From NCBI GenBank assembly GCA_964493085.1, contig CAZBLV010000013.1, forward strand, positions 2,033-66,032: a stretch of 64,000 bases of DNA. The letters are read 5' to 3'. Of this stretch, positions 1 through 64,000 are shown piece after piece. The translations under genes were made by a program, and so were the position numbers. The DNA comes from an uncultured Candidatus Saccharibacteria bacterium. GTDB lineage: Bacteria > Patescibacteriota > Minisyncoccia > Minisyncoccales > GWA2-38-27. Numbering within the stretch: position 1 is the first letter of the stretch; every line of letters begins with the position of its first letter. Below the pieces are notes generated by a model that was not told the DNA's origin, did no database searches, and saw nothing but the letters and a program-made list of their open reading frames with translations.

Positions 1-1112
1 TTTCAGCTTACGAAACAGATCTTTTTGACTCTGTTATTAATAAAGCAGAGGAGCTTTCAAAAAAAGAATACAAAGAATACAAAAAAAACTTCAGGGTTGT
101 CGCAGATCATATTCGGGGTGCTGTATTTTTAGCTTCGGACGGAGTTGTCCCCAAAAATATAGAAGAGGGCTATATTTTAAGAAGAATTTTAAGAAGAGCG
201 ATTAGAATAGGCAAGATTTTAAAAATGCCCGATAACTTCCTTGTTCTTTTAGCCAAAGAAGTGATTAAAAAATACAGCTTAACTTATCTTGAGCTAAGAT
301 CTAGACAAGAAGAAATCCTAACTGTAATTCAAAAAGAACAGGAAAAGTTTAAAAAAACCTTGGATAAGGGTTTAAAGATTTTAAGCACCAGAATCAATGC
401 CCAAAATTATAAACCCGGAAAGAAAATAAAAAACATACCAGATGTTTCTTCGGGTTTTACGCCAAACCACCTTACGGGAAAATGGGTTTTTAATTTTTAC
501 CAAAATTTTGGTTTTCCTCCAGAGATTATTTTTGAAGAACTAGAAAATCAAGGAATAATTATTTCAAAAGAAGAAAAACAGAGAATTTTAAAAGAATTTC
601 AGGAGGAAACAAAACGCCATAAAGAAATTTCCAGAGCCGGAGCAGAGAAAAAGTTCGGAGGAGTGGGCAAGGAAGCAGGGGATGAGGAAGCCAAGTTTCA
701 TACTGCTACTCATCTTCTTCATCAGGCCCTAAGAGAGGTTTTGGGGGAGAAAGTAAAGCAAATGGGATCTGACATTAATTCAGAGAGGATGAGGTTTGAC
801 TTTTCTTATTCTGAAAAAATGACTGAAGAGCAGAAAGAAAAGGTAGAAAAAATTGTAAACCAGAAGATCAAGGAAGGCCTGGAAGTGAGAAAAGAAAAAA
901 TGTTGTTAAGCCAAGCCCTGGACAGCGGCGCCTTGGCTTTCTTTAGGGAGAAATACCCAGAAGAAGTTAACGTTTTTTCGATCGGCGATTTTTCCAAGGA
1001 AATATGCGCAGGTCCTCATGTCAGCAATACTTCAGAATTAGGAGAGTTTAAGATTACAAGCGAAAAATCGTCCGGAGCCGGAGTAAGAAGAATTAAGGCG
1101 ATATTGAAATAA
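1..1112 (+). CDS. alaS: alanyl-tRNA synthetase, 3' portion (gene starts upstream of the window)
   Basis: Frame 3 is open from nt 3. Translation upstream of the tracked Met reads VADHIRGAVFLASDGVVP...GYILRRILRRA, an AlaRS signature. The editing-domain motifs FHTATHLLHQALR and CAGPHV follow. The protein ends just after GAGVRRIKAILK, so no C-Ala domain is present. Confidence 0.9.
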   Translation, partial: SAYETDLFDSVINKAEELSKKEYKEYKKNFRVVADHIRGAVFLASDGVVPKNIEEGYILRRILRRAIRIGKILKMPDNFLVLLAKEVIKKYSLTYLELRSRQEEILTVIQKEQEKFKKTLDKGLKILSTRINAQNYKPGKKIKNIPDVSSGFTPNHLTGKWVFNFYQNFGFPPEIIFEELENQGIIISKEEKQRILKEFQEETKRHKEISRAGAEKKFGGVGKEAGDEEAKFHTATHLLHQALREVLGEKVKQMGSDINSERMRFDFSYSEKMTEEQKEKVEKIVNQKIKEGLEVRKEKMLLSQALDSGALAFFREKYPEEVNVFSIGDFSKEICAGPHVSNTSELGEFKITSEKSSGAGVRRIKAILK

Positions 1113-1151
1113 CCATTTTTATTTTGGCAGTTTTGCAAGTATAATTAAACA

Positions 1152-2369
1152 ATGAGGCTGAATTTTTTGAAAAAAAAGAAGAAGAATCCCTTTTTGGGGC
1201 TTGATATTGGCACAGAATCAGTGAAGGCAGCTGTTTTTTGGAAAGAGAAAGCAGAAGACTGCAGGGTTTTAGGGTATGCCTGCAATCATTATGAAAAATA
1301 CGGTATATTCAATACCCGGGAGTTTTTCAAAGACCTTCTGAAAAACACTATTTTAAAAACAATCAAGGAGGCAAAAGAGAGCGTCGCTGCGTCTGGAGAC
1401 TCGTCTCAGCTAAAGGATAGAGACGTCAGCAAAGAGTGGAACACGGTTCTAACTTTCAATCCCGAGCATTTAAAAACCAGAATTGATCAGGTTTCCCTTG
1501 AGAGGGAAAAGGGAGAAAAGACTATATCGAAAAAGGAAGAGAGAAACATTAAAGAGAGGGTTCTCGTTCGGGCCAGGAAAAAAATTTCAAGTCAGTTTGC
1601 CAGAGAGTCCGGAATTTTAGCCGGAGAGATAGAATGGATTTCTTTTAAGATGCTAGAGAAAAGGATTGACGGCTACAGAGTTGCCGGTCTGGCGGGTCAC
1701 AAAGGGAAAAGGCTGGATTTTGAAATTATGGCTGTTTTTTCGCCTGAATATTATTTAAGAAGGATAGAGTCTCTTCTGAAAGAAATAAACCTTAAGGTTA
1801 TTAAAATTCTTTCTCTTGCAGAAAGCATTCCCTCTCAAAAAAGAGAAATGTTTTTGGATATAGGCGGGAGCGTTAGCCAAGGAATTTGTTTTAAAGAGGG
1901 CCGGCCCAAGCATGTTTTTGAATTTAACAAAGGCGGGCATGGTTTTACAGAAACCCTTTCTGACAGTTTGGGGATTGATGAAGCCGTTGCCGAAAACCTT
2001 AAAAAAAGATATTCTAGCCTTGATTTGCAAAAAGATACGGAGAAGAAAATAAGGAATATTTTTGCTCCCCAAAGAAGATCTTGGTACAATAGTTTTAAGG
2101 ATAAAACAAGTTCTGCCCGTTTTGTTCCCTCAATTTTGAATATCATAGGAGGAGGAGCTGAGATTCCTGACACCAAAGATGCTCTAAAGGAAGAACTAGC
2201 AGCCGATTTTAAGAAATCTGAGTTCCGCTATCTTCCAGAAGTAAAGAAAGTTTATCCCAAAGATATTGAAAAGGGTCTGAAAATTTTAACAAAAGGAGTA
2301 GACAGCACTCAAGCCATGCCGCTTTTGTTTGTCTGTTCCAATTTTAATCTTAAAGAAAATGAGCAATAA
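1152..2369 (+). CDS. actin-fold ATPase, FtsA/PilM-like, highly diverged
   Basis: It has the N-terminal phosphate-1 motif LGLDIGTESVKAAVF, then DIGGSVS and IIGGGAEIP motifs typical of the FtsA/PilM/MreB fold. No ftsZ or pilN/O genes are adjacent. Confidence 0.5.
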   Translation: MRLNFLKKKKKNPFLGLDIGTESVKAAVFWKEKAEDCRVLGYACNHYEKYGIFNTREFFKDLLKNTILKTIKEAKESVAASGDSSQLKDRDVSKEWNTVLTFNPEHLKTRIDQVSLEREKGEKTISKKEERNIKERVLVRARKKISSQFARESGILAGEIEWISFKMLEKRIDGYRVAGLAGHKGKRLDFEIMAVFSPEYYLRRIESLLKEINLKVIKILSLAESIPSQKREMFLDIGGSVSQGICFKEGRPKHVFEFNKGGHGFTETLSDSLGIDEAVAENLKKRYSSLDLQKDTEKKIRNIFAPQRRSWYNSFKDKTSSARFVPSILNIIGGGAEIPDTKDALKEELAADFKKSEFRYLPEVKKVYPKDIEKGLKILTKGVDSTQAMPLLFVCSNFNLKENEQ

Positions 2370-3606
2370 ATTTTTCGACATTATCCCGCCGGGGGAAGAA
2401 ATTGAAACAGCAGAAGAAAAGCAGGTTTCTTATAAAGATCAGCCTGAAAAGAAAGAGAAAAAGTCTTCTGGAAGAAAGATAAAAAGAGTTGTTATCGGCA
2501 TCGGTTTTCTCCTGCTTCTGGCTGGAGCAGGAATGTTTTTTTTCCGCTCTGCCGAAGTAAGGATTTATCCGCAAGTTACGAATCTTGAGCTTGAGGAAAA
2601 TATCACGATTGTCCCTTCGAAAGAACAAACTGACTTTGTCGCTAAATCTATTCCAGGTGAAATAGTCGAGGTCGAGCAGTCAATGGCTAAAGATTTTTCT
2701 GCTACCGGTAAAACTTCAGAGGAAAAAAGAGCCAGAGGCACGATTAGAGTTTACAACGCTTATTCTACCAGCCCTCAAATTCTAGTTGCTTCCACAAGAT
2801 TTGTTTCTGCTGACGGCAAGCTTTTTCGTTCTGTCCAGAGAGAAACCATATCCGGAGGCCGTTACGAAGAAGGGGAGTTTGTGCCGGGCTATGCTGATAT
2901 AGAGGTGAAGGCGGCGGAGCCGGGCGAAGAATACAACATAGAAGCTACTACTTTTTCTATTCCGGGGTTTTCAGGGACAGACCGCTATACGGATTTTTAC
3001 GGGAAATCTTTCCAAGCCATGGAAGGCGGATATATAGGGGAAATGTCTCAGGTTACCCAAGAGGATCTTGCCAGAGCAAGAGAGCAGGCAATAGACCAGG
3101 CTAAAAGAGAAAGCAGGGACTTGTTGGGGGAGAGAGTTTCCCAAGAATTTGATATTGCAGAAGAAACTATTGTCCAAGAAATACTTTCAGAGGCAGCTTC
3201 AGCTCAAGCCGGGGATGTTGCAGAAACCTTTAATTATCAAGTTGAGGTCAAAACAACGGGTTTGTCTTTTAAAAAGAGCTATTTGCAGGATTTTGCCGAC
3301 AATCTTCTTAATTTGAGCTTGCCTGAGAAAAAAAAGATAAAAGAAGGCACTCGGGAATTCAGCTATTCTGTTATAGAGGCAAAAGACAGCGGAGCAGACC
3401 TTAAAATCAAAGTTCAAGCAAAAGCTTATTACGATCTGGATCTGACCGCCCTCAAAGGTTTTTTGGCCGGCCAGAGCCGGCAGGAGGCAGAGATTATGCT
3501 GAATAACCAGCCGGGCATAGAAAGAGCGGAAATAGACTTGGGAGGATTTTGGAACAGAAAATTTCCCAAAAAGCCGGAAGAGATAAAAATAGAGCTTCTT
3601 TTCTAA
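2359..3606 (+). CDS. hypothetical membrane-anchored protein
   Basis: The ATG at 2359 (MSNKFFDIIPP...) overlaps the upstream gene by 11 nt. There is one TM helix (VVIGIGFLLLLAGAGMFFF) followed by ~350 aa with no recognisable motif. Confidence 0.6.
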   Translation: MSNKFFDIIPPGEEIETAEEKQVSYKDQPEKKEKKSSGRKIKRVVIGIGFLLLLAGAGMFFFRSAEVRIYPQVTNLELEENITIVPSKEQTDFVAKSIPGEIVEVEQSMAKDFSATGKTSEEKRARGTIRVYNAYSTSPQILVASTRFVSADGKLFRSVQRETISGGRYEEGEFVPGYADIEVKAAEPGEEYNIEATTFSIPGFSGTDRYTDFYGKSFQAMEGGYIGEMSQVTQEDLARAREQAIDQAKRESRDLLGERVSQEFDIAEETIVQEILSEAASAQAGDVAETFNYQVEVKTTGLSFKKSYLQDFADNLLNLSLPEKKKIKEGTREFSYSVIEAKDSGADLKIKVQAKAYYDLDLTALKGFLAGQSRQEAEIMLNNQPGIERAEIDLGGFWNRKFPKKPEEIKIELLF

Positions 3607-3667
3607 AAGAATCGCCTTCTTAAGTGTTGACTTAATTGAGAAAGTTTGATAAATTGTATAATTACAA

Positions 3668-3892
3668 ATGCCAAAAACAGATAAAAATACGCATCGCACG
3701 CAAGGCGTTGTTTTAGAAAATTTGCCCAGTACCAATTTTAAGGTAAGATTGGATAGCGGGAAGGAAATAATTGCTCATTTAGCCGGAAAATTAAGAATCC
3801 ATAGGATTAAAATCCTTCCGGGCGACAATGTTACAGTTGAGATGAGCTCTTATGACGAAGACAGGGGACGGATAGTCTACAGGAACAAATAG
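3668..3892 (+). CDS. infA: translation initiation factor IF-1
   Basis: 74 aa with an S1-like fold sequence: [58 protein letters not shown]. Confidence 0.95.
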
Positions 3893-3916
3893 AGGGATTG
3901 GGGAATTGAATAAATT

Positions 3917-4030
3917 ATGAAAGTCAGACCTTCAGTCAAGAAAATTTGTAAACATTGCAAAATCGTCCGAAGGAAGGGGCGTATTTATGTTATTTGCTCT
4001 AATCCTAAGCATAAACAAAGGCAAGGTTAA
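3917..4030 (+). CDS. rpmJ: ribosomal protein L36 (not in the supplied ORF track)
   Basis: Hand translation gives [37 protein letters not shown] (37 aa). It has the CxxC...C...H zinc ribbon and sits in the classic position between infA and rpsM. Confidence 0.9.
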
Positions 4031-4038
4031 TAAAAATT

Positions 4039-4428
4039 ATGCCAAGAATAGCAGGCACCAACATACCAGAACAAAAACAGATTGAAATATCCTTAACGCA
4101 TGTTTACGGCATAGGGAGAAGTTTGAGCAGAAAAATTCTTAAAGATGCAGGCATTAATCCAAAAGAAAAAACTTCAGATTTAAAGGCAGAAGAAATTAAC
4201 AAATTAAGAGATGCAGTTGAAAAGAAATACGCCACAGAGGGAGACTTAAGAAGGAGGGTAGCGAGCGACATTAAAAGGCTTAAAGAAATAGGATGCTGGC
4301 GGGGGACAAGGCATTATAAGTCTCTTCCTGTCAGAGGCCAGCGCACAAAAACAAACAGCAGAACAGTAAGGGGCAATGTTAGAAAAACCGTTGGCTCTGG
4401 GAAAAAGCCCGCTCCTGAAGCAACCTAA
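4039..4428 (+). CDS. rpsM: ribosomal protein S13
   Basis: MPRIAGTNIPEQKQIEISLTHVYGIGRSLS...; operon context. Confidence 0.95.
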   Translation: MPRIAGTNIPEQKQIEISLTHVYGIGRSLSRKILKDAGINPKEKTSDLKAEEINKLRDAVEKKYATEGDLRRRVASDIKRLKEIGCWRGTRHYKSLPVRGQRTKTNSRTVRGNVRKTVGSGKKPAPEAT

Positions 4429-4437
4429 TTTTTATTT

Positions 4438-4890
4438 ATGGGAAAAAAAAGAATTATCGAGAAAAGTGAAGAGGAGCTAATTAAAGAGCGCGAAAAGGTA
4501 GAAGCCGGAGTGAAGAAAGAATTCAAGGCCTCGCAGACCCCTCAAAGAAGAGAGGGCAGAATTTATATATCTTCTTCTTATAACAACACAACCATAACCC
4601 TTACTGACGCCAAGGGCAATGTCCTGACTTGGGCAAGCGCAGGCTCTATAGGGTTTAAGGGGACTAAAAAAGCGACCCCTTTTGCCGCTTCCAAAGTGGC
4701 AGAAGCCATTGCTCTGGCTGCCAACAAGCTGAAAATGAAGAAATTCTCTGTTTTTGTCAAAGGTATCGGAGGAGGGCGTGATTCTGCCATGAGATCGTTA
4801 GCTGCCCGCGGACTGGAAATAATTTCTGTTAAAGACTGCACCCCTATTCCTCATAACGGCTGCAGGCCGCCTAAAGCAAGACGAGTTTAA
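4438..4890 (+). CDS. rpsK: ribosomal protein S11 (with ~35-aa basic N-terminal extension)
   Basis: [45 protein letters not shown]...RPPKARRV. Confidence 0.95.
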
Positions 4891-4892
4891 TT

Positions 4893-5522
4893 ATGCAAGA
4901 AAATAAATGCAAAATTTGCAGAAGGCTCGGGACAAAACTTTTTCTTAAAGGAGACAGGTGTTTTTCTCAAAAATGCGCTTTGCTTAGAAAGTCTTATCCC
5001 CCTGGCCAGAAAAGCAAAAAACGAAGGAGGAATATTTCAGAATACGGAAAAGAGCTTCAGGAAAAACAAAAACTTAGAAGATGGTATCAGCTTAAAGAGG
5101 GACAATTTAGAAAATATGTCCTATCAGCCCTTGCAAAGAGGGGGCAGGTTGAAGACGCCGGAACTTTTCTTATTCAAAAACTGGAGAAAAGACTCGACAA
5201 TGTTATATTCAGAATGGGCATAACTCCTTCGCGCCACCGGGCCAGACAGATAGTGGGGCACGGCCATGTGCTGGTAAACGGAAGAAAGATAGATACGCCC
5301 TCTTACGAAGTAAAAAATGGAGACTTGGTTTCTCTTAAGCCTGCAAGCTTAGAAAAGGACGGCTTTAAGGATATTGCTTCTTTGCTAAAAAGATATCAGG
5401 CGCCGTCTTGGATTAATTTGGATAAAGAAAAAATAGAAGCAAAGATTATTGGAGACCCCTCTATGGAGGATGTTGTTCCTCCCGCTGAAGTCTCTGCGAT
5501 TTTTGAGTTTTACTCAAGATAA
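4893..5522 (+). CDS. rpsD: ribosomal protein S4
   Basis: N-terminal Cys cluster CKICRRLGTKLFLKGDRCFSQKC, and an S4 RNA-binding domain RLDNVIFRMGITPSRHRARQIVGHGHVLVNG. Confidence 0.95.
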   Translation: MQENKCKICRRLGTKLFLKGDRCFSQKCALLRKSYPPGQKSKKRRRNISEYGKELQEKQKLRRWYQLKEGQFRKYVLSALAKRGQVEDAGTFLIQKLEKRLDNVIFRMGITPSRHRARQIVGHGHVLVNGRKIDTPSYEVKNGDLVSLKPASLEKDGFKDIASLLKRYQAPSWINLDKEKIEAKIIGDPSMEDVVPPAEVSAIFEFYSR

Positions 5523-5541
5523 TAAATTATATATAAAATAT

Positions 5542-6471
5542 ATGATTCTTTTGCCAAAATCTCCTAAAGTTGTTGATAAAAAGGATAACTGGGCCCGGAT
5601 TGAAATAGGGGGGCTTTACCCCGGATACGGATTGACTATCGGCAACAGCCTAAGAAGGGTTTTGCTTTCTTCTTTGGAAGGCGTAGCTATAACCCAAGCG
5701 AAAATAAAAGGGGTCCAGCATGAATTTTCAACTATTCCCGGAGTCCTTGAAGATGTAGTGACTATAATGATGAATCTGAAAAAAGCCAGATTTAAAATGC
5801 ATGGCGAAGGTCCCCAAAAAGCCACACTTAAAGCAAAGGGAGAAAAAAAGATATCAGGCAAAGACCTTAAGCTTCCCAGCCAAATAGAGCTGGCGAATAA
5901 GGACTGCCATATAGCCTCGCTGACCAGCAAGAACGCAGAGCTAGAGATGGAAATTACCGTTGAAAAAGGGGTGGGATATGAGCCCGTGGAAAGAAGAAAA
6001 AGAGAAGGAAAATTGGAGATCGGGACAATTCCTGTTGACGCTATTTTTACTCCGGTTCGCAAAGTAAGCTACAGAACAGAAAATATGAGAGTGGGGGAAA
6101 GGACAGATTTTGACAAATTAACCCTAGAGGTTGAAACCGACGGCTCTGTTGATCCCATGCGAGCCCTTTCTGAGGCCGCCGACATTTTAATCAAGCACTT
6201 TTCTTTGATTACAGAAGAAAAAAAGGAAGACAAACCTGAGAAAAAAGAGGATTCGGAAGAGAAGGAAGACTTCAGCAAAATAAAAGTTGAAGACCTTGGG
6301 CTTTCTTCCAGAACAGAAAGCGTTCTCCAAGACAATAATATCAAGACAGTAGGGGGAATCTTGAGAAAGAAAGAAGATGACTTGTTAAATCTTTCCGGAA
6401 TGGGAGACAAGGGGATTAAGGAGATAAAAAAAGCTTTGAAGAAATACAGTCTGGAACTTAAAGCAGAATAA
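5542..6471 (+). CDS. rpoA: DNA-directed RNA polymerase alpha subunit
   Basis: The start is taken at ATG 5542 (MILLPKSPKVV...), because the tracked 5449 start overlaps rpsD. NTD motif GYGLTIGNSLRRVLLSSLEG. The C-terminal domain LGLSSRTESVLQDNNIKTVGGIL follows a KE-rich linker. Confidence 0.9.
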   Translation: MILLPKSPKVVDKKDNWARIEIGGLYPGYGLTIGNSLRRVLLSSLEGVAITQAKIKGVQHEFSTIPGVLEDVVTIMMNLKKARFKMHGEGPQKATLKAKGEKKISGKDLKLPSQIELANKDCHIASLTSKNAELEMEITVEKGVGYEPVERRKREGKLEIGTIPVDAIFTPVRKVSYRTENMRVGERTDFDKLTLEVETDGSVDPMRALSEAADILIKHFSLITEEKKEDKPEKKEDSEEKEDFSKIKVEDLGLSSRTESVLQDNNIKTVGGILRKKEDDLLNLSGMGDKGIKEIKKALKKYSLELKAE

Positions 6472-6475
6472 AAAG

Positions 6476-6850
6476 ATGAATAAAAAGAAAAAAGGAAGAA
6501 AATTTTCTAGGAAAAGCCAGCAGAGAAAAGCAATGATAAAATCATTGGCTTCTTCCCTTTTTCTTAAAGAGAAAATCAGGACCACTGAAGCCAAGGCGAA
6601 AGAAGTATCTCCTTTTGCAGAAAAGTCACTTACTAAGGCCAAGAAAGGCGGGGTGCGGGCTATTCGACTGTTAAATAAAGACTACAAAGAAAGCGTTGTC
6701 CAAAAACTAATTCAAAAAATAGCCCCGCTTTTCAGCGAAAGACAGGGAGGATATACAAGAATTACCAAGGTGGGGCCCAGAAAGTCGGATGGAGCCAAAA
6801 TGGCAATAATAGAACTGGTAGAAAAAACCCAAAAACAGCCAAAGAAATAA
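6476..6850 (+). CDS. rplQ: ribosomal protein L17
   Basis: GRKFSRKSQQRKAMIKSLASSLFLKEKIRTTEAKAKEV...GGYTRITKVGPRKSDGAKMAIIELV. Confidence 0.9.
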   Translation: MNKKKKGRKFSRKSQQRKAMIKSLASSLFLKEKIRTTEAKAKEVSPFAEKSLTKAKKGGVRAIRLLNKDYKESVVQKLIQKIAPLFSERQGGYTRITKVGPRKSDGAKMAIIELVEKTQKQPKK

Positions 6851-6855
6851 CATTT

Positions 6856-7206
6856 ATGGAGAAAAACACGCATTTAATTGATGTAGATAATAAAATTATG
6901 GGCCGGATAGCCACTAGGGTGGCCGCTTTGTTAAGAGGCAAAAAAAAGCCTGATTTTAGACCGGATATTGATGCTGGAGATTTTGTGATTATTAAAAACA
7001 TAGAAAAGTTAAGGTTTTCCGGAAACAAGGAAAAGAATAAAATTTATTACAGCCACAGCGGATATTTAGGAAACTTAAAGAAAAAACCTTTAGGTAAATT
7101 TTTTAAAGAAAATCCGGAAAAAGTTTTTAGAAAAGCAGTTTACGGGATGCTTCCCAAGAACAAGCTAAGAGACGTTCAGATTAAAAGGCTTAAATTCCAG
7201 AAATAA
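6856..7206 (+). CDS. rplM: ribosomal protein L13 (short form)
   Basis: IDVDNKIMGRIATRVAALLRGKKKPDFRPDIDAGDFVIIKN...YYSHSGYLGNLK. Confidence 0.9.
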   Translation: MEKNTHLIDVDNKIMGRIATRVAALLRGKKKPDFRPDIDAGDFVIIKNIEKLRFSGNKEKNKIYYSHSGYLGNLKKKPLGKFFKENPEKVFRKAVYGMLPKNKLRDVQIKRLKFQK

Positions 7207-7208
7207 TT

Positions 7209-7634
7209 ATGCCCAAGAACACTAAAGAGAAAGAATCTAAAAAAGAAAAGTATTTTGAGTCCGTGGGGAAAAGAAAAACAGCCGTAGCCCGAGTTCGCCT
7301 TTTCGAAAAAGGAAAGGGAAAGTTTACAATAAACGACAAAGACCTTAAAAAATATTTCCCAACATCAGACCTTCAAAAGATAGCAACTGAAGCCCTGGAA
7401 AAAACAGATTATTCGGGCAAGTTTGATGTATCGGTGAAAGTAACTGGATCCGGCATACATTCTCAGGCCGAAGCCATAAGGCACGGTATTTCCCGCAGCT
7501 TAGTTGAGTTTGACAGCGAGCTTAGAAGAAAATTGAGAAGAGCAGGATTTTTAACCAGAGATCCAAGGCAAAGAGAAAGGAAGAAATTCGGTCTTAGGAG
7601 AGCAAGAAGAGCTCGGCAGTGGCGCAAAAGGTAA
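7209..7634 (+). CDS. rpsI: ribosomal protein S9
   Basis: GKRKTAVARVRL...GSGIHSQAEAIRHGISRSL...RDPRQRERKKFGLRRARRARQWRKR. Confidence 0.95.
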   Translation: MPKNTKEKESKKEKYFESVGKRKTAVARVRLFEKGKGKFTINDKDLKKYFPTSDLQKIATEALEKTDYSGKFDVSVKVTGSGIHSQAEAIRHGISRSLVEFDSELRRKLRRAGFLTRDPRQRERKKFGLRRARRARQWRKR

Positions 7635-7664
7635 AGCTATTTGGAGAAAAAACACGTTACCGAT

Positions 7665-7689
7665 GCCGGGGGCGCCCGGCTCTTTTTTT
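7665..7689 (+). terminator. rho-independent terminator after rpsI
   Basis: GCCGGG-ggcg-CCCGGC hairpin (7665-7680) followed by a T-run (7681-7689). Confidence 0.75.
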
Positions 7690-7737
7690 AAGTTTAAAAA
7701 AACTGCCTGATATCAGATTCTAAAAATAATAGATTCT

Positions 7738-9096
7738 TTAGGGGATCAGGGAGTCGGAACAGAAAAAGTTTTCTCGAGAGAGCAGGCATAGTTTCCCTAT
7801 TTCTTGGTACCAGAATATTTCAGGTTCTGGAAACTCTGCCAGATCAACAGAATTCATCCCATTTCTGTTGTCAATTTCTGAAACCTTTATTTTATCTCCG
7901 CTATTGAATATTAAATAGTGGGGGGTGTACCAAAAAACATTTCCTATTTTTCTTGAAAAGCGGCTGAAAAACTGGATTTCTCCTTTTTCTCTTTTGGGCT
8001 GCCCTGCAATGCTCTCAAGAAAGATTATTCCGATTTCAGATTCGCTGAAATAGCTTATTTTTTTGCTGTCCGGGGAAACTCTTATCCCTTCCACCTCTTC
8101 TGCTATTTTTTCAAACCGGTTTTCCCCTGGTTTCAGTAAGTAGAAGCTTTTCCCTTCCAGCAAAGCGATATGGGAATTCACTTTTTCTATGGTATATTTT
8201 GTCTCTTTTTTTATTAAGAAAGGCTCGTTAGTTATTTTTTCCTGTGAGCTGAGACTGTAGTCGCTTTTTAATAAAAAGCCCTCTTGGTCTAACAAGTAAA
8301 TGCCGTCTTTTTCTAAGGAAACAGCTGCCACTTCTTTCAGGGATCTCTTTTGTCCCATTTCTGACAATTCGTTTTCTCTTAGGTAGAAAATCCTGGAACT
8401 TTCCTCCGGGTGGAAATAAACTTCAGCAGCGCCGGATAATTCTATTTCCTCCAAAGAAGCGGGCAAAGAAGAGATATTTAAAACAAAATACCTTATTTCC
8501 CCTTGTATTCCAGCCTTTAAAAAAGCGTTTTTTCCATCAGGCGTAATCTTTAAGGATATTAAATCAGCGCCCTCTTTTGAAAGATTCTTTTCGGCTACAA
8601 GATGGCTTTTTAAATTTTTATCAGCCTCTATCAGCTTTAAGGACCACTGTTCTTCTTCCAGTTCAGTTATTATTGTTTTTTGGTTTTGAGTAGAAAAAAA
8701 AGACTTTCTAATATTTTTGGAAATGAGGCGGAACTCCGGATTCTCGGGAATCAGAACTATGTTTTTTGCTTCTGTTAATTCTCCTTTCTTTATTTCCAGG
8801 CTTTTCTCCCAGGAATGGTATCCGCTTCTTGCGACCTTAAAAGTGTGGCCGCCGGGGGCAATGTTTTCAATAAGGAGGGATCCGAAAAAAATATCTGTTC
8901 TGCCTTTTCTCTTGTTGTCCAAAAAGACGTTAGTCGTCCGGGGGGCTGTTTTGCAATAAAACATCCCTGGTTTAGTAAATTTTTTTTCTTCCCAATTAAA
9001 GCGCCACCCCATAGAATAAAAAACAAGAAGAGGGGCCACAGTCAAAAAAAGAATAACAAAAAATGCGAAAATTATTCTGCGAGTTCGTTTTTTCAT
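7738..9096 (-). CDS. hypothetical membrane protein with PEGA-like domain
   Basis: The probable start is ATG 9096 (MKKRTRRIIFAFFVILFL...), although the ORF is open to 9171. There is an N-terminal TM helix and a PEGA-like stretch NVFLDNKRKGRTD...APGGHTFKVARSGYHSWEKSLEIK. The rest is unassigned. Confidence 0.6.
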   Translation of the reverse strand: MKKRTRRIIFAFFVILFLTVAPLLVFYSMGWRFNWEEKKFTKPGMFYCKTAPRTTNVFLDNKRKGRTDIFFGSLLIENIAPGGHTFKVARSGYHSWEKSLEIKKGELTEAKNIVLIPENPEFRLISKNIRKSFFSTQNQKTIITELEEEQWSLKLIEADKNLKSHLVAEKNLSKEGADLISLKITPDGKNAFLKAGIQGEIRYFVLNISSLPASLEEIELSGAAEVYFHPEESSRIFYLRENELSEMGQKRSLKEVAAVSLEKDGIYLLDQEGFLLKSDYSLSSQEKITNEPFLIKKETKYTIEKVNSHIALLEGKSFYLLKPGENRFEKIAEEVEGIRVSPDSKKISYFSESEIGIIFLESIAGQPKREKGEIQFFSRFSRKIGNVFWYTPHYLIFNSGDKIKVSEIDNRNGMNSVDLAEFPEPEIFWYQEIGKLCLLSRENFFCSDSLIP

Positions 9097-9204
9097 GCCA
9101 ATAGTGAATTTTACCAGAAAAACAAAAATATCCAAGTTTTTGTACTTCGCATTCCTAGCTTCGCTTGTCATTTGCTTAATTTTGGACTAAGATAGTATAT
9201 AAAG

Positions 9205-10518
9205 ATGGCTGAAAAATTCGTAATAAAAGGAGGCAAGCAGCTTAAGGGAGAAATAGAGGTAAAAGGAGCGAAGAACTCGGCTCTTCCCATTCTTGCCGCT
9301 ACCATATTGACTGATGATCCTTGCGTGATTGGCAATTTGCCCTTGATCCAAGACGTTTTTAGAATGCTGGAAGCCATAGAGAGTTTGGGCGCCAGCATTA
9401 CCTGGCTTGGAGAAAGAAAGGTGAAGATTGATGCCAGGGGAGTTGAGGCTGACAACATTCCCTTTGAAGCAATAGCTAGATTTCGCGGCTCTGTTCTTCT
9501 TCTTGGATCTCTTTTGGCTCGCTTTAACAAAGTAGAAATCCCGCCTCCTGGGGGATGTCTTATCGGTGCCCGCCCTCTAGATACTCATTTGGACGCTTTT
9601 TCCCAACTAGGGGTTGGATCTGAAGCGAAAGAAGGAATTTTTTCTTTTAAAAAGGCAGAATTGCCTGAAGATTCTTTTGAAACCCTGGAGTTTTTCAAAA
9701 GGAAGCAGAAAGAAAAAAACTTAAAAGAGGTAGTTCTTAAAGAATTTAGCGTCACCGCTACAGAAAATGTTCTTTTGTATTCTTCTTTAGGGAAAAAAAA
9801 GATTTTGCTGAAAATTACAGATCAGGACTACCAGGTTCAGGAGCTAATAGAAGTTTTGCGGCAAATGGGGGCAGAGATCGAGATTAAAAAGTGCCACGTT
9901 ATTGAAATACAGGGCAATGAAAAGTTAAAAGGGTTTAATTATACAATCAAGCCCGATCCTATTGAAACAGGTACTTTGATGGTCGCGGCTTTAGCCACCA
10001 AGGGCGAGGTGGTTATAAAGAATGCCGCTCTTTCTTTTTTAGACCTTTTCCTTAAAAGACTTTATGATTCCGGAGCCCGGTTTAAAATTACCAAAGAAGA
10101 CGAATTAAAGGTTTTCCCCTCCAGAGGCCTTAGAATAGATAAAATACAAAGCTTGCCTTATCCCGGCATACACAGTGATTTGCAGCCTGAACTCGGAGTT
10201 TTGGCTACTCAGAGCAAGGGATCTACGCTAATCCACGATCCTTTGTACGAAGGGAGATTGAAATATTTGGAAGAATTGAATAAAATGGGGGCTGATATTA
10301 TTTTCTGCGATCCTCATAGAGCCATAATCAGCGGGCCCACTCCTTTGAGAGGAGTAGAGATACCCAGCCTTGATCTTAGGGCTGGCGCCGCTCTGATTAT
10401 TGCCGGACTGATTGCAGAAGGAGAAACCATAATAAATAATATTTATCAAATTAGTCGCGGATACGAAGAGATAGCAGAACGCCTTCGGTCTTTGGGGGCA
10501 GATATTAAAGAGATATAG
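9205..10518 (+). CDS. murA: UDP-N-acetylglucosamine 1-carboxyvinyltransferase
   Basis: MAEKFVIKGGKQLKGEIEVKGAKNSALPILAA; active-site loop PPGGCLIGARPLDTH; C-terminal YQISRGYEEIAERLRSLGADI. Confidence 0.9.
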   Translation: MAEKFVIKGGKQLKGEIEVKGAKNSALPILAATILTDDPCVIGNLPLIQDVFRMLEAIESLGASITWLGERKVKIDARGVEADNIPFEAIARFRGSVLLLGSLLARFNKVEIPPPGGCLIGARPLDTHLDAFSQLGVGSEAKEGIFSFKKAELPEDSFETLEFFKRKQKEKNLKEVVLKEFSVTATENVLLYSSLGKKKILLKITDQDYQVQELIEVLRQMGAEIEIKKCHVIEIQGNEKLKGFNYTIKPDPIETGTLMVAALATKGEVVIKNAALSFLDLFLKRLYDSGARFKITKEDELKVFPSRGLRIDKIQSLPYPGIHSDLQPELGVLATQSKGSTLIHDPLYEGRLKYLEELNKMGADIIFCDPHRAIISGPTPLRGVEIPSLDLRAGAALIIAGLIAEGETIINNIYQISRGYEEIAERLRSLGADIKEI

Positions 10519-10521
10519 GAT

Positions 10522-11529
10522 ATGTTTGTTAAAAAAATCGGCATTGATTTGGGCACGTGCAACTCCATTGTTTTTGTTGCCAACAAAGGGGTGGTGCTTG
10601 ACGAGCCTTCTGTAGTAGCGGTTTCTTTTGAAGAGAATAGGATTTTGGCAGTGGGCCGGGAAGCAAAAGAAATGACAGGAAGGACTCCGGACACCATTAA
10701 GGTTTACAGGCCCCTAAAAGATGGAGTAATAGCAGACTACAGGATTACAGAAGCGATGTTGCGCTATTTTATTAAGAAATCGTGCGGCAAGCTAAGGATT
10801 TTTAAGCCGGAGCTGTTGGTGGGGATTCCTGCCGGCATTACTTCAACAGAAAGAAGAGCTGTTATTGAAGCTGGCACGGCAGCCGGAGCAAAGGCAGTTT
10901 ATGTTGCCAAAGAGCCTGTTTTAGCCGCTATCGGGGCGGGCATTCCTATTAATTCCTGTTCAGGGCATATGATAGTTGATATCGGAGGAGGGACTACGGA
11001 AATTGCCGTAATCTCCTTGGGAGGGATTGTTACTTGGAGCTCCCTAAGGGTGGCAGGAGATAAAATGGATTATGCCATTTCAGATTATATAAAAGAAAAG
11101 CATAACCTGGCTGTCGGAGAACAAACGGCAGAAGAACTAAAAATTAAAATTGGCACTGCTATTCCTGAAAAAAAGCCGGAAGAGATGGAAATAAGAGGAA
11201 GGGATTTGGCTTCCGGCTTGCCTAAGAATATAAAAATATCTTCTAACGAGATTTGTGCGGCAATAAAGGAAAGGCTGTCGGAAATCGTGCAAGTGGTAAA
11301 AAAGGTATTAAGGGAAACTCCTCCGGAGCTGTCAGCGGATATTATGGACAAAGGAATGATTCTTTCCGGAGGCGGAGGCCTGCTTAATAATCTTGATCGG
11401 TTAATTACCCAGAATACCGGAGTGCCCTGTTTCGTCGCAGAAGATCCTTTATTGTGCGTAGCCAAGGGCACAGGAGCTGTCCTTGATAATCTGGAAGCCT
11501 ACAAAAGAAGCATAATGACAAAAAAATAA
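10522..11529 (+). CDS. mreB: rod-shape protein MreB (paralog 1)
   Basis: IGIDLGTCNSIVF, DGVIADY, IVDIGGGTTEIAVISLGGIV, LSGGGGLLNNLDRLI. Confidence 0.9.
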   Translation: MFVKKIGIDLGTCNSIVFVANKGVVLDEPSVVAVSFEENRILAVGREAKEMTGRTPDTIKVYRPLKDGVIADYRITEAMLRYFIKKSCGKLRIFKPELLVGIPAGITSTERRAVIEAGTAAGAKAVYVAKEPVLAAIGAGIPINSCSGHMIVDIGGGTTEIAVISLGGIVTWSSLRVAGDKMDYAISDYIKEKHNLAVGEQTAEELKIKIGTAIPEKKPEEMEIRGRDLASGLPKNIKISSNEICAAIKERLSEIVQVVKKVLRETPPELSADIMDKGMILSGGGGLLNNLDRLITQNTGVPCFVAEDPLLCVAKGTGAVLDNLEAYKRSIMTKK

Positions 11530-11533
11530 TATT

Positions 11534-12463
11534 GTGTTTATAGGCCACCAAAAACAATGGCGTCTTTTGAGAAACAGTTTCGAAAAAGAAAAGCTTCCTC
11601 ATGCTCTTTTATTCTGCGGCCAGGAAAAAATAGGGAAGAAAAAAGTGGCAATAGAACTGGCCAAATTCATTAATTGTTTAGAAAAAGAAAAGCCATGTGG
11701 CAGCTGCCGAAATTGTCTGGACATAGAAAGAGGCCTTTTCCCGGATTTTGTTTTAATTAGGCCCTCAAAAAAGCAGGCCAAAATCCAGATAGCCGAAGTT
11801 AGAAATACTATTAAAAAATTGTCTCTTAAGCCATATTCGTCTCCGCTTAGAATTGCCGTAATCGACCAAGCCCACCTAATGACTGCAGACGCTCAGGGAT
11901 GTTTTCTTAAATTCTTGGAAGAGCCCAAGGGAGACTCCCTGATAATTTTAATTACTGAATATCCAGAAATCCTTCTTCCTACCATCAGGTCCCGAATTCA
12001 AAAGATAAGATTTCATCCGCTTCCGGCTTCAGAGATAAAAGAGCGCCTTCAAAAAGAGGGGGCAGGAGAAAAGGAGGCAGAAACCCTTTCCCTGGTTTGC
12101 GGAGGCAAGACCGGGGTAGCCCTTGATCTTTTAGAAAGGCCGGATATTTTAGAAAAAAGAAAGAGTTTTATCAAAGACCTCGTCTCTTTAAACGGAGCGG
12201 ATATGGCAGTAAAATTCAACTATGCAAAAAACCTTTTTAAGAATTCTGAAAGCGGACTGCAAGAAATTCTTGACGCCTGGCTCAGCTATTTAAGAAGATC
12301 TCTGCTGGCCCAGATCTTTGGGGAGCAAAAAAGAAGCCCCTTGAAATATTCATTAGCAGAATTAAAAGAAATAATCTTATTAACCCAAAAAACGAGATTG
12401 CTGATTTCGACCACAAACGTTAGTCCGAGATTGGCTTTTGAGGTTTTGTTATTACAGATTTAA
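11534..12463 (+). CDS. holB: DNA polymerase III delta' subunit
   Basis: GTG start. Motifs: LPHALLFCGQEKIGKKKVAIELAKFINC, zinc module CGSCRNC, and SRIQKIRFHPL. Confidence 0.8.
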   Translation: MFIGHQKQWRLLRNSFEKEKLPHALLFCGQEKIGKKKVAIELAKFINCLEKEKPCGSCRNCLDIERGLFPDFVLIRPSKKQAKIQIAEVRNTIKKLSLKPYSSPLRIAVIDQAHLMTADAQGCFLKFLEEPKGDSLIILITEYPEILLPTIRSRIQKIRFHPLPASEIKERLQKEGAGEKEAETLSLVCGGKTGVALDLLERPDILEKRKSFIKDLVSLNGADMAVKFNYAKNLFKNSESGLQEILDAWLSYLRRSLLAQIFGEQKRSPLKYSLAELKEIILLTQKTRLLISTTNVSPRLAFEVLLLQI

Positions 12464-12465
12464 TT

Positions 12466-13020
12466 ATGTATAAAGAAATAATAGAAAAAATTAAACCGGA
12501 GCTGGAGAAAACAATAGAATATCTTAAGAGAGAAACAAGAAAACTAAGAACAGGGCGCGCTTCACCTTCTCTTGTCGAAGACATTGATGTAGACTGTTTC
12601 GGAAACAAAATGTCTTTGAAGCAGCTAGCCGCCATATCTGTTTCAGGCCCTAGACAGATAACAATACAGCCCTGGGACGACTCCTATATTCAGTCGATTG
12701 AAGAAGCCATTTTAAAATCTGATCTCGGATCTTCTCCGATAGTAGACAAGAACATTATTCGGATTTCTTTGCCGGAACTGACCGAAGATTACAGGAAAGA
12801 GCTTATTAGGCTGTTGTCTGAAAAGAAAGAAGAAACCCGCCAGACCATTAGAAGATGGAGGGAGGAAGCATGGAAAGAGATTCAGGAAAAAACAGAAGCA
12901 GGAGAAATAAGGGAAGACGATAAATTTAAAGCAAAAGAAGACCTTCAAAAGTTAGTGGACTCTTATAACCGAAAAGCGGAAGAAACGGTGGAGAAAAAAG
13001 AAAAAGAAATATCAAATTAA
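12466..13020 (+). CDS. frr: ribosome recycling factor
   Basis: LRTGRASPSLVEDIDVDCFGNKMSLKQLAAISV...ISLPELTEDYRKELIR. Confidence 0.9.
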   Translation: MYKEIIEKIKPELEKTIEYLKRETRKLRTGRASPSLVEDIDVDCFGNKMSLKQLAAISVSGPRQITIQPWDDSYIQSIEEAILKSDLGSSPIVDKNIIRISLPELTEDYRKELIRLLSEKKEETRQTIRRWREEAWKEIQEKTEAGEIREDDKFKAKEDLQKLVDSYNRKAEETVEKKEKEISN

Positions 13021-13023
13021 AAA

Positions 13024-14109
13024 ATGGCAACCATCATAATTACAATTATTTCTCTTGTCCTTTTGCTGATTTTCCACGAAACAGGGCACTTTCTTTTAGC
13101 CAAGCTTTTTGGCGTAAGGGTGCCGGAGTTTGGATTGGGCTATCCTCCCCGGCTTTGGGGGAAGAAAATTAAGGGGACTCTGTATTCTTTAAACCTTATT
13201 CCTTTTGGCGCTTTTGTTAAAATATACGGCCAGGAGAAGAGAATCGACAGTCCTGACAGTTTTTCTGTAAAACCCTTTTGGCAGAAAGCCCTTATTATCC
13301 TAGGAGGGGTTATAAGTTTTTGGATAGTGGCTGCTATATTGTTGTCCGTTGTAATGTATATGGGCGTTCCGACAGTTATAGGGGACACGGCTGACAAAGA
13401 GCTTCTGAAAAATCCTAAAGTCCAAATAGTGAGCGTTGCCCCTAATTCTCCTGCAGACAGCGCAGGACTGGAAATCGGCGATGCGATTAAGGGAGTTTTT
13501 GTTTCAGGCGCTTTCTACGAGGTGGATAAAGTCGGGCAGGTGCAAGAAATAATTGAAAACAACAAGGGGAAAGAGATCTCCTTAAAAATTTCAAGAGCCG
13601 GGGAAGAAACAACCTTTTCTTTAACCCCCAGGACTTCTCCTCCCGAAGAGGAAGGCGCTATTGGAGTGGCTCTTCTTAGAACCGCCCTAAAGTCTTATCC
13701 TTGGTACCTGGCCCCCGTTGAGGGAGCAAAGGCCACGGTGGGACTGACCGCATCCATAATAAAGTCTTGGGGCGCGACTTTTTCCAGCTTGTTCGGCGGA
13801 GACGGTCTTCCTGCCGGCGTAGAGGTCAGGGGAATGGTCGGCATTTTTGAATTGTTCGTTCAGGCCGGCGCTCTCGGAGCAAGCTATTTTTTGCAATTAG
13901 TTGCTATAATTGCCGTTCATCTGGCTCTAATTAATGCTCTTCCGATTCCTGCCTTGGACGGAGGATGGCTTGTCTTTCTCGCAGCAGAAAAAATAGCAAG
14001 GAGGCCCTTAAACCAAAAAATAGTTCAGGCAATAAGCAGCATCTTCTTTATTCTATTAATAATTTTAATGGTTTGGATTACCGTCAAAGACGTTGCCAGG
14101 CTTTTTTAA
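13024..14109 (+). CDS. rseP: site-2 (M50) intramembrane metalloprotease with PDZ domain
   Basis: HETGHF (HExxH) in TM1, a PDZ-like SPADSAGLEIGD, and NALPIPALDGG (NxxPxxxLDG). Confidence 0.85.
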   Translation: MATIIITIISLVLLLIFHETGHFLLAKLFGVRVPEFGLGYPPRLWGKKIKGTLYSLNLIPFGAFVKIYGQEKRIDSPDSFSVKPFWQKALIILGGVISFWIVAAILLSVVMYMGVPTVIGDTADKELLKNPKVQIVSVAPNSPADSAGLEIGDAIKGVFVSGAFYEVDKVGQVQEIIENNKGKEISLKISRAGEETTFSLTPRTSPPEEEGAIGVALLRTALKSYPWYLAPVEGAKATVGLTASIIKSWGATFSSLFGGDGLPAGVEVRGMVGIFELFVQAGALGASYFLQLVAIIAVHLALINALPIPALDGGWLVFLAAEKIARRPLNQKIVQAISSIFFILLIILMVWITVKDVARLF

Positions 14110-14112
14110 CAG

Positions 14113-15360
14113 ATGAGACAATCAAAACTTTTTTTTAAAACTGCAAAAAATCCGCCCAAGGAAGCCAAAGTTTCTTCCCACAAGCTTCTTCTAAGGGGAG
14201 ACTTTATTTCCCAGCTTTCTTCCGGTGTTTATAGCTTTCTGCCCCTGGGCCTGAGAGTTCATCGAAAAGTAGAGAATATAATCAGGGAGGAGATAGAGAA
14301 AATAGGCTCTCAGGAAATTTTTCTTCCTGCGCTTCAGCCCAAAGAGCTTTGGCTAAAAAGCGGAAGATGGGACAGCATGGATCCTCCGCTGTTCAAATTA
14401 AAAGACAGGCATAAGAAAGAGTTTGCGCTGGGCTCTACCCACGAAGAAGTGGTTACTGATTTAGCTAAAAACAGAATTCAGTCCTACAAGGACCTTCCTT
14501 TTGCCCTTTATCAGATTCAAACAAAGTTCCGTAATGAAATGCGCTTTACCGGAGGCATTCTTAGGGCTAGGGAGTTTATGATGAAAGATTTGTATAGCTT
14601 TCATAAAGATTTTCAGGGGTTGGAAGATTTTTTTCAGAAAGTTCTTTCTGCCTATGATAATATCTTCAAAAGATGTCTTACGCCGGCCCTTAGAAGCGAA
14701 GCTTCCGGGGGAGTCTTTACCAAAGAAAAAAATTATGAATTTCAAGTTATTTCTAAGGCCGGGGAAGACAAAATCATTTACTGTCCCAAATGCAGCTGGG
14801 CTGCTAATCTGGAAGTGGCAGAAATAAAAAAAGGGGGAAACTGTCCCCGTTGCGGAGGCAAGACAAAAGAAGCAGAGTCTATTGAAGTGGCCCACGCCTT
14901 TAAACTGGGAGACAGATATTCCAAATCGCTTGACCTTAATTTTATAGACAAAAACGCAGAGAAAAAACCTGTTTTAATGGGATGTTACGGAATAGGAGTG
15001 GGGAGGCTGATGGCCACTATTGTCGAAAGCAATCATGACAAAGAGGGCATTGTCTGGCCCAAAGAGACCGCTCCTTTTGATGTCCACCTAGTTCAGCTTG
15101 GCAAAGACAGTTCAGCAAAAGAGAAGGCGGAAAAACTTTACAGAGATTTACAGGCGAGAAGAATAGAAGTATTATATGACGATAGGGAAGAAAAGGGGTC
15201 CGGGGAAAAATTAGTGGAGTCAGATCTTATCGGCATTCCATTAAGAATAGTGGCCAGCGAAAGAAGCGTTAAAAAAGGATCCTTTGAGGTTGCGGAGCGA
15301 GCAGGAAAAACAAGGTTGATTAAATTTAACAAAGTTTTAGATGTTATAAAATCGTGTTAG
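14113..15360 (+). CDS. proS: prolyl-tRNA synthetase, short form without INS editing domain
   Basis: Class II motif 2 is FRNEMRFTGGILRAREFMMKDLYSF and motif 3 is GCYGIGVGRLMATIVE. The space between them (~110 aa) holds CPKC...CPRC instead of the ~180-aa INS domain. An anticodon-binding C-terminus is present. Confidence 0.85.
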   Translation: MRQSKLFFKTAKNPPKEAKVSSHKLLLRGDFISQLSSGVYSFLPLGLRVHRKVENIIREEIEKIGSQEIFLPALQPKELWLKSGRWDSMDPPLFKLKDRHKKEFALGSTHEEVVTDLAKNRIQSYKDLPFALYQIQTKFRNEMRFTGGILRAREFMMKDLYSFHKDFQGLEDFFQKVLSAYDNIFKRCLTPALRSEASGGVFTKEKNYEFQVISKAGEDKIIYCPKCSWAANLEVAEIKKGGNCPRCGGKTKEAESIEVAHAFKLGDRYSKSLDLNFIDKNAEKKPVLMGCYGIGVGRLMATIVESNHDKEGIVWPKETAPFDVHLVQLGKDSSAKEKAEKLYRDLQARRIEVLYDDREEKGSGEKLVESDLIGIPLRIVASERSVKKGSFEVAERAGKTRLIKFNKVLDVIKSC

Positions 15361-16406
15361 ATAAATTTTTATCGCGTCTTTCTTACGACATAGGCATTGA
15401 TTTGGGAACGGCTACTTCATTAGTCTATATTAAGGGAAGAGGAATTGTTATCAACGAGCCTTCGGTTGTTGCCATTAACCAGAAAACAGGCCAAGTTTTA
15501 GCTATCGGAGAAGAAGCGAGAAGAATGGTTGGAAGAACCCCCGCCTTTATTACAGCCACAAGGCCCTTGGTAGACGGGGTAGTCTCTGATTTTGAGGTAA
15601 CCGAGCAAATGCTTAAATATTTCATAGACAAGATCCATAAACGGAAATTTGTATTCGGTCCAAGGCCCCGGGTAATAGTAGGCATTCCTTACGGAGTTAC
15701 CGAAGTGGAGAAAAAAGCAGTTTGCGACGCAACTAAAAACGCAGGAGCCAGAGAAGTCTTTCTAGTGGAAGAGCCCATGGCAGCAGCCATAGGCGCTAGG
15801 ATGCCGGTACAGGAAGCCAGCGGCAATTTTATTGTGGATATCGGAGGGGGAACTACGGAAGTTGCAGTAATCTCTCTTGGCGGCATTGTTATCGCAAAGA
15901 GCTTGAGAGTAGCCGGAGACCGTCTTAATGAAGATATTGTCAGTTTTGCCCAAGAGGAATACAAGCTTCTTATCGGTCTCAGGGTTGCAGAGAATATTAA
16001 AATAGGAATAGGGTCGGTCTATCCCCAAAAAGAGAAAAAAGAGCTTCCTATGAGAGGAAGAAATTTGGTTACCGGCCTGCCCGAGGAAGTTTGGATTTCG
16101 AGTACGGACGTTAGAAAAGCTCTTGAAAAATCAATAAAGCAAATTGTCTCTGCCATAAAAGACACCGTTGAGGAAACCCCGCCTGAGCTGTTAGCTGATA
16201 TTATGTCCAGGGGCATTTATTTGGCAGGAGGAGGGAGTCTGCTAAGAGGACTGGACACCCTTATTCAAGAGGAGACAAAAATGCCTGTTAAGCTTATAGA
16301 AGATCCCATGACAGCAGTAGTCAGGGGAGCCGGAATGGTCTTGGAAAATCTTAATACTTTAAAAGATGTTTTAGCAGAAACAGAGCAACTGGAGCCTCCT
16401 CGTTAA
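15354..16406 (+). CDS. mreB: MreB-like protein (paralog 2)
   Basis: GTG start overlapping the proS stop. Motifs: IGIDLGTATSLVY, DGVVSDF, IVDIGGGTTEVAVISLGGIV, LAGGGSLLRGLDTLI. Confidence 0.85.
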   Translation: MLDKFLSRLSYDIGIDLGTATSLVYIKGRGIVINEPSVVAINQKTGQVLAIGEEARRMVGRTPAFITATRPLVDGVVSDFEVTEQMLKYFIDKIHKRKFVFGPRPRVIVGIPYGVTEVEKKAVCDATKNAGAREVFLVEEPMAAAIGARMPVQEASGNFIVDIGGGTTEVAVISLGGIVIAKSLRVAGDRLNEDIVSFAQEEYKLLIGLRVAENIKIGIGSVYPQKEKKELPMRGRNLVTGLPEEVWISSTDVRKALEKSIKQIVSAIKDTVEETPPELLADIMSRGIYLAGGGSLLRGLDTLIQEETKMPVKLIEDPMTAVVRGAGMVLENLNTLKDVLAETEQLEPPR

Positions 16407-16408
16407 TC

Positions 16409-16723
16409 ATGGTTAACAAAAAAGACGTCTACCATATAGCAAAACTTGCCAGACTAAGAATAGAAGAAAAAGAGGCAGAAAACTATAAAAAAGAGTTTAC
16501 CTCTATCTTAGGCTACTTTGAATTGATGAAAGAGCTGGATGTTTCCAGAGTAGAGCCTACTTTCCATCCAGCAGAGATTTTCTTTGGAGAAAAAATGGGA
16601 ACAATGAGAGAAGACAAGAGTATTGCAGAACAGGAAGAGGCTAAGGATTTAATCAGGGGGGCTTTTCCCGGCAAAAAAGGAAAGCATGTAAAAGTTAAGA
16701 CAGTTTTTGATAATGAAAGTTGA
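16409..16723 (+). CDS. gatC: Asp/Glu-tRNA amidotransferase subunit C
   Basis: VYHIAKLARLRIEEKEAENYKKEFTSILGYFELMKELDV; sits directly upstream of gatA. Confidence 0.85.
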   Translation: MVNKKDVYHIAKLARLRIEEKEAENYKKEFTSILGYFELMKELDVSRVEPTFHPAEIFFGEKMGTMREDKSIAEQEEAKDLIRGAFPGKKGKHVKVKTVFDNES

Positions 16724-18128
16724 AGAATTAACTATAAAAAAAATAAACCAGGGACTGAAAAACAAAGAATTTTCTGCTGTTGATTTAACCAAAGAGTATT
16801 TTTCCAAAATCAAAGAAAAAGACAAGGAAATATCTTCCTTCATAGTTCTTACTGAAAGATTAGCCGAAGAGCAGGCTCTTAAAGTAGACGAAAAGATATC
16901 CTTAGGAAAAGAAATTTCTGTTTTGGCGGGCGTGCCAATGGCTGTAAAAGACAATATTTTAATTAAAGGATCCAAAACAACTTGTGCTTCCAGAATGCTT
17001 GAAAATTACAACCCCCCCTATGAGGCAACCTGTATTAAAAAATTAAGAGAGGAGGGAGCTGTTTTTTTGGGGAAAACAAATTTAGACGAGTTTGCAATGG
17101 GGGCCTCTACTGAAAATTCCGCCTTTTTCCCGACAAAAAACCCTCATGACCCAGAAAGAGTCCCTGGCGGAAGTTCCGGAGGGTCGGCGGCTGCGGTAGC
17201 GGCTGGATTCTGCCCTTTTGCTTTGGGCTCTGATACCGGCGGCTCCATCAGGCAGCCTGCCTCTTTTTGCGGCGTAGTGGGACTGAAGCCTACTTATGGC
17301 GCGGTTTCCAGATACGGACTGGTCGCCTACGGGTCTTCTCTTGACCAAATAGGGCCTCTTGCCAAAAATGCGGAAGACGCTGAAATAGTTTTTGAAAGAA
17401 TTTCAGGGAAAGACGACCATGACTCTACTAGCTTAGCTAGAAAGCCGTCTTCGTCCGTTCCCAAAAAGATTGATAAGATGGTTATCGGGGTGCCCAAAGA
17501 ATACTTCCAAGAGGGCCTTGATTCCGGGGCAAGAGAGGTAATAATGCGGAAGATTAAAGAATTCGAAGATTTGGGGGCTAAAATAGAAGAGATTAGCCTG
17601 CCTCATACAAAATATGCGGTTTCTGCCTATTATTTAATTGTTAATTCCGAAGCTTCTACTAATTTAGCCAGATACGACGGCATAAAATACGGACTTTTCG
17701 AAGAGGGAGATAATCTGAAAGAAGTATATTCAAAAACAAGGGGACAGGGCTTTGGGAGCGAAGTCAAGAGAAGAATTATGCTGGGAACCTACGCTCTTTC
17801 TGCAGGATATTATCAAGCATATTATTTAAAAGCCCAAAAAACAAGAACCCTTATTGCTCAAGATTTCTATAAAGCTTTTGAAAAAGTAGATGTTATAATG
17901 GCTCCGGTAGCGCCAACGCCTCCTTTTAAGCTTGGAGAAAAAATTACGGATCCTCTGGCGATGTATCTTTGTGACGTTTATACGGCACCCGTAAGCTTAG
18001 CGGGTCTGCCTTCCCTTTCTTTGCCGGCCGGCTTTTTGGGGAAGTTGCCCATAGGCTTGCAAATCATCGGGAAGCCCTTTGGAGAAAAAACAATTTTTAA
18101 TATCGCCAAACAGGCTGAAAGGCAATAA
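16713..18128 (+). CDS. gatA: Asp/Glu-tRNA amidotransferase subunit A
   Basis: Amidase signature [39 protein letters not shown] at 16713; the tracked TTG at 16707 is also possible. Confidence 0.9.
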
Positions 18129-18682
18129 TGAACTTTATTAACAAAATTATATCTCTTTTTTCCAGGTTATTTTCTGAAGAAACATACTATTTCATAATAG
18201 ATCCGGAATTTGAGGGATGGCTGCTTATTGCCAGAAACGCCTTTCTTTTTGTCTCCGGGATTCTTTTACTGCTTTTGGTAATTCTTTTAGTTGTGTCGGG
18301 CTGGATAAGAAATCGCTATACAGAAGACCTGTACGAAGCCACTTCTTACAAGCCCTTCGGCGTCAAGCAGTCTGCTAAAGAGTGGAAAAGAATATCCGCA
18401 AGAATTAAAAGCGGGGAAGAATCGGATCACAAGCTGGCCTTGATTGAAGCGGATGATCTGTTGGAAGAAAGATTAAGGGCTATGGGATATAAGGGAGGCA
18501 AAATGCAAGATCTTTTGAGTCAAGTTCCGGGAACTATTCTTCCCAATGTCGAGGAGGTAATCCGAGTGCATCAATTGCGCAATAACATTGTTCACGATCC
18601 CGACTATAAGCTGGATCCGGAAGAAGCCAGCGAGGCAATAAGCATTTTTGAGAGGGCTCTCCAAGAACTGGGAGCAGTTTAA
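18128..18682 (+). CDS. hypothetical membrane protein
   Basis: One TM helix (FLFVSGILLLLLVILLVVSGW) followed by a helical soluble domain. No motif recognised. Confidence 0.55.
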   Translation: MNFINKIISLFSRLFSEETYYFIIDPEFEGWLLIARNAFLFVSGILLLLLVILLVVSGWIRNRYTEDLYEATSYKPFGVKQSAKEWKRISARIKSGEESDHKLALIEADDLLEERLRAMGYKGGKMQDLLSQVPGTILPNVEEVIRVHQLRNNIVHDPDYKLDPEEASEAISIFERALQELGAV

Positions 18683-18685
18683 TTG

Positions 18686-18714
18686 TTGATTTTATTTTTA
18701 TTTTGGTATATAAT
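18686..18714 (+). promoter_or_regulatory. sigma70-like promoter for the three-tRNA cluster
   Basis: TTGATT (18686-18691), 17-nt spacer, TATAAT (18709-18714), located 13 nt upstream of the first tRNA. Confidence 0.5.
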
Positions 18715-18726
18715 GCCAAATAATAT

Positions 18727-18797
18727 CGCGGGGTGGAGAAGTAGTATCTCACGAGGCCCATAACCTCGGGACGCGGGTGCAATTCCCGCCCCCGCAA
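18727..18797 (+). tRNA. initiator tRNA-fMet (anticodon CAU)
   Basis: Hand-folded cloverleaf. The acceptor CGCGGGG/CCCCGCA carries the bacterial initiator C1:A72 mismatch. Anticodon arm is CGAGG-CCCAUAA-CCUCG. No CCA is encoded. Confidence 0.8.
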
Positions 18798-18808
18798 CAA
18801 TTTTAATA

Positions 18809-18880
18809 GCCGGTGTAGCTCAGTGGCAGAGCGGAGGACTCATAAGCCTTAGGTCGCAGGTTCAAATCCTGCCACCGGCA
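18809..18880 (+). tRNA. tRNA with CAU anticodon (elongator Met or Ile2/lysidine type)
   Basis: Acceptor GCCGGTG/CACCGGC, D arm GCTC-AGTGGCA-GAGC, anticodon loop CTCATAA, T arm GCAGG-TTCAAAT-CCTGC. G27:U43 and an A31-G39 mismatch were noted. No CCA is encoded. Confidence 0.75.
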
Positions 18881-18886
18881 TATTTT

Positions 18887-18961
18887 GCGGACGTAGCTTA
18901 GCTGGCTTAAAGCGCCGCCCTGTCACGGCGGAGATCGTGGGTTCAAATCCCATCGTCCGCG
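18887..18961 (+). tRNA. tRNA-Asp (GUC)
   Basis: Acceptor GCGGACG/CGTCCGC, anticodon arm CCGCC-CTGTCAC-GGCGG, T loop TTCAAAT. No CCA is encoded. Confidence 0.85.
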
Positions 18962-19084
18962 CTTTAAGGAAAAATCATTATTTTTTGACTCGAAAATCTG
19001 GCGATTAGGCTGGAATTTTTTTATGCATTTTTCCCCAATTTTTACCTTGATTCAGAAGGATTTTTAAGGTAAAATAAGTATAAT

Positions 19085-20083
19085 ATGGACTTAAATGAAA
19101 TAAAAGAAAAAGCCCTAGAGGAGGCGAAAGCAGCCCAGAATGCAGAGGATTTAGCTGTTTGCAGAAAGAAATATTTAGGCAAAAAAGGGGAGTTGACAAA
19201 GATCTTTTCTTCGCTTAAGAATTCTTCGCAAAAAGCTGAAACAGGGGAAAAAGCTAATGAATTGAAAAAAGAAATAGTAGCAATTCTTGAAGAAAAAGAG
19301 AAATCTTTTAAAACCCAGAAGAGCAAGAAGAGAGAAGCTCTTGATATAACTATTCCAGCCGAGAAAGTGGAGACAGGCCACCTGCATCCTCTTACGCTTA
19401 TTAGGAGAAAGATTGAAGAGATTTTTCAGGGAATGGGCTTTTCTGTTGCCGAAGGACCTGAAATTGAGACCGAATTTTATAACTTCGATGCCTTAAATAT
19501 CCCCAAAGAGCATCCGGCACGGGATCTTTGGGACACTTTTTATTTAAAGGACGGGACGCTTTTAAGAACCCACACTTCCCCTGTGCAGATAAGGTACATG
19601 GAAAAGAACAATCCCCCTCTTAGAATCATAGCCCCGGGCAGGATTTATAGACATGAGGCAACAGACGCCTCTCACGACTTCCAGTTTTATCAGGTAGAAG
19701 GGCTGATGGTGGGGGATAATATCTCTGTTGCTAATTTCAGGGCTATTATTCAGGAATTTTTATCCCAGTTTTTCAGAAAAGCAATAAAAATCAGGTTGAG
19801 ACCCGGTTATTTCCCTTTCACAGAGCCTTCTTTTGAAGTAGATATTGCATGCATTGTTTGCAAGGGCAGGGGGTGCAGCGTTTGTTCTAATACCGGATGG
19901 CTGGAGTTAATCGGAGCTGGCATGGTTCATCCCAACGTTTTAAAGTCAAGCGGCCTTAACCCAAAAAATTGGCAGGGGTTTGCCTTCGGAATCGGAATGG
20001 ACAGGCTTGCGATGATGAAATACAGGATTGACGATATAAGGCTGTTCCGGTCCGGAGATACAAGATTTTTAGAACAATTTTAA
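19085..20083 (+). CDS. pheS: phenylalanyl-tRNA synthetase alpha subunit
   Basis: HPLTLIRRKIEEIFQGMGF, LLRTHTSPVQIRYM, FRHEATDASHDFQFYQVEG, GFAFGIGMDRLAM. Confidence 0.95.
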   Translation: MDLNEIKEKALEEAKAAQNAEDLAVCRKKYLGKKGELTKIFSSLKNSSQKAETGEKANELKKEIVAILEEKEKSFKTQKSKKREALDITIPAEKVETGHLHPLTLIRRKIEEIFQGMGFSVAEGPEIETEFYNFDALNIPKEHPARDLWDTFYLKDGTLLRTHTSPVQIRYMEKNNPPLRIIAPGRIYRHEATDASHDFQFYQVEGLMVGDNISVANFRAIIQEFLSQFFRKAIKIRLRPGYFPFTEPSFEVDIACIVCKGRGCSVCSNTGWLELIGAGMVHPNVLKSSGLNPKNWQGFAFGIGMDRLAMMKYRIDDIRLFRSGDTRFLEQF

Positions 20084-20085
20084 CT

Positions 20086-24044
<3,959 letters not shown>

Positions 24045-24051
24045 CGGATGC

Positions 24052-24080
24052 TTGACTTTAGCCCGGCTTTTGGATATTAT
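24052..24080 (+). promoter_or_regulatory. sigma70-like promoter upstream of secE
   Basis: TTGACT (24052-24057), 17-nt spacer, TATTAT (24075-24080). Confidence 0.45.
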
Positions 24081-24113
24081 TAGTCCAGAAGCCCGGAAGG
24101 CTTTTTTTAAACA

Positions 24114-24311
24114 ATGAAAATTTCTATTTTTTCCAAAAGCATTGCTTTTCTGAAAGAAGTCAAAATCGAAATGAAAAAAGTAAACTGGCCGACAAGGACA
24201 GAAACTTTCAGATATACCCTTATAATAGTCGGGACTTCTCTTGTTGTGGCTGCATTTTTGGGCGGACTCGATTTTGTTTTTTCTGTCCTGCTTAATGTTT
24301 TTGTTTTTTAA
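24114..24311 (+). CDS. secE: preprotein translocase subunit SecE
   Basis: 65 aa; FLKEVKIEMKKVNWPTRTETFRYTLIIVGTSLVVAAFLGGLDF; lies upstream of nusG. Confidence 0.9.
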   Translation: MKISIFSKSIAFLKEVKIEMKKVNWPTRTETFRYTLIIVGTSLVVAAFLGGLDFVFSVLLNVFVF

Positions 24312-24314
24312 TCT

Positions 24315-24860
24315 ATGCCAAAACAAAAATTACCCCAAGAAAGAAATTGGTATGTTATTCACACTTATTCTGGATACGAAGAGGCGGTGGCAAAGAGCCT
24401 TAGGCAGAGAGTGGAGTCTTTAGGCATGGAAGACAAAATATTTGATGTCTTGGTGCCGAAAGAAAAGAAGATTAAGATTAAAAGCGGCAAGAGAAAAAAC
24501 GTTGAAGAAAAAATCTATCCGGGATATGTGCTGGTGGAAATGATTGTTACCGATGATTCCTGGTATATAGTGAGAAACACGCCCAATGTCACGGGGTTTG
24601 TGGGAGTAGGAACCACTCCAGTGCCGGTTTCTCAAGAAGAAATTGACAGCCTGAAGAAAAGAATGGGGGCAGAAACTCCTAGTTACAAGATCGAGGTGAA
24701 AGAAGGAGACTCTGTAAAAATTATTGACGGGCCCTTTAAGGATTCAGACGGAAAGGTTTCAGAAGTTGACCAAGCAAGAGGCAAGGTCAAGGTAATGGTC
24801 AATATGTTTGGTCGCGACACTCCGGTAGAGTTGGATTCTTTGCAAATTAAGAAACTATAA
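24315..24860 (+). CDS. nusG: transcription termination/antitermination factor NusG
   Basis: [22 protein letters not shown], and the KOW motif [22 protein letters not shown]. Confidence 0.95.
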
Positions 24861-24864
24861 AATT

Positions 24865-25290
24865 ATGGCAAAAAAAACAATAGCTGTTGTAAAACTTCAA
24901 ATTAAAGCAGGTCAAGCCAGCCCTGCCCCTCCCATAGGACCGTCTTTGGCCCAGCACGGCATAAACATTTCTGATTTTTGCCAGAAGTTTAACGACGAAA
25001 CTAAAGACAAAAGCGGAAGCACCATTCCAGCAGAAATAACCATTTATGAAGATAGGAGTTTTGATTTCAAGTTAAAAAAGCCCCCCGCTTCAGAGCTGTT
25101 AAAGAAAGCGGCCGGGGTAGAGAAGGGGTCTGGCGTGCCTAACAAGAAGAAAATAGGCAAAATTACCAGAGACCAGCTTAAAGAAATAGCCCAAGAAAAA
25201 ATGGAAGACCTAAACACGGATGATGTAGAGCAAGCGATGAAAGTGATCGAAGGCACCGCCAAGAATATGGGAATTGAGATAGGAAATTAA
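24865..25290 (+). CDS. rplK: ribosomal protein L11
   Basis: [35 protein letters not shown]. Confidence 0.95.
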
Positions 25291-25305
25291 TAATTTATCG
25301 ATCAA

Positions 25306-25812
25306 ATGGAGGAAAACAAAAACAAATCTAAATATGTTCGGCCCGATTGGGACAATTACTTTTTAAATTTATTGGATCCTTTGAGTAAAAGGGCGACTTG
25401 CGACAGAGGACGCAACTCAGCAATCATTGTAAGCCCCGGAAATACTATTCTGGCCACAGGATATGTGGGATCTCCTCCGGGACAACCTCACTGCGACGAA
25501 GTCGGCCATATGATGGTAACAGTAATTGACGGGAATGGAAACAAGTCGCAGCATTGCGTAAGAACTTTGCATGCTGAAGAGAACGCTATTTTGCAGTGCG
25601 CCAAAGACGGAATAAGAGTTGAGGGAGCCACCCTTTATTGCAAAATGGCACCTTGCTACAATTGCGCTATGAGAATAGTGCGAGTAGGCATAAAAAGGGT
25701 AGTGGCCAAAAAAAAATATCATGCCGGCCAAATGGCTCTGGACTTGTTTGAGAGTGCGGGGGTGAAGATGGATATTATTGACGATTCAGTAGAAGATTAC
25801 AGCCAGCAATAA
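25306..25812 (+). CDS. dCMP deaminase (cytidine/deoxycytidylate deaminase family)
   Basis: Zinc motifs HAEENAI and PCYNCAMRIV; N-terminal WDNYFLNL typical of dCMP deaminases. Confidence 0.85.
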   Translation: MEENKNKSKYVRPDWDNYFLNLLDPLSKRATCDRGRNSAIIVSPGNTILATGYVGSPPGQPHCDEVGHMMVTVIDGNGNKSQHCVRTLHAEENAILQCAKDGIRVEGATLYCKMAPCYNCAMRIVRVGIKRVVAKKKYHAGQMALDLFESAGVKMDIIDDSVEDYSQQ

Positions 25813-25868
25813 ATAGATGCTTTTAAAGGGCTTTGACAGCCCTTTTTTTAAATGTATTATTAATTAAA

Positions 25869-26489
25869 ATGATTGAGAATACTAACCAAGGAAAATTTAT
25901 TGTTTTTGAGGGCCCGGACGGATCAGGCCAAAGTACTCAGGTCTCCTTATTAAGGGATTTTTTAATAGAGAAAGGACATCAGGCGATTATTACCAAAGAG
26001 CCCACCCTGGACTCTGAAGCAGGCAAGAAAATAAAAAAGGTCTTAGAAAAAGAGGTTGAGGCAAGCCCGGAAGAGCTCCAGGAACTGTTTGTTCAAGACA
26101 GAAAGGAACATCTAGAGAACCTGATTATTCCTGCCTTAAAAGAAGGGAAATTCATTATATCTGATCGCTATTTCTTTTCTACTTTTTGCTTCGGAGCCGC
26201 TGCCGGTCTTGATATGGAAGAGCTAATCAAAATGAATAATGATTTTTTGCTTCCAGACCTCACTTTTATACTAAATGTTAGACCCGAAGTCTGCGTCCAA
26301 AGAATTACAAATAGGGGAAGCAAGAAAACGCTTTTTGAGGTAAAAGAAAGATTGGGAAAGGTAATGGAGAATTACAAGAAAATGCCTTCCCGATTTGAGA
26401 ATGTTAACCTTGTTAATGGCGAACAGCCAATAGGAAAAGTTTTCGAGGACATAAAAGAGGTTGTTTACTTAGAAATTTTAAATAAATAA
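25869..26489 (+). CDS. tmk: thymidylate kinase
   Basis: ATG 25869; P-loop FIVFEGPDGSGQSTQ; DRYFFST. Confidence 0.85.
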   Translation: MIENTNQGKFIVFEGPDGSGQSTQVSLLRDFLIEKGHQAIITKEPTLDSEAGKKIKKVLEKEVEASPEELQELFVQDRKEHLENLIIPALKEGKFIISDRYFFSTFCFGAAAGLDMEELIKMNNDFLLPDLTFILNVRPEVCVQRITNRGSKKTLFEVKERLGKVMENYKKMPSRFENVNLVNGEQPIGKVFEDIKEVVYLEILNK

Positions 26490-26495
26490 AGCAAA

Positions 26496-27182
26496 ATGGC
26501 AGAGATATTAAAAAACGCGGGCTCTCACAGAATTCTTTCCATAATGGCGGGCCTGGAAGGAGAAAACCCGCTTCAGCTGATTGAAGTTGCTGGAAGGACT
26601 GCTTATCAAAGCAGAGATAAAGTTGACGACGAATCGGCAGCAAAGTTTGTAGAAATGATAAGAAAAAGGGGGCATGAGTCAGTGTTAGAGCATTCTTGTA
26701 TGGCAGTGGAATTTGATAATGTCTGCCGAGGATTTACCCACGAGCTGGTTCGCCACAGATTGGCAGCTTACACCCAAGAGTCCACGAGGTATGTTGACGA
26801 GAGCGACTTTAAGGTAGTTGTTCCTCCCGATAAAGACGCCAGCGAAAAATTGGTAGATCTTAATCTTCCGAATGGAGAAAAAACGAGAGTTTCTTTTAAA
26901 GACTGGGTTGCCCTTAACGAACAAATGTACAGGGGATTGAGAAAAGCAGGATGGGTTCCCCAGGACGCCAGGCAGACCCTTCCCATAGGAATCAAGGCCC
27001 AAATTGTAGCTACGGCTAATTTTAGGGAATGGCGTCACATTTTTACTTTAAGGTGTTCTCCTGGGGCTCACTGGGAAATAAGAAGAGTAATGACAAATCT
27101 CTTAAAAGAGGTAAAAAAGAGAATTCCGGTTGTTTTTGACGACTTTGAAATTTCAGAAGAGGGCGCCCAGAAGAAATCATAA
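26496..27182 (+). CDS. thyX: flavin-dependent thymidylate synthase
   Basis: ThyX signature ELVRHRLAAYTQESTRY (RHRxxSxxxxSxRY-like). Confidence 0.9.
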   Translation: MAEILKNAGSHRILSIMAGLEGENPLQLIEVAGRTAYQSRDKVDDESAAKFVEMIRKRGHESVLEHSCMAVEFDNVCRGFTHELVRHRLAAYTQESTRYVDESDFKVVVPPDKDASEKLVDLNLPNGEKTRVSFKDWVALNEQMYRGLRKAGWVPQDARQTLPIGIKAQIVATANFREWRHIFTLRCSPGAHWEIRRVMTNLLKEVKKRIPVVFDDFEISEEGAQKKS

Positions 27183-27186
27183 ACCT

Positions 27187-28647
27187 ATGAAGTATACTCC
27201 TGTTATTGGGCTGGAAATACATGTAGAGCTGAAAACTCGCTCTAAAATGTTTTGTTCTTGCCCGAATGATCCAGACGTCAAAGAGGCAAATGCCAATATT
27301 TGCCCCATTTGCATGGGACATCCGGGCACGCTTCCGGTTATTAACAAAGAAGCGGTCAGGAAAGTTGTTAAGGCAGGATTGGCTTTGAATTGCGAAGTGC
27401 CAGAATTCTCTAAGTTCGACAGGAAAAGCTATTTTTATCCTGATCTCCCCAAGGGATACCAGATTTCTCAGTATGACATGCCTTTATGCGAAAAAGGGCA
27501 ATTAACGGTTGGCGAAAAAAAAGTAAGGATAACAAGAATCCATTTGGAAGAAGACACAGGAAGCTTGCAGCACTCCTCAAAAGACAATGCTTCCCTGGTT
27601 AATTTTAACAGGGCAGGGATTCCCTTAATGGAACTTGTTACGGAGCCTGATCTTTCTTCCGGGAAAGAAGCAAGAGCTTTTGCAGAAGAACTAAGGCTGA
27701 TTTTAAGATATCTGGAAGTTTCCCTGGCTGATATGGAAAAAGGCCAGATGAGAGTGGAAGTAAATATTAGTCTTAGCAGGGATTCAAAAAAGGGGACTAA
27801 GGTAGAAATAAAAAATCTTAATTCTTTCAGGGCGGTAGAGAAGGCTGTTGATTATGAGATTGAAAGACAGCAAGAAGTGCTAGAGGAAGGAAAAAGCGTT
27901 ATCCAGGAGACTAGGGGATGGGATGAAAAGAAAGGGGAGACTGTCAGCCAGAGAGAAAAAGAAGAAGCTCACGACTATAGATATTTACCCGAGCCCGACC
28001 TGCCAACCCTTAGGATAGACCCAGAATTTTTATCTGAAATTAAAGCAGAAATTCCAGAACTTCCTTCTCAGAAAAGAAAAAGATTTCTCGAGCAGTATCC
28101 CATAGAAGACAAAATGGCAGATTTCTTTACTTTTAACAAAGAGGCGGGGGAGTATTTCGAAAAAGTTTGTTCAGAATTAAGAAACTGGCTTAAGGATTTC
28201 GGGATAAAAGAAGAGAAAGAGATCGAAAGGGCTTCCAGGCTGGCCTCAAATTACATATCTTCTGATCTCATAGGCCTTCTTGGAGGAGATTCGATAGAGA
28301 GTATTCTTATAACACCTGAAAATTTTGCAGAATTTATCGCTCTTCTTTACAAAAAAGAAATATCAAGCAAGATAGCAAAGCAGGTCTTAAAAGAGATGCT
28401 TAAAACAGGGGCAGATCCTTCTCATATTATTAAAGACAAAGGATTGTCCCAGATCAGCGATGAGTCAGAGATAGGGGGGATTGTTAAAAAAGTTTTGTCT
28501 GAAAACAAAAAAGCGGTTGAAGATTACAAAAAAGGGAAAGAAAATGCTCTGAAATTTCTTGTGGGTCAGGCAATGGCAGTCACCAAAGGAAGAGCAGAGC
28601 CAGAGAGGTTGAACAAAATTCTTAAAAAGGCGATAGGACAGTTGTAA
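27187..28647 (+). CDS. gatB: Asp/Glu-tRNA amidotransferase subunit B (separated from gatCA by 9 kb)
   Basis: ATG 27187 (MKYTPVIGLEIHVELKT). Motifs: CPICMGHPGTLP, YFYPDLPKGYQISQ, and a C-terminal YqeY-like domain. Confidence 0.9.
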   Translation: MKYTPVIGLEIHVELKTRSKMFCSCPNDPDVKEANANICPICMGHPGTLPVINKEAVRKVVKAGLALNCEVPEFSKFDRKSYFYPDLPKGYQISQYDMPLCEKGQLTVGEKKVRITRIHLEEDTGSLQHSSKDNASLVNFNRAGIPLMELVTEPDLSSGKEARAFAEELRLILRYLEVSLADMEKGQMRVEVNISLSRDSKKGTKVEIKNLNSFRAVEKAVDYEIERQQEVLEEGKSVIQETRGWDEKKGETVSQREKEEAHDYRYLPEPDLPTLRIDPEFLSEIKAEIPELPSQKRKRFLEQYPIEDKMADFFTFNKEAGEYFEKVCSELRNWLKDFGIKEEKEIERASRLASNYISSDLIGLLGGDSIESILITPENFAEFIALLYKKEISSKIAKQVLKEMLKTGADPSHIIKDKGLSQISDESEIGGIVKKVLSENKKAVEDYKKGKENALKFLVGQAMAVTKGRAEPERLNKILKKAIGQL

Positions 28648-28649
28648 TA

Positions 28650-28684
28650 AAAAAGCGCAGGTATTTTTTTCTGCGCTTTTTTTG
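28650..28684. terminator. bidirectional rho-independent terminator between gatB and the convergent orphan gene
   Basis: The AAAAAGCGCAG ... CTGCGCTTTTT hairpin is flanked by an A-run and a T-run. Confidence 0.75.
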
Positions 28685-28687
28685 TTG

Positions 28688-29002
28688 CTAAAATTCGTCA
28701 AAGTCCATGCTTTGAGCTATTCTTGCGATCATCTCGTAGCCGCCGAACAGGTTGTAAGCGATTTGAGGGGGAATAAAAACGTTCAGCGCCAAAGCCGTCA
28801 TAATGACATCCAGCACGGTAAGGCCCTCGACTTCGCTGACAGCCTTAAAATAGTTTCTGCTAAGGTCTCCGTCGGAGGCCCTTATTATATGGGTTTTTTT
28901 ACCGGGAAATTTGGGAGAAGCCACTATTAAAACCTCTCCGTCTTCGTTGATTGATATCCGGCAGTCAACCGTTCTTGTTCTCAGACGGACTGTCGCTCCC
29001 AT
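28688..29002 (-). CDS. orphan hypothetical protein (104 aa), GC-enriched
   Basis: AAGGAG Shine-Dalgarno 7 nt upstream, its own promoter, and a shared terminator. Sampled GC is ~45-55% against AT-rich flanks. There is a hydrophobic central segment and an acidic tail MDFDEF. No family recognised. Confidence 0.65.
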   Translation of the reverse strand: MGATVRLRTRTVDCRISINEDGEVLIVASPKFPGKKTHIIRASDGDLSRNYFKAVSEVEGLTVLDVIMTALALNVFIPPQIAYNLFGGYEMIARIAQSMDFDEF

Positions 29003-29046
29003 GCTTTTCTCCTTTAGGTTGTTTTGTTGACAAAGATCTATTTAAT

Positions 29047-29074
29047 ATTATAACTGATTTTCAAATTTTAGCAA
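29047..29074 (-). promoter_or_regulatory. sigma70-like promoter for the orphan gene
   Basis: The minus strand reads TTGCTA (29074-29069), a 16-nt spacer, then TATAAT (29052-29047). Confidence 0.5.
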
Positions 29075-29083
29075 GCCCCCAGC

Positions 29084-29971
29084 TTATTGTGCCAGAAACT
29101 TTTTTGCTTTCTTTTCCGCCTCTTTTTGGCTTTTTATCCAATGGATTCTTTTGTTTTTTTTGAACCAAGTCATTTGGCGCTTGGCAAAATGTTCTATTTC
29201 TTTTTGCAATCTTTCTTCCATTTCCTCTCTGGTAATCTTTTTTTGAAGATATTTTGCCACCCATTTATATTCAAGACCCAGGCCTTCTAGCCTTTTCCAG
29301 GAGAGTCCCGCTTGTTTCAGTTTTCTAACTTCAGCTACCATTCCTCTTTTTAGTCTTTTTTTTAGCCTTTGCTCTATCCTTTTTTTAAGTTTTCCAAACT
29401 CTTTTTTAACGCCCAAGATCAAGACGTCAAATTGAGGGGGGGATTTTTCAATAAAGGGGACTGGCTTTCCTGTTTTATAAATAATTTCAAGGGCTCTTAT
29501 CAGTCTTCTTTTGTTGCGCTTGTCAATGTTTCCGGCTCTTTTCGGATCTTTTTTCTTTAATAAAAAGAAAAGCTCCTCTAAAGATTTCTTCTCTAATTTT
29601 TTTCTAAGGCTCCAGTCGGGTTTTACTTTGGGAATCTTAATGCCATCCACAATGGTTTGGATGTAAAAGGCGGTTCCTCCTACCAAGAAAGGAACTTTTC
29701 CTTTTTTTTGGATCTGTTCTATGGCCCTTAAGGCTCTTTTTTTGTATTGGGCTACCGTAAACTTTCTTTTAGGGGAAGCTACGTCCAGAAGATAATGGGG
29801 GACGCCCTTCATTTCCTTTTTGGTTGCTTTTCCGGTGCCGATATCCATTTTCTTATACACTTGTCTGGAGTCAGCAGAAACCACCTCTCCATTGAATTTC
29901 TTGGCCAGCTTTATGGAAAGATCGGTTTTTCCGGCAGAGGTCGGCCCCAAAATTACAATTAGCTTTTTCAT
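29084..29971 (-). CDS. miaA: tRNA dimethylallyltransferase
   Basis: Start ATG 29971 (MKKLIVILGPTSAGKTDLSIKLA...SADSRQVYKKMDIGTGK). There is an ATGA overlap with the miaB stop. Confidence 0.9.
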   Translation of the reverse strand: MKKLIVILGPTSAGKTDLSIKLAKKFNGEVVSADSRQVYKKMDIGTGKATKKEMKGVPHYLLDVASPKRKFTVAQYKKRALRAIEQIQKKGKVPFLVGGTAFYIQTIVDGIKIPKVKPDWSLRKKLEKKSLEELFFLLKKKDPKRAGNIDKRNKRRLIRALEIIYKTGKPVPFIEKSPPQFDVLILGVKKEFGKLKKRIEQRLKKRLKRGMVAEVRKLKQAGLSWKRLEGLGLEYKWVAKYLQKKITREEMEERLQKEIEHFAKRQMTWFKKNKRIHWIKSQKEAEKKAKKFLAQ

Positions 29972-31194
29972 TTTTTTATTTCGCCTTTTAGCCCCCAAGG
30001 AAGGGCTTTTGTTATCTTTATCTCTGTAAACTGGCCAGAAAGGTCTTTGGCAAGGGAACGGAACTTCACTGTCTTATGGGTTCTGGTTTTGCCGGTACAG
30101 AAACCATTGGAACAGCCGGAGACTAGAATTATTTCTGTTTTTCCTATATATTTTTTATTATTTTCCAGCGCGGTCTTTTTTAACACTTTTGTCAGCATCT
30201 TTTCTCTTCTATTTTTTTCTTTTGAAGAAACGTCGTCCTTCATTTTTAAAGCAGCTGTTTGCGGGCGAGGGGAGTACTTGGCAACATATGCCATGTCATA
30301 CTTTATTTCTTCAAACAGCTTTAGGGTATTGTTAAATTGTTTTTCCGTCTCTCCCGGAAATCCCACGATGATGTCAGTGGAAATAGCTATATTGGGAATC
30401 GCTTTCCTTATTTCCTTTACCAACTTTTTATATTGCTTTATTGTATAGGAGCGATTCATCCTTTTTAATATTTTATTGTCTCCTGACTGGACAGGAAGAT
30501 TGAGATATTCTGTAACTTTTTCAGAGCCAGCCATGGTTTGGATGAGTTCGCTTGGAAAGTCCTTCGGATGGGGGGAGGTGAACCTTATCCAGAAGTCTCC
30601 CGGAATATCGTTGATCTTTTTCAAAAGGGCAGAAAAGCTTGTTTTTCCGCTCTTGTAGGTATTTACATTTTGCCCCAAGAGCCATATCTCTTTGTATCCC
30701 TTATCTGCTAAATCCTTAACTTCTTTAATTATATTTTTGGCAGGCCGGGATATTTCTCTTCCTCGGGTAAGGGGAACCACGCAATAAGAGCAGAAGTTGT
30801 TGCATCCTGTCATAACGGGCAGAAAAGCCGAAAAATTATTTGAATAATCTGGCTTAATCTCCAGATAATTTTCAGGGAGCAGCTTGCTAAAGATCCTTGG
30901 CCAGTTCGGCAAGTCTTTTATGTTTAGCAGATAATCAAAATTCTTTGATAGATTCTTTCTGTCTTTATTTAAAATACACCCTGTTAGTATTGTTTTTTTG
31001 CCCTTTAGCTTCGGTTCTAGTCCGTAAACTCTGTCTACGGCTGACTGTCTTACAGAGCACATGTTGACTATAACCAAATCGGCCTCTTTTATATTAAAAA
31101 CGGGTTTGTGGTTTGAGTTTTTCAAGGCAGCGGAGATTCTTTCACTGTCTGATTTATTCATCTGGCAGCCAAAAGTAATTATATGATATTTCAT
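29968..31194 (-). CDS. miaB: tRNA-i6A37 methylthiotransferase
   Basis: MKYHIITFGCQMN; radical-SAM motif CNNFCSYCVVP; C-terminal TRAM domain. The start at 31194 is preferred over the tracked 31230 because of the promoter spacing. Confidence 0.85.
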   Translation of the reverse strand: MKYHIITFGCQMNKSDSERISAALKNSNHKPVFNIKEADLVIVNMCSVRQSAVDRVYGLEPKLKGKKTILTGCILNKDRKNLSKNFDYLLNIKDLPNWPRIFSKLLPENYLEIKPDYSNNFSAFLPVMTGCNNFCSYCVVPLTRGREISRPAKNIIKEVKDLADKGYKEIWLLGQNVNTYKSGKTSFSALLKKINDIPGDFWIRFTSPHPKDFPSELIQTMAGSEKVTEYLNLPVQSGDNKILKRMNRSYTIKQYKKLVKEIRKAIPNIAISTDIIVGFPGETEKQFNNTLKLFEEIKYDMAYVAKYSPRPQTAALKMKDDVSSKEKNRREKMLTKVLKKTALENNKKYIGKTEIILVSGCSNGFCTGKTRTHKTVKFRSLAKDLSGQFTEIKITKALPWGLKGEIKK

Positions 31195-31201
31195 ATTGGG
31201 C

Positions 31202-31230
31202 ATTTTATCTTGAAGGGGATTGAAAAACAA
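31202..31230 (-). promoter_or_regulatory. candidate promoter giving a leaderless miaB-miaA mRNA
   Basis: The minus strand reads TTGTTT (31230-31225), a 17-nt spacer, TAAAAT (31207-31202), then 7 nt to ATG 31194. Confidence 0.35.
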
Positions 31231-31242
31231 GGCCTTTGTAAT

Positions 31243-31271
31243 AAAAAAGCCCTTGTTGGCCGGGCTTTTTT
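31243..31271. terminator. rho-independent terminator downstream of the 540-aa gene
   Basis: An AAAAAAGCCC ... GGGCTTTTTT hairpin with A- and T-runs on both sides. Confidence 0.6.
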
Positions 31272-31276
31272 ATTGT

Positions 31277-32899
31277 TTAGTGAATTTCTTCCTTTTTTTC
31301 CTTTAGGAAGTATCGCCATTGTTCTATGAATTCAACGAAAACCATAAAAGGCATATCTATAAGAGCGTTGAAAAAAGCCGAGATTACATTGTACTTTTTC
31401 CATCTTACAGTAAGCCACTTGCCAAGCTGGACCACTGGAACGGCGAAGGGGTCGAATATGAAATGAAAAAAAGTTTCTTTTTCCTCTATTATCTGCAACT
31501 CCTTGGATCTTTGCCTTATCTTGGCTCCGGCAAAAGCAATCAAAGAAAGGAATATGATAAAGATAACATGAGAGAGCGGAGGAAAGTTTACTTGATAAAG
31601 CCCCCATATTATTAACGTCAAGAAAGCAGCGGAGCTTAGAAGATAAATAAAATTAATTATAGAGCGGATAACTGTGCCACCTTTGCGATAGGCCTTGACT
31701 TCATAGATGTCTTCTATCTCTGTCTTGTAAGCTATCTTCATAATCTCAACTATTACCTGTTGGAGATTCTTCCTTTTGGGAGGTTTTATAGAAACCACTA
31801 GCAAGGCCATCAGCAAGGTAGGGACAAAGATGTCCACTCCGATAGCGAATAAGCTGAAGTTTCCCATTACGTATTTTGAAAAAGGGATTTCAATAGCAAG
31901 CAGAGAGACAATATTAGTTAAAAATATAGAAAGGGTAGAATAAAAAGCCGCTCTTCCAAGGCGCGACTTTAGGGTTTTGAGGCGATTTTTATATTTTTCT
32001 GTGGCTTTTTCTTCTAAAATTTCCGGGTCATTGATTTTTTCTTCTGCATCCAGGGGAAACTCTTCTATAACGTCTCCTAAAATAAGGTAAGGGGTATCGT
32101 ATTTTTCGCAAATTTGATAAAATTTGTCTCCCAGGGGATGAGCGAGATCTTTCTCCAGCCTATCCCAGACAGAATAAATGTTTTTAGTAATCTCTTCTGT
32201 CTCTTTTGGAGACTGATTTTTCCAGGTTGGATAGTAATATTTTAAAAGATGATAGCTTATAACAGGAGAATCTAAATTAAACAGGGCTCTTTGTACCGCG
32301 ATATATGTTTGGATGTTTTTTTCCTCCTCTGGTATTCCGTTCTTTACTATCAAGCCCTCGTTTATTCTTATCTTGTCTTTCATCTGGGAGAACATATAAT
32401 CAATTAATGCCCGCTCTTTGGAAGCAGAGGTGAGAATCTCTTCTATTTCGCAGGCCGCTATTGAAAACAGCCAGTTGTAAAGCCTTATCTTGGATTTTTT
32501 CTTTTGGGCAGGACTGTTATTAATAATATGGGTATATTTTTCAATTGTTCTCTGGACTTCTGCTATTTTTTCCTCTTCAATTTTATCGTTGGGAAAGTGG
32601 CCGCTCCTTATCAGGTCTAAGACCATGGGCTCTGCCAGGTTTTCCACTTCAAAACTGCCGCTTAATAGATCGGCTTTTGAATAGACTCTTCTTTTGAGTA
32701 TTCTCTCTATAGCCCCTCTTTTTAAGAGATGCTCTTCTTTCCAGTCGATAATGCCCCTTAGCTTTTCATAAAAAGCCGCTACCTTAGAGGCTACTTCGTC
32801 CACATGGATTGTGTTTGCTTCTTTTGCGGGCTTCAAAGACCGGCTCCAGGCCTCGTATCTCGCTATTAGCTTTTTAGTTGCCTCGGAAATTTCTTTCAT
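31277..32899 (-). CDS. hypothetical polytopic membrane protein (540 aa)
   Basis: Long ORF with a ~300-aa soluble helical N-terminal region followed by several TM helices. No motif recognised. Confidence 0.6.
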   Translation of the reverse strand: MKEISEATKKLIARYEAWSRSLKPAKEANTIHVDEVASKVAAFYEKLRGIIDWKEEHLLKRGAIERILKRRVYSKADLLSGSFEVENLAEPMVLDLIRSGHFPNDKIEEEKIAEVQRTIEKYTHIINNSPAQKKKSKIRLYNWLFSIAACEIEEILTSASKERALIDYMFSQMKDKIRINEGLIVKNGIPEEEKNIQTYIAVQRALFNLDSPVISYHLLKYYYPTWKNQSPKETEEITKNIYSVWDRLEKDLAHPLGDKFYQICEKYDTPYLILGDVIEEFPLDAEEKINDPEILEEKATEKYKNRLKTLKSRLGRAAFYSTLSIFLTNIVSLLAIEIPFSKYVMGNFSLFAIGVDIFVPTLLMALLVVSIKPPKRKNLQQVIVEIMKIAYKTEIEDIYEVKAYRKGGTVIRSIINFIYLLSSAAFLTLIIWGLYQVNFPPLSHVIFIIFLSLIAFAGAKIRQRSKELQIIEEKETFFHFIFDPFAVPVVQLGKWLTVRWKKYNVISAFFNALIDMPFMVFVEFIEQWRYFLKEKKEEIH

Positions 32900-32901
32900 G
32901 T

Positions 32902-34617
32902 CTATTTTTTTTCTTCAATTTCTTTTTTTATTCTTTTTATAAAAGTGGCTATTTTTATCATTCCAAGATCTCCTTCTTTTCTTTTTCTTACTCTGACGGA
33001 TTCGCTTTTTTTCTCTTTGTCTCCGACAATAAGGATATAGGGGATTTTTTGTTTTTCTCCTTCCCGAATTTTTCTGCCGACAGTTTCAGCTCTTGTTTTT
33101 GCTTCACTCCTTATATTGTTATCGCTTAATTCTTTTTGGATTTTTTCTGCATACTTTCTGTGGCTGGATCCGACTGGCACTACCGAAACCTGGACAGGGG
33201 ATAGCCACAAAGGAAAAGCGCCTGCGTAATGTTCTATTAAAACGCCCGTAAACCTCTCTATGCTTCCTAGAAGAGCTCTGTGTATCATAAAGGGTTCTCT
33301 CTTTTCTCCTTTTTTGTCAGTGTAATTAATGCCGAATCTTTGTGGCAAATTAAAATCAAATTGAATAGTAGTACACTGCCATTCTCTTCCCAGAGAATCC
33401 TTAATTTTGATATCGATTTTAGGGCCGTAGAAAACGCCGCCTCCTTGGTCTGTTTCATAATTTAATTTTTGTTCTTCCAAAACCTTTTTAAGGGTATCAG
33501 TGGCGTGTTTCCAGCTCTTAAGGGAACCAGCATATTTTTCGGGTCGGGTAGAGAGATATATATTGTATTCTTTAAATCCAAAGTTCTTTAGTATTTCAAG
33601 GCCGTATTTTACTAGTTTTTCAACCTCCTTCTTTATCTGTTCTGGGGTACAAAAAATATGGGCATCGTCTTGGGTAAAGCCTCTGACCCTGGTTAATCCG
33701 TGAAGAGTGCCCGATCTTTCGTATCTATAAACGGTTCCCAGTTCTGCAAAATAGATAGGTAAGTCTCTGTAGCTCCGGATTTTAGAGCTGTAAGCTTTAA
33801 CATGGAAAGGGCAATTCATGGGCTTTAGAAGGTATTTTTCTTTATCAATTTCTATGGGAGAATAAAGATTTTCTTTATAAAAGTTCCAATGTCCGGATTT
33901 TTTCCACAAATCTATTTTTCCTATATGGGGAGTATAAAGCCATTTGTAGCCCTGCTTGGTTAGCTTCTCTTTCAAATGATTCTCCATAACGTTTCTTAAG
34001 GCAGACCCTCTTGGTAACCAAACAGGGAGGCCCATTCCTACTTCTTCATCTAAAAGAAAAAGCTCTAACTCTCTTCCCAGTTTTCTGTGGTCTCTTTTTT
34101 CTGCTTCTTTTTGAAGTTCAAGGTATTTTTGAAGGTCTTTTTTGTTTTCAAAAGCAACTCCGTAAATTCTGGTGAGCATAGGATTTTTTTCGTCTCCTCT
34201 CCAATAAGCTCCGGCTACTTTTGTTAGCTTAAAGTTAGCCGGATTTATTTCTTTGGCAAACTTAACATGAGGACCTTTGCAAAGGTCGACAAAGTCTCCG
34301 CTTTCGTAAACAGTTACTTTCTCGGCCGGCATCTCCCTGATCAGCTCTTTTTTATAGGGCTGGTTTTTGAAAAGGGTTTTTGCTTTTTCTTTAGAGACCG
34401 TCTTTTTTTTGAAAGGTATGTTCTTTTTGATAATCCTTTTCATTTCTTTTTCTATCTTTGGCAGATCAGTCGGAGAAATTTTCTGAGGCAGTTCAATGTC
34501 ATAGTAAAAACCATTCTCAATAGCAGGACCTATGCCGAATTTGGATTCGGGATAAAGATTCTGAACAGCTGCAGCTAAAATATGAGCTAAAGAGTGTCTT
34601 ATATTATTTATTTCCAT
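32902..34617 (-). CDS. thrS: threonyl-tRNA synthetase lacking the N-terminal TGS domain
   Basis: It begins at the editing-domain motif RHSLAHIL. Further motifs: GFYYD, CKGPHV, AGAYWRGD, RDHRKLG, class II motifs, and an anticodon-binding C-terminus. Confidence 0.9.
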   Translation of the reverse strand: MEINNIRHSLAHILAAAVQNLYPESKFGIGPAIENGFYYDIELPQKISPTDLPKIEKEMKRIIKKNIPFKKKTVSKEKAKTLFKNQPYKKELIREMPAEKVTVYESGDFVDLCKGPHVKFAKEINPANFKLTKVAGAYWRGDEKNPMLTRIYGVAFENKKDLQKYLELQKEAEKRDHRKLGRELELFLLDEEVGMGLPVWLPRGSALRNVMENHLKEKLTKQGYKWLYTPHIGKIDLWKKSGHWNFYKENLYSPIEIDKEKYLLKPMNCPFHVKAYSSKIRSYRDLPIYFAELGTVYRYERSGTLHGLTRVRGFTQDDAHIFCTPEQIKKEVEKLVKYGLEILKNFGFKEYNIYLSTRPEKYAGSLKSWKHATDTLKKVLEEQKLNYETDQGGGVFYGPKIDIKIKDSLGREWQCTTIQFDFNLPQRFGINYTDKKGEKREPFMIHRALLGSIERFTGVLIEHYAGAFPLWLSPVQVSVVPVGSSHRKYAEKIQKELSDNNIRSEAKTRAETVGRKIREGEKQKIPYILIVGDKEKKSESVRVRKRKEGDLGMIKIATFIKRIKKEIEEKK

Positions 34618-34649
34618 GTTTTTAGTTTAATACTTTTTGGGGATGAAAT

Positions 34650-37600
34650 CTAGGAAAATCCTACAATTTCTTCAATGTTTTCTGCAATAAGCTTTACCTC
34701 TCCTTGCCTGTTGTCTACCCGGGCTGAAACAAAAACGACTTTATTCTCTTCGAAGATAGCAGGATTTTTTGACATAATGCTCGGGAAAACAACCACCTCT
34801 CTTCTTCCGGTTAGGTCTTCGAGCTGCATAAAAAGCATTGATTTTCCGTTTTTGGTAAGTATTTTTTTAACTCCAGAAACAATTCCTCCCACCCTTACTC
34901 TTCTATTAACCAGAGAATCCTCTATTTTCGCCAAAGGAAGGGCATTCTTCTTAAAAACCTCTCTATAATCTTCTAGGGGATGAGAGCTGATATAAAGGCC
35001 AAGCAACTCTTTTTCCCAGCCCAGCTTTTTGAGATTAGAAATAGGCTCTGCTGCAGCTAAAGTAAGGTGAACATTAAAGCTTCCTTTGTCAAACAATCCT
35101 TTTTGTCCGTTCTTTTTTGTTTTGCTTTTTTCTCTGATTGCTTCCAATATTCTTTCCGTGTTTTGGAGCAGGCGGTTTCTTTCTTCAAAGCTGTCGAAAA
35201 CTCCGGCCCTGATTAAGCTTTCCAGGGACTTTTTGTTTAAAACAGAGCTGTCCATTCTTTCTGTGAAGTCTCCAATTGATTTAAAGGGCCCTCTTTCTTT
35301 TTTCTCTTTAACAATAGCGTCTACTACGTTCTCTCCGACATTCTTAATCGCTAAGAGACCGAACCGAATCTGTTTTTTGTCCGTGATAACAGTAAAGTTT
35401 TTCAAGCTTTCATTGAGATTGGGGGCGAGAGTTTCAATATTCATCTTACGGGCGTCATCAATAAGAATGGCGATTTTTTCTACATCGTTTTTCTCAGCAG
35501 TCATTAAAGAAGCCATGAATTCTACCGGATAGCGAGCCTTTAAGTAAGCTGTCTGGTAGGCGATCATAGCGTAAGCTGCGCTATGCGACTTATTAAATCC
35601 GTATCTGGCAAAAGGAAGAATCCATTGCCATATTTTCTGGCCCACCTCTTTTTTTATTCCGTTTTTGACCGTGCCGTCAATAAATTTCTTTTTCTGGCTG
35701 TGAAGAAGTTTTTCTATTTTTTTGCCTACTGCCTTTCTCAGTATATCAGCTTCTGACAGGCTGAATCCTGCTATTTCTCTGGCAATCTGCATCAATTGTT
35801 CTTGGTAAATGCAAATCCCGTTTGTTTCTTTAAGGATAGGCTTAAGTTTTGGGTGGAGATATTCGGTTTTTTGGCGGCCGTGCCTTCTTTCAATAAAGTC
35901 CGGCAGAAATTGCATAGGTCCTGGCCGGTAAAGAGCAACCATGGCAACAATATCTTCAAACTTAACCGGCTTTAATTGTTTTAGGAATCTTTTCATGCCC
36001 CCTGATTCCAGTTGAAAAACGCCCGTGGTGTTTGCTTCTTGCAAAAGCTGGAAAGTTTTTTCATCGTCAAGAGGTATGTTTTCAATGTCTACTTTTTCTT
36101 TGTTTCTTACTACGTAAATTCTGGCTAAAGTATCTTCAATAATAGTAAGGTTTTTCAATCCCAGGAAATCCATTTTCAACAATCCGAGGTCTTCAATGGC
36201 GTGCATTTCATACTGGGTTACTATTGTTTCATCGTTTTGCGTCGGATGCTGGAGGGGGACTGAAGCAGTGAGGGGGTCTGCAGAAATTACAACGCCGCAG
36301 GCGTGGGTGGAAGCGTGCCTGGCTACTCCTTCCAGTTTCTGGGCCAGATCTATTAGTCTTTTGGCTTGTTCGTCTGAATCATAGAGGTCTTTAAATTCTT
36401 TTATTTTTTCCAGCGTTTCTTTCAGAGAAAAGCCGAAGGGTATCATTTTTGCCAGTTTGTCGCAGTATCCGTAACTATACTGCAAAACTCTGCCCACATC
36501 TCTTATTACGGCTCTGGCTGCCATGGTTCCAAACGTTATAATCTGGGCCACTCTTTCTCTTCCGTATTTTTGGGAAACGTAAGATATCACCTCGTCCCTT
36601 CTTCTGTCGGCGAAATCAAGATCAATGTCCGGCATAGAAATTCTTTCCGGATTTAAAAATCTTTCGAAGAGAAGATCGTACTTAAGGGGATTGATGTTAG
36701 TAATGCTTAAAAGATAAGCCACCAAAGACCCTCCGACAGAACCTCTTCCCGGGCCCACAACAATGCGGTTTTCTTTGGCCCAGTTAACAAAATCTTGGAC
36801 TATAAGAAAGTAGGAGGCAAATCCCGTTTGCTTGATTACGGATAATTCGTATTCTAGGCGGTCTGTTATTTCTTTTTTGTAATTTTTTCCGAATTTTTCT
36901 TTTAGCCCCTTGTAACATAATTCTTTTAAGTACTGATCTGCCGTTTTTTTGTCTGGGAGGTCGAATTTAGGCAGTTTTGTTTTTCCCAATTCGAACTCAA
37001 AGTTGCACTTTTCTGTTATTTTTTGGGTGTTTTTTATCGCTTCAGGAATATCTTTGAAGGCCTCCTTCATCTCCTCTTCTGACTTTAAAGAAAGATCTTC
37101 TGTTTTCATGGTAAGGCGTTCGGGGTCGTTTAGGTCAGCTCCGGTGTTTATCATCATCAAGATGTCTTGGGCCTGCCCGTCTTCTGTTTTTAAATAATGG
37201 ACGTCATTGGTGGCCACCAAGGGAATGTCGAGCTTTTTTGCCATAGGAATTAATATTTTGTTTGCCTTTACCTGGTTTTCATTTTTTGGATGGTGCTGGA
37301 TTTCAAGATAAAAGTCATCCTTAAAAATCTCTTTATATCTTAAGGCAGCCTTTTCAGCTTCCTCTTCTTTCCCGGCCAGAATAAGACGCGGGACTTTTCC
37401 TTGGATACAAGCTGAGCAGGCCACTAGTCCCTCGGAGTAATCTTTTAGAATTTCTTCATCTACTCTCGGCTTATAATAAAATCCCTCAAGATGGGCTTTA
37501 GTAACAAGCTTTACCAGGTTTTCGTAGCCTTTTTTGTTCTTGGCAAGCAGGAGAAGGTGGTATCTTGTGTCGTCAATCCTGGGTCTCTTTTGGCGCCTTC

Positions 37601-37820
37601 CCTCAAAGGCTTGATAGACCTCGCAGCCGATAATTGGCTTTATCCCTTTTTCTTTGGCTTTTTGAAAAAACTCTACGGCCCCGTACATTACCCCGTGATC
37701 GGTGAGAGCCAAAGAGTTCATCCCCAATTCTTTGGCGTAATTTAAGAGTTCTTCGGGTTTGGCCAGCCCGTCCAGCAAAGAATAGTGGGAGTGGACATGT
37801 AAATGAGTAAACTGGGGCAT
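34650..37820 (-). CDS. dnaE: DNA polymerase III alpha subunit
   Basis: PHP domain FTHLHVHSHYSLLDG; palm motifs PDIDLDF and GLLKMDFLGL; OB fold at the C-terminus. Confidence 0.95.
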   Translation of the reverse strand: MPQFTHLHVHSHYSLLDGLAKPEELLNYAKELGMNSLALTDHGVMYGAVEFFQKAKEKGIKPIIGCEVYQAFEGRRQKRPRIDDTRYHLLLLAKNKKGYENLVKLVTKAHLEGFYYKPRVDEEILKDYSEGLVACSACIQGKVPRLILAGKEEEAEKAALRYKEIFKDDFYLEIQHHPKNENQVKANKILIPMAKKLDIPLVATNDVHYLKTEDGQAQDILMMINTGADLNDPERLTMKTEDLSLKSEEEMKEAFKDIPEAIKNTQKITEKCNFEFELGKTKLPKFDLPDKKTADQYLKELCYKGLKEKFGKNYKKEITDRLEYELSVIKQTGFASYFLIVQDFVNWAKENRIVVGPGRGSVGGSLVAYLLSITNINPLKYDLLFERFLNPERISMPDIDLDFADRRRDEVISYVSQKYGRERVAQIITFGTMAARAVIRDVGRVLQYSYGYCDKLAKMIPFGFSLKETLEKIKEFKDLYDSDEQAKRLIDLAQKLEGVARHASTHACGVVISADPLTASVPLQHPTQNDETIVTQYEMHAIEDLGLLKMDFLGLKNLTIIEDTLARIYVVRNKEKVDIENIPLDDEKTFQLLQEANTTGVFQLESGGMKRFLKQLKPVKFEDIVAMVALYRPGPMQFLPDFIERRHGRQKTEYLHPKLKPILKETNGICIYQEQLMQIAREIAGFSLSEADILRKAVGKKIEKLLHSQKKKFIDGTVKNGIKKEVGQKIWQWILPFARYGFNKSHSAAYAMIAYQTAYLKARYPVEFMASLMTAEKNDVEKIAILIDDARKMNIETLAPNLNESLKNFTVITDKKQIRFGLLAIKNVGENVVDAIVKEKKERGPFKSIGDFTERMDSSVLNKKSLESLIRAGVFDSFEERNRLLQNTERILEAIREKSKTKKNGQKGLFDKGSFNVHLTLAAAEPISNLKKLGWEKELLGLYISSHPLEDYREVFKKNALPLAKIEDSLVNRRVRVGGIVSGVKKILTKNGKSMLFMQLEDLTGRREVVVFPSIMSKNPAIFEENKVVFVSARVDNRQGEVKLIAENIEEIVGFS

Positions 37821-37915
37821 GATTTAAGCATTTTAACTTTATTATAGCGAGAAATCAAGCTCTTCCGGCCTGTTGCCAGTTAAGTCGGGCATGATATTGT
37901 GTTAAGATATATAAA

Positions 37916-38563
37916 ATGGGAAATCTTAATTTCAAAGAAGAAAAAAGAGCCTGGCGGCAAGGCCACAAAAACATCACAGGAATAGATGAATCTGGAAGAG
38001 GGTGCTTGGCAGGGCCCGTGGTTGCTGCAGCCATTTCTCTGGAAAAGCCCTCCAATTATTTTTTAAAAAAGCTTCCTGGATTAAACGATTCCAAGAAGAT
38101 GTCTTCCCGACAGAGAGAAAAGATTTTTGAGATTGCCAGGGAAGACCCACAGATAAAATGGAGCGTTTCCAAGGTTTCAGAAAAGACCATAGACCGGATT
38201 AACATATTAGAAGCAGCCAAACTGGCTATGAAAAGAGCAGTTTTGGGCCTGGACAAGGAGTCAGATTTTCTTTTGATAGACGGAACCAGCAGGCTGGATC
38301 TCGGCATTCTTCAAAAAACCGTTGTCAGGGGAGACGGCAGTGTTTTTTCCTGTGCCCTGGCTTCTGTTTTTGCGAAAGTTGTCAGGGACAGGGCCATGGT
38401 AAAATATCATAAGAAATACCCTTTTTACGGATTTGACAAGCATAAAGGATATTCAACCAAGCTTCATCAGCAGAGGATTAATCAATACGGTCTTTGCAGA
38501 ATTCACAGAAAAAGCTACAGCCCCTGTCAAAAAGCCCTTGCCAAAAAAGGATTTTCTTGCTAG
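37916..38563 (+). CDS. rnhB: ribonuclease HII
   Basis: GIDESGRGCLAGPVVAAA; DSKKMS; GYSTKLH. Confidence 0.9.
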   Translation: MGNLNFKEEKRAWRQGHKNITGIDESGRGCLAGPVVAAAISLEKPSNYFLKKLPGLNDSKKMSSRQREKIFEIAREDPQIKWSVSKVSEKTIDRINILEAAKLAMKRAVLGLDKESDFLLIDGTSRLDLGILQKTVVRGDGSVFSCALASVFAKVVRDRAMVKYHKKYPFYGFDKHKGYSTKLHQQRINQYGLCRIHRKSYSPCQKALAKKGFSC

Positions 38564-38576
38564 GTTATAAGATAAT

Positions 38577-38855
38577 ATGGCAGTTCCAAAGCAAAGAAAA
38601 ACAAAATCAAGGAGAGACAAAAGAAGAATGCATCTTTTTATTGGAAAGCCGAGTTTGGCTACCTGTCCCAAGTGCGGCGCTTTTGTCAGACCTCATACCG
38701 CCTGTTCCAAGTGCGGGTTTTACAGAGGCAGGGAAGCAATCAATGTTTTGGAAAAGATGGACAAGAAAGAAAGGAAGAAAAAAGAAAAGGAAATGGCAGA
38801 ACAGGAAAAGCAGAGCAGCAAGCCCTTGAATATGGAAGAAATGTCTAAAGAATAA
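38577..38855 (+). CDS. rpmF: ribosomal protein L32 with KE-rich C-terminal tail
   Basis: [17 protein letters not shown]...[22 protein letters not shown], followed by a ~35-aa Lys/Glu-rich tail. Confidence 0.9.
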
Positions 38856-38859
38856 CATT

Positions 38860-39288
38860 ATGGCCTCTCGTCATTTATCCCGTTCAATTGCGATGCAAAG
38901 TCTTTATGAATGGGATTTCTACGGAAAGAAAAAAGGGGTTTTGGAAGAGATAACAGAAAGAAACATCAAAGAATTCGGTCCTGGCCTACAAGACAGTTCT
39001 TTTGTAAAACAGCTAATTAATGGCGTCGTTTCCAAGATAGACAAAATAGACGGAATAATAGAAAAAGCAGCTCCGGAATGGCCGATTGAACAAATCACTA
39101 TAGTAGACAGGAATGTATTGAGGTTGGGCCTTTTTGAATTGTTGTTCAGCGACAAAAGAGAAGTTCCTCCGAAAGTAGCTATTAACGAGTCTATAGAATT
39201 GGCCAAAAAGTTCGGGGGAGAAAGTTCCGGGAAATTTATTAATGGAGTTCTGGGAACGGTTTATAAGCAAATGCAAGAAGAAAAATGA
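38860..39288 (+). CDS. nusB: transcription antitermination factor NusB
   Basis: [14 protein letters not shown]...[15 protein letters not shown]...[12 protein letters not shown]. Confidence 0.85.
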
Positions 39289-40013
39289 AAAATTCCTCTC
39301 TTCCGAGCAGCCAAGAATCTCTAAAAGAGAAGTTTGGCTGGTTGGAAAAGAAAATAAACATAAGGTTTAAAAACAAAAACCTTCTTATCCAAGCCTTTGT
39401 CCACCGATCTTTTTTAAATGAGGTTCCGGAAGAAGGAATGAAACACAATGAGCGCTTGGAGTTTTTGGGAGATGCCGTCTTAGAGCATATTGTTACGGTT
39501 TTCCTTTTCAAAAAATATCCAGAAGAGTCCGAGGGGACGCTAACTGCCTGGCGAGCCGCTCTGGTTAATTCTAAGACATTGGCTGAGTGCGCAGAGGAAT
39601 TGGGGTTTGAAGAGTTTCTTCTGCTTTCCAGAGGAGAAAACAACGATAATCGCAAGTCTAAGCAGTTTATCTTAGCAAACACTCTCGAGGCCTTTATCGG
39701 CGCCCTATACCTTGACCGAGGCTTAAAGGTATGCGATAGTTTCATTAACGAAAATCTTATTAAAAAACTAGATAACATTATAGCGAACAAGCTGTTTCTG
39801 GACTCCAAGTCTCATTTCCAAGAAATGGCTCAGGAGAAAAAAGGAGTTACCCCTACCTACAGAGTGGTTAGGGAGTGGGGTCCGGATCATGCCAAGCATT
39901 TTGTTGTCGGAGTCTGCCTTGGCAGAGAATTAGTGGCAAAGGGAGAGGGTCTCTCTAAGCAAGAAGCAGAGGAAGAGGCAGCAGAGAAAGCGCTTAAAAT
40001 AAAGAATTGGTAA
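39285..40013 (+). CDS. rnc: ribonuclease III
   Basis: Signature [15 protein letters not shown] and a C-terminal dsRBD ([12 protein letters not shown]...[14 protein letters not shown]). Confidence 0.9.
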
Positions 40014-40017
40014 AAAT

Positions 40018-40716
40018 ATGCTAACAATAAGACTATTCCCAAAAGGAAGAAAAAACCAGCCGTTTTTCAAGATTGTCGTTACAGCCAAAGAAAATCCTCC
40101 AAAAGGAGGGCGTTTTGTGGAAGAAATCGGTTTTGTCAATCCTCTAACAAAAGAAAAAAAAGTTGACAAAGAAAAAGCAAAACATTGGCTTTCTGTAGGG
40201 GCCAAGCCCTCAGATACGGTTTACAATCTTCTTATAGAAGAAAAGATTTTGGAAGGCAAGAAGACCCCCCTTCATAAAAAGAAAAAGAAGTCTGAAGAAG
40301 AAGAAAAAACCGAAGATCAGGGGGCAGAACAAGCTTCAAAAGAAGAAGTCCCCGAGAAAAAACCGGAAGAAACTTCCAAGGAGGCCACCAAAGAAGGGGA
40401 GACGGCAAACAAATCCCCCGAAGAAGGACCGCAGGAAGCCCCGAAAGAAGAGGAATCCTCTAAAGAAGAACCAGTAAAGGAGTCCGCCGAGAAGGAGGAG
40501 GGAGAAGTTCAAAAGGAAGAAACTTCCACTGAGGCCGCCAAAGAAGAGGAATCCTTTAAAGAAGAACCAGTAAAGGAGTCCGCCGAGAAGGAGGAGGGAG
40601 AAGTTCGAAAGGAAGAAACTTCCACTGAAGCCCCCAAAGAAGAGGAAGCTTCGAAAGAAGAACCAGCGAAAAAACAACAGGGCAGTGGAGAGAAAGAGGA
40701 GATTAAAAAGGAGTAG
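40018..40716 (+). CDS. rpsP: ribosomal protein S16 with ~150-aa repetitive KE-rich C-terminal extension
   Basis: The N-terminal 80 aa (MLTIRLFPKGRKNQPFFKIVV...HWLSVGAKPSDTV) is S16. The remainder is low-complexity E/K/S/P sequence. Confidence 0.9.
   Translation: MLTIRLFPKGRKNQPFFKIVVTAKENPPKGGRFVEEIGFVNPLTKEKKVDKEKAKHWLSVGAKPSDTVYNLLIEEKILEGKKTPLHKKKKKSEEEEKTEDQGAEQASKEEVPEKKPEETSKEATKEGETANKSPEEGPQEAPKEEESSKEEPVKESAEKEEGEVQKEETSTEAAKEEESFKEEPVKESAEKEEGEVRKEETSTEAPKEEEASKEEPAKKQQGSGEKEEIKKE
40444..40670 (+). repeat. 96-nt coding tandem repeat (about 2.4 copies) inside rpsP
   Basis: Units start at 40444, 40540 and 40636. They encode EESSKEEPVKESAEKEEGEVQKEETSTEAAK and EESFKEEPVKESAEKEEGEVRKEETSTEAPK. 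Confidence 0.85.
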
Positions 40717-40724
40717 ATCGTTGC

Positions 40725-40752
40725 TTGACAATTGTTTTCAAAAAGATATAAT
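40725..40752 (+). promoter_or_regulatory. consensus sigma70 promoter between rpsP and the KH-domain gene
   Basis: TTGACA (40725-40730), 16-nt spacer, TATAAT (40747-40752). A leader hairpin GCGTTTTGAAT-tgacgag-ATTCAAACGC follows at 40768-40795. Confidence 0.55.
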
Positions 40753-40835
40753 GCGGCTTAGAAAGTAGCGTTTTGAATTGACGAGATTCAAACGCTCGAA
40801 AGGTCGTTTAATCAGTTTGATTTGCGAAATTGATC

Positions 40836-41168
40836 ATGGCAAAAGAACAAGACCAGGAATTTCTTGAATTTTTAGTAAAATCCTTGGTTGATCATCCCGA
40901 TGATGTAAAAATTGAGAGGAAAGTTGACGAAATGGGAGTACTTCTTACTCTAAGAGTCCACTCCGAAGACATGGGGCAGATAATCGGGAAGGCAGGTTCT
41001 ACCGCTAGGGCAATTAGATCTTTGGTTCGCGTTGTTGGCCTTAAAAACCACGCCAGAGTTAACCTAAAGATAGAAGAACCTGAAGGCGGAAGAGCTAGAC
41101 CAGCTTCTTCTGAGAAGAAAGAAGAAGAAGGAGGATCATCCGAAGGGTTAGAAGACCTAAAACTGTAA
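40836..41168 (+). CDS. KH-domain RNA-binding protein (YlqC/UPF0109-like)
   Basis: LVKSLVDHPDDVKIE...GQIIGKAGSTARAIRSLV (GxxG KH motif). It occupies the canonical position between rpsP and trmD. Confidence 0.8.
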   Translation: MAKEQDQEFLEFLVKSLVDHPDDVKIERKVDEMGVLLTLRVHSEDMGQIIGKAGSTARAIRSLVRVVGLKNHARVNLKIEEPEGGRARPASSEKKEEEGGSSEGLEDLKL

Positions 41169-41193
41169 ACTTTTCGTTTGCATTAAACAAAGG

Positions 41194-41227
41194 CAGTGCT
41201 ACTATTATTGGTAGCACTGTTTTGTTT
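41194..41227 (+). terminator. rho-independent terminator-like hairpin abutting the trmD start
   Basis: CAGTGCTAC-tattattg-GTAGCACTG followed by TTTTGTTT. The trmD ATG is at 41233. Confidence 0.55.
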
Positions 41228-41232
41228 AAAAT

Positions 41233-41898
41233 ATGATAAAGTTTGATGTAATTACAATTTTTCCTAAGATTTTCAAGGTCTATTTTTCAGAAAGCATTAT
41301 TTCTCAAGCCCAAAAAAAAGGCCTGATTAAGATTGGCATTCATGACCTAAGAAAATGGACAGAAAACAAACACAAGACAGTTGACGACAAGCCCTTTGGC
41401 GGGGGCAGGGGCATGGTGATGAAAGTGGGTCCTATCTATAGAGCGGTAAAAGACTTGAAAAAGAAAAATAGCAAAGTAGTACTTTTCACTCCCCGGGGGA
41501 AAAAATATAATCAGAAAACAGCTACTGAATTCTGCAAAGAAAAACATTTTATCCTAATTTGCGGAAGATACGAAGCAATTGACGAAAGGGTGTCAAGGAA
41601 AATAGCTGACATTAATCTTTCAATGGGGAATTATGTTTTAATGGGCGGGGAATTGCCCGCTATGGCAGTAATAGAATCAGTTTCTAGGCTTGTCCCCGGA
41701 GTAATAGGAAAACCTGATCTTTTGAAAGAAAGAATAACCAAGAAAGGGGGCTTTATAGAATATCCCCAGTATACAAGGCCTGAAGAATTTAAGGCTTCCA
41801 AAAAAGAGAAGTGGAGAGTTCCCAAGGTCTTGTTGTCCGGAAATCATAAAGAAATAAAGGAATGGAGGGAAAAGCACAGGAAAATCATTGAAAAATAG
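41233..41898 (+). CDS. trmD: tRNA (guanine37-N1)-methyltransferase
   Basis: FDVITIFPKIF, DDKPFGGGRGMVM, ICGRYEAIDERV, GGELPAM. Confidence 0.9.
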   Translation: MIKFDVITIFPKIFKVYFSESIISQAQKKGLIKIGIHDLRKWTENKHKTVDDKPFGGGRGMVMKVGPIYRAVKDLKKKNSKVVLFTPRGKKYNQKTATEFCKEKHFILICGRYEAIDERVSRKIADINLSMGNYVLMGGELPAMAVIESVSRLVPGVIGKPDLLKERITKKGGFIEYPQYTRPEEFKASKKEKWRVPKVLLSGNHKEIKEWREKHRKIIEK

Positions 41899-41925
41899 GG
41901 GAGTTGGTGTTAATATGTTAGAGTC

Positions 41926-42008
41926 GGGCAGGTGGCAGAGTGGACTAACGCATCAGACTGTAAATCTGACGGCTTCGGCCTTCGGGGGTTCGAATCCCTC
42001 CCTGCCCA
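41926..42008 (+). tRNA. tRNA-Tyr (GUA), long variable arm
   Basis: Acceptor GGGCAGG/CCTGCCC, anticodon arm TCAGA-CTGTAAA-TCTGA, variable arm CGGCTTCGGCCTTC, T loop TTCGAAT. Confidence 0.85.
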
Positions 42009-42014
42009 CCGCTT

Positions 42015-42087
42015 GCCAAGGTAGCTCAGCTGGTAGAGCATCCCCATGGTAAGGGGAAGGTCACGAGTTCAAATCTCGTCCTTGGCT
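42015..42087 (+). tRNA. tRNA-Thr (GGU)
   Basis: Acceptor GCCAAGG/CCTTGGC, anticodon arm TCCCC-ATGGTAA-GGGGA, T arm ACGAG-TTCAAAT-CTCGT. Confidence 0.85.
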
Positions 42088-42111
42088 CATAATAATTAAA
42101 AGAAAAAACTT

Positions 42112-42273
42112 ATGGCGGTAAAGAAAAAACCTTTTGTAAAGCTTCAGTGCCAGGAGTGCAAGAATATAAACTACTTTTCTAATAAATCCAAAGGAGTAGA
42201 GGGAAAGTTAGAGCTGAAAAAGTTCTGCAAGCACTGCAGAAAGCACACCACCCATAAAGAAATCAAGAAATAG
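42112..42273 (+). CDS. rpmG: ribosomal protein L33 (not in the supplied ORF track)
   Basis: Hand translation gives [53 protein letters not shown] (53 aa, CxxC...CxxC). Confidence 0.9.
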
Positions 42274-42375
42274 TTTTTTGGAGAGACTTGCCGCCTTTTT
42301 TTAGAGGCAGAATGTAGCTATGGCGCGAAAAAGACGATGTTGCTGTCCCTTCTTTAAAAAAACAATGATTAACGA

Positions 42376-42447
42376 GGGGGTATAAGCTAATTGGCAAACT
42401 GTCGGTCTCCAAAACCGATCTTCTAGGTTCGACTCCTAGTACCCCCG
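42376..42447 (+). tRNA. tRNA-Trp (CCA)
   Basis: Acceptor GGGGGTA/TACCCCC, anticodon arm TCGGT-CTCCAAA-ACCGA, T arm CTAGG-TTCGACT-CCTAG. Confidence 0.8.
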
Positions 42448-42509
42448 CATACCGTCTCTTTATGCTTTTTTTTATTTGACATCCTTTTAGGGGCAAGGTA
42501 ATGTTTAAT

Positions 42510-43043
42510 ATGGCCAGAAAATTACAAATTGGGGTAATGGGGTCTGCTTCAGACGTTAAATACAGCAAAGAAGTGGAAGAAATCGCTGAAAAAACAGGAG
42601 AACTAATTGCCCGAAAAGGAGCTGTTCTTATCTTCGGCGCGGAAAAAGAATTCGATTCTCTTTCCACAGCTGCCTGCCGGGGAGCGAAAAAGGCGAGCGG
42701 TCTGACGATTGGAATTACTTATAACAAGGGTAAAAAAGTTTTTACCGAAGATGCAGACATCATAATTCCCACAGGAATGGACGTGGGCGGCGGAAGAGAA
42801 TTTGTCTTGGGGTTAAGTTGCGATGCAATGATTGTTATTAACGGAGGGTCTGGCACTCTGAACGAAATAGCCGTTGCTTATCAGGCCAACATACCTATTA
42901 TTGCTATTAAAGGAAGCGGAGGATGGAGTGACAAGTTGGCAGGAACTTATCTGGATGAGAGGAAAAGAATCAAGATTCTGGCAGCAGAAACCCCGGAAGA
43001 AGCAGTCGATTTGGCTGTGAGATTAGGAAAGGAGAAGCAATGA
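42510..43043 (+). CDS. LOG / TIGR00725-like Rossmann-fold nucleotide-binding protein
   Basis: IGVMGSASDV at the N-terminus and a NGGSGTLNE motif, the equivalent of the LOG-family PGGxGTxxE. The first glycine-rich motif is degenerate (IFGAEKEF). Confidence 0.6.
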   Translation: MARKLQIGVMGSASDVKYSKEVEEIAEKTGELIARKGAVLIFGAEKEFDSLSTAACRGAKKASGLTIGITYNKGKKVFTEDADIIIPTGMDVGGGREFVLGLSCDAMIVINGGSGTLNEIAVAYQANIPIIAIKGSGGWSDKLAGTYLDERKRIKILAAETPEEAVDLAVRLGKEKQ

Positions 43044-43103
43044 AGAGAGCTCTTTAAAAACTAGAAAGGTTTTTTGTAACTTCGAGAAAGAAAGGATAGG
43101 AAA

Positions 43104-44105
43104 ATGCTAAAGAGTGCCAGCGGTGCGGCCGGCAAGACGTATTTGTTGACTCAGACGCTTTTTGAACATCTTTCCGCATTTAGTTGGATCGGCCTTCAGA
43201 TTCCCCCCCGAGATTTCATCGAAGAGATCGAGAAGAAGGTCGGCCAGCTTGTAGAAGAGATGTTCGCCGGGACCCAAGTCTCGGTGGAAACTCTTTCCGC
43301 TTCAGATTTATTCGGTGCGCTTGTTTCTTCTGTTCAGGACGTTAAGAAAAGCAATCCCGAACTCGTTTTCGTGAGCACTGCTCCTTTGATGGCCTACGAG
43401 GTAGAGGGAGAGTGTGTCCATCTTAATCGTCTTATTGATTGCTCGGGTGAACTTATCGGAATTGGCCCGCGTCCTGGTCATCCGAAAATAGAGGCGCAGT
43501 TGTCTTATCTTCCGAGGGGTGAAAAGAGCCTGGTTATCATTGAGGACGGATCCTTTACGGGAGGGACCATGCAGGCTCTCCTTGGGATCCTGGGCCCCGA
43601 AAGAGTTAGAACAATTGTTCTGGGCATTCTCTTTCCGAGAGCCGCTGATGTTCTTGAGAAGAATTTTGACGGTGAAGTAATCTGCAACAGGAACGAGAAG
43701 GACGATCTCATTGATTGGGTTCCTTCTCACGACTTTCTTCCTTTCATGCCTAACAACGGAAGGGTCGTCGGAAGTTTTCTGGGGAAGAGCTGTTTTCCCG
43801 TTTATCTTTATAACCATGCAAGTCTTTGTATGCCCTATATTCTTCCCTACGGCCGGCCCGAGGAATGGGCTTCCATCAGGGGAGAAAAAGCCAAGATCTG
43901 CCAGTTCAGCATACATTGTATTCAGCTGGCTCTGCAGATTTTCGAAGAGATGGAAAGAATTAACGGCAAGAAAATCACTGTTCAGGATGTGGTTTTCTCC
44001 AGTCCAAGGACCAGCCTTCCTATTGCCCCTAATCAGGGAGGATTTACCGAGCTAAGCGAGAGGGTGACATCGATTCTTTCAGAGGACATTAAGTACCTGG
44101 CCTAA
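43104..44105 (+). CDS. type I phosphoribosyltransferase-fold protein, substrate unknown
   Basis: Central PRPP-loop-like motif SLVIIEDGSFTGGTMQ, followed ~45 aa later by LIDWVPSHDF, reminiscent of the purine-PRT hood. There are unassigned ~130-aa N-terminal and ~110-aa C-terminal regions. Confidence 0.55.
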   Translation: MLKSASGAAGKTYLLTQTLFEHLSAFSWIGLQIPPRDFIEEIEKKVGQLVEEMFAGTQVSVETLSASDLFGALVSSVQDVKKSNPELVFVSTAPLMAYEVEGECVHLNRLIDCSGELIGIGPRPGHPKIEAQLSYLPRGEKSLVIIEDGSFTGGTMQALLGILGPERVRTIVLGILFPRAADVLEKNFDGEVICNRNEKDDLIDWVPSHDFLPFMPNNGRVVGSFLGKSCFPVYLYNHASLCMPYILPYGRPEEWASIRGEKAKICQFSIHCIQLALQIFEEMERINGKKITVQDVVFSSPRTSLPIAPNQGGFTELSERVTSILSEDIKYLA

Positions 44106-44127
44106 ACCGGCCCGGATTGGAGATAAG

Positions 44128-45528
44128 ATGACAAAACAGGAAAGAGTGGCGGCTATTAAGCCTGAGTTGATTGGAGGATTTCTAGATTTTCTCCCTTCGA
44201 CAATGATAGCGCGTCAAGCCATGTTAGATACTATTAGGGAAGTATATGAACGATTTGGTTTTGTTCCGCTTGAAACGCCAGCGGTTGAAAAACTTAGTGT
44301 CTTGACGGGGAATAACCCGAACTTTACGATGCTTCTTTACCGAACTGCTGTGGTGCGGGGGCTGAAAGGACTGGATCAATCCTCTTTTGAAGGAGAAGAT
44401 CAGATGGCCCTTCGTTTCGATCTAACGGTCCCCTTAGCTAGAGTAGTCTCTGCTTATCCGGATAGAATAACAAAACCTTTTAAACGGTATCAGGTGGGCA
44501 AGGTTTGGAGGGGCGAGAAACCCCAAGCCGGTCGTTTTAGAGAGTTTTATCAGTTTGATGCAGATATTGTGGGATCCCGCTCCATGATGGCGGATGCCGA
44601 AATAATCTGCCTGATGGCAGAAGTCATGAAGGCCTTGGGTCTTTCTGACTTCTTAATCAGGGTAAGCGATCGCAAAGTTCTAGAGGGGCTAAACTCTCTT
44701 CTCGGACTTACGGATGAAGCGCAGCGGACAGAGGTCATGCGTATTGTGGATAAGCGCGAGAAGGTAGGAAACGAGGAAGTAAAGATTGAGCTTTCTCGAG
44801 AGCCAGTTCACAAATATGATCCTGCTCCGAATCTTTCTTCCGAACAAGCAGATCGGGTAATGGATTTCCTGGACATTAAACAGGGCGGTGAAGAAGCCTT
44901 GGAGTCTGCAAGCAGCATAGTCGGCTCTGTGCCCATCGGGGCGAAAGGGATAGCCGAATTAAGGGAAATTGCTTCCTATCTTGATGTATTGGGTGTTTCC
45001 CGAGATAATTGGTGTATTGATCTTTCCATCGCACGGGGCTTGGATTACTATACTGGTCCAGTGTTTGAGACTACCCTGGGAGCTCTTCCTGAACTGGGAA
45101 GCGTCTATTCGGGTGGCCGGTTCGATGGTCTGACAGATCGTTTTATTCCTGGAAGCAATATACCGGGTACTGGCGCCTCTGTGGGTGTGGACCGTCTTTT
45201 CGCCGCTATGCAACAACTGGGGAAGTTCGAGGCCAAATTTACAGTAACGAAAGTTTTAATCGCTTCTCTCGATCCGAGCCTCAACAATGAGTACTTAAAG
45301 ATCGTGAAAGAGTTAAGAGAGGCTGGAATCCCCTCAGAAGTATACTTGGCTGAAGACCCCCTAAAGAAGCAGCTTGGCTACGCTGCTAAGAAAAGAATTC
45401 CCTTTATGATTATTCTTGGCCCTGACGAGTTCTCAAAGGGCGTGGTTGCCCTCAGAAACATGGACACCCGCTCCCAAGAAACAATGGGGCGCGAGGCCTT
45501 GACAGACAGACTGAAACAGGTAATATAA
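44128..45528 (+). CDS. hisS: histidyl-tRNA synthetase
   Basis: Motif 2 is GRFREFYQFDADIVG. Further motifs: GLDYYTGPVFE, GGRFDGL, and motif 3 GTGASVGVDRL. A C-terminal anticodon-binding domain is present. The N-terminal signature reads GGFLDFLP. Confidence 0.85.
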   Translation: MTKQERVAAIKPELIGGFLDFLPSTMIARQAMLDTIREVYERFGFVPLETPAVEKLSVLTGNNPNFTMLLYRTAVVRGLKGLDQSSFEGEDQMALRFDLTVPLARVVSAYPDRITKPFKRYQVGKVWRGEKPQAGRFREFYQFDADIVGSRSMMADAEIICLMAEVMKALGLSDFLIRVSDRKVLEGLNSLLGLTDEAQRTEVMRIVDKREKVGNEEVKIELSREPVHKYDPAPNLSSEQADRVMDFLDIKQGGEEALESASSIVGSVPIGAKGIAELREIASYLDVLGVSRDNWCIDLSIARGLDYYTGPVFETTLGALPELGSVYSGGRFDGLTDRFIPGSNIPGTGASVGVDRLFAAMQQLGKFEAKFTVTKVLIASLDPSLNNEYLKIVKELREAGIPSEVYLAEDPLKKQLGYAAKKRIPFMIILGPDEFSKGVVALRNMDTRSQETMGREALTDRLKQVI

Positions 45529-45563
45529 GCGAAGAACCTTTTCAAAACAAATAAGACGCAAGC

Positions 45564-45636
45564 GGGTACGTAACTCAACTGGGAGAGTACTGGATTGTGG
45601 ATCCAGGTGTTGCGGGTTCGAATCCCGTCGTACCCC
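45564..45636 (+). tRNA. tRNA-His (GUG), no genomically encoded G-1
   Basis: Acceptor GGGTACG/CGTACCC, D arm ACTC-AACTGGGA-GAGT, anticodon arm CTGGA-TTGTGGA-TCCAG, T arm GCGGG-TTCGAAT-CCCGT. Position 73 is C and position -1 (45563) is C. Confidence 0.8.
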
Positions 45637-45645
45637 GTTTGCTAA

Positions 45646-45681
45646 AGGGTGATATCTATTGATGTCACCCTCTTTTTTTTT
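45646..45681 (+). terminator. rho-independent terminator after tRNA-His
   Basis: AGGGTGA-(12-nt loop)-TCACCCT followed by a T-run of about 10 nt. Confidence 0.8.
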
Positions 45682-45725
45682 ATTGTTTTTAGGGTTAATT
45701 AATGATATTCTAAATTATTAGAGCT

Positions 45726-46913
45726 ATGGACAAAGTTCAAGAAATTATTAAAGAAGTGAGAAAAAACGGAGACAAGGCTGTGAAGAAATATACAGCTGTT
45801 TTTGATAAGGTAGAATTAGATAGATTTAAAGTAACCCGGAAAGACATAAAAAGAGCATACAAAGAAACGGGCCAAGAGGCAATTACGGCGCTGAAAGAGG
45901 CGGCCTCTAATATTAAAGAATTTGCCAGGAGGCAGTCTAAGGGGCTTAAAGACTTTGAATATCAAAAAAACGGAGTCACTTTGGGTCAAAAGATAGTCCC
46001 TCTCGAGAGAGTGGGGGTTTATGCCCCGGGAGGCAGATATCCTTTGCCCTCTACTGCCTTAATGGGGGTGATCCCGGCTAAGGTCGCAGGAGTAAAAGAT
46101 GTTATAGTCTGCTCTCCTAAGATAAAAGCTGTCACCATAGTGGCCTCAGATCTGGCAGGGGCAGAGGAAATCTATAACATAGGAGGCGTTCAGGCAATAG
46201 CCGCTATGGCCTACGGAACAGAGAGTATACCTAAAGTTGATAAGGTGGTGGGGCCTGGGAACGAGTATGTGACTGCCGCCAAAAAAGAAATATTCGGAGA
46301 CTGCGGAATAGATCTTTTGGCAGGCCCCAGCGAGGTTTTAATAATTGCAGACCAAGGGGCAGATTACAAGATAATAGCGGCTGATTTACTGGCTCAAGCA
46401 GAGCATGACGTGAAAGCTAAAATAATTCTTGTTTCAGATTCTGCCTCTTTGCTAAAAGAAGTAGAGGGGGAATTAAAAAATCAGCTGAAGAATATAGACA
46501 CCAGAGAGGTGGCCGGACCTTCCCTTGCTAATAAAAGGTTTGTAAAGGTAAAAAACATAGAAAAAGCCGTTGATGTGGCTAATGAAATTGCCCCCGAGCA
46601 CCTGGAGCTGCAAGTTAAAAGCCCAAAGAAGTATCTTAATAAATTAAAGAATTATGGATCTTTGTTTTTAGGAAAGTATTCAGGCGTGGTTTTTGGAGAT
46701 TACTGTTCGGGGACAAATCACATTCTGCCCACCGGAGGATCTGCTAAGTTTACGGGAGGACTCTCCGTTAAGGGATTCCTTAAAATATTAACTTATCAGC
46801 AATTGCAAAAAAGGGGCGGCGAAAGGTTAGCCGAGACCGCCAAAAAACTTGCTTCCGTAGAAGGGCTTTCCGCTCACAAAAAATCTGTAGAAATCAGGTT
46901 TGATCATGAATAA
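45726..46913 (+). CDS. hisD: histidinol dehydrogenase family protein
   Basis: [56 protein letters not shown]. Confidence 0.85.
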
Positions 46914-47403
46914 TCTCAAGATTAGAAAATTTAACGATCCCATTCTTAGAGAAAAGGCCCAGCTGGTTGAGAAAGTGGATAAAGGAATAAAAGAACTGGC
47001 TTCTCAAATGACGAAGATAATGCTAGAGAATGAAGGGATAGGGCTGGCCGCTCCTCAGGTTGGGATTAGCAAAAAGTTAATTGTTGTTGCCGCCAATCCC
47101 GAGAAGGGAGAGGTTTTTGCTTTAATCAATCCTCGCGTTATCAGGAAAAGCAAGCAAAAGATAAAAGGAGAAGAAGGATGTTTAAGTTTTCCCGACATAT
47201 TCTTAGAGATAAAAAGGAGTAGGGAAATAGAGATGGAGGGGATGAATCTTAACGGGGAGAACGTGGGTTTTACGGCGAAAGATCTCTTGGCTCGCGTGCT
47301 TCAGCATGAGACTGACCATACCAACGGCATCCTGTTTTTCAACCGGCTGTCTTTATGGGGGAAGATTTTGTTTAAACTGCGCCATCTCTCAATAAAATTT
47401 TAA
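46906..47403 (+). CDS. def: peptide deformylase
   Basis: GIGLAAPQVG, EGCLSFP, HETDH. Confidence 0.9.
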   Translation: MNNLKIRKFNDPILREKAQLVEKVDKGIKELASQMTKIMLENEGIGLAAPQVGISKKLIVVAANPEKGEVFALINPRVIRKSKQKIKGEEGCLSFPDIFLEIKRSREIEMEGMNLNGENVGFTAKDLLARVLQHETDHTNGILFFNRLSLWGKILFKLRHLSIKF

Positions 47404-47404
47404 C

Positions 47405-48031
47405 ATGAGCGAGTTGATAGATTCTTTAATTGAAGAGGGATGGCTTAAGAGTCCGGAAATCATAGAGGCTTTTGAAAAAATAAAAAGAAAAGACTTTATG
47501 CCTCCTGAAATGAAAGAAATGGCAGAGATAAACGAAGCCCTGCCTATTGGTCAAGGACAGACAATCTCCCAGCCCTTGGTAGTCGCTTTCATGATAGAGA
47601 AGTTAAAGCCGGCCAAGGGGCATAATATTTTAGACATAGGGTCGGGATCCGGCTGGACTACGGGCCTTCTTTCCTATATCGCGGGAAAAGAAGGGAGGGT
47701 AACAGCTTTGGAATTATTGCCCGAACTAAAAGAATTTGGAGAAAGCAATCTGAAGAAATACAGCTTTATCAAAAAAGGAATAGCAAGCTTTGTCTGCCGA
47801 GATGGGTCTAGGGGATTCGAAGAAAAAGCGCCCTTTGACAGGATACTTGTCTCAGCATCAGTTCAGGGAGAAATTCCCAATTCTTGGAAAAACCAGCTGA
47901 AAAAAGGAGGTAGAATAGTTGCTCCGGTAGGAAGTTCTATCATGGTTTTAGAAAAAGAAAACAATAACAGCTTTAAAAAAGAGGAATATCCGGGCTTTGC
48001 CTTTGTTCCTCTTGTCTCCAAAAATGAATAA
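47405..48031 (+). CDS. pcm: protein-L-isoaspartate O-methyltransferase
   Basis: QTISQPLVVAFMIE and the SAM motif LDIGSGSGWTT. Confidence 0.85.
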   Translation: MSELIDSLIEEGWLKSPEIIEAFEKIKRKDFMPPEMKEMAEINEALPIGQGQTISQPLVVAFMIEKLKPAKGHNILDIGSGSGWTTGLLSYIAGKEGRVTALELLPELKEFGESNLKKYSFIKKGIASFVCRDGSRGFEEKAPFDRILVSASVQGEIPNSWKNQLKKGGRIVAPVGSSIMVLEKENNNSFKKEEYPGFAFVPLVSKNE

Positions 48032-49043
48032 AGCATATATTATTTTTTTATTAACAGCGACAGGCCTTTTTGCTTTTTTGGCTCAAGGCATTTATTTTCC
48101 CTTAAATAAAGATCAGACAGAAACTCAGGAAATAATGATTGAAAAAGGCCAAGGAGGAAAAGAAATTGCCAAAATTCTGCAAGAACGGGAGATTATTAAA
48201 TGGGCTCCTTTTTTCCGAATTTACGTCTTGACTATGGGGCACCAAGGAAGCCTAAAGGCAGGAAGGTATGAACTTAGTCCCTCTATGAACATTCCAGAAA
48301 TCGCAGAAAAAATGATCAAGGGCATAGTTGTCAGGAAAAAGATAATCATTGTTGAAGGATGGAATTTAAGGGATATAGGCCGGTATTTAGAAAACAAAGA
48401 AGTAGTCCAAGCAGAAGAGTTTTTTGGATTGGCGGGTGATCATTCTAAAGCGGCAAATTTGCTGAAGCAAGGTGATTTTGAATACCCCTTTCTTTCCGAC
48501 AAGCCGGACAACTTAGGGCTGGAGGGATATCTTTTTCCAGATACCTATGAGATTTTGCCCGGCGAAGGGGCAGAGGGCCTTATTGCCAGGGCTTTGGACA
48601 ATTTCAACAAGAAGGTTTGCCAAAAACTTAAAGAAGAAATTAATTCTCAAGAGAAAACGCTTTTTGAGATAATAACAATGGCTTCTTTAATAGAAAAAGA
48701 AGTAAGGGAAGAAGAGGACAAAAGACTGGTCTCCGGTCTTTTGTGGAAAAGAATTGAAGCCGGCATGCCCCTTCAGGTTGACGCCACCATCGCTTATTTA
48801 ACAGGAAAAAGAACTACTAAGGTTTCCAAAGAGGAAACCCAGATAGACTCTCCTTTTAACACTTACAAATACAAAGGCTTGCCTGCGGGGCCTATTTGCA
48901 ATCCGGGCCTTGAAAGCATTAGGGCCTCTCTCAATCCTCAAGAAAGCCCTTACTGGTATTATTTGTCCACTCCTGAGGGAAAAACTATTTTCAGCAGAAA
49001 CCTACAGGAACATAATGCAGCCAAAGCAAAATACCTAAAATAA
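48024..49043 (+). CDS. mltG: endolytic murein transglycosylase (YceG family)
   Basis: ATG 48024, an N-terminal TM helix, and the motifs MASLIEKEV, SPFNTYKYKGLPAGPICNPG. Confidence 0.85.
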   Translation: MNKAYIIFLLTATGLFAFLAQGIYFPLNKDQTETQEIMIEKGQGGKEIAKILQEREIIKWAPFFRIYVLTMGHQGSLKAGRYELSPSMNIPEIAEKMIKGIVVRKKIIIVEGWNLRDIGRYLENKEVVQAEEFFGLAGDHSKAANLLKQGDFEYPFLSDKPDNLGLEGYLFPDTYEILPGEGAEGLIARALDNFNKKVCQKLKEEINSQEKTLFEIITMASLIEKEVREEEDKRLVSGLLWKRIEAGMPLQVDATIAYLTGKRTTKVSKEETQIDSPFNTYKYKGLPAGPICNPGLESIRASLNPQESPYWYYLSTPEGKTIFSRNLQEHNAAKAKYLK

Positions 49044-49077
49044 TTTTGTTTGATATTTAATAATTGCTATAATAACA

Positions 49078-49599
49078 ATGATGCCTAAGATTGCCGAAAT
49101 AATTTCTTTTAAGGATTTTCGGGATGAAGAATATTTCATACCCAAGCAGGAATTTGAAAAAGCAGGATTTAAAGTGACGACAATAAGCACAAAGAAAGGC
49201 AAGGCGCTTGGGAAGCTGGGCGGGGAAACAGAAAGCACCCTTTTAATAGAAGACGTTAATATTGAAGATTTTGATGCTTTGGTTTTTGTGGGGGGCCCGG
49301 GCGCCCATAAGAATATAGACGACGAAAGATTCCACAAGCTGGCAAAAGCGGGACTGGAAAAAGGCAAAATTGTCGCTGCTATCTGCATAGCTCCTGCGAT
49401 ATTGGCTAAGGCAGGACTACTGAAAAACAGAAAAGCTACGGTTTGGGCCAGCAACATGGATAAATCTGCGGTTAGAATATTAGAACGGGAGGGGGCAGAC
49501 TATGCGAAAAAAGCCGTTGTCAGAGACAAGAATATTATCACAGCTTCCGGTCCGGGCGCAGCTAAAGACTTTGCCTTAGAAGTAATAAATGCTTTATGA
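49078..49599 (+). CDS. DJ-1/PfpI family protein
   Basis: ALVFVGGPG; nucleophile elbow AAICIAPAILAKAGLL. Confidence 0.8.
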   Translation: MMPKIAEIISFKDFRDEEYFIPKQEFEKAGFKVTTISTKKGKALGKLGGETESTLLIEDVNIEDFDALVFVGGPGAHKNIDDERFHKLAKAGLEKGKIVAAICIAPAILAKAGLLKNRKATVWASNMDKSAVRILEREGADYAKKAVVRDKNIITASGPGAAKDFALEVINAL

Positions 49600-50249
49600 A
49601 CAGCGAGTTCGACATTGTGGCCAATCTTCCCTTGATGATATTTGCCTTTTTCTTTTTATTGGTCTTTATTATTTTTATTGCCGCCGGGATTATTCTTTTG
49701 ACAGCTAAAGACGACCTGGTGAAAAGAGAAAAGGGCAGAAAAACTTTATTAACCGGCTTTTTCTCTTTTTTGGTTCTTTTGGCGATTGTGGCGGTTTTTT
49801 ACGGAGTAACTTATTTTCTAAAAAGAGGAGAAGTTTTTAGGCCGGAAATGTCAACAGGAGAAATGCCGTCTTCTCCTGCCATTAATTTTCCTCCTTCCAA
49901 GGGGGTGGTAAAAATAGGGAATTACTATTTTGACGGTCCTTGGCCCTGGGAAGAAGCTCCTGCTCCTCAAGAACCTGCTCTTTATGCTGTAATCTGCAAA
50001 GAAGAGGGCCAAGACAGGATTTTGGGAATAGGGGAGGCCGACGGACATGACAGCTTTTATTCCGGAGAGGATACTCAGTGCTGGTCAGACAACTGCAGAA
50101 CCATGGCAAATGGCTTATATCTGGCAGTCTTTTGGATTCCCCAGGATTACGGGGCCCAGGCCGGAAGAAGCATTAGAGAGGGAATAATAAGGGAAATTAA
50201 TCCTCCATGCTCCAGCTTAGAAGAGGCCGGAGCCGCTGGAGAAAAGTAA
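49596..50249 (+). CDS. hypothetical membrane protein
   Basis: Two N-terminal TM helices and a small Cys-containing C-terminal domain. No motif recognised. Confidence 0.5.
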   Translation: MNSEFDIVANLPLMIFAFFFLLVFIIFIAAGIILLTAKDDLVKREKGRKTLLTGFFSFLVLLAIVAVFYGVTYFLKRGEVFRPEMSTGEMPSSPAINFPPSKGVVKIGNYYFDGPWPWEEAPAPQEPALYAVICKEEGQDRILGIGEADGHDSFYSGEDTQCWSDNCRTMANGLYLAVFWIPQDYGAQAGRSIREGIIREINPPCSSLEEAGAAGEK

Positions 50250-50250
50250 A

Positions 50251-51414
50251 ATGGAAAAATCCTTTTTTCAAAAAATAACTTTGGAAAAAACATTGATATA
50301 TATTATAATTTTTGCCGTTGTCATAACATTCGCTTTTATCTTTTATCTCTTTTTCGGTCAGTTTACCAAAGGCATAGAGATAATAAATCCCAGAGGAGGG
50401 AATGAGCTGGAGATTGGGAAAACCCATCAAATAACTTGGAAGGCCAGCGGAATAGACAGGGTAGGAATAGTTCTGTATAAGGGAGGGGAGCCCAAATGGA
50501 TAGCAAAAAACGTTCCTGCCGGTGCTGAAAAATATGACTGGAAGATCCACCCCGGACAAGAATATGGAGACGATTACTGGATAGCAGTTTTCGAATATCC
50601 TTGGCATAAAGGAAACGAGCTGGACTATACCAGAGGAGCTTTTGTTATTACTTATCCGGAGCTGGCCACTTGCGAAGATTTATCGATAGAGAATGAGTGG
50701 CCCTATGTGCCCAGCGATCTGCCTCACCTAAGAAGAGTCTTTATTACAGAAGAAAAATTTACCGGCGACCTGGGAGGATTGGAGGGAGCAGATCAAAGGT
50801 GCCAGAGCGAGGCGGAAAAAATGGGCTATCAAGGAAACTGGAAGGCCCTTATCGGAGGAGAGTCAGAAGAAGAGATAGCGGTTTCCCGTCTTAGGGAAAG
50901 CATGCAGGAGCCCGGGGGCGCTTATGTTCTGGCTCTTCCGGAAGCTACGCTGATAAGGGGGGCTACTTGCCATCGTCTGCTTGGAAACAACCTCAATTCT
51001 TTTTTATTCAAACTTTCTGGATCTTTGGCCATCAACAAAGAGAAATTGGGTGAAGACTTTTATGAAGGGCTTTCGGGGGTCTGGCTGGGAAGAATAGACA
51101 GCAAGAGCAAAAAGAACTGTATTCCTATTACTTCTGTTTTAGACAGCATAAATGTAAAATTGCAAGAAAAATACAGCTTCACCAGCACTTGCCAGAACTG
51201 GACTAACGGAGAAATGTTTGCTGAAGGCTATCCTGTTTCGGAAGGAGAGGTTGGCGGAGATTTTCCAACCTGCTTTACGCCGGCTGGGGAGTCTACTAAA
51301 ACTGCAGCCCTTGGCGCTTTTGCGACAGGAGTGTCCGGGGACGATAATCTCGTTACAAACTGGGGCAAATACTGTTCGGAAAAGCAGGGCTTGATTTGCG
51401 TTGAAGCTTACTAG
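50251..51414 (+). CDS. hypothetical secreted/anchored Cys-rich protein
   Basis: N-terminal TM helix. The C-terminal half carries FITEEKFTGDLGGLEGADQRCQSEA and several further Cys residues. Confidence 0.55.
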   Translation: MEKSFFQKITLEKTLIYIIIFAVVITFAFIFYLFFGQFTKGIEIINPRGGNELEIGKTHQITWKASGIDRVGIVLYKGGEPKWIAKNVPAGAEKYDWKIHPGQEYGDDYWIAVFEYPWHKGNELDYTRGAFVITYPELATCEDLSIENEWPYVPSDLPHLRRVFITEEKFTGDLGGLEGADQRCQSEAEKMGYQGNWKALIGGESEEEIAVSRLRESMQEPGGAYVLALPEATLIRGATCHRLLGNNLNSFLFKLSGSLAINKEKLGEDFYEGLSGVWLGRIDSKSKKNCIPITSVLDSINVKLQEKYSFTSTCQNWTNGEMFAEGYPVSEGEVGGDFPTCFTPAGESTKTAALGAFATGVSGDDNLVTNWGKYCSEKQGLICVEAY

Positions 51415-51417
51415 GCC

Positions 51418-51446
51418 TTGACAAGGATCATAGTTATCTTTAATAT
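51418..51446 (+). promoter_or_regulatory. consensus sigma70 promoter for rplJ-rplL
   Basis: TTGACA (51418-51423), 17-nt spacer, TAATAT (51441-51446). Confidence 0.55.
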
Positions 51447-51559
51447 GGAGCCATAACGATTTAACCGAAGACAGCGGGTATCCTTTAAGGAATAAAACCT
51501 GCCGAGGAAATATATTAAGGAAGAAATTCCTTTTGCTGTCTTCGATAGACAGTTTTTTT
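51447..51559 (+). ncRNA. candidate ribosomal-protein L10 leader (autoregulatory 5' UTR)
   Basis: A 10-bp long-range stem pairs CGAAGACAGC (51466-51475) with GCTGTCTTCG (51535-51544) and encloses smaller hairpins. It sits directly upstream of rplJ, as known L10 leaders do. Confidence 0.45.
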
Positions 51560-52075
51560 ATGGCAATAACAAAAGAAAAAAAACAAGAAGTCGTTAAGAA
51601 GCTAAAAGACTCCCTTCAAAAGCAGAAGGCTGTAATTTTTGTCGCCATAGATGGGCTGGCAGCAGCAGACCTTTTCGATTTAAGGGCGAAGCTTAAAGGA
51701 AACGAATGCGAATTTTGTGTTGTTAAAAAAACTCTTATGAGCAGAGCTTTCTCCGATGAAAAGATTGAAGCTAGCACTGAGAGCTTGGAAGGACAGGTAG
51801 CCCTGGTTTTGGGATACGGAGATGTGATTTCTCCTGCAAAAACAACCTATAATTTCGCAAAAGGAAACGAAAATTTAAAGATATTGGGAGGTCTTTATGA
51901 AAACAGATTTATTGGCTTTGAAGAAGTGGTTAATTTAGCCAGGATACCTTCAAGAGAGGAGCTCTTGGCAAAGGTCGTAGGAAGCATCTCCAACCCCCTG
52001 TCAGGACTTGTCAATGTATTTCAGGGAAGCATGGGGTCGTTGGTTTATGCGCTTTGCGCAATAAAAAATAAATAA
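51560..52075 (+). CDS. rplJ: ribosomal protein L10
   Basis: ATG 51560 ([28 protein letters not shown]...); lies upstream of rplL. Confidence 0.9.
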
Positions 52076-52079
52076 AATT

Positions 52080-52631
52080 ATGGCAGAAGAAGAAAAAAAA
52101 CAAGAAACTCAAGAAACTGAAGAAAAAGAGCAGTCTCAAGAAGCTCCTAAAGAAGAGTCCCAAAAAGAAGAACCTTCAAAAGAAAAAGAGGCTCCCAAAG
52201 AGGAGAAAGTTGAAGATAAAGCGGAAGAGGAAGTAGAGGTTCCTGATAAATTTAAAGATCTTGTAGAAAAGATCGAACAGCTTTCTGTCTTGGACCTGGC
52301 CGAACTGGTTAAGATTTTAGAGAAAAAGTTTGGCGTTTCTGCTGCAGCTCCGGCTGCTGTTGTTTCCGCTTCAGCGGGGTCCGGCGATGAATCGGGCGGA
52401 GGAGAAGAAAAAAGCGAGTTTAATGTCGAGCTTCAGGAAATCGGAGACAAAAAAATAGAAGTTATTAAAGTAGCCAGAGACGCTCTTGGCAAAGGCCTAA
52501 AAGAGGCAAAAGACTTAATCGATGGCGCTGCTTCAGGACCGAAAGTAATTAAAGAGGGTGCCAAGAAAGAAGAAGCAGAAGAACTAAAGAAGAAATTTGA
52601 AGCAGCAGGAGCCAAGGTAGAGCTGAAGTAA
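52080..52631 (+). CDS. rplL: ribosomal protein L7/L12 with ~55-aa acidic N-terminal extension
   Basis: The canonical part starts near [29 protein letters not shown] and ends [21 protein letters not shown]. It is preceded by a KE-rich extension. Confidence 0.9.
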
Positions 52632-52644
52632 GGAATTGATTCCG

Positions 52645-52679
52645 AAAAAAGCGCCCTGCTTTTGGCCAGGGCGTTTTTT
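52645..52679. terminator. bidirectional rho-independent terminator after rplL
   Basis: CGCCCTG-cttttggc-CAGGGCG, flanked by an A-run and a T-run. Confidence 0.75.
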
Positions 52680-54558
52680 ATATCCCAATTTGATAAACCT
52701 TATTGCCGTTCAGTATCCAGGCCGTTTCTCCTGTTTCAGAGATTGCCAAATCCCTTAAATCAGTAAACTTATTGCTCCGGATTTGCTTGACCACCTGTGC
52801 TTTTTCTTTGTCGACAATTATTATTCTCTTTTGGCTCGGCTCTAAAAGATAAAGATAGGGGAGGGCAGCGTTTGTGGTTATCCTTTCTATTTTTTCAATA
52901 AAGGGGAAAATGTCTAACTTAACCTCTTTTTTTAAGACGCCCTGGTAGAATTCCCAGATCTTGTTTTCTTCGCCCAAAATCCAGACAGATCCGTCTATGG
53001 CCAAAGATTTTGGTTTGGAGCAGGAAAAATCATCTTCCAGCCAGTTTCGGGGAACTCCCCATTGAAGTTTTGCTACGGACGGGTATTTTACAATCTGGCA
53101 GTCTCGGGTTAGGAAATAAATGCTGGACCAGTAGCTGACCGCGTCTACAAATTCTTCCTTCCAGGGCTCTATGCTTTTTGAAATCCAGCCCTGTTCATCA
53201 AGGGAAATAATATTTTTCGGCGGAGAATAAAAGATTGCTTTATTCTGGTAATTGGCAGCCAGGCTAATCGGTTGGTTGCTGGGCACAAACTGCTCTTTTG
53301 GATATATTTGATATACGCCCCCTTGACTCTGCAAATAAACAGAATCTCCTGCTGCCAAAATACTAACAGCGTTTGGCCCTTGAGAATCTATTTCCGACAC
53401 AATAACCGGGTTTTCTATCTCCTCTAGATTGTTAAGGCGGAACAACTTTTGCTCCGTGGTTTCTTTAAGGTCCTCAACCCTGGGAGTCGAGGGAAGCAGA
53501 GAGATTTCTTTCCAGGCCTGTTTTAATAAATCATTGGCTTCTTCTTTTTGGTCAAAAAGAGAATAGTTTTCCGCTTCTGCTATCTTTTTTTCCACCTGGC
53601 TTATTTTCTTTTCCGCTTCCGCTTTCTTGTTTTCTTGGCTTTGCCTGAAGATCAAAAATCCCAGAAGCAAAATCGCTAAAAGAAGTAATATCAAAATCAC
53701 TTTTTTAGAAAGCCGGAAAGGAACGGAAATTCTCTTTTTTGTTCTTTTTTTTGGCGACTTCTTAAATGTTTTTCTCTTTAGTCTTCTGATGGGAGCCAGG
53801 ACAGGATCAAAAACGCCTTTCCAAGAAAAACTTTTCTGATTTTGAAACAGCATAGTGGTTGGACTTTCTTTTTTCAGCTCCTTTTTAAAAGCCAGAATCA
53901 TAAGAGCTCCAGCCGTCTCTGCCCCGTCTTCTTTTTTAAAAAGGGAAGAGGGAAGTATTTCTTTGATTTCCTTTTCTTCTATTTCTCCTCCCTTGTCAGC
54001 TAGTCGGGATAGCAGCCCCTTTTTTGACAGAAAATCGTAGACTTTTTCCGTCATCATCATCATTAAATCGCTCTGTTCTATTTTTCCTGAAATTACATTG
54101 AAAAAAACTTTCAGCGGGTAAGGATCTATTTCTTGCTTTTCTAAACCTCCGCCTATGTCTATAATATTCCCTGCTCTGGCCAGCAGGATTTTTATATTAC
54201 CTGTTTTGGTGAAACTTAATTCCAGCCCCTTTATCGAGAGGACGGCAAATCCAAGATTACCTAGCCAATGGACATTGTTCCGCTGAACCTCTTCTGACAG
54301 AAAAGAATTAGCCGACCTTAGCGAGTTAGTTAAAGAGGTTTCCGGCTTTCCGACCAAAGAAGAGTAAAAGTTTTTTTTGATATTTTCTGCTAAATCATTT
54401 AAGAGCCTTAGGTCTTGGGGAAGGGAAGATTTCACTTCTCCTAAGGCGTATAGTCCTCCCATTCTTTTTTCTGAGGCTTTCTCCGGGCGGTAGATGAAGG
54501 TGTCGAAAGAATAGTCCTTTTTTGCTTTTGGATTGAAGTGGAGTTCGAATATCTGCAT
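52678..54558 (-). CDS. hypothetical bitopic membrane protein (626 aa)
   Basis: A ~270-aa cytoplasmic N-terminal domain, a central TM helix (VILILLLLAILLLGFLIF), a coiled-coil stretch, and a C-terminal repeat-like beta-rich region. No motif recognised. Confidence 0.6.
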   Translation of the reverse strand: MQIFELHFNPKAKKDYSFDTFIYRPEKASEKRMGGLYALGEVKSSLPQDLRLLNDLAENIKKNFYSSLVGKPETSLTNSLRSANSFLSEEVQRNNVHWLGNLGFAVLSIKGLELSFTKTGNIKILLARAGNIIDIGGGLEKQEIDPYPLKVFFNVISGKIEQSDLMMMMTEKVYDFLSKKGLLSRLADKGGEIEEKEIKEILPSSLFKKEDGAETAGALMILAFKKELKKESPTTMLFQNQKSFSWKGVFDPVLAPIRRLKRKTFKKSPKKRTKKRISVPFRLSKKVILILLLLAILLLGFLIFRQSQENKKAEAEKKISQVEKKIAEAENYSLFDQKEEANDLLKQAWKEISLLPSTPRVEDLKETTEQKLFRLNNLEEIENPVIVSEIDSQGPNAVSILAAGDSVYLQSQGGVYQIYPKEQFVPSNQPISLAANYQNKAIFYSPPKNIISLDEQGWISKSIEPWKEEFVDAVSYWSSIYFLTRDCQIVKYPSVAKLQWGVPRNWLEDDFSCSKPKSLAIDGSVWILGEENKIWEFYQGVLKKEVKLDIFPFIEKIERITTNAALPYLYLLEPSQKRIIIVDKEKAQVVKQIRSNKFTDLRDLAISETGETAWILNGNKVYQIGI

Positions 54559-54632
54559 TAATATATTATAACTAGCAGAAACAGAAAAGCAAAAGGTTTA
54601 CTCTTAACAAGCAAAGTTATAAAATGGTAGCG

Positions 54633-54707
54633 GGACGGTTGGCTCAGCGGCAGAGCGCTTCGTTCACATCGAAGAGGACGCAGGTTCGATTCCTGCACCG
54701 TCCACCA
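54633..54707 (+). tRNA. tRNA-Val (CAC) with encoded CCA
   Basis: Acceptor GGACGGT/ACCGTCC, D arm GCTC-AGCGGCA-GAGC, anticodon arm CTTCG-TTCACAT-CGAAG, T arm GCAGG-TTCGATT-CCTGC, discriminator A, then CCA (54705-54707). Confidence 0.85.
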
Positions 54708-54732
54708 AACAGGATTCTGCAAAAGACAAAGA

Positions 54733-54807
54733 GGTTTGCTCACCGCGCCTGCGGGCGCGGCTCGCAAGGAACGAACCGCCTCATTTCCGAAAAAATTTCG
54801 CGGCGAA
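54733..54807 (+). repeat. repeat element copy A (inverted partner at 56561-56643)
   Basis: Its parts are GGTTTGC, the hairpin CCGCGCC-tgcg-GGCGCGG (54743-54760), CCGCCTC (54776-54782), and the 24-mer TTTCCGAAAAAATTTCGCGGCGAA (54784-54807). Confidence 0.8.
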
Positions 54808-54838
54808 TTAAAGGAAAATTTTTTATTTTTGTTTGTTG

Positions 54839-54870
54839 CAGAAATTCTGATGAATTTCTGTTTTTGTTTT
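54839..54870 (+). terminator. rho-independent terminator downstream of tRNA-Val and repeat A
   Basis: A perfect 9-bp stem CAGAAATTC-tgat-GAATTTCTG followed by TTTTTGTTTT. Confidence 0.75.
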
Positions 54871-54980
54871 AAAAACTTTATTTTTTCTATGTTTTTTGGT
54901 AATGTGCGTTAGAGGAGGGTCAAGCTGGTGCTTGGCTCAATTTGTACCTCGAAAACCAAATACAGGAAAGGATAATCGTC

Positions 54981-55742
54981 ATGATCAGTAACGCAACGTC
55001 AGACAGACTCGCCCTTGAAGTTTTGAGGGCCGACACGCTGGAACTCAGAGCGGTCCCAAAGAAGGTGACCAACGAAGAGGTAGATAGTCTACCTCTCAAC
55101 GTGCAGCCGTTTCTTTACGCCTCGGGCAACTGGGGGCCTGGTTATCTCATGATTAAGGGTTTGGTCGGCAATAAGCCGCTGATCAGATGCCTTGGTCGCT
55201 ACTTGGCGCTCGAAATCGCCGAGAAATGGCCGACCGAAATCGATTTTGTTGCTGGCAACGTTACCGGCGGCATGATCCCGGGCTGGTTGATCAGCGAAGA
55301 GTTGGAAGTCCTTCTCGGTAAGCGGATTCCATTCGTTTATATCCGGGAACTTCGGAAGACCGGCGGTCAGAAGGAACTCATCACCGGCTACCAAAAGAAT
55401 CGGGAAATTCCTCCCGGCTCCAGCGGTTTGGATATGGAGGAACTGGTTAACTTCGCCCAGACCATTGCCAACGGCGCGATTTGCCTTCGCGAAGTGGGAT
55501 TCGTCTGTACGAAAGGTGCTTGCATCCTTTACTACGACAATCCTGTTGCGAACAAGGATTTGGCCGCCGCCGGAATCGAGATGGTTTCGTTGCTTACCCT
55601 CCCAAGGATCATCGACGTGGCCGAGCGGTTTGGTACACACCCCAAGGAACTTTTGGTCGAGTACCGCGAGTTCCTGAAAAATCCGTTGCAATGGCAGGCC
55701 GATCGCGGTCTGGCGCATGTAGAAAGAGGGGGTACGAAATGA
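54981..55742 (+). CDS. orotate phosphoribosyltransferase-family protein, divergent PRPP-binding loop
   Basis: ATG 54981 has an AAAGGA Shine-Dalgarno. It is colinear with PyrE: FLYASGNWGPGY (compare FxLxSGxxSPxY), DFVAGNVTGGMIPG, FVYIRELRKTGGQKELITG, and the C-terminal LVEYREFLKNP. The canonical VDDVxTxG loop reads MEELVNFAQT. Confidence 0.7.
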   Translation: MISNATSDRLALEVLRADTLELRAVPKKVTNEEVDSLPLNVQPFLYASGNWGPGYLMIKGLVGNKPLIRCLGRYLALEIAEKWPTEIDFVAGNVTGGMIPGWLISEELEVLLGKRIPFVYIRELRKTGGQKELITGYQKNREIPPGSSGLDMEELVNFAQTIANGAICLREVGFVCTKGACILYYDNPVANKDLAAAGIEMVSLLTLPRIIDVAERFGTHPKELLVEYREFLKNPLQWQADRGLAHVERGGTK

Positions 55743-56431
55743 AAAATCCATTTCTTTTCGTGGCACTCGACGACCTTGGCAACAAGGAATGGGAAACCCT
55801 GGAGGTTGTTCGAGAATTGGATCAAGTACCCGGCAATTTCGGGTATAAAATCAATCTTGACTGCCTAATGGCTGGAGGCGTCAGTGCGACTATCCGTAAA
55901 CTGCTAGTTTCGCGTCCGATCTTTGCCGACACTAAGACATGGAACGGCAAAAGGACAATGGCCGACCTCGCCAAGATGCTGGTTGACGCCAGCGTGGACT
56001 ACTTTAATGTCTGGGTTCAAGCGGACGATCAGCTCGCAGGCGCGGTCAAGGCCACCGAGGGTTCTAAGACCAAGATTCTCGGAGTTACCGTGCTCACTCA
56101 TTACAGTGATGATTGGTGCAGGATGTATTTCCGCCGCTCGCTTGAGGAGACAGTTGTTTTTCTTACTCAGCGAGCAAAGGATCTCGGTTTGCACGGCGTT
56201 GTTTTGCCGGGAACTTGCTTGCCAGCGGTCATGGACAGCGATCGGATCAAGACCGTGCCCGGAATCCGTATGGAGGATTTCAAGGACGATAGGCACAAGC
56301 AGGAGGTCACTCCGGAATTCGCAACTCAAAACGGAGCGGACATAGTCGTGTGCGGAAGCCCGATCATGAAGGTTTCCGACAAGGCGAGCGCGCTTCGTCA
56401 GGTTCTTGCGCGATTGACTGTCACACAGTGA
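55739..56431 (+). CDS. orotidine-5'-phosphate decarboxylase-family protein (short bacterial type), altered catalytic motif
   Basis: ATG 55739 overlaps the upstream stop (ATGA). Motifs: FVALD, YKINLD, FADTKTWNGKRT (DxKxxN instead of DxKxxD), VTVLTH, VPGIR, and IVVCGSPI. Confidence 0.7.
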   Translation: MKNPFLFVALDDLGNKEWETLEVVRELDQVPGNFGYKINLDCLMAGGVSATIRKLLVSRPIFADTKTWNGKRTMADLAKMLVDASVDYFNVWVQADDQLAGAVKATEGSKTKILGVTVLTHYSDDWCRMYFRRSLEETVVFLTQRAKDLGLHGVVLPGTCLPAVMDSDRIKTVPGIRMEDFKDDRHKQEVTPEFATQNGADIVVCGSPIMKVSDKASALRQVLARLTVTQ

Positions 56432-56506
56432 ACAACAAGAGGTCCAGCGGCACCTCGTCATAACAAGACAAAGCCGCTTTTTTCTTTGCCAAAACTTTCC
56501 TTTAAA

Positions 56507-56522
56507 TCAGAAAATTTTCTGA
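56507..56522. promoter_or_regulatory. perfect 16-bp palindrome TCAGAAAATTTTCTGA
   Basis: Exact dyad symmetry in the 357-nt gap between the two island modules. It could be an operator-like site or a hairpin. Confidence 0.35.
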
Positions 56523-56560
56523 AATAAGTTGTGATTAACTTATAGTTTTTATTGTTAAAG

Positions 56561-56643
56561 TTCGCCGCGAAATTTTTTCGGAAAGCGAGGGCGAGGCGGG
56601 ATTTTGCGAAACGCCGCAGGCGTTTCTCTCAAAAAAGGTTTGC
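56561..56643 (-). repeat. repeat element copy B1 (inverted copy of 54733-54807)
   Basis: 56561-56584 is the exact reverse complement (24/24) of 54784-54807. GAGGCGG (56593-56599) and the hairpin GAAACGCC-gca-GGCGTTTC (56608-56626) sit in equivalent positions. Confidence 0.8.
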
Positions 56644-56676
56644 GTATTTTTAATTATAGTCCACCAAATTGAATTA

Positions 56677-56708
56677 GTCGCCTCGTTTGAGAAAAATTTT
56701 TTGGGAGG
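56677..56708. repeat. repeat element B2 (inverted partner at 59509-59542)
   Basis: AGTCGCCTCGTTTGAGAAAAATTTTTTGGGAGG. Its reverse complement aligns by hand with 59509-59542 at about 28 of 33 positions. Confidence 0.6.
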
Positions 56709-56788
56709 ACTTGAAAAATACAGGTCAAATGATAATCTAAATTCGGTAAAGTGTTCTTTCAAAATTACATAAACAGGAGGAAAATGAG

Positions 56789-58180
56789 ATGAAAACACGC
56801 GACCAGTTCGACAGTCTCTCACCGGTTGACTACCGATACTGGGATGAAGAAGTGGCGAAGTATCTCTCCGAGAACGGGTTTACCCGCTACAAGCTTCTCG
56901 TGGAGCTTGCGCTTGTGAGAGCGCTTCACCGCCGTGGAATTTGTCCCGAAGTTGCCGTCAAAGAAGTTGAGACGGCGTGCGGCCGAGTTACGGCCGCCGA
57001 AGTTTACAAGGAAGAAGACCGAATCCGGCACGACATCCGTGCGCTCGTGAACTGCATCCGCGCCGAAGTTAGCGATGTAGCGAAGCCGTACGTCCATATG
57101 ACGGCGACTTCGTTTGATATTGTTGATCCGGCGAACGCGGCTCGCTACAAGGATGCGATCGAGAAAGTACTTGTTCCGTCGCTTACCAAGCTGGAAGGAG
57201 TGCTCATCGCTACCACGCTCCGCGAAGTAGAGACGGTGCAAGTTGGCAGAACTCACGGACAGCACGCCGTACCGATTACGTTCGGATTCGCACTAGCCGG
57301 ATATGTAAGCCGTCTCGGCAACTCTATCGAAAAATTGAGTACGCTCGCCAAAGAATTGCCGGGTAAGTTTTCCGGAGCGGTCGGAGCGTACAACGCCTCC
57401 TCGCTGTTCTTTAATGATCCGGAGAGCTTTGAGGCGGAAGTCCTCGCCGAACTTGGATTAATTGCGGCGGAACACTCGACGCAGATCGTGCCGCCGGAGG
57501 CGTTGACGCGCCTCTTCTGCGAAGTTACGATTGTGGCGGGCATTTTCGCCAACTTGTCCGACGACATGCGGAATCTTCAACGGACAGAGATCGGAGAAGT
57601 GGGCGAAGAGTTTGAAGCGGCGCAGGTCGGTTCCTCGACCATGCCACAGAAACGCAACCCTATCAACTTTGAGAACGCCAAGAGTTGTTGGAAAATCGTC
57701 GCGCCGCGAATCTTGACGGTGTTCATGGACCAAATTAGCGAACACCAGCGTGACCTTACCAATTCCGCCTCCGCGCGGACTTACGGCGAGATTGTCGCAT
57801 ATGTGGTTTCGATCGCAAAGCGACTCACGCGCACCATGAAGAAGCTCACTGTTGACCGCGTTAACTTGGAGCGCAACCTCGCTATGCAGAAGGGCTTGGT
57901 GGTTGCGGAGCCGCTCTACATTATCCTCGCCGCGCTTGGACACCCCGACGCTCACGAGAAGGTGCGGATGCTCACACTTCAAGCCCAACACGAGGTGCGA
58001 CCACTCGAAGAAGTTGTTTTCGGCGATGTGGAGATACAGGGTTATCTTAAACGGATGACTCCCTACCAACGGCAGATTATCTCTAACCCGTCTCTATATA
58101 CGGGCATCGCCGCCAAGAAAGCGAAAGTGGTCGCGGAAAGATGGCAGCAAAAACTCAATCTCAATAGAAAGGAGAGATAG
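56789..58180 (+). CDS. purB: adenylosuccinate lyase
   Basis: SPVDYRY at the N-terminus; GRTHGQHAVPITFG; fumarate-lyase signature GSSTMPQKRNPINFEN. AGGAGG Shine-Dalgarno upstream. Confidence 0.85.
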   Translation: MKTRDQFDSLSPVDYRYWDEEVAKYLSENGFTRYKLLVELALVRALHRRGICPEVAVKEVETACGRVTAAEVYKEEDRIRHDIRALVNCIRAEVSDVAKPYVHMTATSFDIVDPANAARYKDAIEKVLVPSLTKLEGVLIATTLREVETVQVGRTHGQHAVPITFGFALAGYVSRLGNSIEKLSTLAKELPGKFSGAVGAYNASSLFFNDPESFEAEVLAELGLIAAEHSTQIVPPEALTRLFCEVTIVAGIFANLSDDMRNLQRTEIGEVGEEFEAAQVGSSTMPQKRNPINFENAKSCWKIVAPRILTVFMDQISEHQRDLTNSASARTYGEIVAYVVSIAKRLTRTMKKLTVDRVNLERNLAMQKGLVVAEPLYIILAALGHPDAHEKVRMLTLQAQHEVRPLEEVVFGDVEIQGYLKRMTPYQRQIISNPSLYTGIAAKKAKVVAERWQQKLNLNRKER

Positions 58181-58181
58181 A

Positions 58182-59456
58182 GTGAACAGCACAGTGCAGT
58201 TACTGGCAGAGGGAAAGACGAAGAAAATCCTGACAGCGGAAGCTCCAGGACAAGTGATCGTCGAATCCAAGGACGATCTTACCGCTGGAGATGGTGCGAA
58301 ACACGACATCATCGCTGACAAGGCATCACTCTCGAACAGAACTACGTCGAATGTGTTCCGGCTTCTCAAGGCATGCGGCATTCCGGTCGCTTTCCTTGAT
58401 GGGGTGGACGAGACGCGATTCCTCGCAGAGCAGTGCGACATGATTCCCTACGAAGTGGTTGTCAGGCGAGAGGCGCACGGTTCGTTCCTCAAGCGTTATC
58501 CGGGAATTCAAAAGGGGCATATTTTTCCGCGCCTTCTGTTGGAGTTCTTTCTGAAGACTTCTGGCAGGAAGTGGAAAGACGCCGATCTCCCGAAGGACGA
58601 TCCCTTCATGCGTTTCGATGAGAATCGTGCTTTGCTGTATCTGCCCGATCAGCCAATCCATCAACAGACACCGTTTCTGATTCTTGACGATTTTCCTTTG
58701 CGGGAGTCGCCTGACGGAATCAAGCAAATCAGCAAAGTTGCCGTCAAGACCTTTCTCATTCTGGAGAAAGCGTGGCAACTCGTTGGGCGGAGACTGGTGG
58801 ACTTCAAGGTGGAGTTCGGAACGAACACTGCGGGAGAGGTACGGCTCGCTGACGTGATCGACAACGATTCGTGGCGGGTGCTTGACGAAGGAAAATACAT
58901 CGACAAGCAACTTTACCGCGACGGCGCGGATCTCAACATCGTCACAGCGAAGTACCGACTGGTAGCAGAGTTAACCAGTAACTTCAGCCTACCGCGCCAA
59001 CAGATTATTCTCTGGCGAGCTTCAGCGTCCGATGACCTGAAGGCATTTGAGGACGCTATCGCGGCTTACGGTGCGAACAAGGCTTGCGATGTGGAAATCG
59101 CAACTTGCTCTCTTCACAAGGATCCGATTCGAGCGTGCGAAGAAGTCGCTAGACTGGTGCAGGAAGTTCCCAACTCCGTAGTGATTGTCTTCTGCGGAAG
59201 AAGTAATGGAGCGGGGCCGACTCTGTCCACGCAATGCACTGTGCCGGTAATCACGGTTCCAGCAACGTGGCGGGAGTTCCCCGAAGATGTGTGGTCATCG
59301 CTCCGCACGCCGAGCGAGACGCCGGTCGTTACAATCCTCGATCCTAAGAACGCTGTTCTTTCGGCGCTTCAAATTCTTGCGATGGGAAACCCACGGCTCT
59401 ATGCCGAGCTTCGCTTTCGGCAAGAGAAGCGTCTCCACAATATTATTAGACTCTGA
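58182..59456 (+). CDS. bifunctional SAICAR synthetase / AIR carboxylase fusion (PAICS-like, PurC-PurE)
   Basis: GTG start 1 nt after the purB stop, with an AAGGAG Shine-Dalgarno. The N-terminal half has AEGKTKKIL, SKDDLTAGDGAKHD, GSFLKRYPG and LADVIDNDSWR. The C-terminal half has PurE-like WRASASDD, CGRSNGAGPTLS and DVWSSLRTP. Confidence 0.8.
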   Translation: MNSTVQLLAEGKTKKILTAEAPGQVIVESKDDLTAGDGAKHDIIADKASLSNRTTSNVFRLLKACGIPVAFLDGVDETRFLAEQCDMIPYEVVVRREAHGSFLKRYPGIQKGHIFPRLLLEFFLKTSGRKWKDADLPKDDPFMRFDENRALLYLPDQPIHQQTPFLILDDFPLRESPDGIKQISKVAVKTFLILEKAWQLVGRRLVDFKVEFGTNTAGEVRLADVIDNDSWRVLDEGKYIDKQLYRDGADLNIVTAKYRLVAELTSNFSLPRQQIILWRASASDDLKAFEDAIAAYGANKACDVEIATCSLHKDPIRACEEVARLVQEVPNSVVIVFCGRSNGAGPTLSTQCTVPVITVPATWREFPEDVWSSLRTPSETPVVTILDPKNAVLSALQILAMGNPRLYAELRFRQEKRLHNIIRL

Positions 59457-59467
59457 CGAGCTGACGA

Positions 59468-59508
59468 AGGGGTATTACCAGAAATGGCAATACCCCTCTT
59501 TTGTTTTT
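59468..59508 (+). terminator. rho-independent terminator ending the island operon
   Basis: An AGGGGTATT(a)CC-agaaat-GG(c)AATACCCCT hairpin followed by TCTTTTGTTTTT. Confidence 0.75.
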
Positions 59509-59547
59509 CCACCCAAAAATTTTTCTCGAACGAGAGCGGCTCGCGGG
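59508..59547. repeat. repeat element C (partner of B2) with a degenerate copy of the tRNA-Val 3' end
   Basis: TCCACCCAAAAATTTTTCTCGAACGAGAGCGGCTCGCGGG. It shares GCGGCTCGC with copy A (54757-54765). Confidence 0.6.
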
Positions 59548-59569
59548 TTTTATTTTTCTTTTTTTCAAG

Positions 59570-59974
59570 ATGAGATATAATGAAACAATGGATAATTTTA
59601 TTCTAGCTCGCTACCTTGCTTGGCAACTATATGATGTCCCTCGGGCTTTGCTGGCTGCCTGGAAGAACTTTCTCCGATTTAATCTAGACTACTTTTCAAT
59701 ACCTGTGCTTTTAAGGACCTACTTTTCTTATTGGAGAAAATATTCTTCTTCTTACGGCAGGGGATTTAATATGGGACGCTATTTTGAAACATTTATTTTT
59801 AATATGATGTCTCGGATCATAGGAGCTATTCTCCGCACTTTTTTTATAATCTTAGGCCTGATTTCAGAGCTTTTTATAATAATAGCCGGAGCGGCAGCGC
59901 TTTTAGTATGGCTAGTTTCTCCCTTAATATTGATTTTTGGCTTATTTTTGGGAATTAAAATGATTATTTTCTAA
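59570..59974 (+). CDS. small hypothetical membrane protein
   Basis: ATG 59570 (MRYNETMDNF...) or ATG 59588. Two C-terminal TM helices. Its stop overlaps the start of the Clp-like gene (TAATG). Confidence 0.55.
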   Translation: MRYNETMDNFILARYLAWQLYDVPRALLAAWKNFLRFNLDYFSIPVLLRTYFSYWRKYSSSYGRGFNMGRYFETFIFNMMSRIIGAILRTFFIILGLISELFIIIAGAAALLVWLVSPLILIFGLFLGIKMIIF

Positions 59975-62517
59975 TGTTTGTTTTTGACCTTAAAAAAACA
60001 GAGTTTCCTGCAATTTTCCGTTGGGAAAGATTTCCTTTTTTTAGATTCTCCGCGGTCTTTAAAACAATATTTTTAGTTCTCTTTGCCCTTGCTTTAATAG
60101 CCTTTCTTTATGGTTTTTTTTCGAACAATTTTTCGGAAGAAACTTCCCGTTTTCTATTGGGCTGGAGCATTCTTTTCCTTTCGCTTTTTCTTGTGTTCTG
60201 GAAAACGCAGTTCTTTTTTAATTCCAAAATAAAGGCGCTAGACCCGGACTTAAATATAAGCCGGGATGTTTTGGATTCAGAAAAAGACAATCTGGCTAAA
60301 TTCTTAACTCTTCCCGCTGCCCGGGCAGCCAAAAAAGCGCTTAAGAAAGCAAAAAAAACTCCGATTTCCTCCAGCCATCTTTTTGCCGCTCTGATTGCTG
60401 ACAAAAAAGAAATTGGTTTTGTTTTTGAACGGCTTATCTTAAACAGAAGAGAAGTTGCCAAAAGAATAAAACAGAGCCTTAAAACAGCAGAAGTTTCAGA
60501 GGAAGGGAAGGGATATAAAGAGAGTTTCAAGAAAACAATCTTAAAAGCTGCAGAAACAGCAGTTGAAAGAAAGCATCCAAGGATCAGAATGGGGGACCTC
60601 TTAACTGCCCTTGCAGAGGAAGACCCTGTTCTAAAAAGAATCTTAATCGATTTTAACCTTAGGGCGGAAGATATAGAAAATCTGACTTGGTGGTGGGAGG
60701 ACGTCCAAAAAGAAATAGCAAAAAATAAGAGGTTTTGGGACTATAGAAATCTTGCCAAAAAAGGCACTTTAGCCAAGACGTGGACAGCCGGATATACTAT
60801 AACTCTTGATAGGTTTTCTAGGGATATAACAGAATCTATCCGAGGGTCCGATTTTAAAAAAATAGGGCACCAAGAAGAAATAGCTTCTATAGAAAGGATT
60901 ATTTCCAGGAGGGAGATAAACAATGTCTTGATGGTGGGTCGACCGGGGTCTGGCAGAAAAAGTATTGTTCTTGCTTTGGCTCAAAAAAGCCTGATGGGGG
61001 AGAGCGCACCCGAGGTTAATTATCGGAGAATAGTCGAGCTTGATATGGCTTCTCTAATTGCTCAACTAGACAGCGTCGAGGAAATGGAAAGAGTGCTTGA
61101 CAGGATCTTCAGAGAAGCAGCCGGGGCTGGCAATATTACCTTGGTGATTAATGATTTTCACAATTACGTCCGCCAAGCCACCATCCCGGGCATGGTTGAT
61201 ATAGGGGGAATTATTTCCCCTTATTTGGATTTGCCCCAGTTTCAATTAATAGCAATAACCACTTACGACGGCCTTCACAGTATTATAGAAAAGCAAAGCT
61301 CCATACTTTCCAGACTGGAAAAAGTAGAAGTTTCTGAAATTTCCCCTAGAGAAACATTAATGCTTTTGGAAGCTCTTGTTCCGGAGCTGGAAAAGAAGCA
61401 CAAGGTTTTTGTTTCTTATCCTGCCATAAGAAGAATAATTGATCTAACGGATCGCTATTTTGCTTCCCAGCCTTTTCCCGACAAAGCTCTCGATGTTCTT
61501 GACGAAGTTGTTATTTATACTGCTCGTTCAACCAAAGACCGATTTGTCTTGCCAAAGCATGTTTCAAAAATTATTACAGAAAAGACAGAAGTCCCGCTAA
61601 GCGAATTAGGGTCTGAAGAGAAAGAAATCCTGCTCAATTTGGAAAATCTAATTCACCAAAGAATTATTAACCAAGAAGAGGCAGTAAAACAGATTGCCGC
61701 CGCCCTAAGAAGGGCACGTTCCGAAATTACAGTCAGAGAGGGGCCTCTCGGCACCTTTCTTTTCTTGGGGCCAACCGGAGTCGGAAAAACAGAAACTTCT
61801 AAGGCATTGTCTCACTTCTACTTCGGATCTGAAGAAAGAATGATAAGAGTTGATATGTCAGAATTTCAAAACCCGAGCGATGTCGAAAGGCTTATCGGAT
61901 CGAATCAACAAGAAGGCTTTTTAACTACCAAAGTAAAAGAGGATCCCTTTTCTTTAGTTCTTTTAGATGAAATAGAAAAGTCGCATCCCAATATTCTTAA
62001 TCTTTTTCTTCAGATATTTGACGAAGGCTATGTCACAGATGGCTTGGGCAGAAAGATTGATTTCAGGAACACGATAATAATAGCTACTAGCAATGCAGGG
62101 TATAAAGTTATCCTAGAGTCCCTTAAAAACAAGCTGGACTGGGGGGAAACAAGAAAAACCCTTCTTGATTACTTGTTCCAGCAGGGCATATTTCGTCCCG
62201 AATTAATAAATAGATTTGACGCGGTTGTGCTTTTTAGTCCCTTAACTAAAGATAATCTTTTAGACATTTCCGGTCTTATGCTCAAGAAGCTTCAAAAAAA
62301 TATGGAAAGCAAGGGAATCGATCTTGAGATTACCCGTCCTCTTAAAGAGAAAATAGTGAAGTTAAGCTATAGTCCGGTTTTTGGGGCCAGAGAAATGAGA
62401 AGAGTCATCCAGAACAATGTTGAAAATGTTTTGGCTTCAGCCGTTCTCTCTGGTAAAATTAGAAGAGGAGACAAGGTTAAGATGGACTCTTCTTTTAGCT
62501 TGAAGGTATTGCATTAA
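59974..62517 (+). CDS. Clp/Hsp100-family AAA+ protein with N-terminal membrane anchor and degenerate first ATPase module
   Basis: Two N-terminal TM helices and Clp_N-like repeats. D1 has Walker A GRPGSGRKS and Walker B VINDFH, both off consensus. D2 has canonical GPTGVGKTETSKAL, LVLLDEIEKSHP and GAREMRRVIQ. Confidence 0.75.
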   Translation: MFVFDLKKTEFPAIFRWERFPFFRFSAVFKTIFLVLFALALIAFLYGFFSNNFSEETSRFLLGWSILFLSLFLVFWKTQFFFNSKIKALDPDLNISRDVLDSEKDNLAKFLTLPAARAAKKALKKAKKTPISSSHLFAALIADKKEIGFVFERLILNRREVAKRIKQSLKTAEVSEEGKGYKESFKKTILKAAETAVERKHPRIRMGDLLTALAEEDPVLKRILIDFNLRAEDIENLTWWWEDVQKEIAKNKRFWDYRNLAKKGTLAKTWTAGYTITLDRFSRDITESIRGSDFKKIGHQEEIASIERIISRREINNVLMVGRPGSGRKSIVLALAQKSLMGESAPEVNYRRIVELDMASLIAQLDSVEEMERVLDRIFREAAGAGNITLVINDFHNYVRQATIPGMVDIGGIISPYLDLPQFQLIAITTYDGLHSIIEKQSSILSRLEKVEVSEISPRETLMLLEALVPELEKKHKVFVSYPAIRRIIDLTDRYFASQPFPDKALDVLDEVVIYTARSTKDRFVLPKHVSKIITEKTEVPLSELGSEEKEILLNLENLIHQRIINQEEAVKQIAAALRRARSEITVREGPLGTFLFLGPTGVGKTETSKALSHFYFGSEERMIRVDMSEFQNPSDVERLIGSNQQEGFLTTKVKEDPFSLVLLDEIEKSHPNILNLFLQIFDEGYVTDGLGRKIDFRNTIIIATSNAGYKVILESLKNKLDWGETRKTLLDYLFQQGIFRPELINRFDAVVLFSPLTKDNLLDISGLMLKKLQKNMESKGIDLEITRPLKEKIVKLSYSPVFGAREMRRVIQNNVENVLASAVLSGKIRRGDKVKMDSSFSLKVLH

Positions 62518-62554
62518 TAAAGGTCGGCAGATAATAAGTTTAAAAAATAAAAAC

Positions 62555-63598
62555 ATGGAAGAATTTTCTAATTTACCCGCAGAAAGGCCTTCTTCTAGCA
62601 AGGGGCTTCTTGCGCTTAAAATAGCAGGCATAGCAGCATTGGTGGTTGTGATCGGAGGAGGAGTCGTCTTGGCCAGCCGGATCTGGGATCCTTTGTGGAA
62701 TCCCTTCAGGCCGGATCCAGAAGAGGTTCTAGACAGCATGTTTGAGAAAATGAGGACCGAAGACTCTGTGCATTATAAGATGGAAATGAGTTTTGTCGGA
62801 AAGAGCGGAGGCGAAGAGAGCCGATTTAGTTTTGCCGCCACAGGAAAAGGCGACAGTTCCGACGAAAATAATCCTAGAGTCGAAGCAGACTTTACTTTAG
62901 CTGCTTCGGAAGCAGGAAACCAAGAAATCGCTCTGAAATCCAGCCTTAAGGGAATAGGCCAGGACGCCTACATTAACTTAAAAGAAATCGGCTTGTCCGA
63001 ACAGGACCAATCCTTGCTTTTAATGCTCGGCCTTGACCTGAATCAGATTACAAATCAGTGGATAAAGCTTTCAGACGACTTTCAGGTCCAAGAAACAGAA
63101 CAGTCAAAGAGGATGATAGAGGAGATAACAGCTCTGTTAGAGGAAAAGGACATGTTTGACGTGAAAAAAGAATTTTCCGACGAAAAAGTTGAAGGAAAGG
63201 GGTGCTATCACTATCTTCTTTCTCTGAATAAGGAGAATTTTAAAGAGGTTGTTTCAAAAGTCTATGAAACAAGCTTTGAGGGAACGCAGGCAGCCTTTAT
63301 GGCTGGAGAAATGTCAGAGCAGACAGACCTCTTTATAGAGAAGATCGGAGGAATAGAAATGGATGTTTGGGTCGGCAAAAAGAACGATCTGTTTAAAATA
63401 GCCCTATCTAAAGACATAAAAGGAGAGGATATAGGAGAACCGGCAGGAGATGATGCAAGCTTGTCTGCAGAGATGACCTTTTTTGATTTTGGAAAAAAGG
63501 CAGAGATCGAAGCTCCCCAAGACTTTAAGGGAATAGATGAGCTATTTTCGCCAATGATTCTTGCGCCGCCTTCGGTTTCAGCGCCAGAAAACGAATAG
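62555..63598 (+). CDS. hypothetical membrane-anchored protein
   Basis: N-terminal TM helix (IAGIAALVVVIGGGVVLA) followed by a ~300-aa acidic extracytoplasmic domain. No motif recognised. Confidence 0.55.
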   Translation: MEEFSNLPAERPSSSKGLLALKIAGIAALVVVIGGGVVLASRIWDPLWNPFRPDPEEVLDSMFEKMRTEDSVHYKMEMSFVGKSGGEESRFSFAATGKGDSSDENNPRVEADFTLAASEAGNQEIALKSSLKGIGQDAYINLKEIGLSEQDQSLLLMLGLDLNQITNQWIKLSDDFQVQETEQSKRMIEEITALLEEKDMFDVKKEFSDEKVEGKGCYHYLLSLNKENFKEVVSKVYETSFEGTQAAFMAGEMSEQTDLFIEKIGGIEMDVWVGKKNDLFKIALSKDIKGEDIGEPAGDDASLSAEMTFFDFGKKAEIEAPQDFKGIDELFSPMILAPPSVSAPENE

Positions 63599-63624
63599 AT
63601 CTTCTAATTAAAGAGTAATTTAAA

Positions 63625-63656
63625 GCAAAAATCCCGTTTTATTGCGGGATTTTTGC
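63625..63656. terminator. 12-bp hairpin, probable terminator
   Basis: GCAAAAATCCCG-ttttattg-CGGGATTTTTGC. Only a short T-run follows. Confidence 0.5.
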
Positions 63657-63658
63657 TT

Positions 63659-63750
63659 GTGGATTTCCTGTGGATAATTTTGGGTTGACTTAACCCCATA
63701 AAGTGGAGTATAAAGAAGGTGTAGTGGAAAATTGTGGAAAAATATGGGGA
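63659..63750 (+). promoter_or_regulatory. mraZ promoter region with an array of GTGGA/GGGGA direct repeats (candidate MraZ boxes)
   Basis: GTGGA occurs at 63659, 63670, 63703, 63724 and 63734, and GGGGA at 63746. Spacings of 10-12 nt occur in two clusters. TTGACT (63685-63690), an 18-nt spacer and TATAAA (63709-63714) lie between the clusters. Confidence 0.5.
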
Positions 63751-63777
63751 TAACCTCGAAAACGGGGGAAAACTTTT

Positions 63778-64000
63778 ATGCTGATAGGAGAATACTTCCA
63801 TACCATTGATACTAAAAAACGCTTAGCTTTGCCGGCAAAATTCAGAAAGGAGCTGGGAAAATCTTTGATTGTCACCAGAGGGGTTGATAACTGTTTAGTG
63901 GTTTATACTGAACAAGAATGGAAAAAGATTGCAGAAAAACTGGCTTCTTTGCCAGAGAGCAGGCCAGAGGCCAGAACCTACAGAAGACTGATCTTGGCTG
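63778..64000 (+). CDS. mraZ: transcriptional regulator MraZ, 5' portion (runs off the window)
   Basis: MLIGEYFHTIDTKKRLALPAKFRKELGKSLIVTRGVDNCLVVYTEQEW (SpoVT/AbrB-type MraZ N-terminal repeat). Confidence 0.9.
   Translation, partial: MLIGEYFHTIDTKKRLALPAKFRKELGKSLIVTRGVDNCLVVYTEQEWKKIAEKLASLPESRPEARTYRRLILA

Follow-up and report, generated by a model that had tools for sequence, protein, structure and literature searches.

Two nucleotide-synthesis gene-pair cassettes framed by inverted repeats and inserted at a tRNA-Val 3' end in a candidate-phyla-radiation (Patescibacteria) bacterium

How do two pairs of metabolic genes, each framed by its own inverted repeats and neither encoding a recombinase, come to lie side by side behind a tRNA-Val gene in a Patescibacteria contig? 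The first-pass annotation of the 64,000-nt stretch analyzed here (the window) read the two pairs as tandem site-specific integrations into a tRNA attachment site (attB). In our analysis the insertion, the separateness of the units, and the tRNA-like character of the second junction stand; the third repeat and the interpretation of the repeats as a simple host-tRNA scar do not.

The segment at approximately 54706–59545 (forward strand) is a true insertion of an islet carrying two cassettes at the 3' end of the host tRNA-Val, as identified by GC content and by comparison with the empty site in a relative (L032). The host tRNA-Val(CAC) gene (54633–54707, + strand; ARAGORN and Rfam) encodes its CCA, and the left island junction coincides with its 3' end. 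L032 is syntenic with the window (its ClpC is 76% identical to that of the window) and has the order L10-L12-hyp630-tRNA-Val(CAC)-43 nt-hyp128-ClpC, that is, a tRNA-Val(CAC) gene at the matching place ~40 nt from the next gene, with no island; from this we place the insertion at the tRNA-Val 3' end. CCA is encoded at the filled site and absent at the empty site. Homology between the window and L032 ends at ...GTCCA/C and picks up again near 59545–59576; the left boundary lies between 54706 and 54746, and the right boundary is known to approximately ±15 nt. The island fills precisely the interval from the host tRNA 3' end to the promoter of the host gene that follows.

In composition, the four island genes stand out from the rest of the window: the GC content of the island is 52–56% (0.525–0.546 per gene) vs a window mean of 0.42 ± 0.04. 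This sharp step at the island borders, together with the observation that several assemblies break near the inverted-repeat arms (vide infra), is also what would be seen if the assembly were a chimera in which a higher-GC organism had been joined to a Patescibacteria contig at a conserved tRNA, with the repeats as chance matches. However, the island and both its junctions lie within a single 131.9-kb contig, high-GC cassettes occur in low-GC Patescibacteria contigs from independent assemblies of several samples (four assemblies for L020–L023), and the repeats score far above shuffled controls; we consider a chimera exceedingly improbable.

Each cassette is read from the + strand and has its own promoter-like region and terminators. 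In cassette 1, a terminator-like hairpin with a T-run (54838–54871; conserved in L033 and L034) forms an insulator between the left arm and the promoter; it is followed by a conserved promoter-like region and structured 5' leader (54881–54980), in which the hairpin GTCAAGC/GCTTGGC shows compensatory changes in the alignment. The first gene, g1 (54981–55742; 253 aa), encodes a divergent orotate phosphoribosyltransferase (OPRT)-like protein (PDB OPRT matches with E = 1e-7; NCBIfam pyrE models score below their cut-offs) with relatives that are 65–94% identical across Patescibacteria; the second, g2 (55739–56431; 230 aa), encodes an OMP decarboxylase-like protein (Pfam PF00215, E = 4e-20; NCBIfam pyrF models below cut-off). 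A conserved 3' region with terminator-like hairpins (56432–56554) completes the unit, its first 60 nt being 59/60 identical to L020. Cassette 2 comprises g3 (56789–58180; 463 aa), an adenylosuccinate-lyase-like PurB (Pfam Lyase_1 and ASL_C) with relatives that are 75–89% identical across Parcubacteria lineages; g4 (58182–59456; 424 aa), a fused SAICAR synthetase (PurC) and AIR carboxylase/mutase (PurE) (Pfam PF01259 and PF00731); and an intrinsic terminator (59469–59507) that relatives retain, with compensatory changes.

The two gene pairs are separate transferable units, each circulating among Patescibacteria. The block 54881–56664, spanning the leader, both genes, the 3' region, and the right arm of cassette 1 and terminating at TATAGTCCAC, shares 86.6% DNA identity with four Falkowbacteria-type contigs (L020–L023), in which cassette 1 has other neighbors than in the window, again including a tRNA-Val gene; further copies are 86% (L033) and 84% (L034, from the core of the left arm inward) identical. 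Cassette 2 is found at 81–82% DNA identity in L030 and L010, and purB or purC-purE also occurs alone in other contexts. Only three relatives of the host ClpC exceed 60% identity, against dozens at 80–94% for the cassette proteins, and the GC content of the cassettes stays at 52–56% in hosts of 38–46% GC. The initial description of the modules as separate, with their own brackets, is borne out: the pairs occur alone or elsewhere in other Patescibacteria, and the inverted-repeat brackets move along with them.

What are these brackets? In cassette 1, the sequence at 54784–54807 is, as first reported, the exact reverse complement of 56561–56584 (24/24), and this 24-mer occurs nowhere else in the window; the extended similarity, given earlier as ~75–80 nt, covers 66–68 nt. 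These perfect cores lie in arm A (54746–54811, + strand; GC hairpin at 54744–54761) and arm B (56555–56622, − strand; GC hairpin at 56604–56622), which are identical in 55/73 alignment columns (z = 13.6; local-alignment score of 50 vs 18.2 ± 2.3, maximum 30, in 200 shuffles), the similarity taking in CGCCTGCGG (a GC hairpin), TCGCAA, and CCGCCTC. The inverted pair around cassette 2, described at ~28/33 positions, is also recovered: the original alignment gives 28/35 columns, and the best register, arm C (56676–56709, + strand) paired with arm D (59508–59541, − strand), gives 30/35 (score of 41 vs 19.2 ± 2.3; z = 9.4). All four arms belong to one motif family of ~35 nt (about CCTCGC-N-GAAAAAATTT-NNN-GGCG) that is lengthened to ~70–110 nt in cassette 1, and all are positioned outside the promoter–terminator units.

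The arms recur with the cassettes in other genomes. A homologue of arm A, a long-form left arm, is found in L034 and repeats the L020/L033 right arms in inverted orientation over ~105 nt; arm B is kept along with cassette 1 in L020–L023 and L033; L030 has a C-like arm on the upstream side of purB; and D-like arms lie directly 3' of the purC-purE terminator in L010, L017, L008, L012, and L030. The two arms within a cassette are closer to each other than to their orthologues in other genomes: arms A and B of the window have the same short form and the 24/24 core in common, and arms C and D of L030 share a variant, AAAGATTGCTRGYAAAA (17/20, z = 4.4), unlike that of the window. Both arms of cassette 1 are seen in two genomes only, as are both arms of cassette 2; L020 retains the left arm of cassette 1 in heavily degraded form (z = 1.8), and arms are missing altogether from homologous gene pairs of greater divergence (≤79% DNA identity).

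Repeats that are short, partly GC-rich, and intergenic, two of which (arms B and C) make up an inverted doublet with a spacing of ~80 nt, might belong to a dispersed REP/REPIN-like family that stands at module borders by accident, a prospect already raised in the first-pass annotation. However, a profile of 13 arms from eight genomes detects no further copy in the 64-kb window (next best match, E = 0.028) and none, solo or paired, in ~330 kb of related DNA; the exact 24-mer is missing from 185,579 reference genomes; the arms travel with the cassettes between genomes; the B+C doublet folds no better than shuffled sequence (z = −1.1); and no Y1 transposase was found in the window. We judge a scattered family of this kind very improbable.

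The junctions carry a second kind of repeat. The sequence GTCCACCAAA at 54700–54709 (+ strand; acceptor end + CCA + AA) consists of the last 8 nt of tRNA-Val(CAC) and two additional nucleotides; it was claimed to recur at two further boundaries, at the second of them in degenerate form. It recurs exactly at 56659–56668, in the gap between the cassettes, and at no other position on either strand of the window; an exact match of 10 nt shared by the tRNA end and this gap is equalled in 21/5000 shuffles. Measured outward from the inner edge of the arm A or arm B core, each copy is at a distance of exactly 102 nt. The second copy is contained in a decayed tRNA-Val-like T-arm/acceptor fragment, GGTTTGCG...TATAGTCCACCAAA (56637–56668, + strand), that ends cassette 1 and is kept in L020 as GGTTCGCGCATTTTCAATTATAGTCCAC and in L033 with GTCTAC; TATAGTCCACCAAATTGAATTAGTCGCCTC matches the 3' end and trailer of the L020 tRNA-Val(GAC) at 24/30 positions (score of 30 vs a null maximum of 25 in 1000 shuffles). 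The junction between the cassettes is tRNA-like.

The supposed third copy, TCCACCCAAA, is located where it was reported (59508–59517), but it is the inner part of arm D and mirrors TTTGGGAGGA of arm C, and D-type arms follow purC-purE also in genomes without a tRNA there. Because TCCACCCAAA belongs to arm D and GTCCAC is absent from the right island junction, module 2 is not bracketed by copies of the tRNA end on both sides; with no core copy at that junction, a complete attL/attR series is absent. Moreover, GTCCACCAAA is not simply a scar of the host tRNA, because its first six bases, GTCCAC, stand at the right end of cassette 1 in L020 also, and GTCTAC does so in L033, with unrelated sequence beyond. 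In L034, GTCCAC adjoins the left arm and the tRNA-Val gene is ~100 nt away; in L020, the tRNA-Val gene is on the opposite strand, and no matching left copy of GTCCAC was found. Armed copies of cassette 1 adjoin tRNA-Val genes in three genomes, with the anticodons CAC, GAC, and TAC; tRNA-Arg(CCG) is near purB in L026 and L035.

The statement that the modules lack a transposase or integrase holds for both the island and the window: we find no recombinase or transposase domain in the ~60 ORFs of the 64-kb window (which covers approximately half of the contig and a small share of the whole genome) and none among the genes called beside the cassettes at other loci. No tyrosine or serine recombinase or IS200/IS605-type TnpA, proposed earlier as a candidate to act in trans, was found in the window.

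Inverted arms around both cassettes, neither with an internal transposase, are features of a non-autonomous transposon, a mobile insertion cassette, or a MITE-like element, with terminal inverted repeats and the transposase elsewhere; GTCCACCAAA would then be a 10-bp target-site duplication that arose when cassette 1 entered the tRNA-Val end with a preference for GTCYAC. The symmetry of the 10-nt repeat about cassette 1, GTCCAC (L020) or GTCTAC (L033) at the corresponding end of this cassette, and GTCCAC beside the left arm in L034 agree with such an origin. However, the best-conserved part of the arms is internal (78–102 nt from the 10-nt repeat) and arms A and B do not form inverted repeats over their outermost 36 nt (likeness not significant, p = 0.23); cassette 2 has no flanking duplication and L020 no matching left one; and neither a transposase in the window nor further arm copies in the window or the related loci have come to light. 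Taken together, transposition of this type seems unlikely.

The absence of a recombinase near any copy would be natural if the DNA had been taken up and integrated by homologous or homology-facilitated illegitimate recombination, with conserved tRNA sequence as anchor. In that case the 10-nt repeat would reflect microhomology or be left over from a donor tRNA, and the arms would be passengers (insulators, protein-binding/regulatory sites, or decayed relics) that gene conversion keeps similar, rather than recombination sites. The tRNA genes and fragments beside different cassettes (tRNA-Val at cassette 1, tRNA-Arg(CCG) near purB), the decayed tRNA-Val fragment that moves along with cassette 1, and the location of the arms just outside terminators and promoters, as expected of insulators, fit this proposal, and related armless gene pairs have reached new contexts too. 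It does not explain as readily why one end motif is common to two unrelated cassettes, as inverted pairs found nowhere else, or why the repeat is symmetric around cassette 1; also, the arms have neither a terminator-like nor an otherwise unusual single-strand fold. We hold uptake of this kind to be a minority possibility.

The history that we favor, with a probability of roughly one half for the explanation as a whole, is that the island, two self-contained expression cassettes independent of each other, came in by horizontal transfer and was inserted at the tRNA-Val 3' end by short-core recombination. We infer that recombination in a short core, GTCCAC(CAAA), which is present at junctions 1 and 2, would insert the cassettes, either successively or as a pre-assembled pair; because the cassettes encode no enzyme, one would be expected to act in trans. 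The arms would be the recognition arms of the cassettes, that is, two halves of a quasi-palindromic site split on integration, and gene conversion or selection would keep them alike. Weighing against this history are the right junction without a core copy, the placement of GTCCAC and of the tRNA-Val gene in L020 and L034, the lack of significant likeness over the outer 36 nt of arms A and B, the arms' want of dyad symmetry or of an unusual fold, the small number of genomes with both arms of a cassette, the armless state of the more divergent gene pairs, and the limited share of the genome covered by the enzyme search. The presence of like cassettes with like frames in distantly related members of the group points to an undescribed route for moving metabolic genes, with the enzyme from elsewhere.

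Several known systems resemble this arrangement in part. Mobile insertion cassettes (MICs; e.g., those derived from IS231) carry passenger genes between inverted repeats without an internal transposase; their repeats are the 20–50-bp terminal repeats of a known IS, located at the very tips; each copy has a target duplication, and a genome usually contains several copies. The cassettes described here share the inverted repeats around passenger genes, the missing transposase, and a possible flanking direct repeat; however, tip repeats of a known IS, universal target duplications, and multiple copies are not clearly present. Integron cassettes (attC) are also small mobile gene units in arrays, each with an imperfectly palindromic site and with the enzyme encoded outside the cassette, but they are mostly promoterless and have one attC at the 3' end, with its halves together rather than bracketing the gene; their GTTRRRY core sites and adjacent intI/attI platform are absent here. 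The tandem ssrA-specific genomic islands of Dehalococcoides are metabolic islands inserted one after another behind the 3' end of a small RNA gene, whose terminal sequence recurs as direct repeats at the successive borders (PMC3146451). They are reported to differ in that each has its own site-specific recombinase; they are also much larger, and inverted arms are not described for them.

Although the first-pass annotation knew of no described system with this layout, precedents exist in cis-mobilizable elements (CIMEs) that stack by accretion (PMC5704250) and in dif modules (PMC6449649), and the cassettes are probably integrase-less units of a CIME- or dif-module-like kind. CIMEs (Streptococcus ICESt1-type) lack integration and transfer genes, keep att-like repeats, lie one behind another at a target tRNA gene's 3' end, and require an enzyme in trans (PMC5704250); however, they are decayed ICEs/IMEs of several to tens of kb, with direct att repeats as their boundaries (PMC5704250), and long inverted arms common to unrelated cassettes are not known in them, whereas the units described here are 2–3-kb metabolic operons, with the third att copy missing and no related integrase-bearing element seen. 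The dif (pdif) modules of Acinetobacter plasmids are small, recombinase-less units that lie side by side in varied contexts, bracketed by inverted short recombination sites, and are presumed to be moved by a host-encoded recombinase (PMC6449649, PMC13141974). Their sites are 28 bp, with 11-bp XerC and XerD arms and a 6-bp spacer, alternate in orientation, are shared by neighboring modules, and are plasmid-borne (PMC6449649, PMC13141974); in contrast, the arms described here have no XerC/XerD architecture, nor the dyad symmetry known from the core sites of Xer recombinases or integrases, and every cassette has a pair of arms to itself on a chromosome, beside a tRNA gene, in Patescibacteria.

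The window comes from contig MLSed_10000020 (131.9 kb; JGI metagenome 3300001533), and its gene content is that of Patescibacteria/CPR at 42% GC (ribosomal proteins, aminoacyl-tRNA synthetases, MreB and similar). The four genes of the island at the 3' end of tRNA-Val(CAC) (54633-54707) have 52.5-54.6% GC vs 42 ± 4% for the remaining 58 ORFs. They form two cassettes: cassette 1 encodes divergent PyrE-like (g1) and PyrF-like (g2) proteins, and cassette 2 encodes a PurB-like protein (g3) and a PurC-PurE fusion (g4); all scores of g1-g4 are under the curated NCBIfam cut-offs. The ClpC-like gene to the right of the island has only three relatives with >60% identity, one of which is found on an island-free relative (L032) with the gene order L10, L12, hyp630 (minus strand), tRNA-Val(CAC), 43 nt, hyp128, ClpC. 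DNA homology between the window and L032 reaches the end of the tRNA (54705) and restarts at ~59545-59576. The distance from the tRNA to hyp128, 43 nt in L032 vs 4.85 kb in the window, indicates an insertion of ~4.85 kb between the tRNA-Val 3' end and the promoter that follows; this island has its left limit between 54706 and 54746 and its right limit ~15 nt either side of 59545. The tRNA-Val in L032 is without an encoded CCA and is followed by CAATTATATTT; in the window, the sequence after tRNA-Val is CCAAACAGG. Because it overlaps both tRNA-Val and the beginning of g1, a permuted 'tmRNA*' that ARAGORN calls at 54611-55366 is almost certainly false.

Each cassette is framed by its own pair of inverted arms. 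For cassette 1, the first-pass annotation had reported that 54784-54807 is the exact reverse complement of 56561-56584; this is correct, and the 24-mer has no other occurrence in the window. The similarity of these arms (A and B) runs outward over 54746-54811 and 56555-56622 (55/73 aligned columns identical; alignment score 50 vs 18.2 ± 2.3 in shuffles), and the extended stretch contains a GC hairpin, TCGCAA, and CCGCCTC. The pair that it had placed around cassette 2 (arms C and D) is also real, with 28/35 identities as first aligned and 30/35 in the best register (56676-56709 vs 59508-59541; score 41 vs 19.2 ± 2.3). When A(+), B(-), C(+), and D(-) are read in one orientation, they have in common CGCCTC-(N)-TTT-NN-GAAAAA-W-TTT-NNN-GG-N-G, with pairwise identities of 27/42 (A vs C), 27/41 (A vs D), and 28/44 (B vs C); the arm cores are CCGAAAAAATTTCGCGG and GAGAAAAATTTTTTGGG, a core also being written CCTCGCTTTCCGAAAAAATTTCGCGGCGAA. 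Arms B and C are separate, 53 nt apart, each its own cassette's, and the homology to L020, a Falkowbacteria-type locus, stops between them at 56664. A and D were considered as terminal repeats of the whole island and rejected, their similarity being at the family level only (z=2.2).

A four-arm profile identifies no further arm in the 64-kb window (next match, E=0.028), a profile of 13 arms from eight genomes identifies no copy beyond the arms themselves in 330 kb (the window and 33 related loci), and none of 185,579 reference genomes (one per species) contains the exact 24-mer. According to the first-pass annotation, the interpretation would collapse if the repeats were a ubiquitous REP-like element; as far as the data reach, it survives this test, and a dispersed repeat family is effectively excluded. 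A REPIN-like hairpin of B+C and structured arms were both rejected (fold z-scores -0.2 to -1.6); single-stranded, the arms show no better folding than shuffled controls. A coding role for the arms was rejected: the small ORFs called across them are of low complexity or interrupted by stops, and an 83-nt indel is not a multiple of three. Rfam searches, at gathering thresholds on the whole window and at E<=10 on 54500-59700, identify only tRNAs, the L10 leader, and noise, with no known family for arms or leaders. The arms look like double-stranded DNA sites rather than RNA elements or terminators.

Arms also accompany the cassettes in other genomes. Arm B is kept with cassette 1 in L020-L023 and L033, there with an additional 83-nt GC-rich segment, and the left arm in L034 is an inverted copy of this long form over ~105 nt; in the window, A and B are both the short form with a perfect 24-nt common core, from which orthologous cores elsewhere differ at 1-4 positions. 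For cassette 2, D-like arms are located directly after the conserved purC-purE terminator in L010, L017, L008, L012, and L030, and a C-like arm is located upstream of purB in L030. Both arms in L030 have the variant AAAGATTGCTRGYAAAA (17/20, z=4.4), and both window arms of cassette 2 have AAAAATTTTT(T)GGGWGGA; this pattern, in which arm pairs are alike per genome and differ between genomes, indicates that the arms co-vary within genomes, through gene conversion between the inverted copies or else through selection acting on them as a paired site. The inverted bracket is absent in more distant homologous gene pairs (<=79% DNA identity), so the arms are the mark of one specific sub-lineage of these operons that is apparently mobile; the idea that such gene pairs generally have brackets was rejected, with none in L024, L025, L013, L026, L028, L029, L035, and others. 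P0035 was rejected as a third example with both cassette 2 arms (purB only at that locus). As a side observation, contigs from several independent assemblies end at or beside cassette arms: L033 starts at the equivalent of 54825, L020-L023 start 160-520 nt upstream of g1 (with L023 unlike L020 upstream), and L034 ends within g2 with a 29-nt misjoined piece. These breaks are consistent with repeats or population variation at the cassette borders.

The arms are outside the transcription units of both cassettes. At the left side of cassette 1, a terminator-like hairpin (54838-54871; GCAGAAATTCTGATGAATTTCTGT and a T-run; kept in L033 and L034) separates arm A from the promoter-like region; arm B is located after the 3' hairpins of g2, arm C before a promoter-like TTGAAA, and arm D after the g4 terminator. 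The hairpin at 54838-54871 may insulate cassette 1 from tRNA-Val read-through. The promoter-like region upstream of the PyrE-like gene (TTGCTT-17-TAATGT type) and its ~75-nt leader (54881-54980; GCGTTAGAGGAGGGTCAAGCTGGTGCTTGGCTCAATTTGTACCTCGAAAAC) have counterparts in L020 (430-524), L033 (60-159), and L034 (~4900-5000). Pairing in the leader hairpin GTCAAGC/GCTTGGC is kept by compensatory changes in L033 (GTCGAGC/ACTCGGC) and L020 (GCTTGAC); the leader is without an Rfam match and is a candidate for a new cis-regulatory leader or riboswitch for the pyrimidine operon. Directly downstream of the g2 stop codon, 59 of 60 nt (56432-56491) are shared with the Falkowbacteria contigs (L020 1967-2026), a higher conservation than in the coding region (86.6%); identity beyond the coding level suggests a functional 3' UTR or terminator structure.

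These units are found in other genome contexts. Cassette 1 (54881-56664) has 86.6% DNA identity to four independently assembled contigs (L020-L023), one of them named Candidatus Falkowbacteria; the block covers the promoter-like region, the structured leader, g1 and g2, the 3' region, and arm B, and ends at TATAGTCCAC. Its neighbors differ from those in the window, with tRNA-Val(GAC) upstream on the other strand and HSP20 downstream. That the island is an assembly chimera, joined from unrelated pieces, is effectively excluded. Other copies of cassette 1 are 86% (L033) and 84% (L034, counted inward from the arm A core) identical. Cassette 2, across purB and purC-purE, has 81-82% identity to L030 and L010; purB occurs alone in other contexts (L026, L028, L029, and L035), as does purC-purE (L003 and L004). 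The cassettes have 52-56% GC vs 38-46% in the flanks in every host checked, and g1 and g3 have dozens of relatives at 80-94% identity in named Parcubacteria lineages. Set against the 60% ceiling for the host ClpC, these identities argue that the cassettes move horizontally within the radiation. Searches of viral contigs with a degenerate arm pattern and for g1 relatives identified no cassette or arm relatives, and plasmids and phages contain no match to the whole island. Beyond Patescibacteria, the PurC-PurE fusion has its nearest relatives, at ~55% identity, in MAGs of Alphaproteobacteria and Bdellovibrionales (L005, L006, and L009). Yet in every low-GC Patescibacteria host the cassettes stay at ~53% GC and show no adjustment to host composition.

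The first-pass annotation had proposed direct repeats of the tRNA end at successive borders; copies are present at junction 1 (the tRNA-Val end) and junction 2 (the gap between the cassettes), and none is at junction 3 (the right island border). As it had stated, GTCCACCAAA is found at 54700 and 56659; the window has no other copy. Copy 1 is the last 8 nt of tRNA-Val(CAC), with CCA encoded, and two additional bases, and each copy is 102 nt away, on the outer side, from where the A or B core has its inner edge. Of 5000 shuffles, 21 reached an exact 10-nt match of the tRNA end to the 357-nt inter-module gap. The supposed third copy does occur (TCCACCCAAA at 59508), but as the inner end of arm D rather than as a tRNA-end copy in its own right.

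At the right end of cassette 1, the final ~30 nt (GGTTTGCGTATTTTTAATTATAGTCCAC in the window, with TATAGTCCACCAAA beyond arm B; GGTTCGCGCATTTTCAATTATAGTCCAC in L020; with GTCTAC in L033) resemble a decayed tRNA T-arm and acceptor end. Junction 2 with its following sequence, TATAGTCCACCAAATTGAATTAGTCGCCTC, matches the 3' end and trailer of tRNA-Val(GAC) in L020, TATTGTCCACCAAAAACGATTTGTCGCCTC, at 24/30 positions (score 30; null maximum 25 in 1000 shuffles); because this is a true tRNA-Val end with its trailer, two genomes have the C-type arm start GTCGCCTC after a tRNA-Val end. At equal spacing after tRNA-Val(TAC), L034 has ATTTTTTGGGTGG, identical to arm C at 12/13 positions and to arm D at 11/11, and GTCCAC is located 9 nt outside the left arm. 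In all three contexts (3/3) that include cassette 1 with arms and enough flank, a tRNA-Val is within a few hundred bases, each time with a different anticodon. Against a simple attL/attR series are the absence of GTCCAC at the right island junction, the left partner of the right-end sequence, which was not found in L020, and the L020 tRNA-Val, which is on the opposite strand. Separately, when purB is alone, tRNA-Arg(CCG) is located 63 nt upstream of it in L026 (5861-5937) and ~960 nt downstream on the other strand in L035 (8356-8430), a hint that particular tRNA genes also accompany other versions of these genes; in L002 (Gracilibacteria), a look-alike of a tRNA 3' part on the minus strand (..GGTCCTAGGTTCGATCCCTAGTGCGCGCA; ~1700-1760; no ARAGORN call) downstream of purC-purE may be another tRNA fragment at a cassette border.

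The 10-nt repeat could alternatively be the target duplication of a cassette transposition (10 bp); however, the outer ends are poor, cassette 2 has no duplication, and there are no other copies in the DNA searched. The outer 36 nt of A and B were rejected as terminal repeats (not significant, inverted or direct), and so was a direct repeat near the arm ends, AAAGAGGTTTGC/AAAAAGGTTTGC, as a target duplication, its right copy being cassette-borne in L020 and L033; CAGGATT is located to the left of arm A.

The ~60 ORFs in the window are without a recombinase, integrase, resolvase, or transposase domain, and Y1_Tnp is likewise absent from them; the genes called beside cassettes at other loci contain no recombinase-type domain, and no helper-element candidate was found in the island, the 64-kb window, or the neighbors of other copies. 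A separate cluster in the window (43104-46913) brings together tRNA-His with genes for a HisS-like protein, a histidinol dehydrogenase (strong match, E=5e-157), and a protein with a weak Pribosyltran domain (GC 0.487). For Patescibacteria, such a biosynthetic remnant is unusual; the arm motif is absent there.

The best supported explanation is an islet made of two cassettes that lack an integrase and were inserted at the 3' end of tRNA-Val. On this reading, each cassette would bring its arms for recognition or recombination, the crossover core would be GTCCAC(CAAA), and the enzyme would have its origin elsewhere. If the cassette were circular, arm B, the core, and arm A would together form a quasi-palindrome of ~214 bp, and its splitting on integration would account for both the inverted-repeat brackets and the direct core repeats. 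DNA uptake followed by tRNA-anchored recombination would also place cassettes at tRNA genes, with the arms as passengers; against this is the single specific inverted motif common to two unrelated cassettes.

Candidate-phyla-radiation bacteria have tiny genomes, patchy biosynthesis, and few recognized mobile elements, and the movement of metabolic genes among them is poorly understood. Here, two portable units comprise four nucleotide-synthesis steps with their own expression signals and a shared specific end motif, and they have >80% DNA identity across lineages in which housekeeping proteins are <=60% identical. We tentatively propose, with a probability of roughly 0.3, that insertion of such cassettes at the tRNA end belongs to a distinct, undescribed Patescibacteria gene-cassette system, that is, metabolic operons set between inverted copies of a conserved ~35-bp site that a recombinase inserts at tRNA 3' ends. 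The cassettes would be self-contained operons (so far for pyrimidine and purine steps), the recombinase would be encoded elsewhere in the genome or by a helper, and insertion would be single or stacked, at tRNA-Val ends above all. If true, this system would parallel dif modules or integron cassettes in function but differ from them in its target and in how its site is built, and it would explain the exchange of metabolic modules among reduced genomes across phylum-level lineages. If the end motif is a recombination site, it would provide a searchable signature for a cassette catalogue and a handle on the moving enzyme, and gene flow in a large uncultivated part of the bacterial tree would be directly testable.

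MIC/MITE elements have terminal inverted repeats at their extreme ends, a target-site duplication per copy, and several copies matching a resident IS. The arms are inverted here, yet the outermost 36 nt by the direct repeat are unalike (p=0.23; the cassette 2 ends are placed only to about ±15 nt); a 10-nt repeat is found at cassette 1 and none at cassette 2, the left partner in L020 was not found, and neither the 64 kb nor 330 kb of related loci contains another copy or, as far as searched, a transposase. Integrons have an adjacent intI and attI, promoterless ORFs, and a single 3' attC with RYYYAAC/GTTRRRY; in contrast, the window has no integrase domain, the cassettes have conserved promoter-like regions, leaders, and terminators, and the arms, from which GTTRRRY is absent, bracket the genes. 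REP/REPIN elements occur as tens to hundreds of dispersed copies in hairpin-forming doublets with a RAYT (Y1 transposase), unlike these arms (no other copies in the DNA searched, fold z -0.2 to -1.6, no Y1_Tnp in the window).

In CIME accretion (PMC5704250), integrase-less elements are stacked at a tRNA end, and the island is similarly inserted at a tRNA 3' end relative to the empty site in L032. CIMEs also have tRNA-end direct repeats at every border (here, junctions 1 and 2 only) and an integrase acting in trans from a related element (here, no integrase in the island, in the window, or beside other copies, and no related integrase-bearing element was found); circular excision by attL x attR recombination would be a further prediction. 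The island is CIME-like only in part. Dehalococcoides likewise has metabolic islands in tandem, with the end of a small-RNA gene directly repeated (PMC3146451). Like dif modules, which are recombinase-less and bracketed by inverted sites (PMC6449649), the cassettes have inverted arm pairs of one family (A/B, 55/73; C/D, 30/35) and no recombinase inside. A pdif site, however, is 28 bp, with two 11-bp partly palindromic Xer-binding arms and a 6-bp spacer (ATAA-N6-TTAT type), and the arm cores, in alignments inspected by eye, are without such a dyad and without ATAA/TTAT; also, neighboring dif modules share one site and alternate in orientation, whereas B and C are separate and cassette-specific. 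The island fails the defining features of dif modules (site architecture, shared sites), integrons (intI, attC, promoterless ORFs), MIC/MITE elements (copy number and, less clearly, tip repeats), and REP elements. The first-pass annotation's view that the layout is without a described precedent is accordingly narrowed: the stacking has its counterpart in CIME accretion and the bracketing in dif modules.

Follow-up and report, generated by a model that had tools for sequence, protein, structure and literature searches.

Do the four genes that follow a tRNA-Val gene in this Patescibacteria (CPR) genome serve one pathway, or do they share only an address? The locus lies in a 64,000-nt stretch of DNA, which we call the window. 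A previous sequence-only reading saw in it a self-contained set of five enzymatic activities and left two options: (a) patches of the pyrimidine and purine pathways gained by horizontal transfer, or (b) a dedicated pathway for a non-canonical nucleotide or antimetabolite, the one it leaned towards because of altered catalytic motifs in the first gene pair. We think it probable that the locus consists of two independently acquired cassettes at tRNA-Val, the first a remnant lacking its recombinase whose likeliest function is orotate to UMP, and the second carrying canonical purine steps.

Gene content and composition of the island

The island and its landmark tRNA comprise the following genes:

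54633–54707, forward strand: tRNA-Val, anticodon CAC, the integration landmark (ARAGORN; Rfam tRNA, 69 bits)
54981–55742, forward strand: orotate-PRTase-like enzyme, 253 aa (NCBIfam pyrE, 59 bits; cut-off 245)
55739–56431, forward strand: OMP-decarboxylase-like enzyme, 230 aa (Pfam PF00215, 73 bits; NCBIfam below cut-offs)
56789–58180, forward strand: adenylosuccinate lyase PurB, 463 aa (Pfam Lyase_1 and ASL_C; TIGR00928, 286 bits, cut-off 326)
58182–59456, forward strand: PAICS-like fusion (PurCE) of an N-terminal SAICAR synthetase and a C-terminal class II PurE AIR carboxylase, 424 aa (Pfam SAICAR_synt and AIRC)

As had been noticed from the sequence alone, the four genes form two coupled pairs: the start of the PyrF-like gene overlaps the end of the PRTase-like gene (ATGA), and the PurC-PurE fusion has a GTG start 1 nt past the purB stop. 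The true ATG start of the PRTase-like gene yields a protein of 253 aa, matching every homologue. All four proteins score under the NCBIfam equivalog cut-offs, and all four genes are under purifying selection (dN/dS 0.06–0.15 for each). Outside the island, Pfam (30 ORFs in 0.2–45.5 kb, plus precomputed Pfam for 45–64 kb) identified housekeeping genes only, and the nearest nucleotide genes in the window are those for thymidylate kinase (25833–26489) and ThyX (26496–27182). A tblastn search of the window with CPR queries for PurM, PurL, PurQ, PurP and GuaA gave no match. The earlier statement that the window holds no further pur or pyr gene thus stands in both searches, the Pfam scan of 0.2–45 kb covering ORFs of about 200 aa and longer.

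The four island ORFs have a GC content of 0.525–0.546 and a GC3 of 0.60–0.64, against means of 0.414 (sd 0.029) and 0.406 (sd 0.037) in the 58 remaining ORFs of the window; the z-scores are +3.8 to +4.5 (GC) and +5.3 to +6.3 (GC3). The comparison of codon usage that the sequence-only reading had proposed also revealed a strong difference between the rest of the window and the island, for instance ATA 0.38 vs 0.03, AGA 0.48 vs 0.16, and GCG 0.11 vs 0.43. Both cassettes are compositionally foreign, at about 53% GC in a genome of about 41% GC. The elevation belongs to the ORFs alone, as the spacers are host-like at 37–40% GC. The reported GC jump is therefore real, and far above the window's own variation by the ORF z-scores, but it does not fall exactly at the 3' end of tRNA-Val, since the spacer at 54708–54980 is at 39.9%. 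Nor is the island unbroken, with a dip to 36.7% between the gene pairs (56432–56788), and the 63% quoted for it is too high; 500-nt windows reach 56% at most.

A sharp change of composition in a metagenomic assembly could also arise if GC-rich fragments of other organisms had been misjoined into a CPR contig. We give such a chimera almost no credence: the contig exists in two public records (JGI, 131,900 nt; NCBI/Logan, 131,935 nt), host-like spacers lie within the island, the tRNA-Val 3' junction recurs at other tRNAs in independent assemblies, and three precise mis-joins would be needed, each leading back to the same genome.

Boundaries and spread of the first cassette

The first cassette spans about 54708–56668 and has the following non-coding features:

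54700–54709, forward strand: attL-like core GTCCACCAAA, the tRNA-Val 3' end plus 2 nt (exact repeat at 56659–56668)
54709–54723, forward strand: left-junction motif ACAGGATTCTGCAAA (same motif directly after tRNA-Lys in L019 and tRNA-Tyr in L024)
54736–54767, unstranded: GC-rich palindromic hairpin module H1, part of the left arm of the element (fold -20.7 kcal/mol, z -1.5)
54784–54807, unstranded: inverted repeat I1, left arm (24 nt; complementarity to 56561–56584, 100%)
56446–56484, forward strand: terminator-like hairpin and T-run, end of the first transcription unit (fold -11.3 kcal/mol, z -2.8)
56561–56584, unstranded: right arm of I1 (pairs with 54784–54807)
56598–56668, forward strand: right arm of element 1, with hairpin H2 (56606–56626), the end ...ATAGTCCACCAAA and the attR-like core at 56659–56668 (homology to L013 and L019)

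The core GTCCACCAAA is present in two exact copies in the whole window, one at each end of the cassette. This att-like direct repeat is exact over 10 nt only. Motif ACAGGATTYTGYAAA lies directly 3' of tRNA-Val in the window, tRNA-Lys in locus L019 and tRNA-Tyr in L024, and a fourth copy of the junction motif occurs in L016 (34–48, minus strand) by a tRNA-Val-like stretch, in a locus where no tRNA is called. Hairpin H1 is homologous to 7934–7965 and 9599–9630 of L019 and to 971–1012 of L022. Inverted repeat I1 is unique in the window, and none of 100 shuffles gave two matches; around the pair, L019 and L022 have inverted repeats of 177 nt (97%) and 140 nt (100%), and by sequence comparison I1 is probably a remnant of these 140–177-nt arms. 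The terminator-like hairpin is kept in L013, L019, L022 and L024. The right arm is 86–91% identical to the right ends of L013 and L019, with homology stopping at 56664 and 56668, respectively.

In L019, which looks intact, the order is tRNA, core, large serine recombinase, inverted core, PRTase and decarboxylase, and core. No recombinase is present within the 64-kb window, and the window copy looks like a remnant that has lost this gene. The first cassette probably derives from a small integrative element whose insertion point is directly 3' of tRNA genes; we infer both the recombinase as its mobilising enzyme and the order of integration.

The decarboxylase gene directly follows the PRTase gene in 32 of 38 GTDB species-representative loci, with one more pair recovered via Pfam. 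Copies 82–93% identical retain 52–57% GC (about 53%) in hosts of 39–49% GC and in unrelated contexts. The non-coding arms travel as well, at 85–97% identity across unrelated contexts and in hosts of differing GC. Recombinases adjoin the pair in L019 (serine) and in L003–L005 (tyrosine), and about 10 of 25 contexts have a tRNA no more than 500 bp away, often with the pair directly 3' of it. The geometry of integration is not uniform: in L013–L016 tRNA-Val is directed away from the cassette. For two alternative insertion points the window is itself the empty site. Its tRNA-Asp/pheS gap is 122 bp, where syntenic L003 and L006 carry an integrase or LAGLIDADG gene and the pair, and its tRNA-Tyr/tRNA-Thr gap is 4 bp, whereas the cassette-bearing gap in L024 measures 1980 bp. 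These cassettes, with their repeats and att-like ends, have moved between genomes. Because dS to the nearest copies is 0.44–0.9, the transfers are not very recent, and the persistence of high GC3 therefore requires a GC-rich donor pool; the composition of purB is native in Parcubacteria of 52–61% GC, which offer such a pool. The pair family is rare (5.8 billion proteins yield about 456 clusters at 90% identity) and mostly confined to episymbiotic CPR, with some loci in MAGs labelled DPANN.

These distributions bear on whether the genes could instead be native, their GC reflecting selection (on amino-acid content or expression) and the repeats being ordinary regulatory or terminator elements. 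Such an origin would accommodate the somewhat raised GC1 (0.60 vs 0.49 in the rest of the window) and GC2 (0.39 vs 0.35) of the island, the modest enrichment of the pair in L003 and L006 (0.42–0.44 vs 0.34–0.38) and the dS values above. We nevertheless regard it as very unlikely, given a GC3 of 0.62 vs 0.41 elsewhere in the window, the recurrence of the same cassette and arms in unrelated contexts, the syntenic relatives that carry the pair at a site empty here, and the recombinases that adjoin it in other genomes.

The second cassette and its independence from the first

The second cassette spans about 56669–59545 and is bounded as follows:

56682–56704, unstranded: left arm of I2, an inverted repeat on either side of purB-purCE (23 nt; complementarity to 59512–59534, 91%)
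59466–59508, forward strand: intrinsic terminator, end of the second transcription unit (fold -20.4 kcal/mol, z -4.0)
59508–59534, unstranded: right boundary, core-like TCCACCCAAAAA (59508–59519) overlapping the right arm of I2 (59512–59534) (L060/L067 homology)

Homology to L060 and L067 stops at 59523–59542, and TCCACCCAAAAA may be a third att copy. The terminator stem is kept, with altered bases, in L060, L067, L010 and L061.

PurB contains the signature GSSTMPQKRN and has homologues 75–89% identical across Patescibacteria. PurCE has over 3000 homologues (those named belong to Patescibacteria) and matches insect and human PAICS end to end (E 1.6e-62 and 1.2e-57). Judged by their sequences, both are ordinary purine enzymes, which would take AIR through CAIR and SAICAR to AICAR without PurK and convert adenylosuccinate to AMP. 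They are also found apart, purB alone in L070 and L071 and purCE alone in L009 and L010, and in L011 purCE stands within a full operon (two purP genes, guaA, purCE, purB, purM, purL, purQ and purD).

The two gene pairs are modular and independent of each other, each having its own terminator, promoter region and flanking repeats. Neither purB nor purCE was found within 10 kb of the PRTase/decarboxylase pair in the other sampled loci (32 of the 38 genome loci and 6 metagenome contexts), a result that does not support the notion of a self-contained set. Their adjacency reflects the status of tRNA 3' ends as integration hot spots rather than any cooperation. Option (b), in which all four genes would act on a free heterocyclic carboxylate to make a carboxamide ribotide of AICAR type or an antimetabolite, draws on the adjacency of the five activities, the altered motifs of the first pair and the similar foreign GC of both pairs. 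We judge it highly improbable: the distributions, terminators, promoter regions and repeats are separate, purB and purCE occur in canonical operon context, the signatures of their products are canonical, and PurCE matches PAICS along its whole length. Option (a) is strongly supported, refined to two mobile cassettes stacked at a tRNA.

Function of the first pair

Fold and family of the island proteins are clear. In the PDB, the PRTase-like protein matches OPRTases only, by sequence and by profile, and the best 30 Foldseek matches of its AF2 model (pLDDT 91.4) are all OPRTases; the PyrF-like profile matches ODCases only.

The altered catalytic motifs to which the sequence-only reading had drawn attention are real and family-wide in alignments of both proteins. 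The PRPP/5'-phosphate loop, (D/E)D-x-x-T-(T/A)-G-x-(T/S) in OPRTases, is an invariant EELVNFAQT in the PRTase-like family (alignment A2). The loop is likewise non-classical (VEDLTTDSRS) in the closest solved enzyme, B. cenocepacia OPRT 4ohc, which has a C-terminal extension in common with the PRTase-like protein. In the PyrF-like family (alignment A3), D11, K37, D64 and K66 (Asp-Lys-Asp-Lys) are invariant. The third Asp of DxKxxD, required for full activity in ODCases, is replaced by N69 in 19 of 21 members, the two outliers having H or K. The phosphate-gripping Arg is gone, GR having become GS in most members with a nearly invariant Ser (GSP in the window protein), His or Arg takes the place of the base-contacting Ser, and a nearly invariant extra Arg lies within NGxRT. 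The N69, GS and His/Arg changes, and the EELVNFAQT loop, speak against an ordinary function, and so do the NCBIfam scores.

Substrates of the island enzymes are predictions throughout, and for the first pair orotate-to-UMP salvage is the likeliest. Its products would convert PRPP and orotate taken up by the cell (or one of its very close analogues) to UMP; if so, they would provide a two-step pyrimidine nucleotide route for a host without de novo pyrimidine synthesis. Among 399 CPR MAGs, the module from UMP to UTP/CTP (de novo portion excluded) was found in 55% and a complete de novo purine module in about 32%, with de novo pyrimidine synthesis not among the modules that are often complete (PMC11608272). 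Neither a source of orotate nor a transporter for it was identified, a point against this function.

It is also conceivable, though in our estimate rather unlikely, that the pair has been neofunctionalised independently of purB and purCE, and either joins a carboxylated heterocycle other than orotate to a ribosyl donor and then decarboxylates it, or acts on a differently phosphorylated ribotide, to give a non-canonical nucleotide. The family-wide substitutions in the decarboxylase fall exactly at substrate-contact positions, an invariant loop replaces the 5'-phosphate loop in its partner, both proteins score far under equivalog cut-offs, the family is rare and mostly episymbiotic, and no pyrB, pyrC or pyrD was seen near the examined copies. 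Orotate-to-UMP salvage is favoured by the uniform matches to OPRTases and ODCases, the invariant first Asp and catalytic Lys, the precedent of 4ohc, the divergence general among CPR proteins, and the need of CPR genomes for a source of UMP, which the pair would meet. The altered motifs are the only trait of the locus that might conceal new chemistry, and they are confined to the first pair.

Composition and layout of the island

A GC-rich island next to tRNA-Val(CAC) had been noticed from the sequence alone, and calculation bore this out. The four open reading frames (ORFs) of the island have a GC content of 52.5-54.6% and GC3 values of 0.60-0.64, whereas the 58 other ORFs of the window have a mean GC3 of 0.406 (sd 0.037) and none exceeds 0.52; the island genes are therefore outliers by +5.3 to +6.3 sd. 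Codon usage differs in the same genes: the share of ATA among isoleucine codons is 38% in host genes against 3% in those of the island, AGA falls from 48% to 16% of arginine codons, and GCG rises from 11% to 43% of alanine codons. The window as a whole has a GC content of 42.0% (41.2% outside the island), and the elevation is restricted to the ORFs, with 39.9% in the 273 nt that separate the tRNA from the first gene and 36.7% in the 357-nt spacer between the two gene pairs. All four genes are under purifying selection (dN/dS 0.06-0.15). The features are as follows.

54633-54707, tRNA-Val(CAC)
54981-55742, PyrE-like PRTase (cassette 1)
55739-56431, PyrF-like decarboxylase (cassette 1)
56446-56484, terminator of the first pair
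56789-58180, purB (cassette 2)
58182-59456, PurC-PurE fusion, PurCE (cassette 2)
59466-59508, terminator of the second pair (z = -4.0), whose stem is kept with changed bases in four other loci

The tight coupling within each pair is as first described, with an ATGA overlap of the first two genes and a single nucleotide separating the purB stop from the GTG that opens the fusion. We place the PRTase start at the ATG at 54981 and not at an upstream TTG, which matches all 253-aa homologues. The window holds no further pur or pyr gene, in agreement with the sequence-only reading; the nearest nucleotide genes, for thymidylate kinase and ThyX, are at 25.8-27.2 kb. A riboswitch or other known RNA in the leaders was considered, and an Rfam E-value scan of 54.0-60.2 kb gave tRNA only. 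ARAGORN called a permuted 'tmRNA*' at 54611-55366, which overlaps tRNA-Val as well as 386 nt at the start of the PRTase gene; it looks like a false call because Rfam finds no tmRNA there, and we treated it as such.

The contig is present in two public records (JGI 3300001533 MLSed_10000020, 131.9 kb, and NCBI/Logan, 131,935 nt). The gene content of the window is the housekeeping set of a reduced genome, including ribosomal proteins, aminoacyl-tRNA synthetases, GatCAB, MreB, DNA polymerase III and ClpB, and where relatives of its proteins are named, they belong to the Patescibacteria (Falkowbacteria, Nealsonbacteria, Berkelbacteria and Parcubacteria). We also note a lone histidinol dehydrogenase (PF00815; 45726-46913) adjoining HisRS in a biosynthetically poor stretch, and two full-length MreB paralogues 4 kb apart (10522-11529 and 15354-16406, both at about 463 bits to MreB_Mbl), an arrangement also present in the Nealsonbacteria-like contig L006. 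ORFs of 333-626 aa without a Pfam match lie at 52678-54558 (-), 31277-32899 (-), 7738-9171 (-), 2329-3606 (+) and 43104-44105 (+), the 626-aa ORF directly before tRNA-Val.

Independence of the gene pairs and the purine enzymes

The two gene pairs are independent modules. In a scan of one genome per GTDB species we found 38 PRTase loci, and in 32 of these the decarboxylase follows immediately; Pfam recovered one more, and four of the remaining five loci are cut by a contig end. Neither PurB nor PurCE was present within 10 kb of the PRTase at any of the 38 loci or in six metagenomic contexts, and the proposal of a single pathway built from all four genes is therefore unsupported. Among the loci sampled, purB/purCE lie beside the PRTase/decarboxylase pair in this window only.

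The purine genes have their own distribution. PurB is solitary in two GC-rich Parcubacteria loci (L070 and L071, 83-84% identity) and PurCE is solitary in L009 and L010; L061 and L062 also lack a visible purB, on short contigs, while L060 and L063 have purB followed by PurCE. In the CPR locus L011, PurCE is part of a full purine operon of native composition, together with two purP genes, guaA, a purB of a different type, purM, purL, purQ and purD. We therefore regard PurB and PurCE as ordinary purine enzymes.

The L011 operon spans 5427-18268 of that locus, on a 35%-GC contig of 523 kb, and looks complete; its purB is of the ADSL_C type, and its two PurP-like paralogues carry Pfam domains DUF1246/DUF1297 and are presumably archaeal-type FAICAR synthetases. 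A complete de novo purine module has been reported in about a third of CPR MAGs (PMC11608272).

The island PurB contains the Lyase_1 and ASL_C domains and an intact fumarate-lyase signature (GSSxMPxKxN, here GSSTMPQKRN), and scores 286 bits against TIGR00928, just below the cut-off of 326. The fusion has Pfam SAICAR_synt and AIRC domains and can be aligned over its whole length with PAICS of insect and human (E 1.6e-62 and 1.2e-57; 424 vs 425 aa), its residues 6-421 matching 14-413 of 4ja0 at the better of these values. The PurE half carries the motifs SLHK and GRSNGAGP, as in PAICS, and its only stand-alone PurE matches in the PDB are 2ywx, 3rg8 and 5c5d. Of these, 3rg8 is the class II PurE of T. 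denticola, and none of the three is known to be a class I structure; the two motifs would likewise place this half tentatively in class II. PAICS consists of PurC fused to class II PurE, whereas most microbes use PurK and class I PurE (PMC10484210). No PurK was found in the window, and cassette 2 would carry AIR to AICAR without it, in addition to providing the PurB step of AMP synthesis.

The fusion resembles animal PAICS (2h31, 4ja0) in domain order, in length, in its class II-type motifs (S-x-H-K, GRSNGxGP) and, presumably, in not needing PurK. It differs in being bacterial and Patescibacteria-wide, in an extra stretch of about 40-60 residues within PurC (around residues 117-180), and in that the window copy is on a mobile, GC-foreign cassette with purB. 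The animal-type architecture of PurC and a putative class II PurE is common among Patescibacteria (more than 3000 homologues). A 'human-type' PAICS fusion across this group may be relevant to where the animal enzyme came from, and also to the assumption that class I PurE with PurK is the general microbial route.

Active sites and possible substrates of the PyrE-like/PyrF-like pair

By sequence, by family profile (best E 7e-19) and by fold, the only solved-structure relatives of the PRTase are OPRTases. It has no Pfam match, and it falls below the cut-offs of the OPRT equivalog models (NF001729, 59 bits vs 245; TIGR00336, 22.6 vs 106.8). The AF2 model (pLDDT 91.4) has a type I PRTase fold with an OPRT-type hood and dimer loop, and all of its top 30 Foldseek matches in the PDB are OPRTases, the best being B. 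cenocepacia 4ohc/9e5g (TM 0.74-0.78 query-normalised, 0.84-0.89 target-normalised). Among 24 family members, conservation extends to the flexible-loop region (PFVYIRExRKxGGQKELITG) and to an acidic pair (EE), and the 5'-phosphate loop is an invariant EELVNFAQT in place of the OPRT-type (D/E)D-x-x-T-(T/A)-G-x-(T/S).

Compared with long-form PyrE (NF001729; 4ohc/9e5g), the PRTase has in common the type I fold, the flexible Arg/Lys-rich loop (YIRELRKxGGQKELITG), the acidic pair preceding the phosphate loop, and a C-terminal helix motif, ...P(L/A)xW.... It differs in its low identity (22%) and its score below the model cut-off, in the invariant VNFAQT where long-form PyrE has TTG(G/T)S or TTDSRS, and in an N-terminal extension of about 40 aa. 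The anomaly of the phosphate loop weighs less because in the closest solved OPRT, 4ohc, the loop is likewise non-classical (VEDLTTDSRS) and the C-terminal extension is present too.

The decarboxylase is recognized by Pfam PF00215 (OMPdecase) at 73 bits, above the gathering score of 27, but lies under every NCBIfam equivalog cut-off (NF001273, 93 vs 193; TIGR01740, 75 vs 92). A profile of 21 family members matched 16 PDB sequences, all of them ODCases (best E 2e-28). When mapped on B. subtilis ODCase (1dbt), the equivalents of Asp11, Lys33, Asp60 and Lys62 are retained and are invariant in the family. Other positions depart from PyrF. The D-x-K-x-x-D motif of the Lys-Asp-Lys-Asp tetrad reads D64-x-K66-x-x-N69, so that B. 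subtilis Asp65 is replaced by Asn; this Asn is present in 19 of the 21 aligned sequences, with Lys in L056 (binned as Bathyarchaeia) and His in L041 (an Aenigmatarchaeota contig, translated separately and outside the alignment). The base-contacting serine of LTS is replaced by His or Arg. At the phosphodianion gripper, G206-S207-P208 aligns with the VVGR of 1dbt, 3ru6 and 3tfx, Gly-Ser replacing Gly-Arg in most members; the Pro is invariant and the Gly and Ser nearly so. There is also a new, nearly invariant Arg in the motif N-G-x-R-T. The third Asp and the gripper Arg are each worth several orders of magnitude in kcat/Km in ODCase enzymology.

The most economical reading of these comparisons is that cassette 1 would supply UMP by way of orotate and OMP to a cell that makes no pyrimidines de novo; the two corresponding genes are translationally coupled here, and in eukaryotic UMP synthase these activities are fused. 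Because the family-wide substitutions fall on substrate contacts in both enzymes, we also allow, at a low probability, that the substrate is another one or that the ODCase active site is compensated. The fuller form of this alternative, which we judge improbable as a whole, is that the pair is a distinct two-enzyme module, largely of episymbiotic CPR bacteria and some DPANN-labelled loci, with rebuilt ribose-5-phosphate and base contacts (EELVNFAQT; DxKxxN, LTH, GS and NGxRT); that it would make or salvage a ribotide other than OMP/UMP or, alternatively, decarboxylate OMP without two residues held essential; and that it would be carried by an undescribed miniature tRNA-targeting element with long inverted repeats. 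We found no description of the pair in CPR in the literature. OMP decarboxylase is a textbook case of catalytic proficiency, and a strongly conserved natural ODCase family without the third Asp and the phosphate-gripping Arg would imply either a compensated active site or a new substrate.

Several other interpretations of the UMP-supplying candidate pair were set aside. Two IMG/VR scans and a tblastn search against 50,697 phage records revealed no close phage relatives, only OPRT-like matches at 25-27% identity, and PADLOC gave no defence-system match among six proteins. Purine genes occur within 10 kb of the pair at some loci (guaB in L035, guaA in L013, purL/purQ in L036, a PurF-like gene in L056), roughly at chance level by a rough estimate. 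Archaeal members were considered as a link to canonical pyrimidine operons; L056 looks mis-binned, and the L041 decarboxylase is even more divergent.

Some of these loci have features of their own. In the Berkelbacteria chromosome of L035 (8675-11373), the IMP dehydrogenase gene is immediately upstream of the pair. L056 (1431-10094) is probably a mis-binned bacterial contig, since its SecA and mechanosensitive-channel genes are ordered as in the CPR locus L019; its PurF-like gene encodes a 473-aa glutamine amidotransferase 0.9 kb downstream of the pair. In L041 (9455-11847) the PRTase is a tandem duplication of 408 aa, with a partial and a full PRT domain, and the decarboxylase-like protein near it has DxKxxH and lacks the GSP motif.

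Cassette borders and insertion sites

Cassette 1 appears to be mobile. Copies of it that are 82-93% identical in protein sequence (L013/L023, L017/L025, L019, L022, L024 and L026) have GC contents of 52-57% in hosts of 39-49%, and each has a different neighbourhood. DNA homology among them extends past the genes into non-coding arms, with a right limit at 56664-56668 and, on the left, a continuous block from 54779-54881 and shorter pieces back to the tRNA end. Inverted repeats surround the pair in L019 (177 nt, 97%) and L022 (140 nt, 100%), and the window retains a perfect 24-nt piece of inverted repeat (54784-54807 and 56561-56584) that occurs nowhere else in the window. At their ends the arms are similar to a tRNA 3' end (...TCCCACCA or ...GTCCACCA), and the core of the element is CCACCAGACAGGATTTTGCAAA. 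Cassette 1 is inserted at the tRNA 3' end with a direct repeat at its far border: the exact 10-mer GTCCACCAAA has two copies only in the window, one at 54700 in the 3' end of tRNA-Val and the other at 56659 on the right border of the cassette. A 15-nt motif, ACAGGATTYTGYAAA, directly follows tRNA-Val in the window, tRNA-Lys in L019 and tRNA-Tyr in L024, with a fourth copy in L016. Overall, about 10 of 25 distinct contexts have a tRNA no more than 500 bp from the pair.

No site-specific recombinase was found in the window; related copies have one adjacent. L019 has a large serine recombinase between tRNA-Lys and the cassette, the whole 3.9-kb unit being bounded by direct copies of the core; compared with it, the window copy is missing the recombinase segment as well as the outer portion of the left arm. 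Next to the pair there is a tyrosine integrase in L003-L005 and a LAGLIDADG protein in L006/L007. From this adjacency we infer a role for the recombinases in mobilising cassette 1.

Two further insertion sites are empty in the window. The first is in a region, 13-24 kb, that shares synteny with L003 and L006 (M50, ProRS, MreB, GatC, GatA, tRNA-Met-Met-Asp, PheS, PheT and GyrB), and the gap between tRNA-Asp and pheS is 122 bp in the window vs 2.4-3.1 kb, with the cassette, in L003 and L006. Similarly, tRNA-Tyr and tRNA-Thr are 4 bp apart in the window, and in L024 the cassette lies between them. The tRNA-Met-Met-Asp|pheS junction is at 18727-19085 in the window, and the corresponding regions are 7125-11717 of L003 and 7986-12089 of L006 (both Nealsonbacteria-like contigs), where the site is occupied by inserts carrying a sigma factor with the tyrosine integrase (L003) or the LAGLIDADG protein (L006) as well as the PRTase/decarboxylase pair.

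Cassette 2 has borders of a similar kind. Its homology with L060 and L067 extends through the terminator to 59523-59542, close to the island end given by the sequence-only reading, and on either side of it lies one arm of a 23-nt inverted repeat (91%; 56682-56704 and 59512-59534) whose core is similar to the cassette 1 core. A third piece of this core-like kind, TCCACCCAAAAA, at 59508-59519 would be in keeping with repeated integration at one and the same tRNA. In L060 and L061 the cassette 2 genes have a GC content of 51-55% in flanks of 39-42%, whereas purB is compositionally native in the GC-rich Parcubacteria L070 (61%) and L071 (52%), which points to GC-rich Parcubacteria as the donor pool.

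Among known mobile elements, the cassettes are most readily compared to tRNA-targeting integrative elements and genomic islets that use tyrosine integrases or large serine recombinases. Common to both are insertion directly 3' of a tRNA with a short tRNA-end direct repeat at both borders, foreign composition, metabolic cargo, a recombinase beside the cargo in some copies (L019, L003), and the stacking of two cassettes at one tRNA. The differences are that the putative first element, at about 2 kb (about 3.9 kb when the recombinase is included), is very small, that its cargo is flanked by long (140-177 nt), hairpin-rich inverted repeats atypical of integrase-type islands, that it occurs at several tRNAs (Val, Lys, Tyr and others), and that the window copy of this putatively mobile element lacks a recombinase. 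Like integron cassettes and cargo-bearing MITE-like elements, the cassettes are small and recombinase-less, with one or two genes, structured-repeat borders and many contexts. Unlike integrons, they lack intI, a single 3' site of the attC type and a cassette array, and there is no integrase in the window; their repeats are inverted copies on both sides, they have their own promoter-like and terminator regions, and we saw neither the transposase nor the target-site duplication typical of MITEs. We therefore rejected integron cassettes as a description of this architecture.

CPR bacteria are thought to depend on their hosts for nucleotides. The cassettes illustrate how reduced CPR genomes may patch their metabolism by gene transfer, with small units (for two-step UMP formation, or for the middle of the purine pathway) hopping between genomes at tRNA sites, and they provide a tangible mobile element that is open to experiment in a group where genetic tools are scarce.

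Two further structural details were observed in related copies. In L019 a 209-nt, 100% inverted repeat (7889-8097 and 9467-9675) surrounds the large serine recombinase gene and starts inside the tRNA-Lys 3' end, which suggests an invertible segment or a duplication made by the recombinase, an assembly artefact also being possible. L022 (1343-1585) and L024 (9840-9985) have an extra segment of ~230 nt, an 80-aa ORF or a structured leader, between the promoter region and the PRTase start, which is lacking from the window copy.

What the first reader, a model, noticed from the sequence alone, without database searches (positions are those of the whole stretch)
54981..56431. Translationally coupled PyrE-like/PyrF-like pair with non-canonical catalytic motifs
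- Both proteins are colinear with their families but deviate at textbook positions.
- In the PRTase, the PRPP-binding loop (hydrophobic-D-D-V-x-T-x-G in OPRTs) reads GLDMEELVNFAQT. It has EE in place of the acidic pair and lacks the T-x-G phosphate-binding turn. The N-terminal KSGxxSP region reads ASGNWGP.
- In the decarboxylase, the DxKxxD catalytic array reads DTKTWN, so the last Asp is Asn. The following IPxT reads GKRT, and the phosphate-gripping GR of VVGRxI reads CGSPI.
- The genes overlap by ATGA, which suggests a stoichiometric pair.
- Such coordinated changes suggest a different base and ribotide substrate rather than orotate/OMP. Alternatively one partner may be catalytically dead.
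Basis: partly seen in the sequence, partly recalled or inferred. Interest (0 to 1): 0.6.

Follow-up and report, generated by a model that had tools for sequence, protein, structure and literature searches.

The report
Divergent mobile orotate-to-UMP gene pair
Two overlapping genes encode a strongly conserved, horizontally mobile offshoot of the last two enzymes of pyrimidine synthesis, found in ultra-small symbiotic bacteria, archaea and some viral contigs; its decarboxylase lacks residues that a 2025 review reports as conserved in, and essential to, all orotidine-phosphate decarboxylases.

Summary
ORF A (54981-55742) is an OPRT-fold protein and ORF B (55739-56431) an OMPDC-fold protein. They overlap by ATGA, and every quoted motif is present.

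The deviations are not decay and not private to this genome. They are the signature of a family of about 100 clusters at 50% identity, found in CPR/Patescibacteria, DPANN archaea and a few viral contigs. The two genes are always adjacent, usually overlap by 4 nt, are fused in both orders in some relatives, and are under purifying selection (dN/dS 0.06-0.15). OMPDC residues D11, K37, D64, K66 and T120 are kept. The third acid of DxKxxD is Asn, the phosphate-gripper Arg is Ser, and a new Arg (R72) is fixed.

In this window the pair is a roughly 2-kb GC-rich insertion directly after tRNA-Val, bracketed by a perfect 24-nt inverted repeat.

Dihydroorotate dehydrogenase genes of three different architectures lie next to the pair in four relatives. 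I therefore favour a non-canonical orotate-to-UMP module (about 0.55) over a new substrate (about 0.25) or a dead partner (about 0.05).

The neighbouring PurB and PAICS genes are a separate unit.

The parts
54633..54707 (+). tRNA-Val (CAC). The cassette begins directly after its 3' end.
   Evidence: ARAGORN; Rfam tRNA, 69 bits. In L010 the same cassette left-end sequence follows a tRNA-Tyr.
54700..54716 (+). Left copy of a possible att-like direct repeat (GTCCACCAAACAGGATT). It overlaps the tRNA 3' end.
   Evidence: The 10-nt core GTCCACCAAA occurs only twice in the 64 kb, against 0.12 expected. This is weak on its own.
54784..54807 (+). Left arm of a perfect 24-nt inverted repeat bracketing the pair.
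   Evidence: It is unique in the window, with 0 matches expected. Its right-arm counterpart matches the inverted repeat that flanks the pair in L008.
54981..55742 (+). ORF A: 253-aa OPRT-fold type I phosphoribosyltransferase (divergent PyrE).
   Evidence: AF2 pLDDT is 87 and the best fold match is Burkholderia OPRT 4ohc.
55104..55145 (+). Motif QPFLYASGNWGPGY (residues 42-55), the equivalent of E. coli FTLKSGRKSPYF.
   Evidence: F44, L45, Y46, G49, G52 and Y55 are invariant in the family.
55344..55388 (+). Catalytic flexible loop RELRKTGGQKELITG (R122-G136). K126 aligns with E. coli K103.
   Evidence: Alignment. R122, R125, K126, G128, G129, K131 and E132 are invariant. Residues 126-130 are low-confidence in the model, as expected for a mobile loop.
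55437..55463 (+). PRPP-motif equivalent EELVNFAQT (E153-T161).
   Evidence: E153, E154, L155, V156, N157, A159 and T161 are invariant.
55739..55742 (+). ATGA start/stop overlap (translational coupling).
   Evidence: The same 4-nt overlap occurs in 20 of 38 loci and a 1-nt overlap in 4 more.
55739..56431 (+). ORF B: 230-aa OMPDC-fold protein (divergent PyrF).
   Evidence: Pfam OMPdecase E 4e-20. AF2 pLDDT is 94.9. Foldseek top hit is B. subtilis OMPDC 1dbt, TM 0.89.
55928..55957 (+). Motif DTKTWNGKRT (D64-T73), the equivalent of DxKxxD-IPNT. N69 replaces the third acid and R72 is a new, conserved Arg.
56354..56359 (+). G206-S207, the equivalent of the phosphodianion-gripper Gly-Arg.
56561..56584 (-). 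Right arm of the 24-nt inverted repeat.
56659..56675 (+). Right copy of the possible att-like direct repeat (GTCCACCAAATTGAATT).
   Evidence: DNA homology to the cassettes in L008-L010 ends at about 56605-56664.

Best explanation
The two genes encode a self-contained, two-step nucleotide-forming module descended from PyrE and PyrF.

Inferred mechanism:
1. The PRTase condenses orotate with PRPP to give OMP.
2. The OMPDC-fold partner, made in step with it through the ATGA overlap, decarboxylates OMP to UMP.

This would let genome-reduced CPR bacteria and DPANN archaea, and possibly some of their viruses, make pyrimidine nucleotides from scavenged orotate or dihydroorotate without the rest of the de novo pathway.

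The decarboxylase uses a re-wired active site. The Asp-Lys-Asp-Lys core and the pyrimidine-binding Thr are kept. The dimer-interface Asp is Asn, a new Arg is fixed three residues later, and the phosphate-gripper Arg is Ser.

In this genome the module arrived as a roughly 2-kb mobile cassette inserted directly after tRNA-Val.

Shown: homology, folds, family-wide motif conservation, purifying selection, strict pairing and fusions, mobility, and the neighbourhood link to dihydroorotate dehydrogenase.

Inferred: the substrates, and that the variant site still decarboxylates.
For: Fold and homology:
- The best sequence and structure matches are exclusively OPRTs for A and OMPDCs for B.

Retained residues in B (B. 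subtilis equivalents in brackets):
- D11, K37 (K33), D64 (D60), K66 (K62), T73 (T69) and T120 (T123) are kept.
- The O2/phosphate Gln is kept in the DPANN, viral and deeper clades.

Retained residues in A:
- The acidic pair E153-E154 is kept.
- The catalytic loop has K126 aligned to E. coli K103, which PMC10087573 describes as essential and PPi-contacting.

Selection and coupling:
- dN/dS is 0.06-0.15 for both genes.
- Identities of A and B to the window proteins co-vary across 38 loci, r = 0.96.
- Fusions exist as PRTase-DC and as DC-PRTase, as in UMP synthase.

Neighbourhood link to orotate. Dihydroorotate dehydrogenase genes lie next to the pair in four loci:
- L067: class-2-like, same strand and directly downstream of the decarboxylase gene.
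- L031: class-1-like, together with an MFS transporter.
- L028: a PyrD-PyrK fusion in a complete Nealsonbacteria genome, Pfam DHO_dh 162 bits.
- L021: a fragment.
They represent independent recruitment of three architectures.

Other support:
- Canonical pyrF loci recovered in the same scan also sit beside pyrD.
- No defence-system match was found.
Against: - The review PMC12874384 states that the D96'A variant of yeast OMPDC has no detectable activity, that DXKXXD is reported in OMPDC from all organisms, and that R235A costs 5.6 kcal/mol. This family lacks both residues.
- NCBIfam pyrE and pyrF equivalog scores are far below their cut-offs: 59 against 245 bits, and 93 against 193 bits.
- Dihydroorotate dehydrogenase is adjacent in only 4 of about 45 loci, and those proteins themselves score below the equivalog cut-offs.
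- A Mesh1-like HD hydrolase is a recurrent neighbour and once a fusion partner. It has no role in a plain orotate-to-UMP route.
- No whole genome could be inspected for canonical pyrE/pyrF or pyrB/pyrC.
Confidence: 0.55

Rival explanations
1. Same chemistry, different substrate. The PRTase ribosylates a carboxylated heterocycle other than orotate. The OMPDC-fold enzyme then removes the carboxylate, or performs another C6-carbanion reaction. The product would be a non-UMP nucleotide, perhaps processed further by the associated HD phosphohydrolase.
For: - The family-wide changes fall on ligand-contacting positions: D65' to N (sometimes K or H), N68' to R, R215 to S, and Q194 to H in the CPR clades.
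- The net charge near the ribose and base becomes more positive, while the 5'-phosphate gripper Arg is lost.
- The 5'-phosphate loop and the KSP motif of the PRTase are also altered.
- A Mesh1/HDDC3-like hydrolase is adjacent in L012, L021, L024, L027, L029, L066 and L067, and is fused to the PRTase in P0079.
- Patchy, mobile, cross-domain and viral distribution is more typical of accessory functions than of core pyrimidine synthesis.
Against: - The dihydroorotate dehydrogenase neighbours point to orotate.
- The pyrimidine-contacting Thr is conserved, and the Gln is conserved in deep clades.
- The PRTase deviations are shared with accepted OPRT subfamilies.
- No candidate alternative substrate is indicated by any neighbour.
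Confidence: 0.25
2. One partner is a pseudoenzyme. The PRTase-like or OMPDC-like protein has lost catalysis and serves as a structural or regulatory subunit of the other.
For: - B lacks residues whose Ala substitutions in yeast OMPDC abolish (D96') or strongly reduce (R235) activity.
- The window PRTase does not reach the Pfam PF00156 threshold.
- Degenerate extra PRTase copies exist next to, or fused with, the conserved copy: P0061-type proteins, L031, L067 and L076.
Against: - Both proteins are under strong purifying selection.
- Their invariant residues concentrate at the canonical active-site positions: D11, K37, D64 and K66 in B; E153, E154, R122, K126 and the Gly-rich loop in A.
- Where a degenerate PRTase copy exists, a fully conserved copy is always present as well.
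Confidence: 0.05
3. The four GC-rich genes (PRTase, decarboxylase, PurB-like lyase, PAICS-like enzyme) form one novel pathway. For example, they might build an imidazole or purine-type ribotide from a carboxylated base.
For: The four genes are contiguous, lie on the same strand, and share about 0.53-0.56 GC against about 0.40 in the flanks.
Against: - DNA homology to the cassettes in L008-L010 covers only about 54855-56605.
- None of 45 other pair-containing loci carries the lyase or PAICS, including 88-91%-identical ones.
- The lyase and PAICS travel together elsewhere without the pair (L055, L058).
- An inverted repeat and a possible att repeat close off the pair before the lyase gene begins.
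Confidence: 0.05

Closest known systems
Orotidine 5'-phosphate decarboxylase (PyrF), bacterial type, e.g. B. subtilis 1dbt, E. coli 1eix
   Same: - Same TIM-barrel fold (TM 0.89).
- Colinear over the whole length.
- Keeps the beta1 Asp, beta2 Lys, the Asp-x-Lys of beta3, the interface Thr, the pyrimidine-contacting Thr, and the PGxR loop.
- Encoded next to an OPRT-like gene.
   Different: - The third acid of DxKxxD is Asn (Lys or His in a few members).
- IPNT becomes G-x-R-T, with a new conserved Arg.
- The phosphodianion-gripper Arg is Ser.
- The gripper Gln is His in the CPR clades.
- An aromatic residue (W or F) precedes the Asn.
- Scores are far below the NCBIfam pyrF equivalog cut-offs.
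Orotate phosphoribosyltransferase (PyrE), Burkholderia type (NF001729; PDB 4ohc, 9e5g)
   Same: - Same type I PRTase fold.
- Same C-terminal FLxxPxxW extension.
- Acidic pair before the 5'-phosphate loop.
- Flexible catalytic loop with an Arg and a Lys at the positions of E. coli R99 and K103.
- Like this subfamily, it lacks the Gly-containing turn.
   Different: - The 5'-phosphate loop reads LVNFAQT instead of LTTDSRS or LISTGGS.
- SGxxSP becomes SGN(W/R)GP.
- There is a longer insert (NNPEIPxGAxG) before the PRPP motif.
- The CPR clades carry a conserved C-terminal ExGGT tail.
- The window protein gave no Pfam PF00156 match at E <= 0.1, although some relatives do match.
UMP synthase (fused OPRT-OMPDC of animals; OMPDC-OPRT of kinetoplastids, PDB 3qw4)
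   Same: Relatives of this pair are fused in both orders. Elsewhere the two genes are translationally coupled. Both facts imply consecutive steps.
   Different: The fusions arose within this divergent family and carry its variant motifs. The window has two separate proteins.
KGPDC / HPS members of the OMPDC suprafamily
   Same: Same barrel, and an Asp-x-Lys motif at beta3.
   Different: - By my recollection, those enzymes have a metal-binding Glu at beta2 and keep the final Asp. This family has Lys at beta2, like OMPDC.
- All top fold and HMM matches are OMPDC. HPS appears only at E of about 0.005-0.02.

Membership tests
OMPDC (PyrF) | (beta/alpha)8 OMPDC fold | tested here: met
   AF2 pLDDT 94.9. 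All 50 top Foldseek PDB hits are sequence relatives of OMPDC (a few are deposited under other names); the best is 1dbt, TM 0.89.
OMPDC (PyrF) | Curated profile thresholds | tested here: inconclusive
   Pfam PF00215 scores 73 bits against a cut-off of 27, so it is met. NCBIfam equivalogs are not met: NF001273 scores 93 against 193 and TIGR01740 scores 75 against 92.
OMPDC (PyrF) | beta1 Asp, beta2 Lys, and the Asp-x-Lys of beta3 (yeast D37, K59, D91, K93) | tested here: met
   D11, K37, D64 and K66 are invariant or nearly invariant in the family.
OMPDC (PyrF) | Third acid of DxKxxD (yeast D96', B. subtilis D65') | tested here: not met
   N69 in the window. It is N in about 85% of the family and otherwise K, H or L. 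It is D in all of the roughly 55 canonical sequences. PMC12874384 reports that D96'A has no detectable activity.
OMPDC (PyrF) | Phosphodianion-gripper Arg (yeast R235, B. subtilis R215) | tested here: not met
   S207 in the window. It is S, G or T in most of the family, and R is retained only in a few fused members.
OMPDC (PyrF) | Gripper / O2-contacting Gln (yeast Q215, B. subtilis Q194) | tested here: not met
   H186 in the window and in the CPR crown clades. Gln is retained in the DPANN, viral and deep clades.
OMPDC (PyrF) | Pyrimidine N3/O4-contacting Ser/Thr (yeast S154, B. subtilis T123) | tested here: met
   T120 aligns with T123 and is T or S throughout the family.
OMPDC (PyrF) | Decarboxylation of OMP to UMP | not testable with these tools
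   This needs an enzyme assay or complementation.
OPRT (PyrE) | Type I PRTase / OPRT fold | tested here: met
   AF2 pLDDT 87.4. The top 24 Foldseek hits are all OPRTs or UMP synthase; the best is 4ohc.
OPRT (PyrE) | Curated profile thresholds | tested here: not met
   The window protein has no Pfam hit. The best NCBIfam hit, NF001729, scores 59 bits against a cut-off of 245.
OPRT (PyrE) | Acidic pair of the PRPP motif (E. coli D124-D125) | tested here: met
   E153-E154 are invariant. Accepted OPRTs also read E-D.
OPRT (PyrE) | 5'-phosphate turn T-x-G-(T/S) after the acidic pair | tested here: not met
   The window reads N-F-A-Q-T. The Burkholderia OPRT 4ohc also lacks the Gly (T-T-D-S-R-S), so this feature is not strictly defining.
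OPRT (PyrE) | Catalytic flexible loop with Lys (E. coli K103) | tested here: met
   K126 aligns with K103 and R122 with R99, and both are invariant. The role of K103 is taken from PMC10087573.
OPRT (PyrE) | Lys of the KSG motif (E. coli K26) | tested here: not met
   A47 in the window. S. pyogenes OPRT (2aee) also has Ala here, and it is the backbone NH that binds the orotate carboxylate.
OPRT (PyrE) | Orotate + PRPP giving OMP + PPi | not testable with these tools
   This needs an assay. The indirect support is the DHODH neighbours in L021, L028, L031 and L067.
KGPDC / HPS (OMPDC suprafamily) | Metal-ligand Glu at the end of beta2 (feature recalled from my own knowledge, not from a tool result) | tested here: not met
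   The position is the invariant K37. HPS profiles score E of only about 0.02.

The most novel reading that the evidence does not exclude
The pair makes a nucleotide other than UMP. On this reading the coordinated loss of the interface Asp and the 5'-phosphate gripper Arg, the gain of a conserved Arg next to the ribose-contacting Thr, and the recurrent Mesh1-like pyrophosphohydrolase partner together mark a new PRPP-dependent route. That route would be carried on a cassette exchanged between CPR bacteria, DPANN archaea and their viruses. The product could be, for example, a ribotide with an extra anionic group or an unusual base.
Probability: 0.22. Interest if true: 0.8.

Novelty: new variant of a known kind. 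Interest (0 to 1): 0.55.

Why it matters
OMPDC is the textbook example of extreme catalytic proficiency. Its DxKxxD motif and its phosphodianion-gripper Arg are treated as universal and essential.

A natural, widespread clade under purifying selection lacks both. If it still decarboxylates OMP, it is a ready-made test of what those residues really contribute. If it does not, it marks a new reaction on the same scaffold.

Biologically, the cassette suggests how ultra-small symbionts that lack de novo nucleotide synthesis can turn a host-derived intermediate, orotate or dihydroorotate, into UMP. It also shows that this capacity moves horizontally between bacterial and archaeal episymbionts and turns up on viral contigs.

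Tried and rejected
- **Defence-system origin.** There were no PADLOC hits for A, B, the HD protein, the lyase or PAICS. PHROGs gave nothing meaningful.
- **Riboswitch or leader RNA upstream of A.** The Rfam E-value scan of 54300-57000 found only tRNA-Val. This also means the ARAGORN 'tmRNA*' at 54611-55366 is not confirmed.
- **One four-gene pathway with PurB and PAICS.** Rejected because the linkage is unique to this window.
- **S-to-H change at the pyrimidine-binding Ser.** This was my own first reading. Careful numbering against 1dbt shows that T120 is the equivalent of T123, and that H121 aligns with a position that is His in several of the canonical OMPDCs recovered here.
- **Literature.** Six searches found no paper on this family.
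- **Whole-genome checks.** I could not test for canonical pyrE/pyrF or pyrB/pyrC in carrier genomes, because only 10-kb flanks are retrievable. tblastn with E. coli PyrB, PyrC and Upp found nothing in the window or in any locus.
- **L008 inverted repeat.** The 140-nt perfect repeat equals k-1 of a k141 assembly, so its length is not trusted.
- **Residue mapping in 3-D.** Model coordinates are not returned, so R72, R185 and N69 could not be placed relative to a bound ligand.
Full report
**1. What is in the sequence**

ORF A runs from ATG 54981 to TGA 55742 (253 aa). ORF B runs from ATG 55739 to TGA 56431 (230 aa). They share the tetranucleotide ATGA, and a purine-rich GAGGGGG run precedes the start of B.

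- Pfam recognises B as OMPdecase (E 4e-20) but gives no hit for A.
- NCBIfam places both nearest to pyrE and pyrF equivalogs, far below the curated cut-offs: 59 against 245 bits for A, and 93 against 193 bits for B.
- AlphaFold models are confident: pLDDT 94.9 for B and 87.4 for A.
- Their best PDB matches are B. subtilis OMPDC (1dbt, TM 0.89) and Burkholderia OPRT (4ohc). Nothing but OMPDC relatives for B, or OPRTs and UMP synthase for A, appears near the top of the lists.

**2. The deviations are a family signature, not decay**

Homologue searches found hundreds of relatives of each protein. These come from CPR/Patescibacteria such as Falkowbacteria, Nealsonbacteria, Berkelbacteria, Uhrbacteria, Moranbacteria and Andersenbacteria. 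A genome scan added DPANN archaea: Pacearchaeota, Woesearchaeota and Aenigmatarchaeota. An exhaustive profile search gave about 100 clusters at 50% identity with E <= 1e-30, and then an abrupt switch to canonical OMPDCs.

The changes below use B. subtilis 1dbt numbering, with the window residue in brackets.

Kept in the family:
- D11, K33 (K37), D60 (D64), K62 (K66)
- T69 (T73), T123 (T120)
- the P-G-x-R loop and G214 (G206)

Changed in the family:
- H64 to W or F
- D65 to N (N69); a few members have K, H or L, and only two outliers have D
- I66 to G
- N/T68 to R (R72)
- R215 to S (S207)
- Q194 to H in the CPR clades, while Gln is retained in the DPANN, viral and deep clades

All of the roughly 55 canonical OMPDCs in the same output keep D65 and R215.

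For the PRTase, the following residues are invariant:
- the loop residues R122, R125, K126, G128, G129, K131 and E132
- the acidic pair E153-E154
- L155, V156, N157, A159 and T161

An alignment with E. coli PyrE, taken from NC_000913.3, puts K126 on the catalytic K103 and E153/E154 on D124/D125.

dN/dS against the cassettes in L008-L011 is 0.06-0.09 for A and 0.10-0.15 for B.

**3. How surprising are the changes?**

For the decarboxylase they are very surprising. A 2025 review (PMC12874384) makes these points:
- The D91A, K93A and D96'A variants of yeast OMPDC have no detectable activity.
- R235A raises the barrier by 5.6 kcal/mol.
- D37, D96' and T100' contact the ribosyl hydroxyls.

For the PRTase they are less surprising:
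- The Burkholderia-type OPRT reads VEDLTTDSRS and has no Gly turn. It is the closest canonical subfamily and shares the C-terminal FLxxPxxW extension.
- The S. pyogenes OPRT reads WASGIKSP, with no Lys at the E. coli K26 position.
- According to PMC10087573, it is the backbone NH of K26 that binds the orotate carboxylate.

**4. The two genes are one unit**

- In all 29 family loci from the genome scan, and in every other locus retrieved, the PRTase gene lies immediately upstream of the decarboxylase gene.
- Of 38 non-redundant loci, 20 have a 4-nt ATGA or GTGA overlap, 4 have a 1-nt overlap, and most of the rest have gaps of 41 nt or less.
- Identities of A and B to the window proteins correlate with r = 0.96.
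- Single-ORF fusions occur as PRTase-DC (L051, L052, P0275, P0278, P0303, P0304, P0306, P0308, P0322) and as DC-PRTase (P0289).

**5. The unit is mobile, and here it is an insertion at tRNA-Val**

- The pair has GC of 0.53, against 0.42 for the rest of the window (about 0.40 in the adjacent flanks). The same discordance appears in L008, L011, L012 and L020.
- DNA similarity to the 84-87%-identical cassettes of L008-L010 covers only about 54855-56605.
- The pair is bracketed by a perfect 24-nt inverted repeat, at 54784-54807 and 56561-56584, which is unique in the window.
- A possible att-like repeat of the tRNA-Val 3' end lies at 54700-54716 and 56659-56675. Its 10-nt core occurs only twice in 64 kb, against 0.12 expected.
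- In L010 the same left-end sequence, AAACAGGATTYTGYAAAA, follows a tRNA-Tyr. There the cassette separates tRNA-Tyr from tRNA-Thr, two genes that are 4 nt apart in this window.
- Other loci place the pair just downstream of tRNA-Val, tRNA-Leu, tRNA-Thr or tRNA-Lys.
- Recombinase genes lie next to it in L001 (tyrosine type) and L074 (large serine type).
- Five IMG/VR contigs carry the pair. One is phage-like, with the pair near a PolA-UDG fusion gene.
- In one CPR lineage the pair sits in a conserved gatCA...pheST-gyrB context, so it is also inherited vertically.

**6. What it most likely does**

Most neighbours are unrelated housekeeping genes, but two kinds recur.

*(a) Dihydroorotate dehydrogenase*
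- L067 (Aenigmarchaeota): a class-2-like PyrD on the same strand, directly downstream of the decarboxylase gene.
- L031: a class-1-like PyrD plus an MFS transporter, convergent with the pair.
- L028, the complete Nealsonbacteria genome CP179887.1: a PyrD-PyrK fusion. It scores 162 bits on Pfam DHO_dh, 207 bits on NCBIfam pyrD_sub1 and 151 bits on the electron-transfer subunit model.
- L021: a fragment.

Three unrelated architectures recruited beside the pair argue that its substrate is the DHODH product, orotate. The retained pyrimidine-contacting Thr and, in the deep clades, the Gln agree with this.

*(b) A Mesh1/HDDC3-like HD hydrolase* (PDB 3nr1 and 5vxa, E about 2e-4)
- It is adjacent to the pair in L012, L021, L024, L027, L029, L066 and L067.
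- It is fused to the PRTase in P0079.
- Truncated remnants lie upstream of the pair in L008 and L010.
- Of four HD-family loci sampled, two carry the pair and one has PRPP synthetase about 1.2 kb away.

The role of this hydrolase is unexplained. It is the main reason I keep a substantial probability on a non-UMP product.

**7. Verdict**

- The 'dead partner' idea is not supported.
- The 'different substrate' idea is possible but is now the minority reading.
- My best explanation, at about 0.55, is a non-canonical, mobile UMP-synthase-like module for using orotate or dihydroorotate in organisms that lack the rest of the pathway. Its decarboxylase active site breaks the supposedly universal DxKxxD / gripper-Arg rule.

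This is a new variant of a known kind. I found no paper describing it.

**8. The neighbouring genes**

The PurB-like lyase (56789-58180) and a PurC-PurE fusion (58182-59456) share the high GC, but they are a separate unit.
- They recur together without the pair in L055 and L058.
- They are absent from every other pair locus.

The fusion aligns end to end with the animal bifunctional PAICS (4ja0 and 2h31, E down to 1.6e-62).

Noticed in passing
window 56789-59456 (+): A second GC-rich unit lies directly after the pair. It comprises an adenylosuccinate-lyase-like gene and a 424-aa PurC-PurE fusion. The fusion aligns end to end with animal bifunctional PAICS (PDB 4ja0 and 2h31, E down to 1.6e-62). 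The two genes recur together in metagenome contigs L055 and L058 without the pyrE/pyrF-like pair. This is a purine mid-pathway fragment in a CPR genome.
   Followed up: partly
L012 571-1143; L021 1735-2226; L024 10573-11097; L027 6706-7242; L029 8636-9199; L066 6001-6492; L067 6001-6501; P0079 N-terminus: A family of small (about 165-190 aa) Mesh1/HDDC3-like HD hydrolases is found in CPR and DPANN, with 723 hits. It is recurrently adjacent to the pair and is once fused to the PRTase. Truncated remnants sit upstream of the pair in L008 (1343-1585) and L010 (about 9085-9237). In L069 it lies about 1.2 kb from a PRPP synthetase gene. Its function is unexplained.
   Followed up: partly
window 54784-54807 / 56561-56584; L008 1041-1180 / 3184-3323: Inverted repeats bracket the cassette: 24 nt and perfect in the window, 140 nt and perfect in L008. 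The L008 length equals k-1 of a k141 assembly and may be an artefact, but 44 nt of it match the window's right arm.
   Followed up: partly
window 54611-55366: ARAGORN reports a permuted 'tmRNA*' spanning tRNA-Val and the start of ORF A. Rfam finds only the tRNA there, so the tmRNA call is not confirmed.
   Followed up: yes
L051 5649-7004; L052 6748-8253; L053 9330-10672; L050 9297-10681: IMG/VR contigs carry the pair. Two contigs labelled as giant-virus MAGs have it as a single fused ORF. A 46-kb phage-like contig has it near a PolA-UDG fusion, a radical SAM gene and a DnaJ gene. A 152-kb contig with 25% GC has it inside a sugar-nucleotide/glycan gene cluster.
   Followed up: partly
P0061, P0088, P0101, P0116; L031 1426-2739; L067 4682-5908; L076 7220-7858: The PRTase is often internally duplicated, or is preceded by a degenerate second copy that has lost the EELVNF motif. 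This suggests pseudo-heterodimeric versions of a normally homodimeric enzyme.
   Followed up: no
L075 6360-7082: In one Nealsonbacteria-like contig an additional 240-aa PRTase lies just upstream of the pair. It has a canonical VEDAITTGGS PRPP motif and a C-terminal CxxC element. Its best hit is the Thermus-type pyrE model, below the cut-off.
   Followed up: no
L028 8464-9078 and 15086-15607: In the complete Nealsonbacteria genome the pair is flanked by a YfbR-like HD_3 nucleotidase and the PyrD-PyrK fusion, with a DUF84 non-canonical NTPase nearby. Together these form a small nucleotide-metabolism neighbourhood.
   Followed up: no
window 41926-42448 versus L010 8855-11284: The tRNA-Tyr / tRNA-Thr / tRNA-Trp cluster is intact in the window, with a 4-nt spacer. 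In L010 it is split by the roughly 2-kb cassette. This amounts to an empty-site versus occupied-site comparison, although the two genomes are different.
   Followed up: partly
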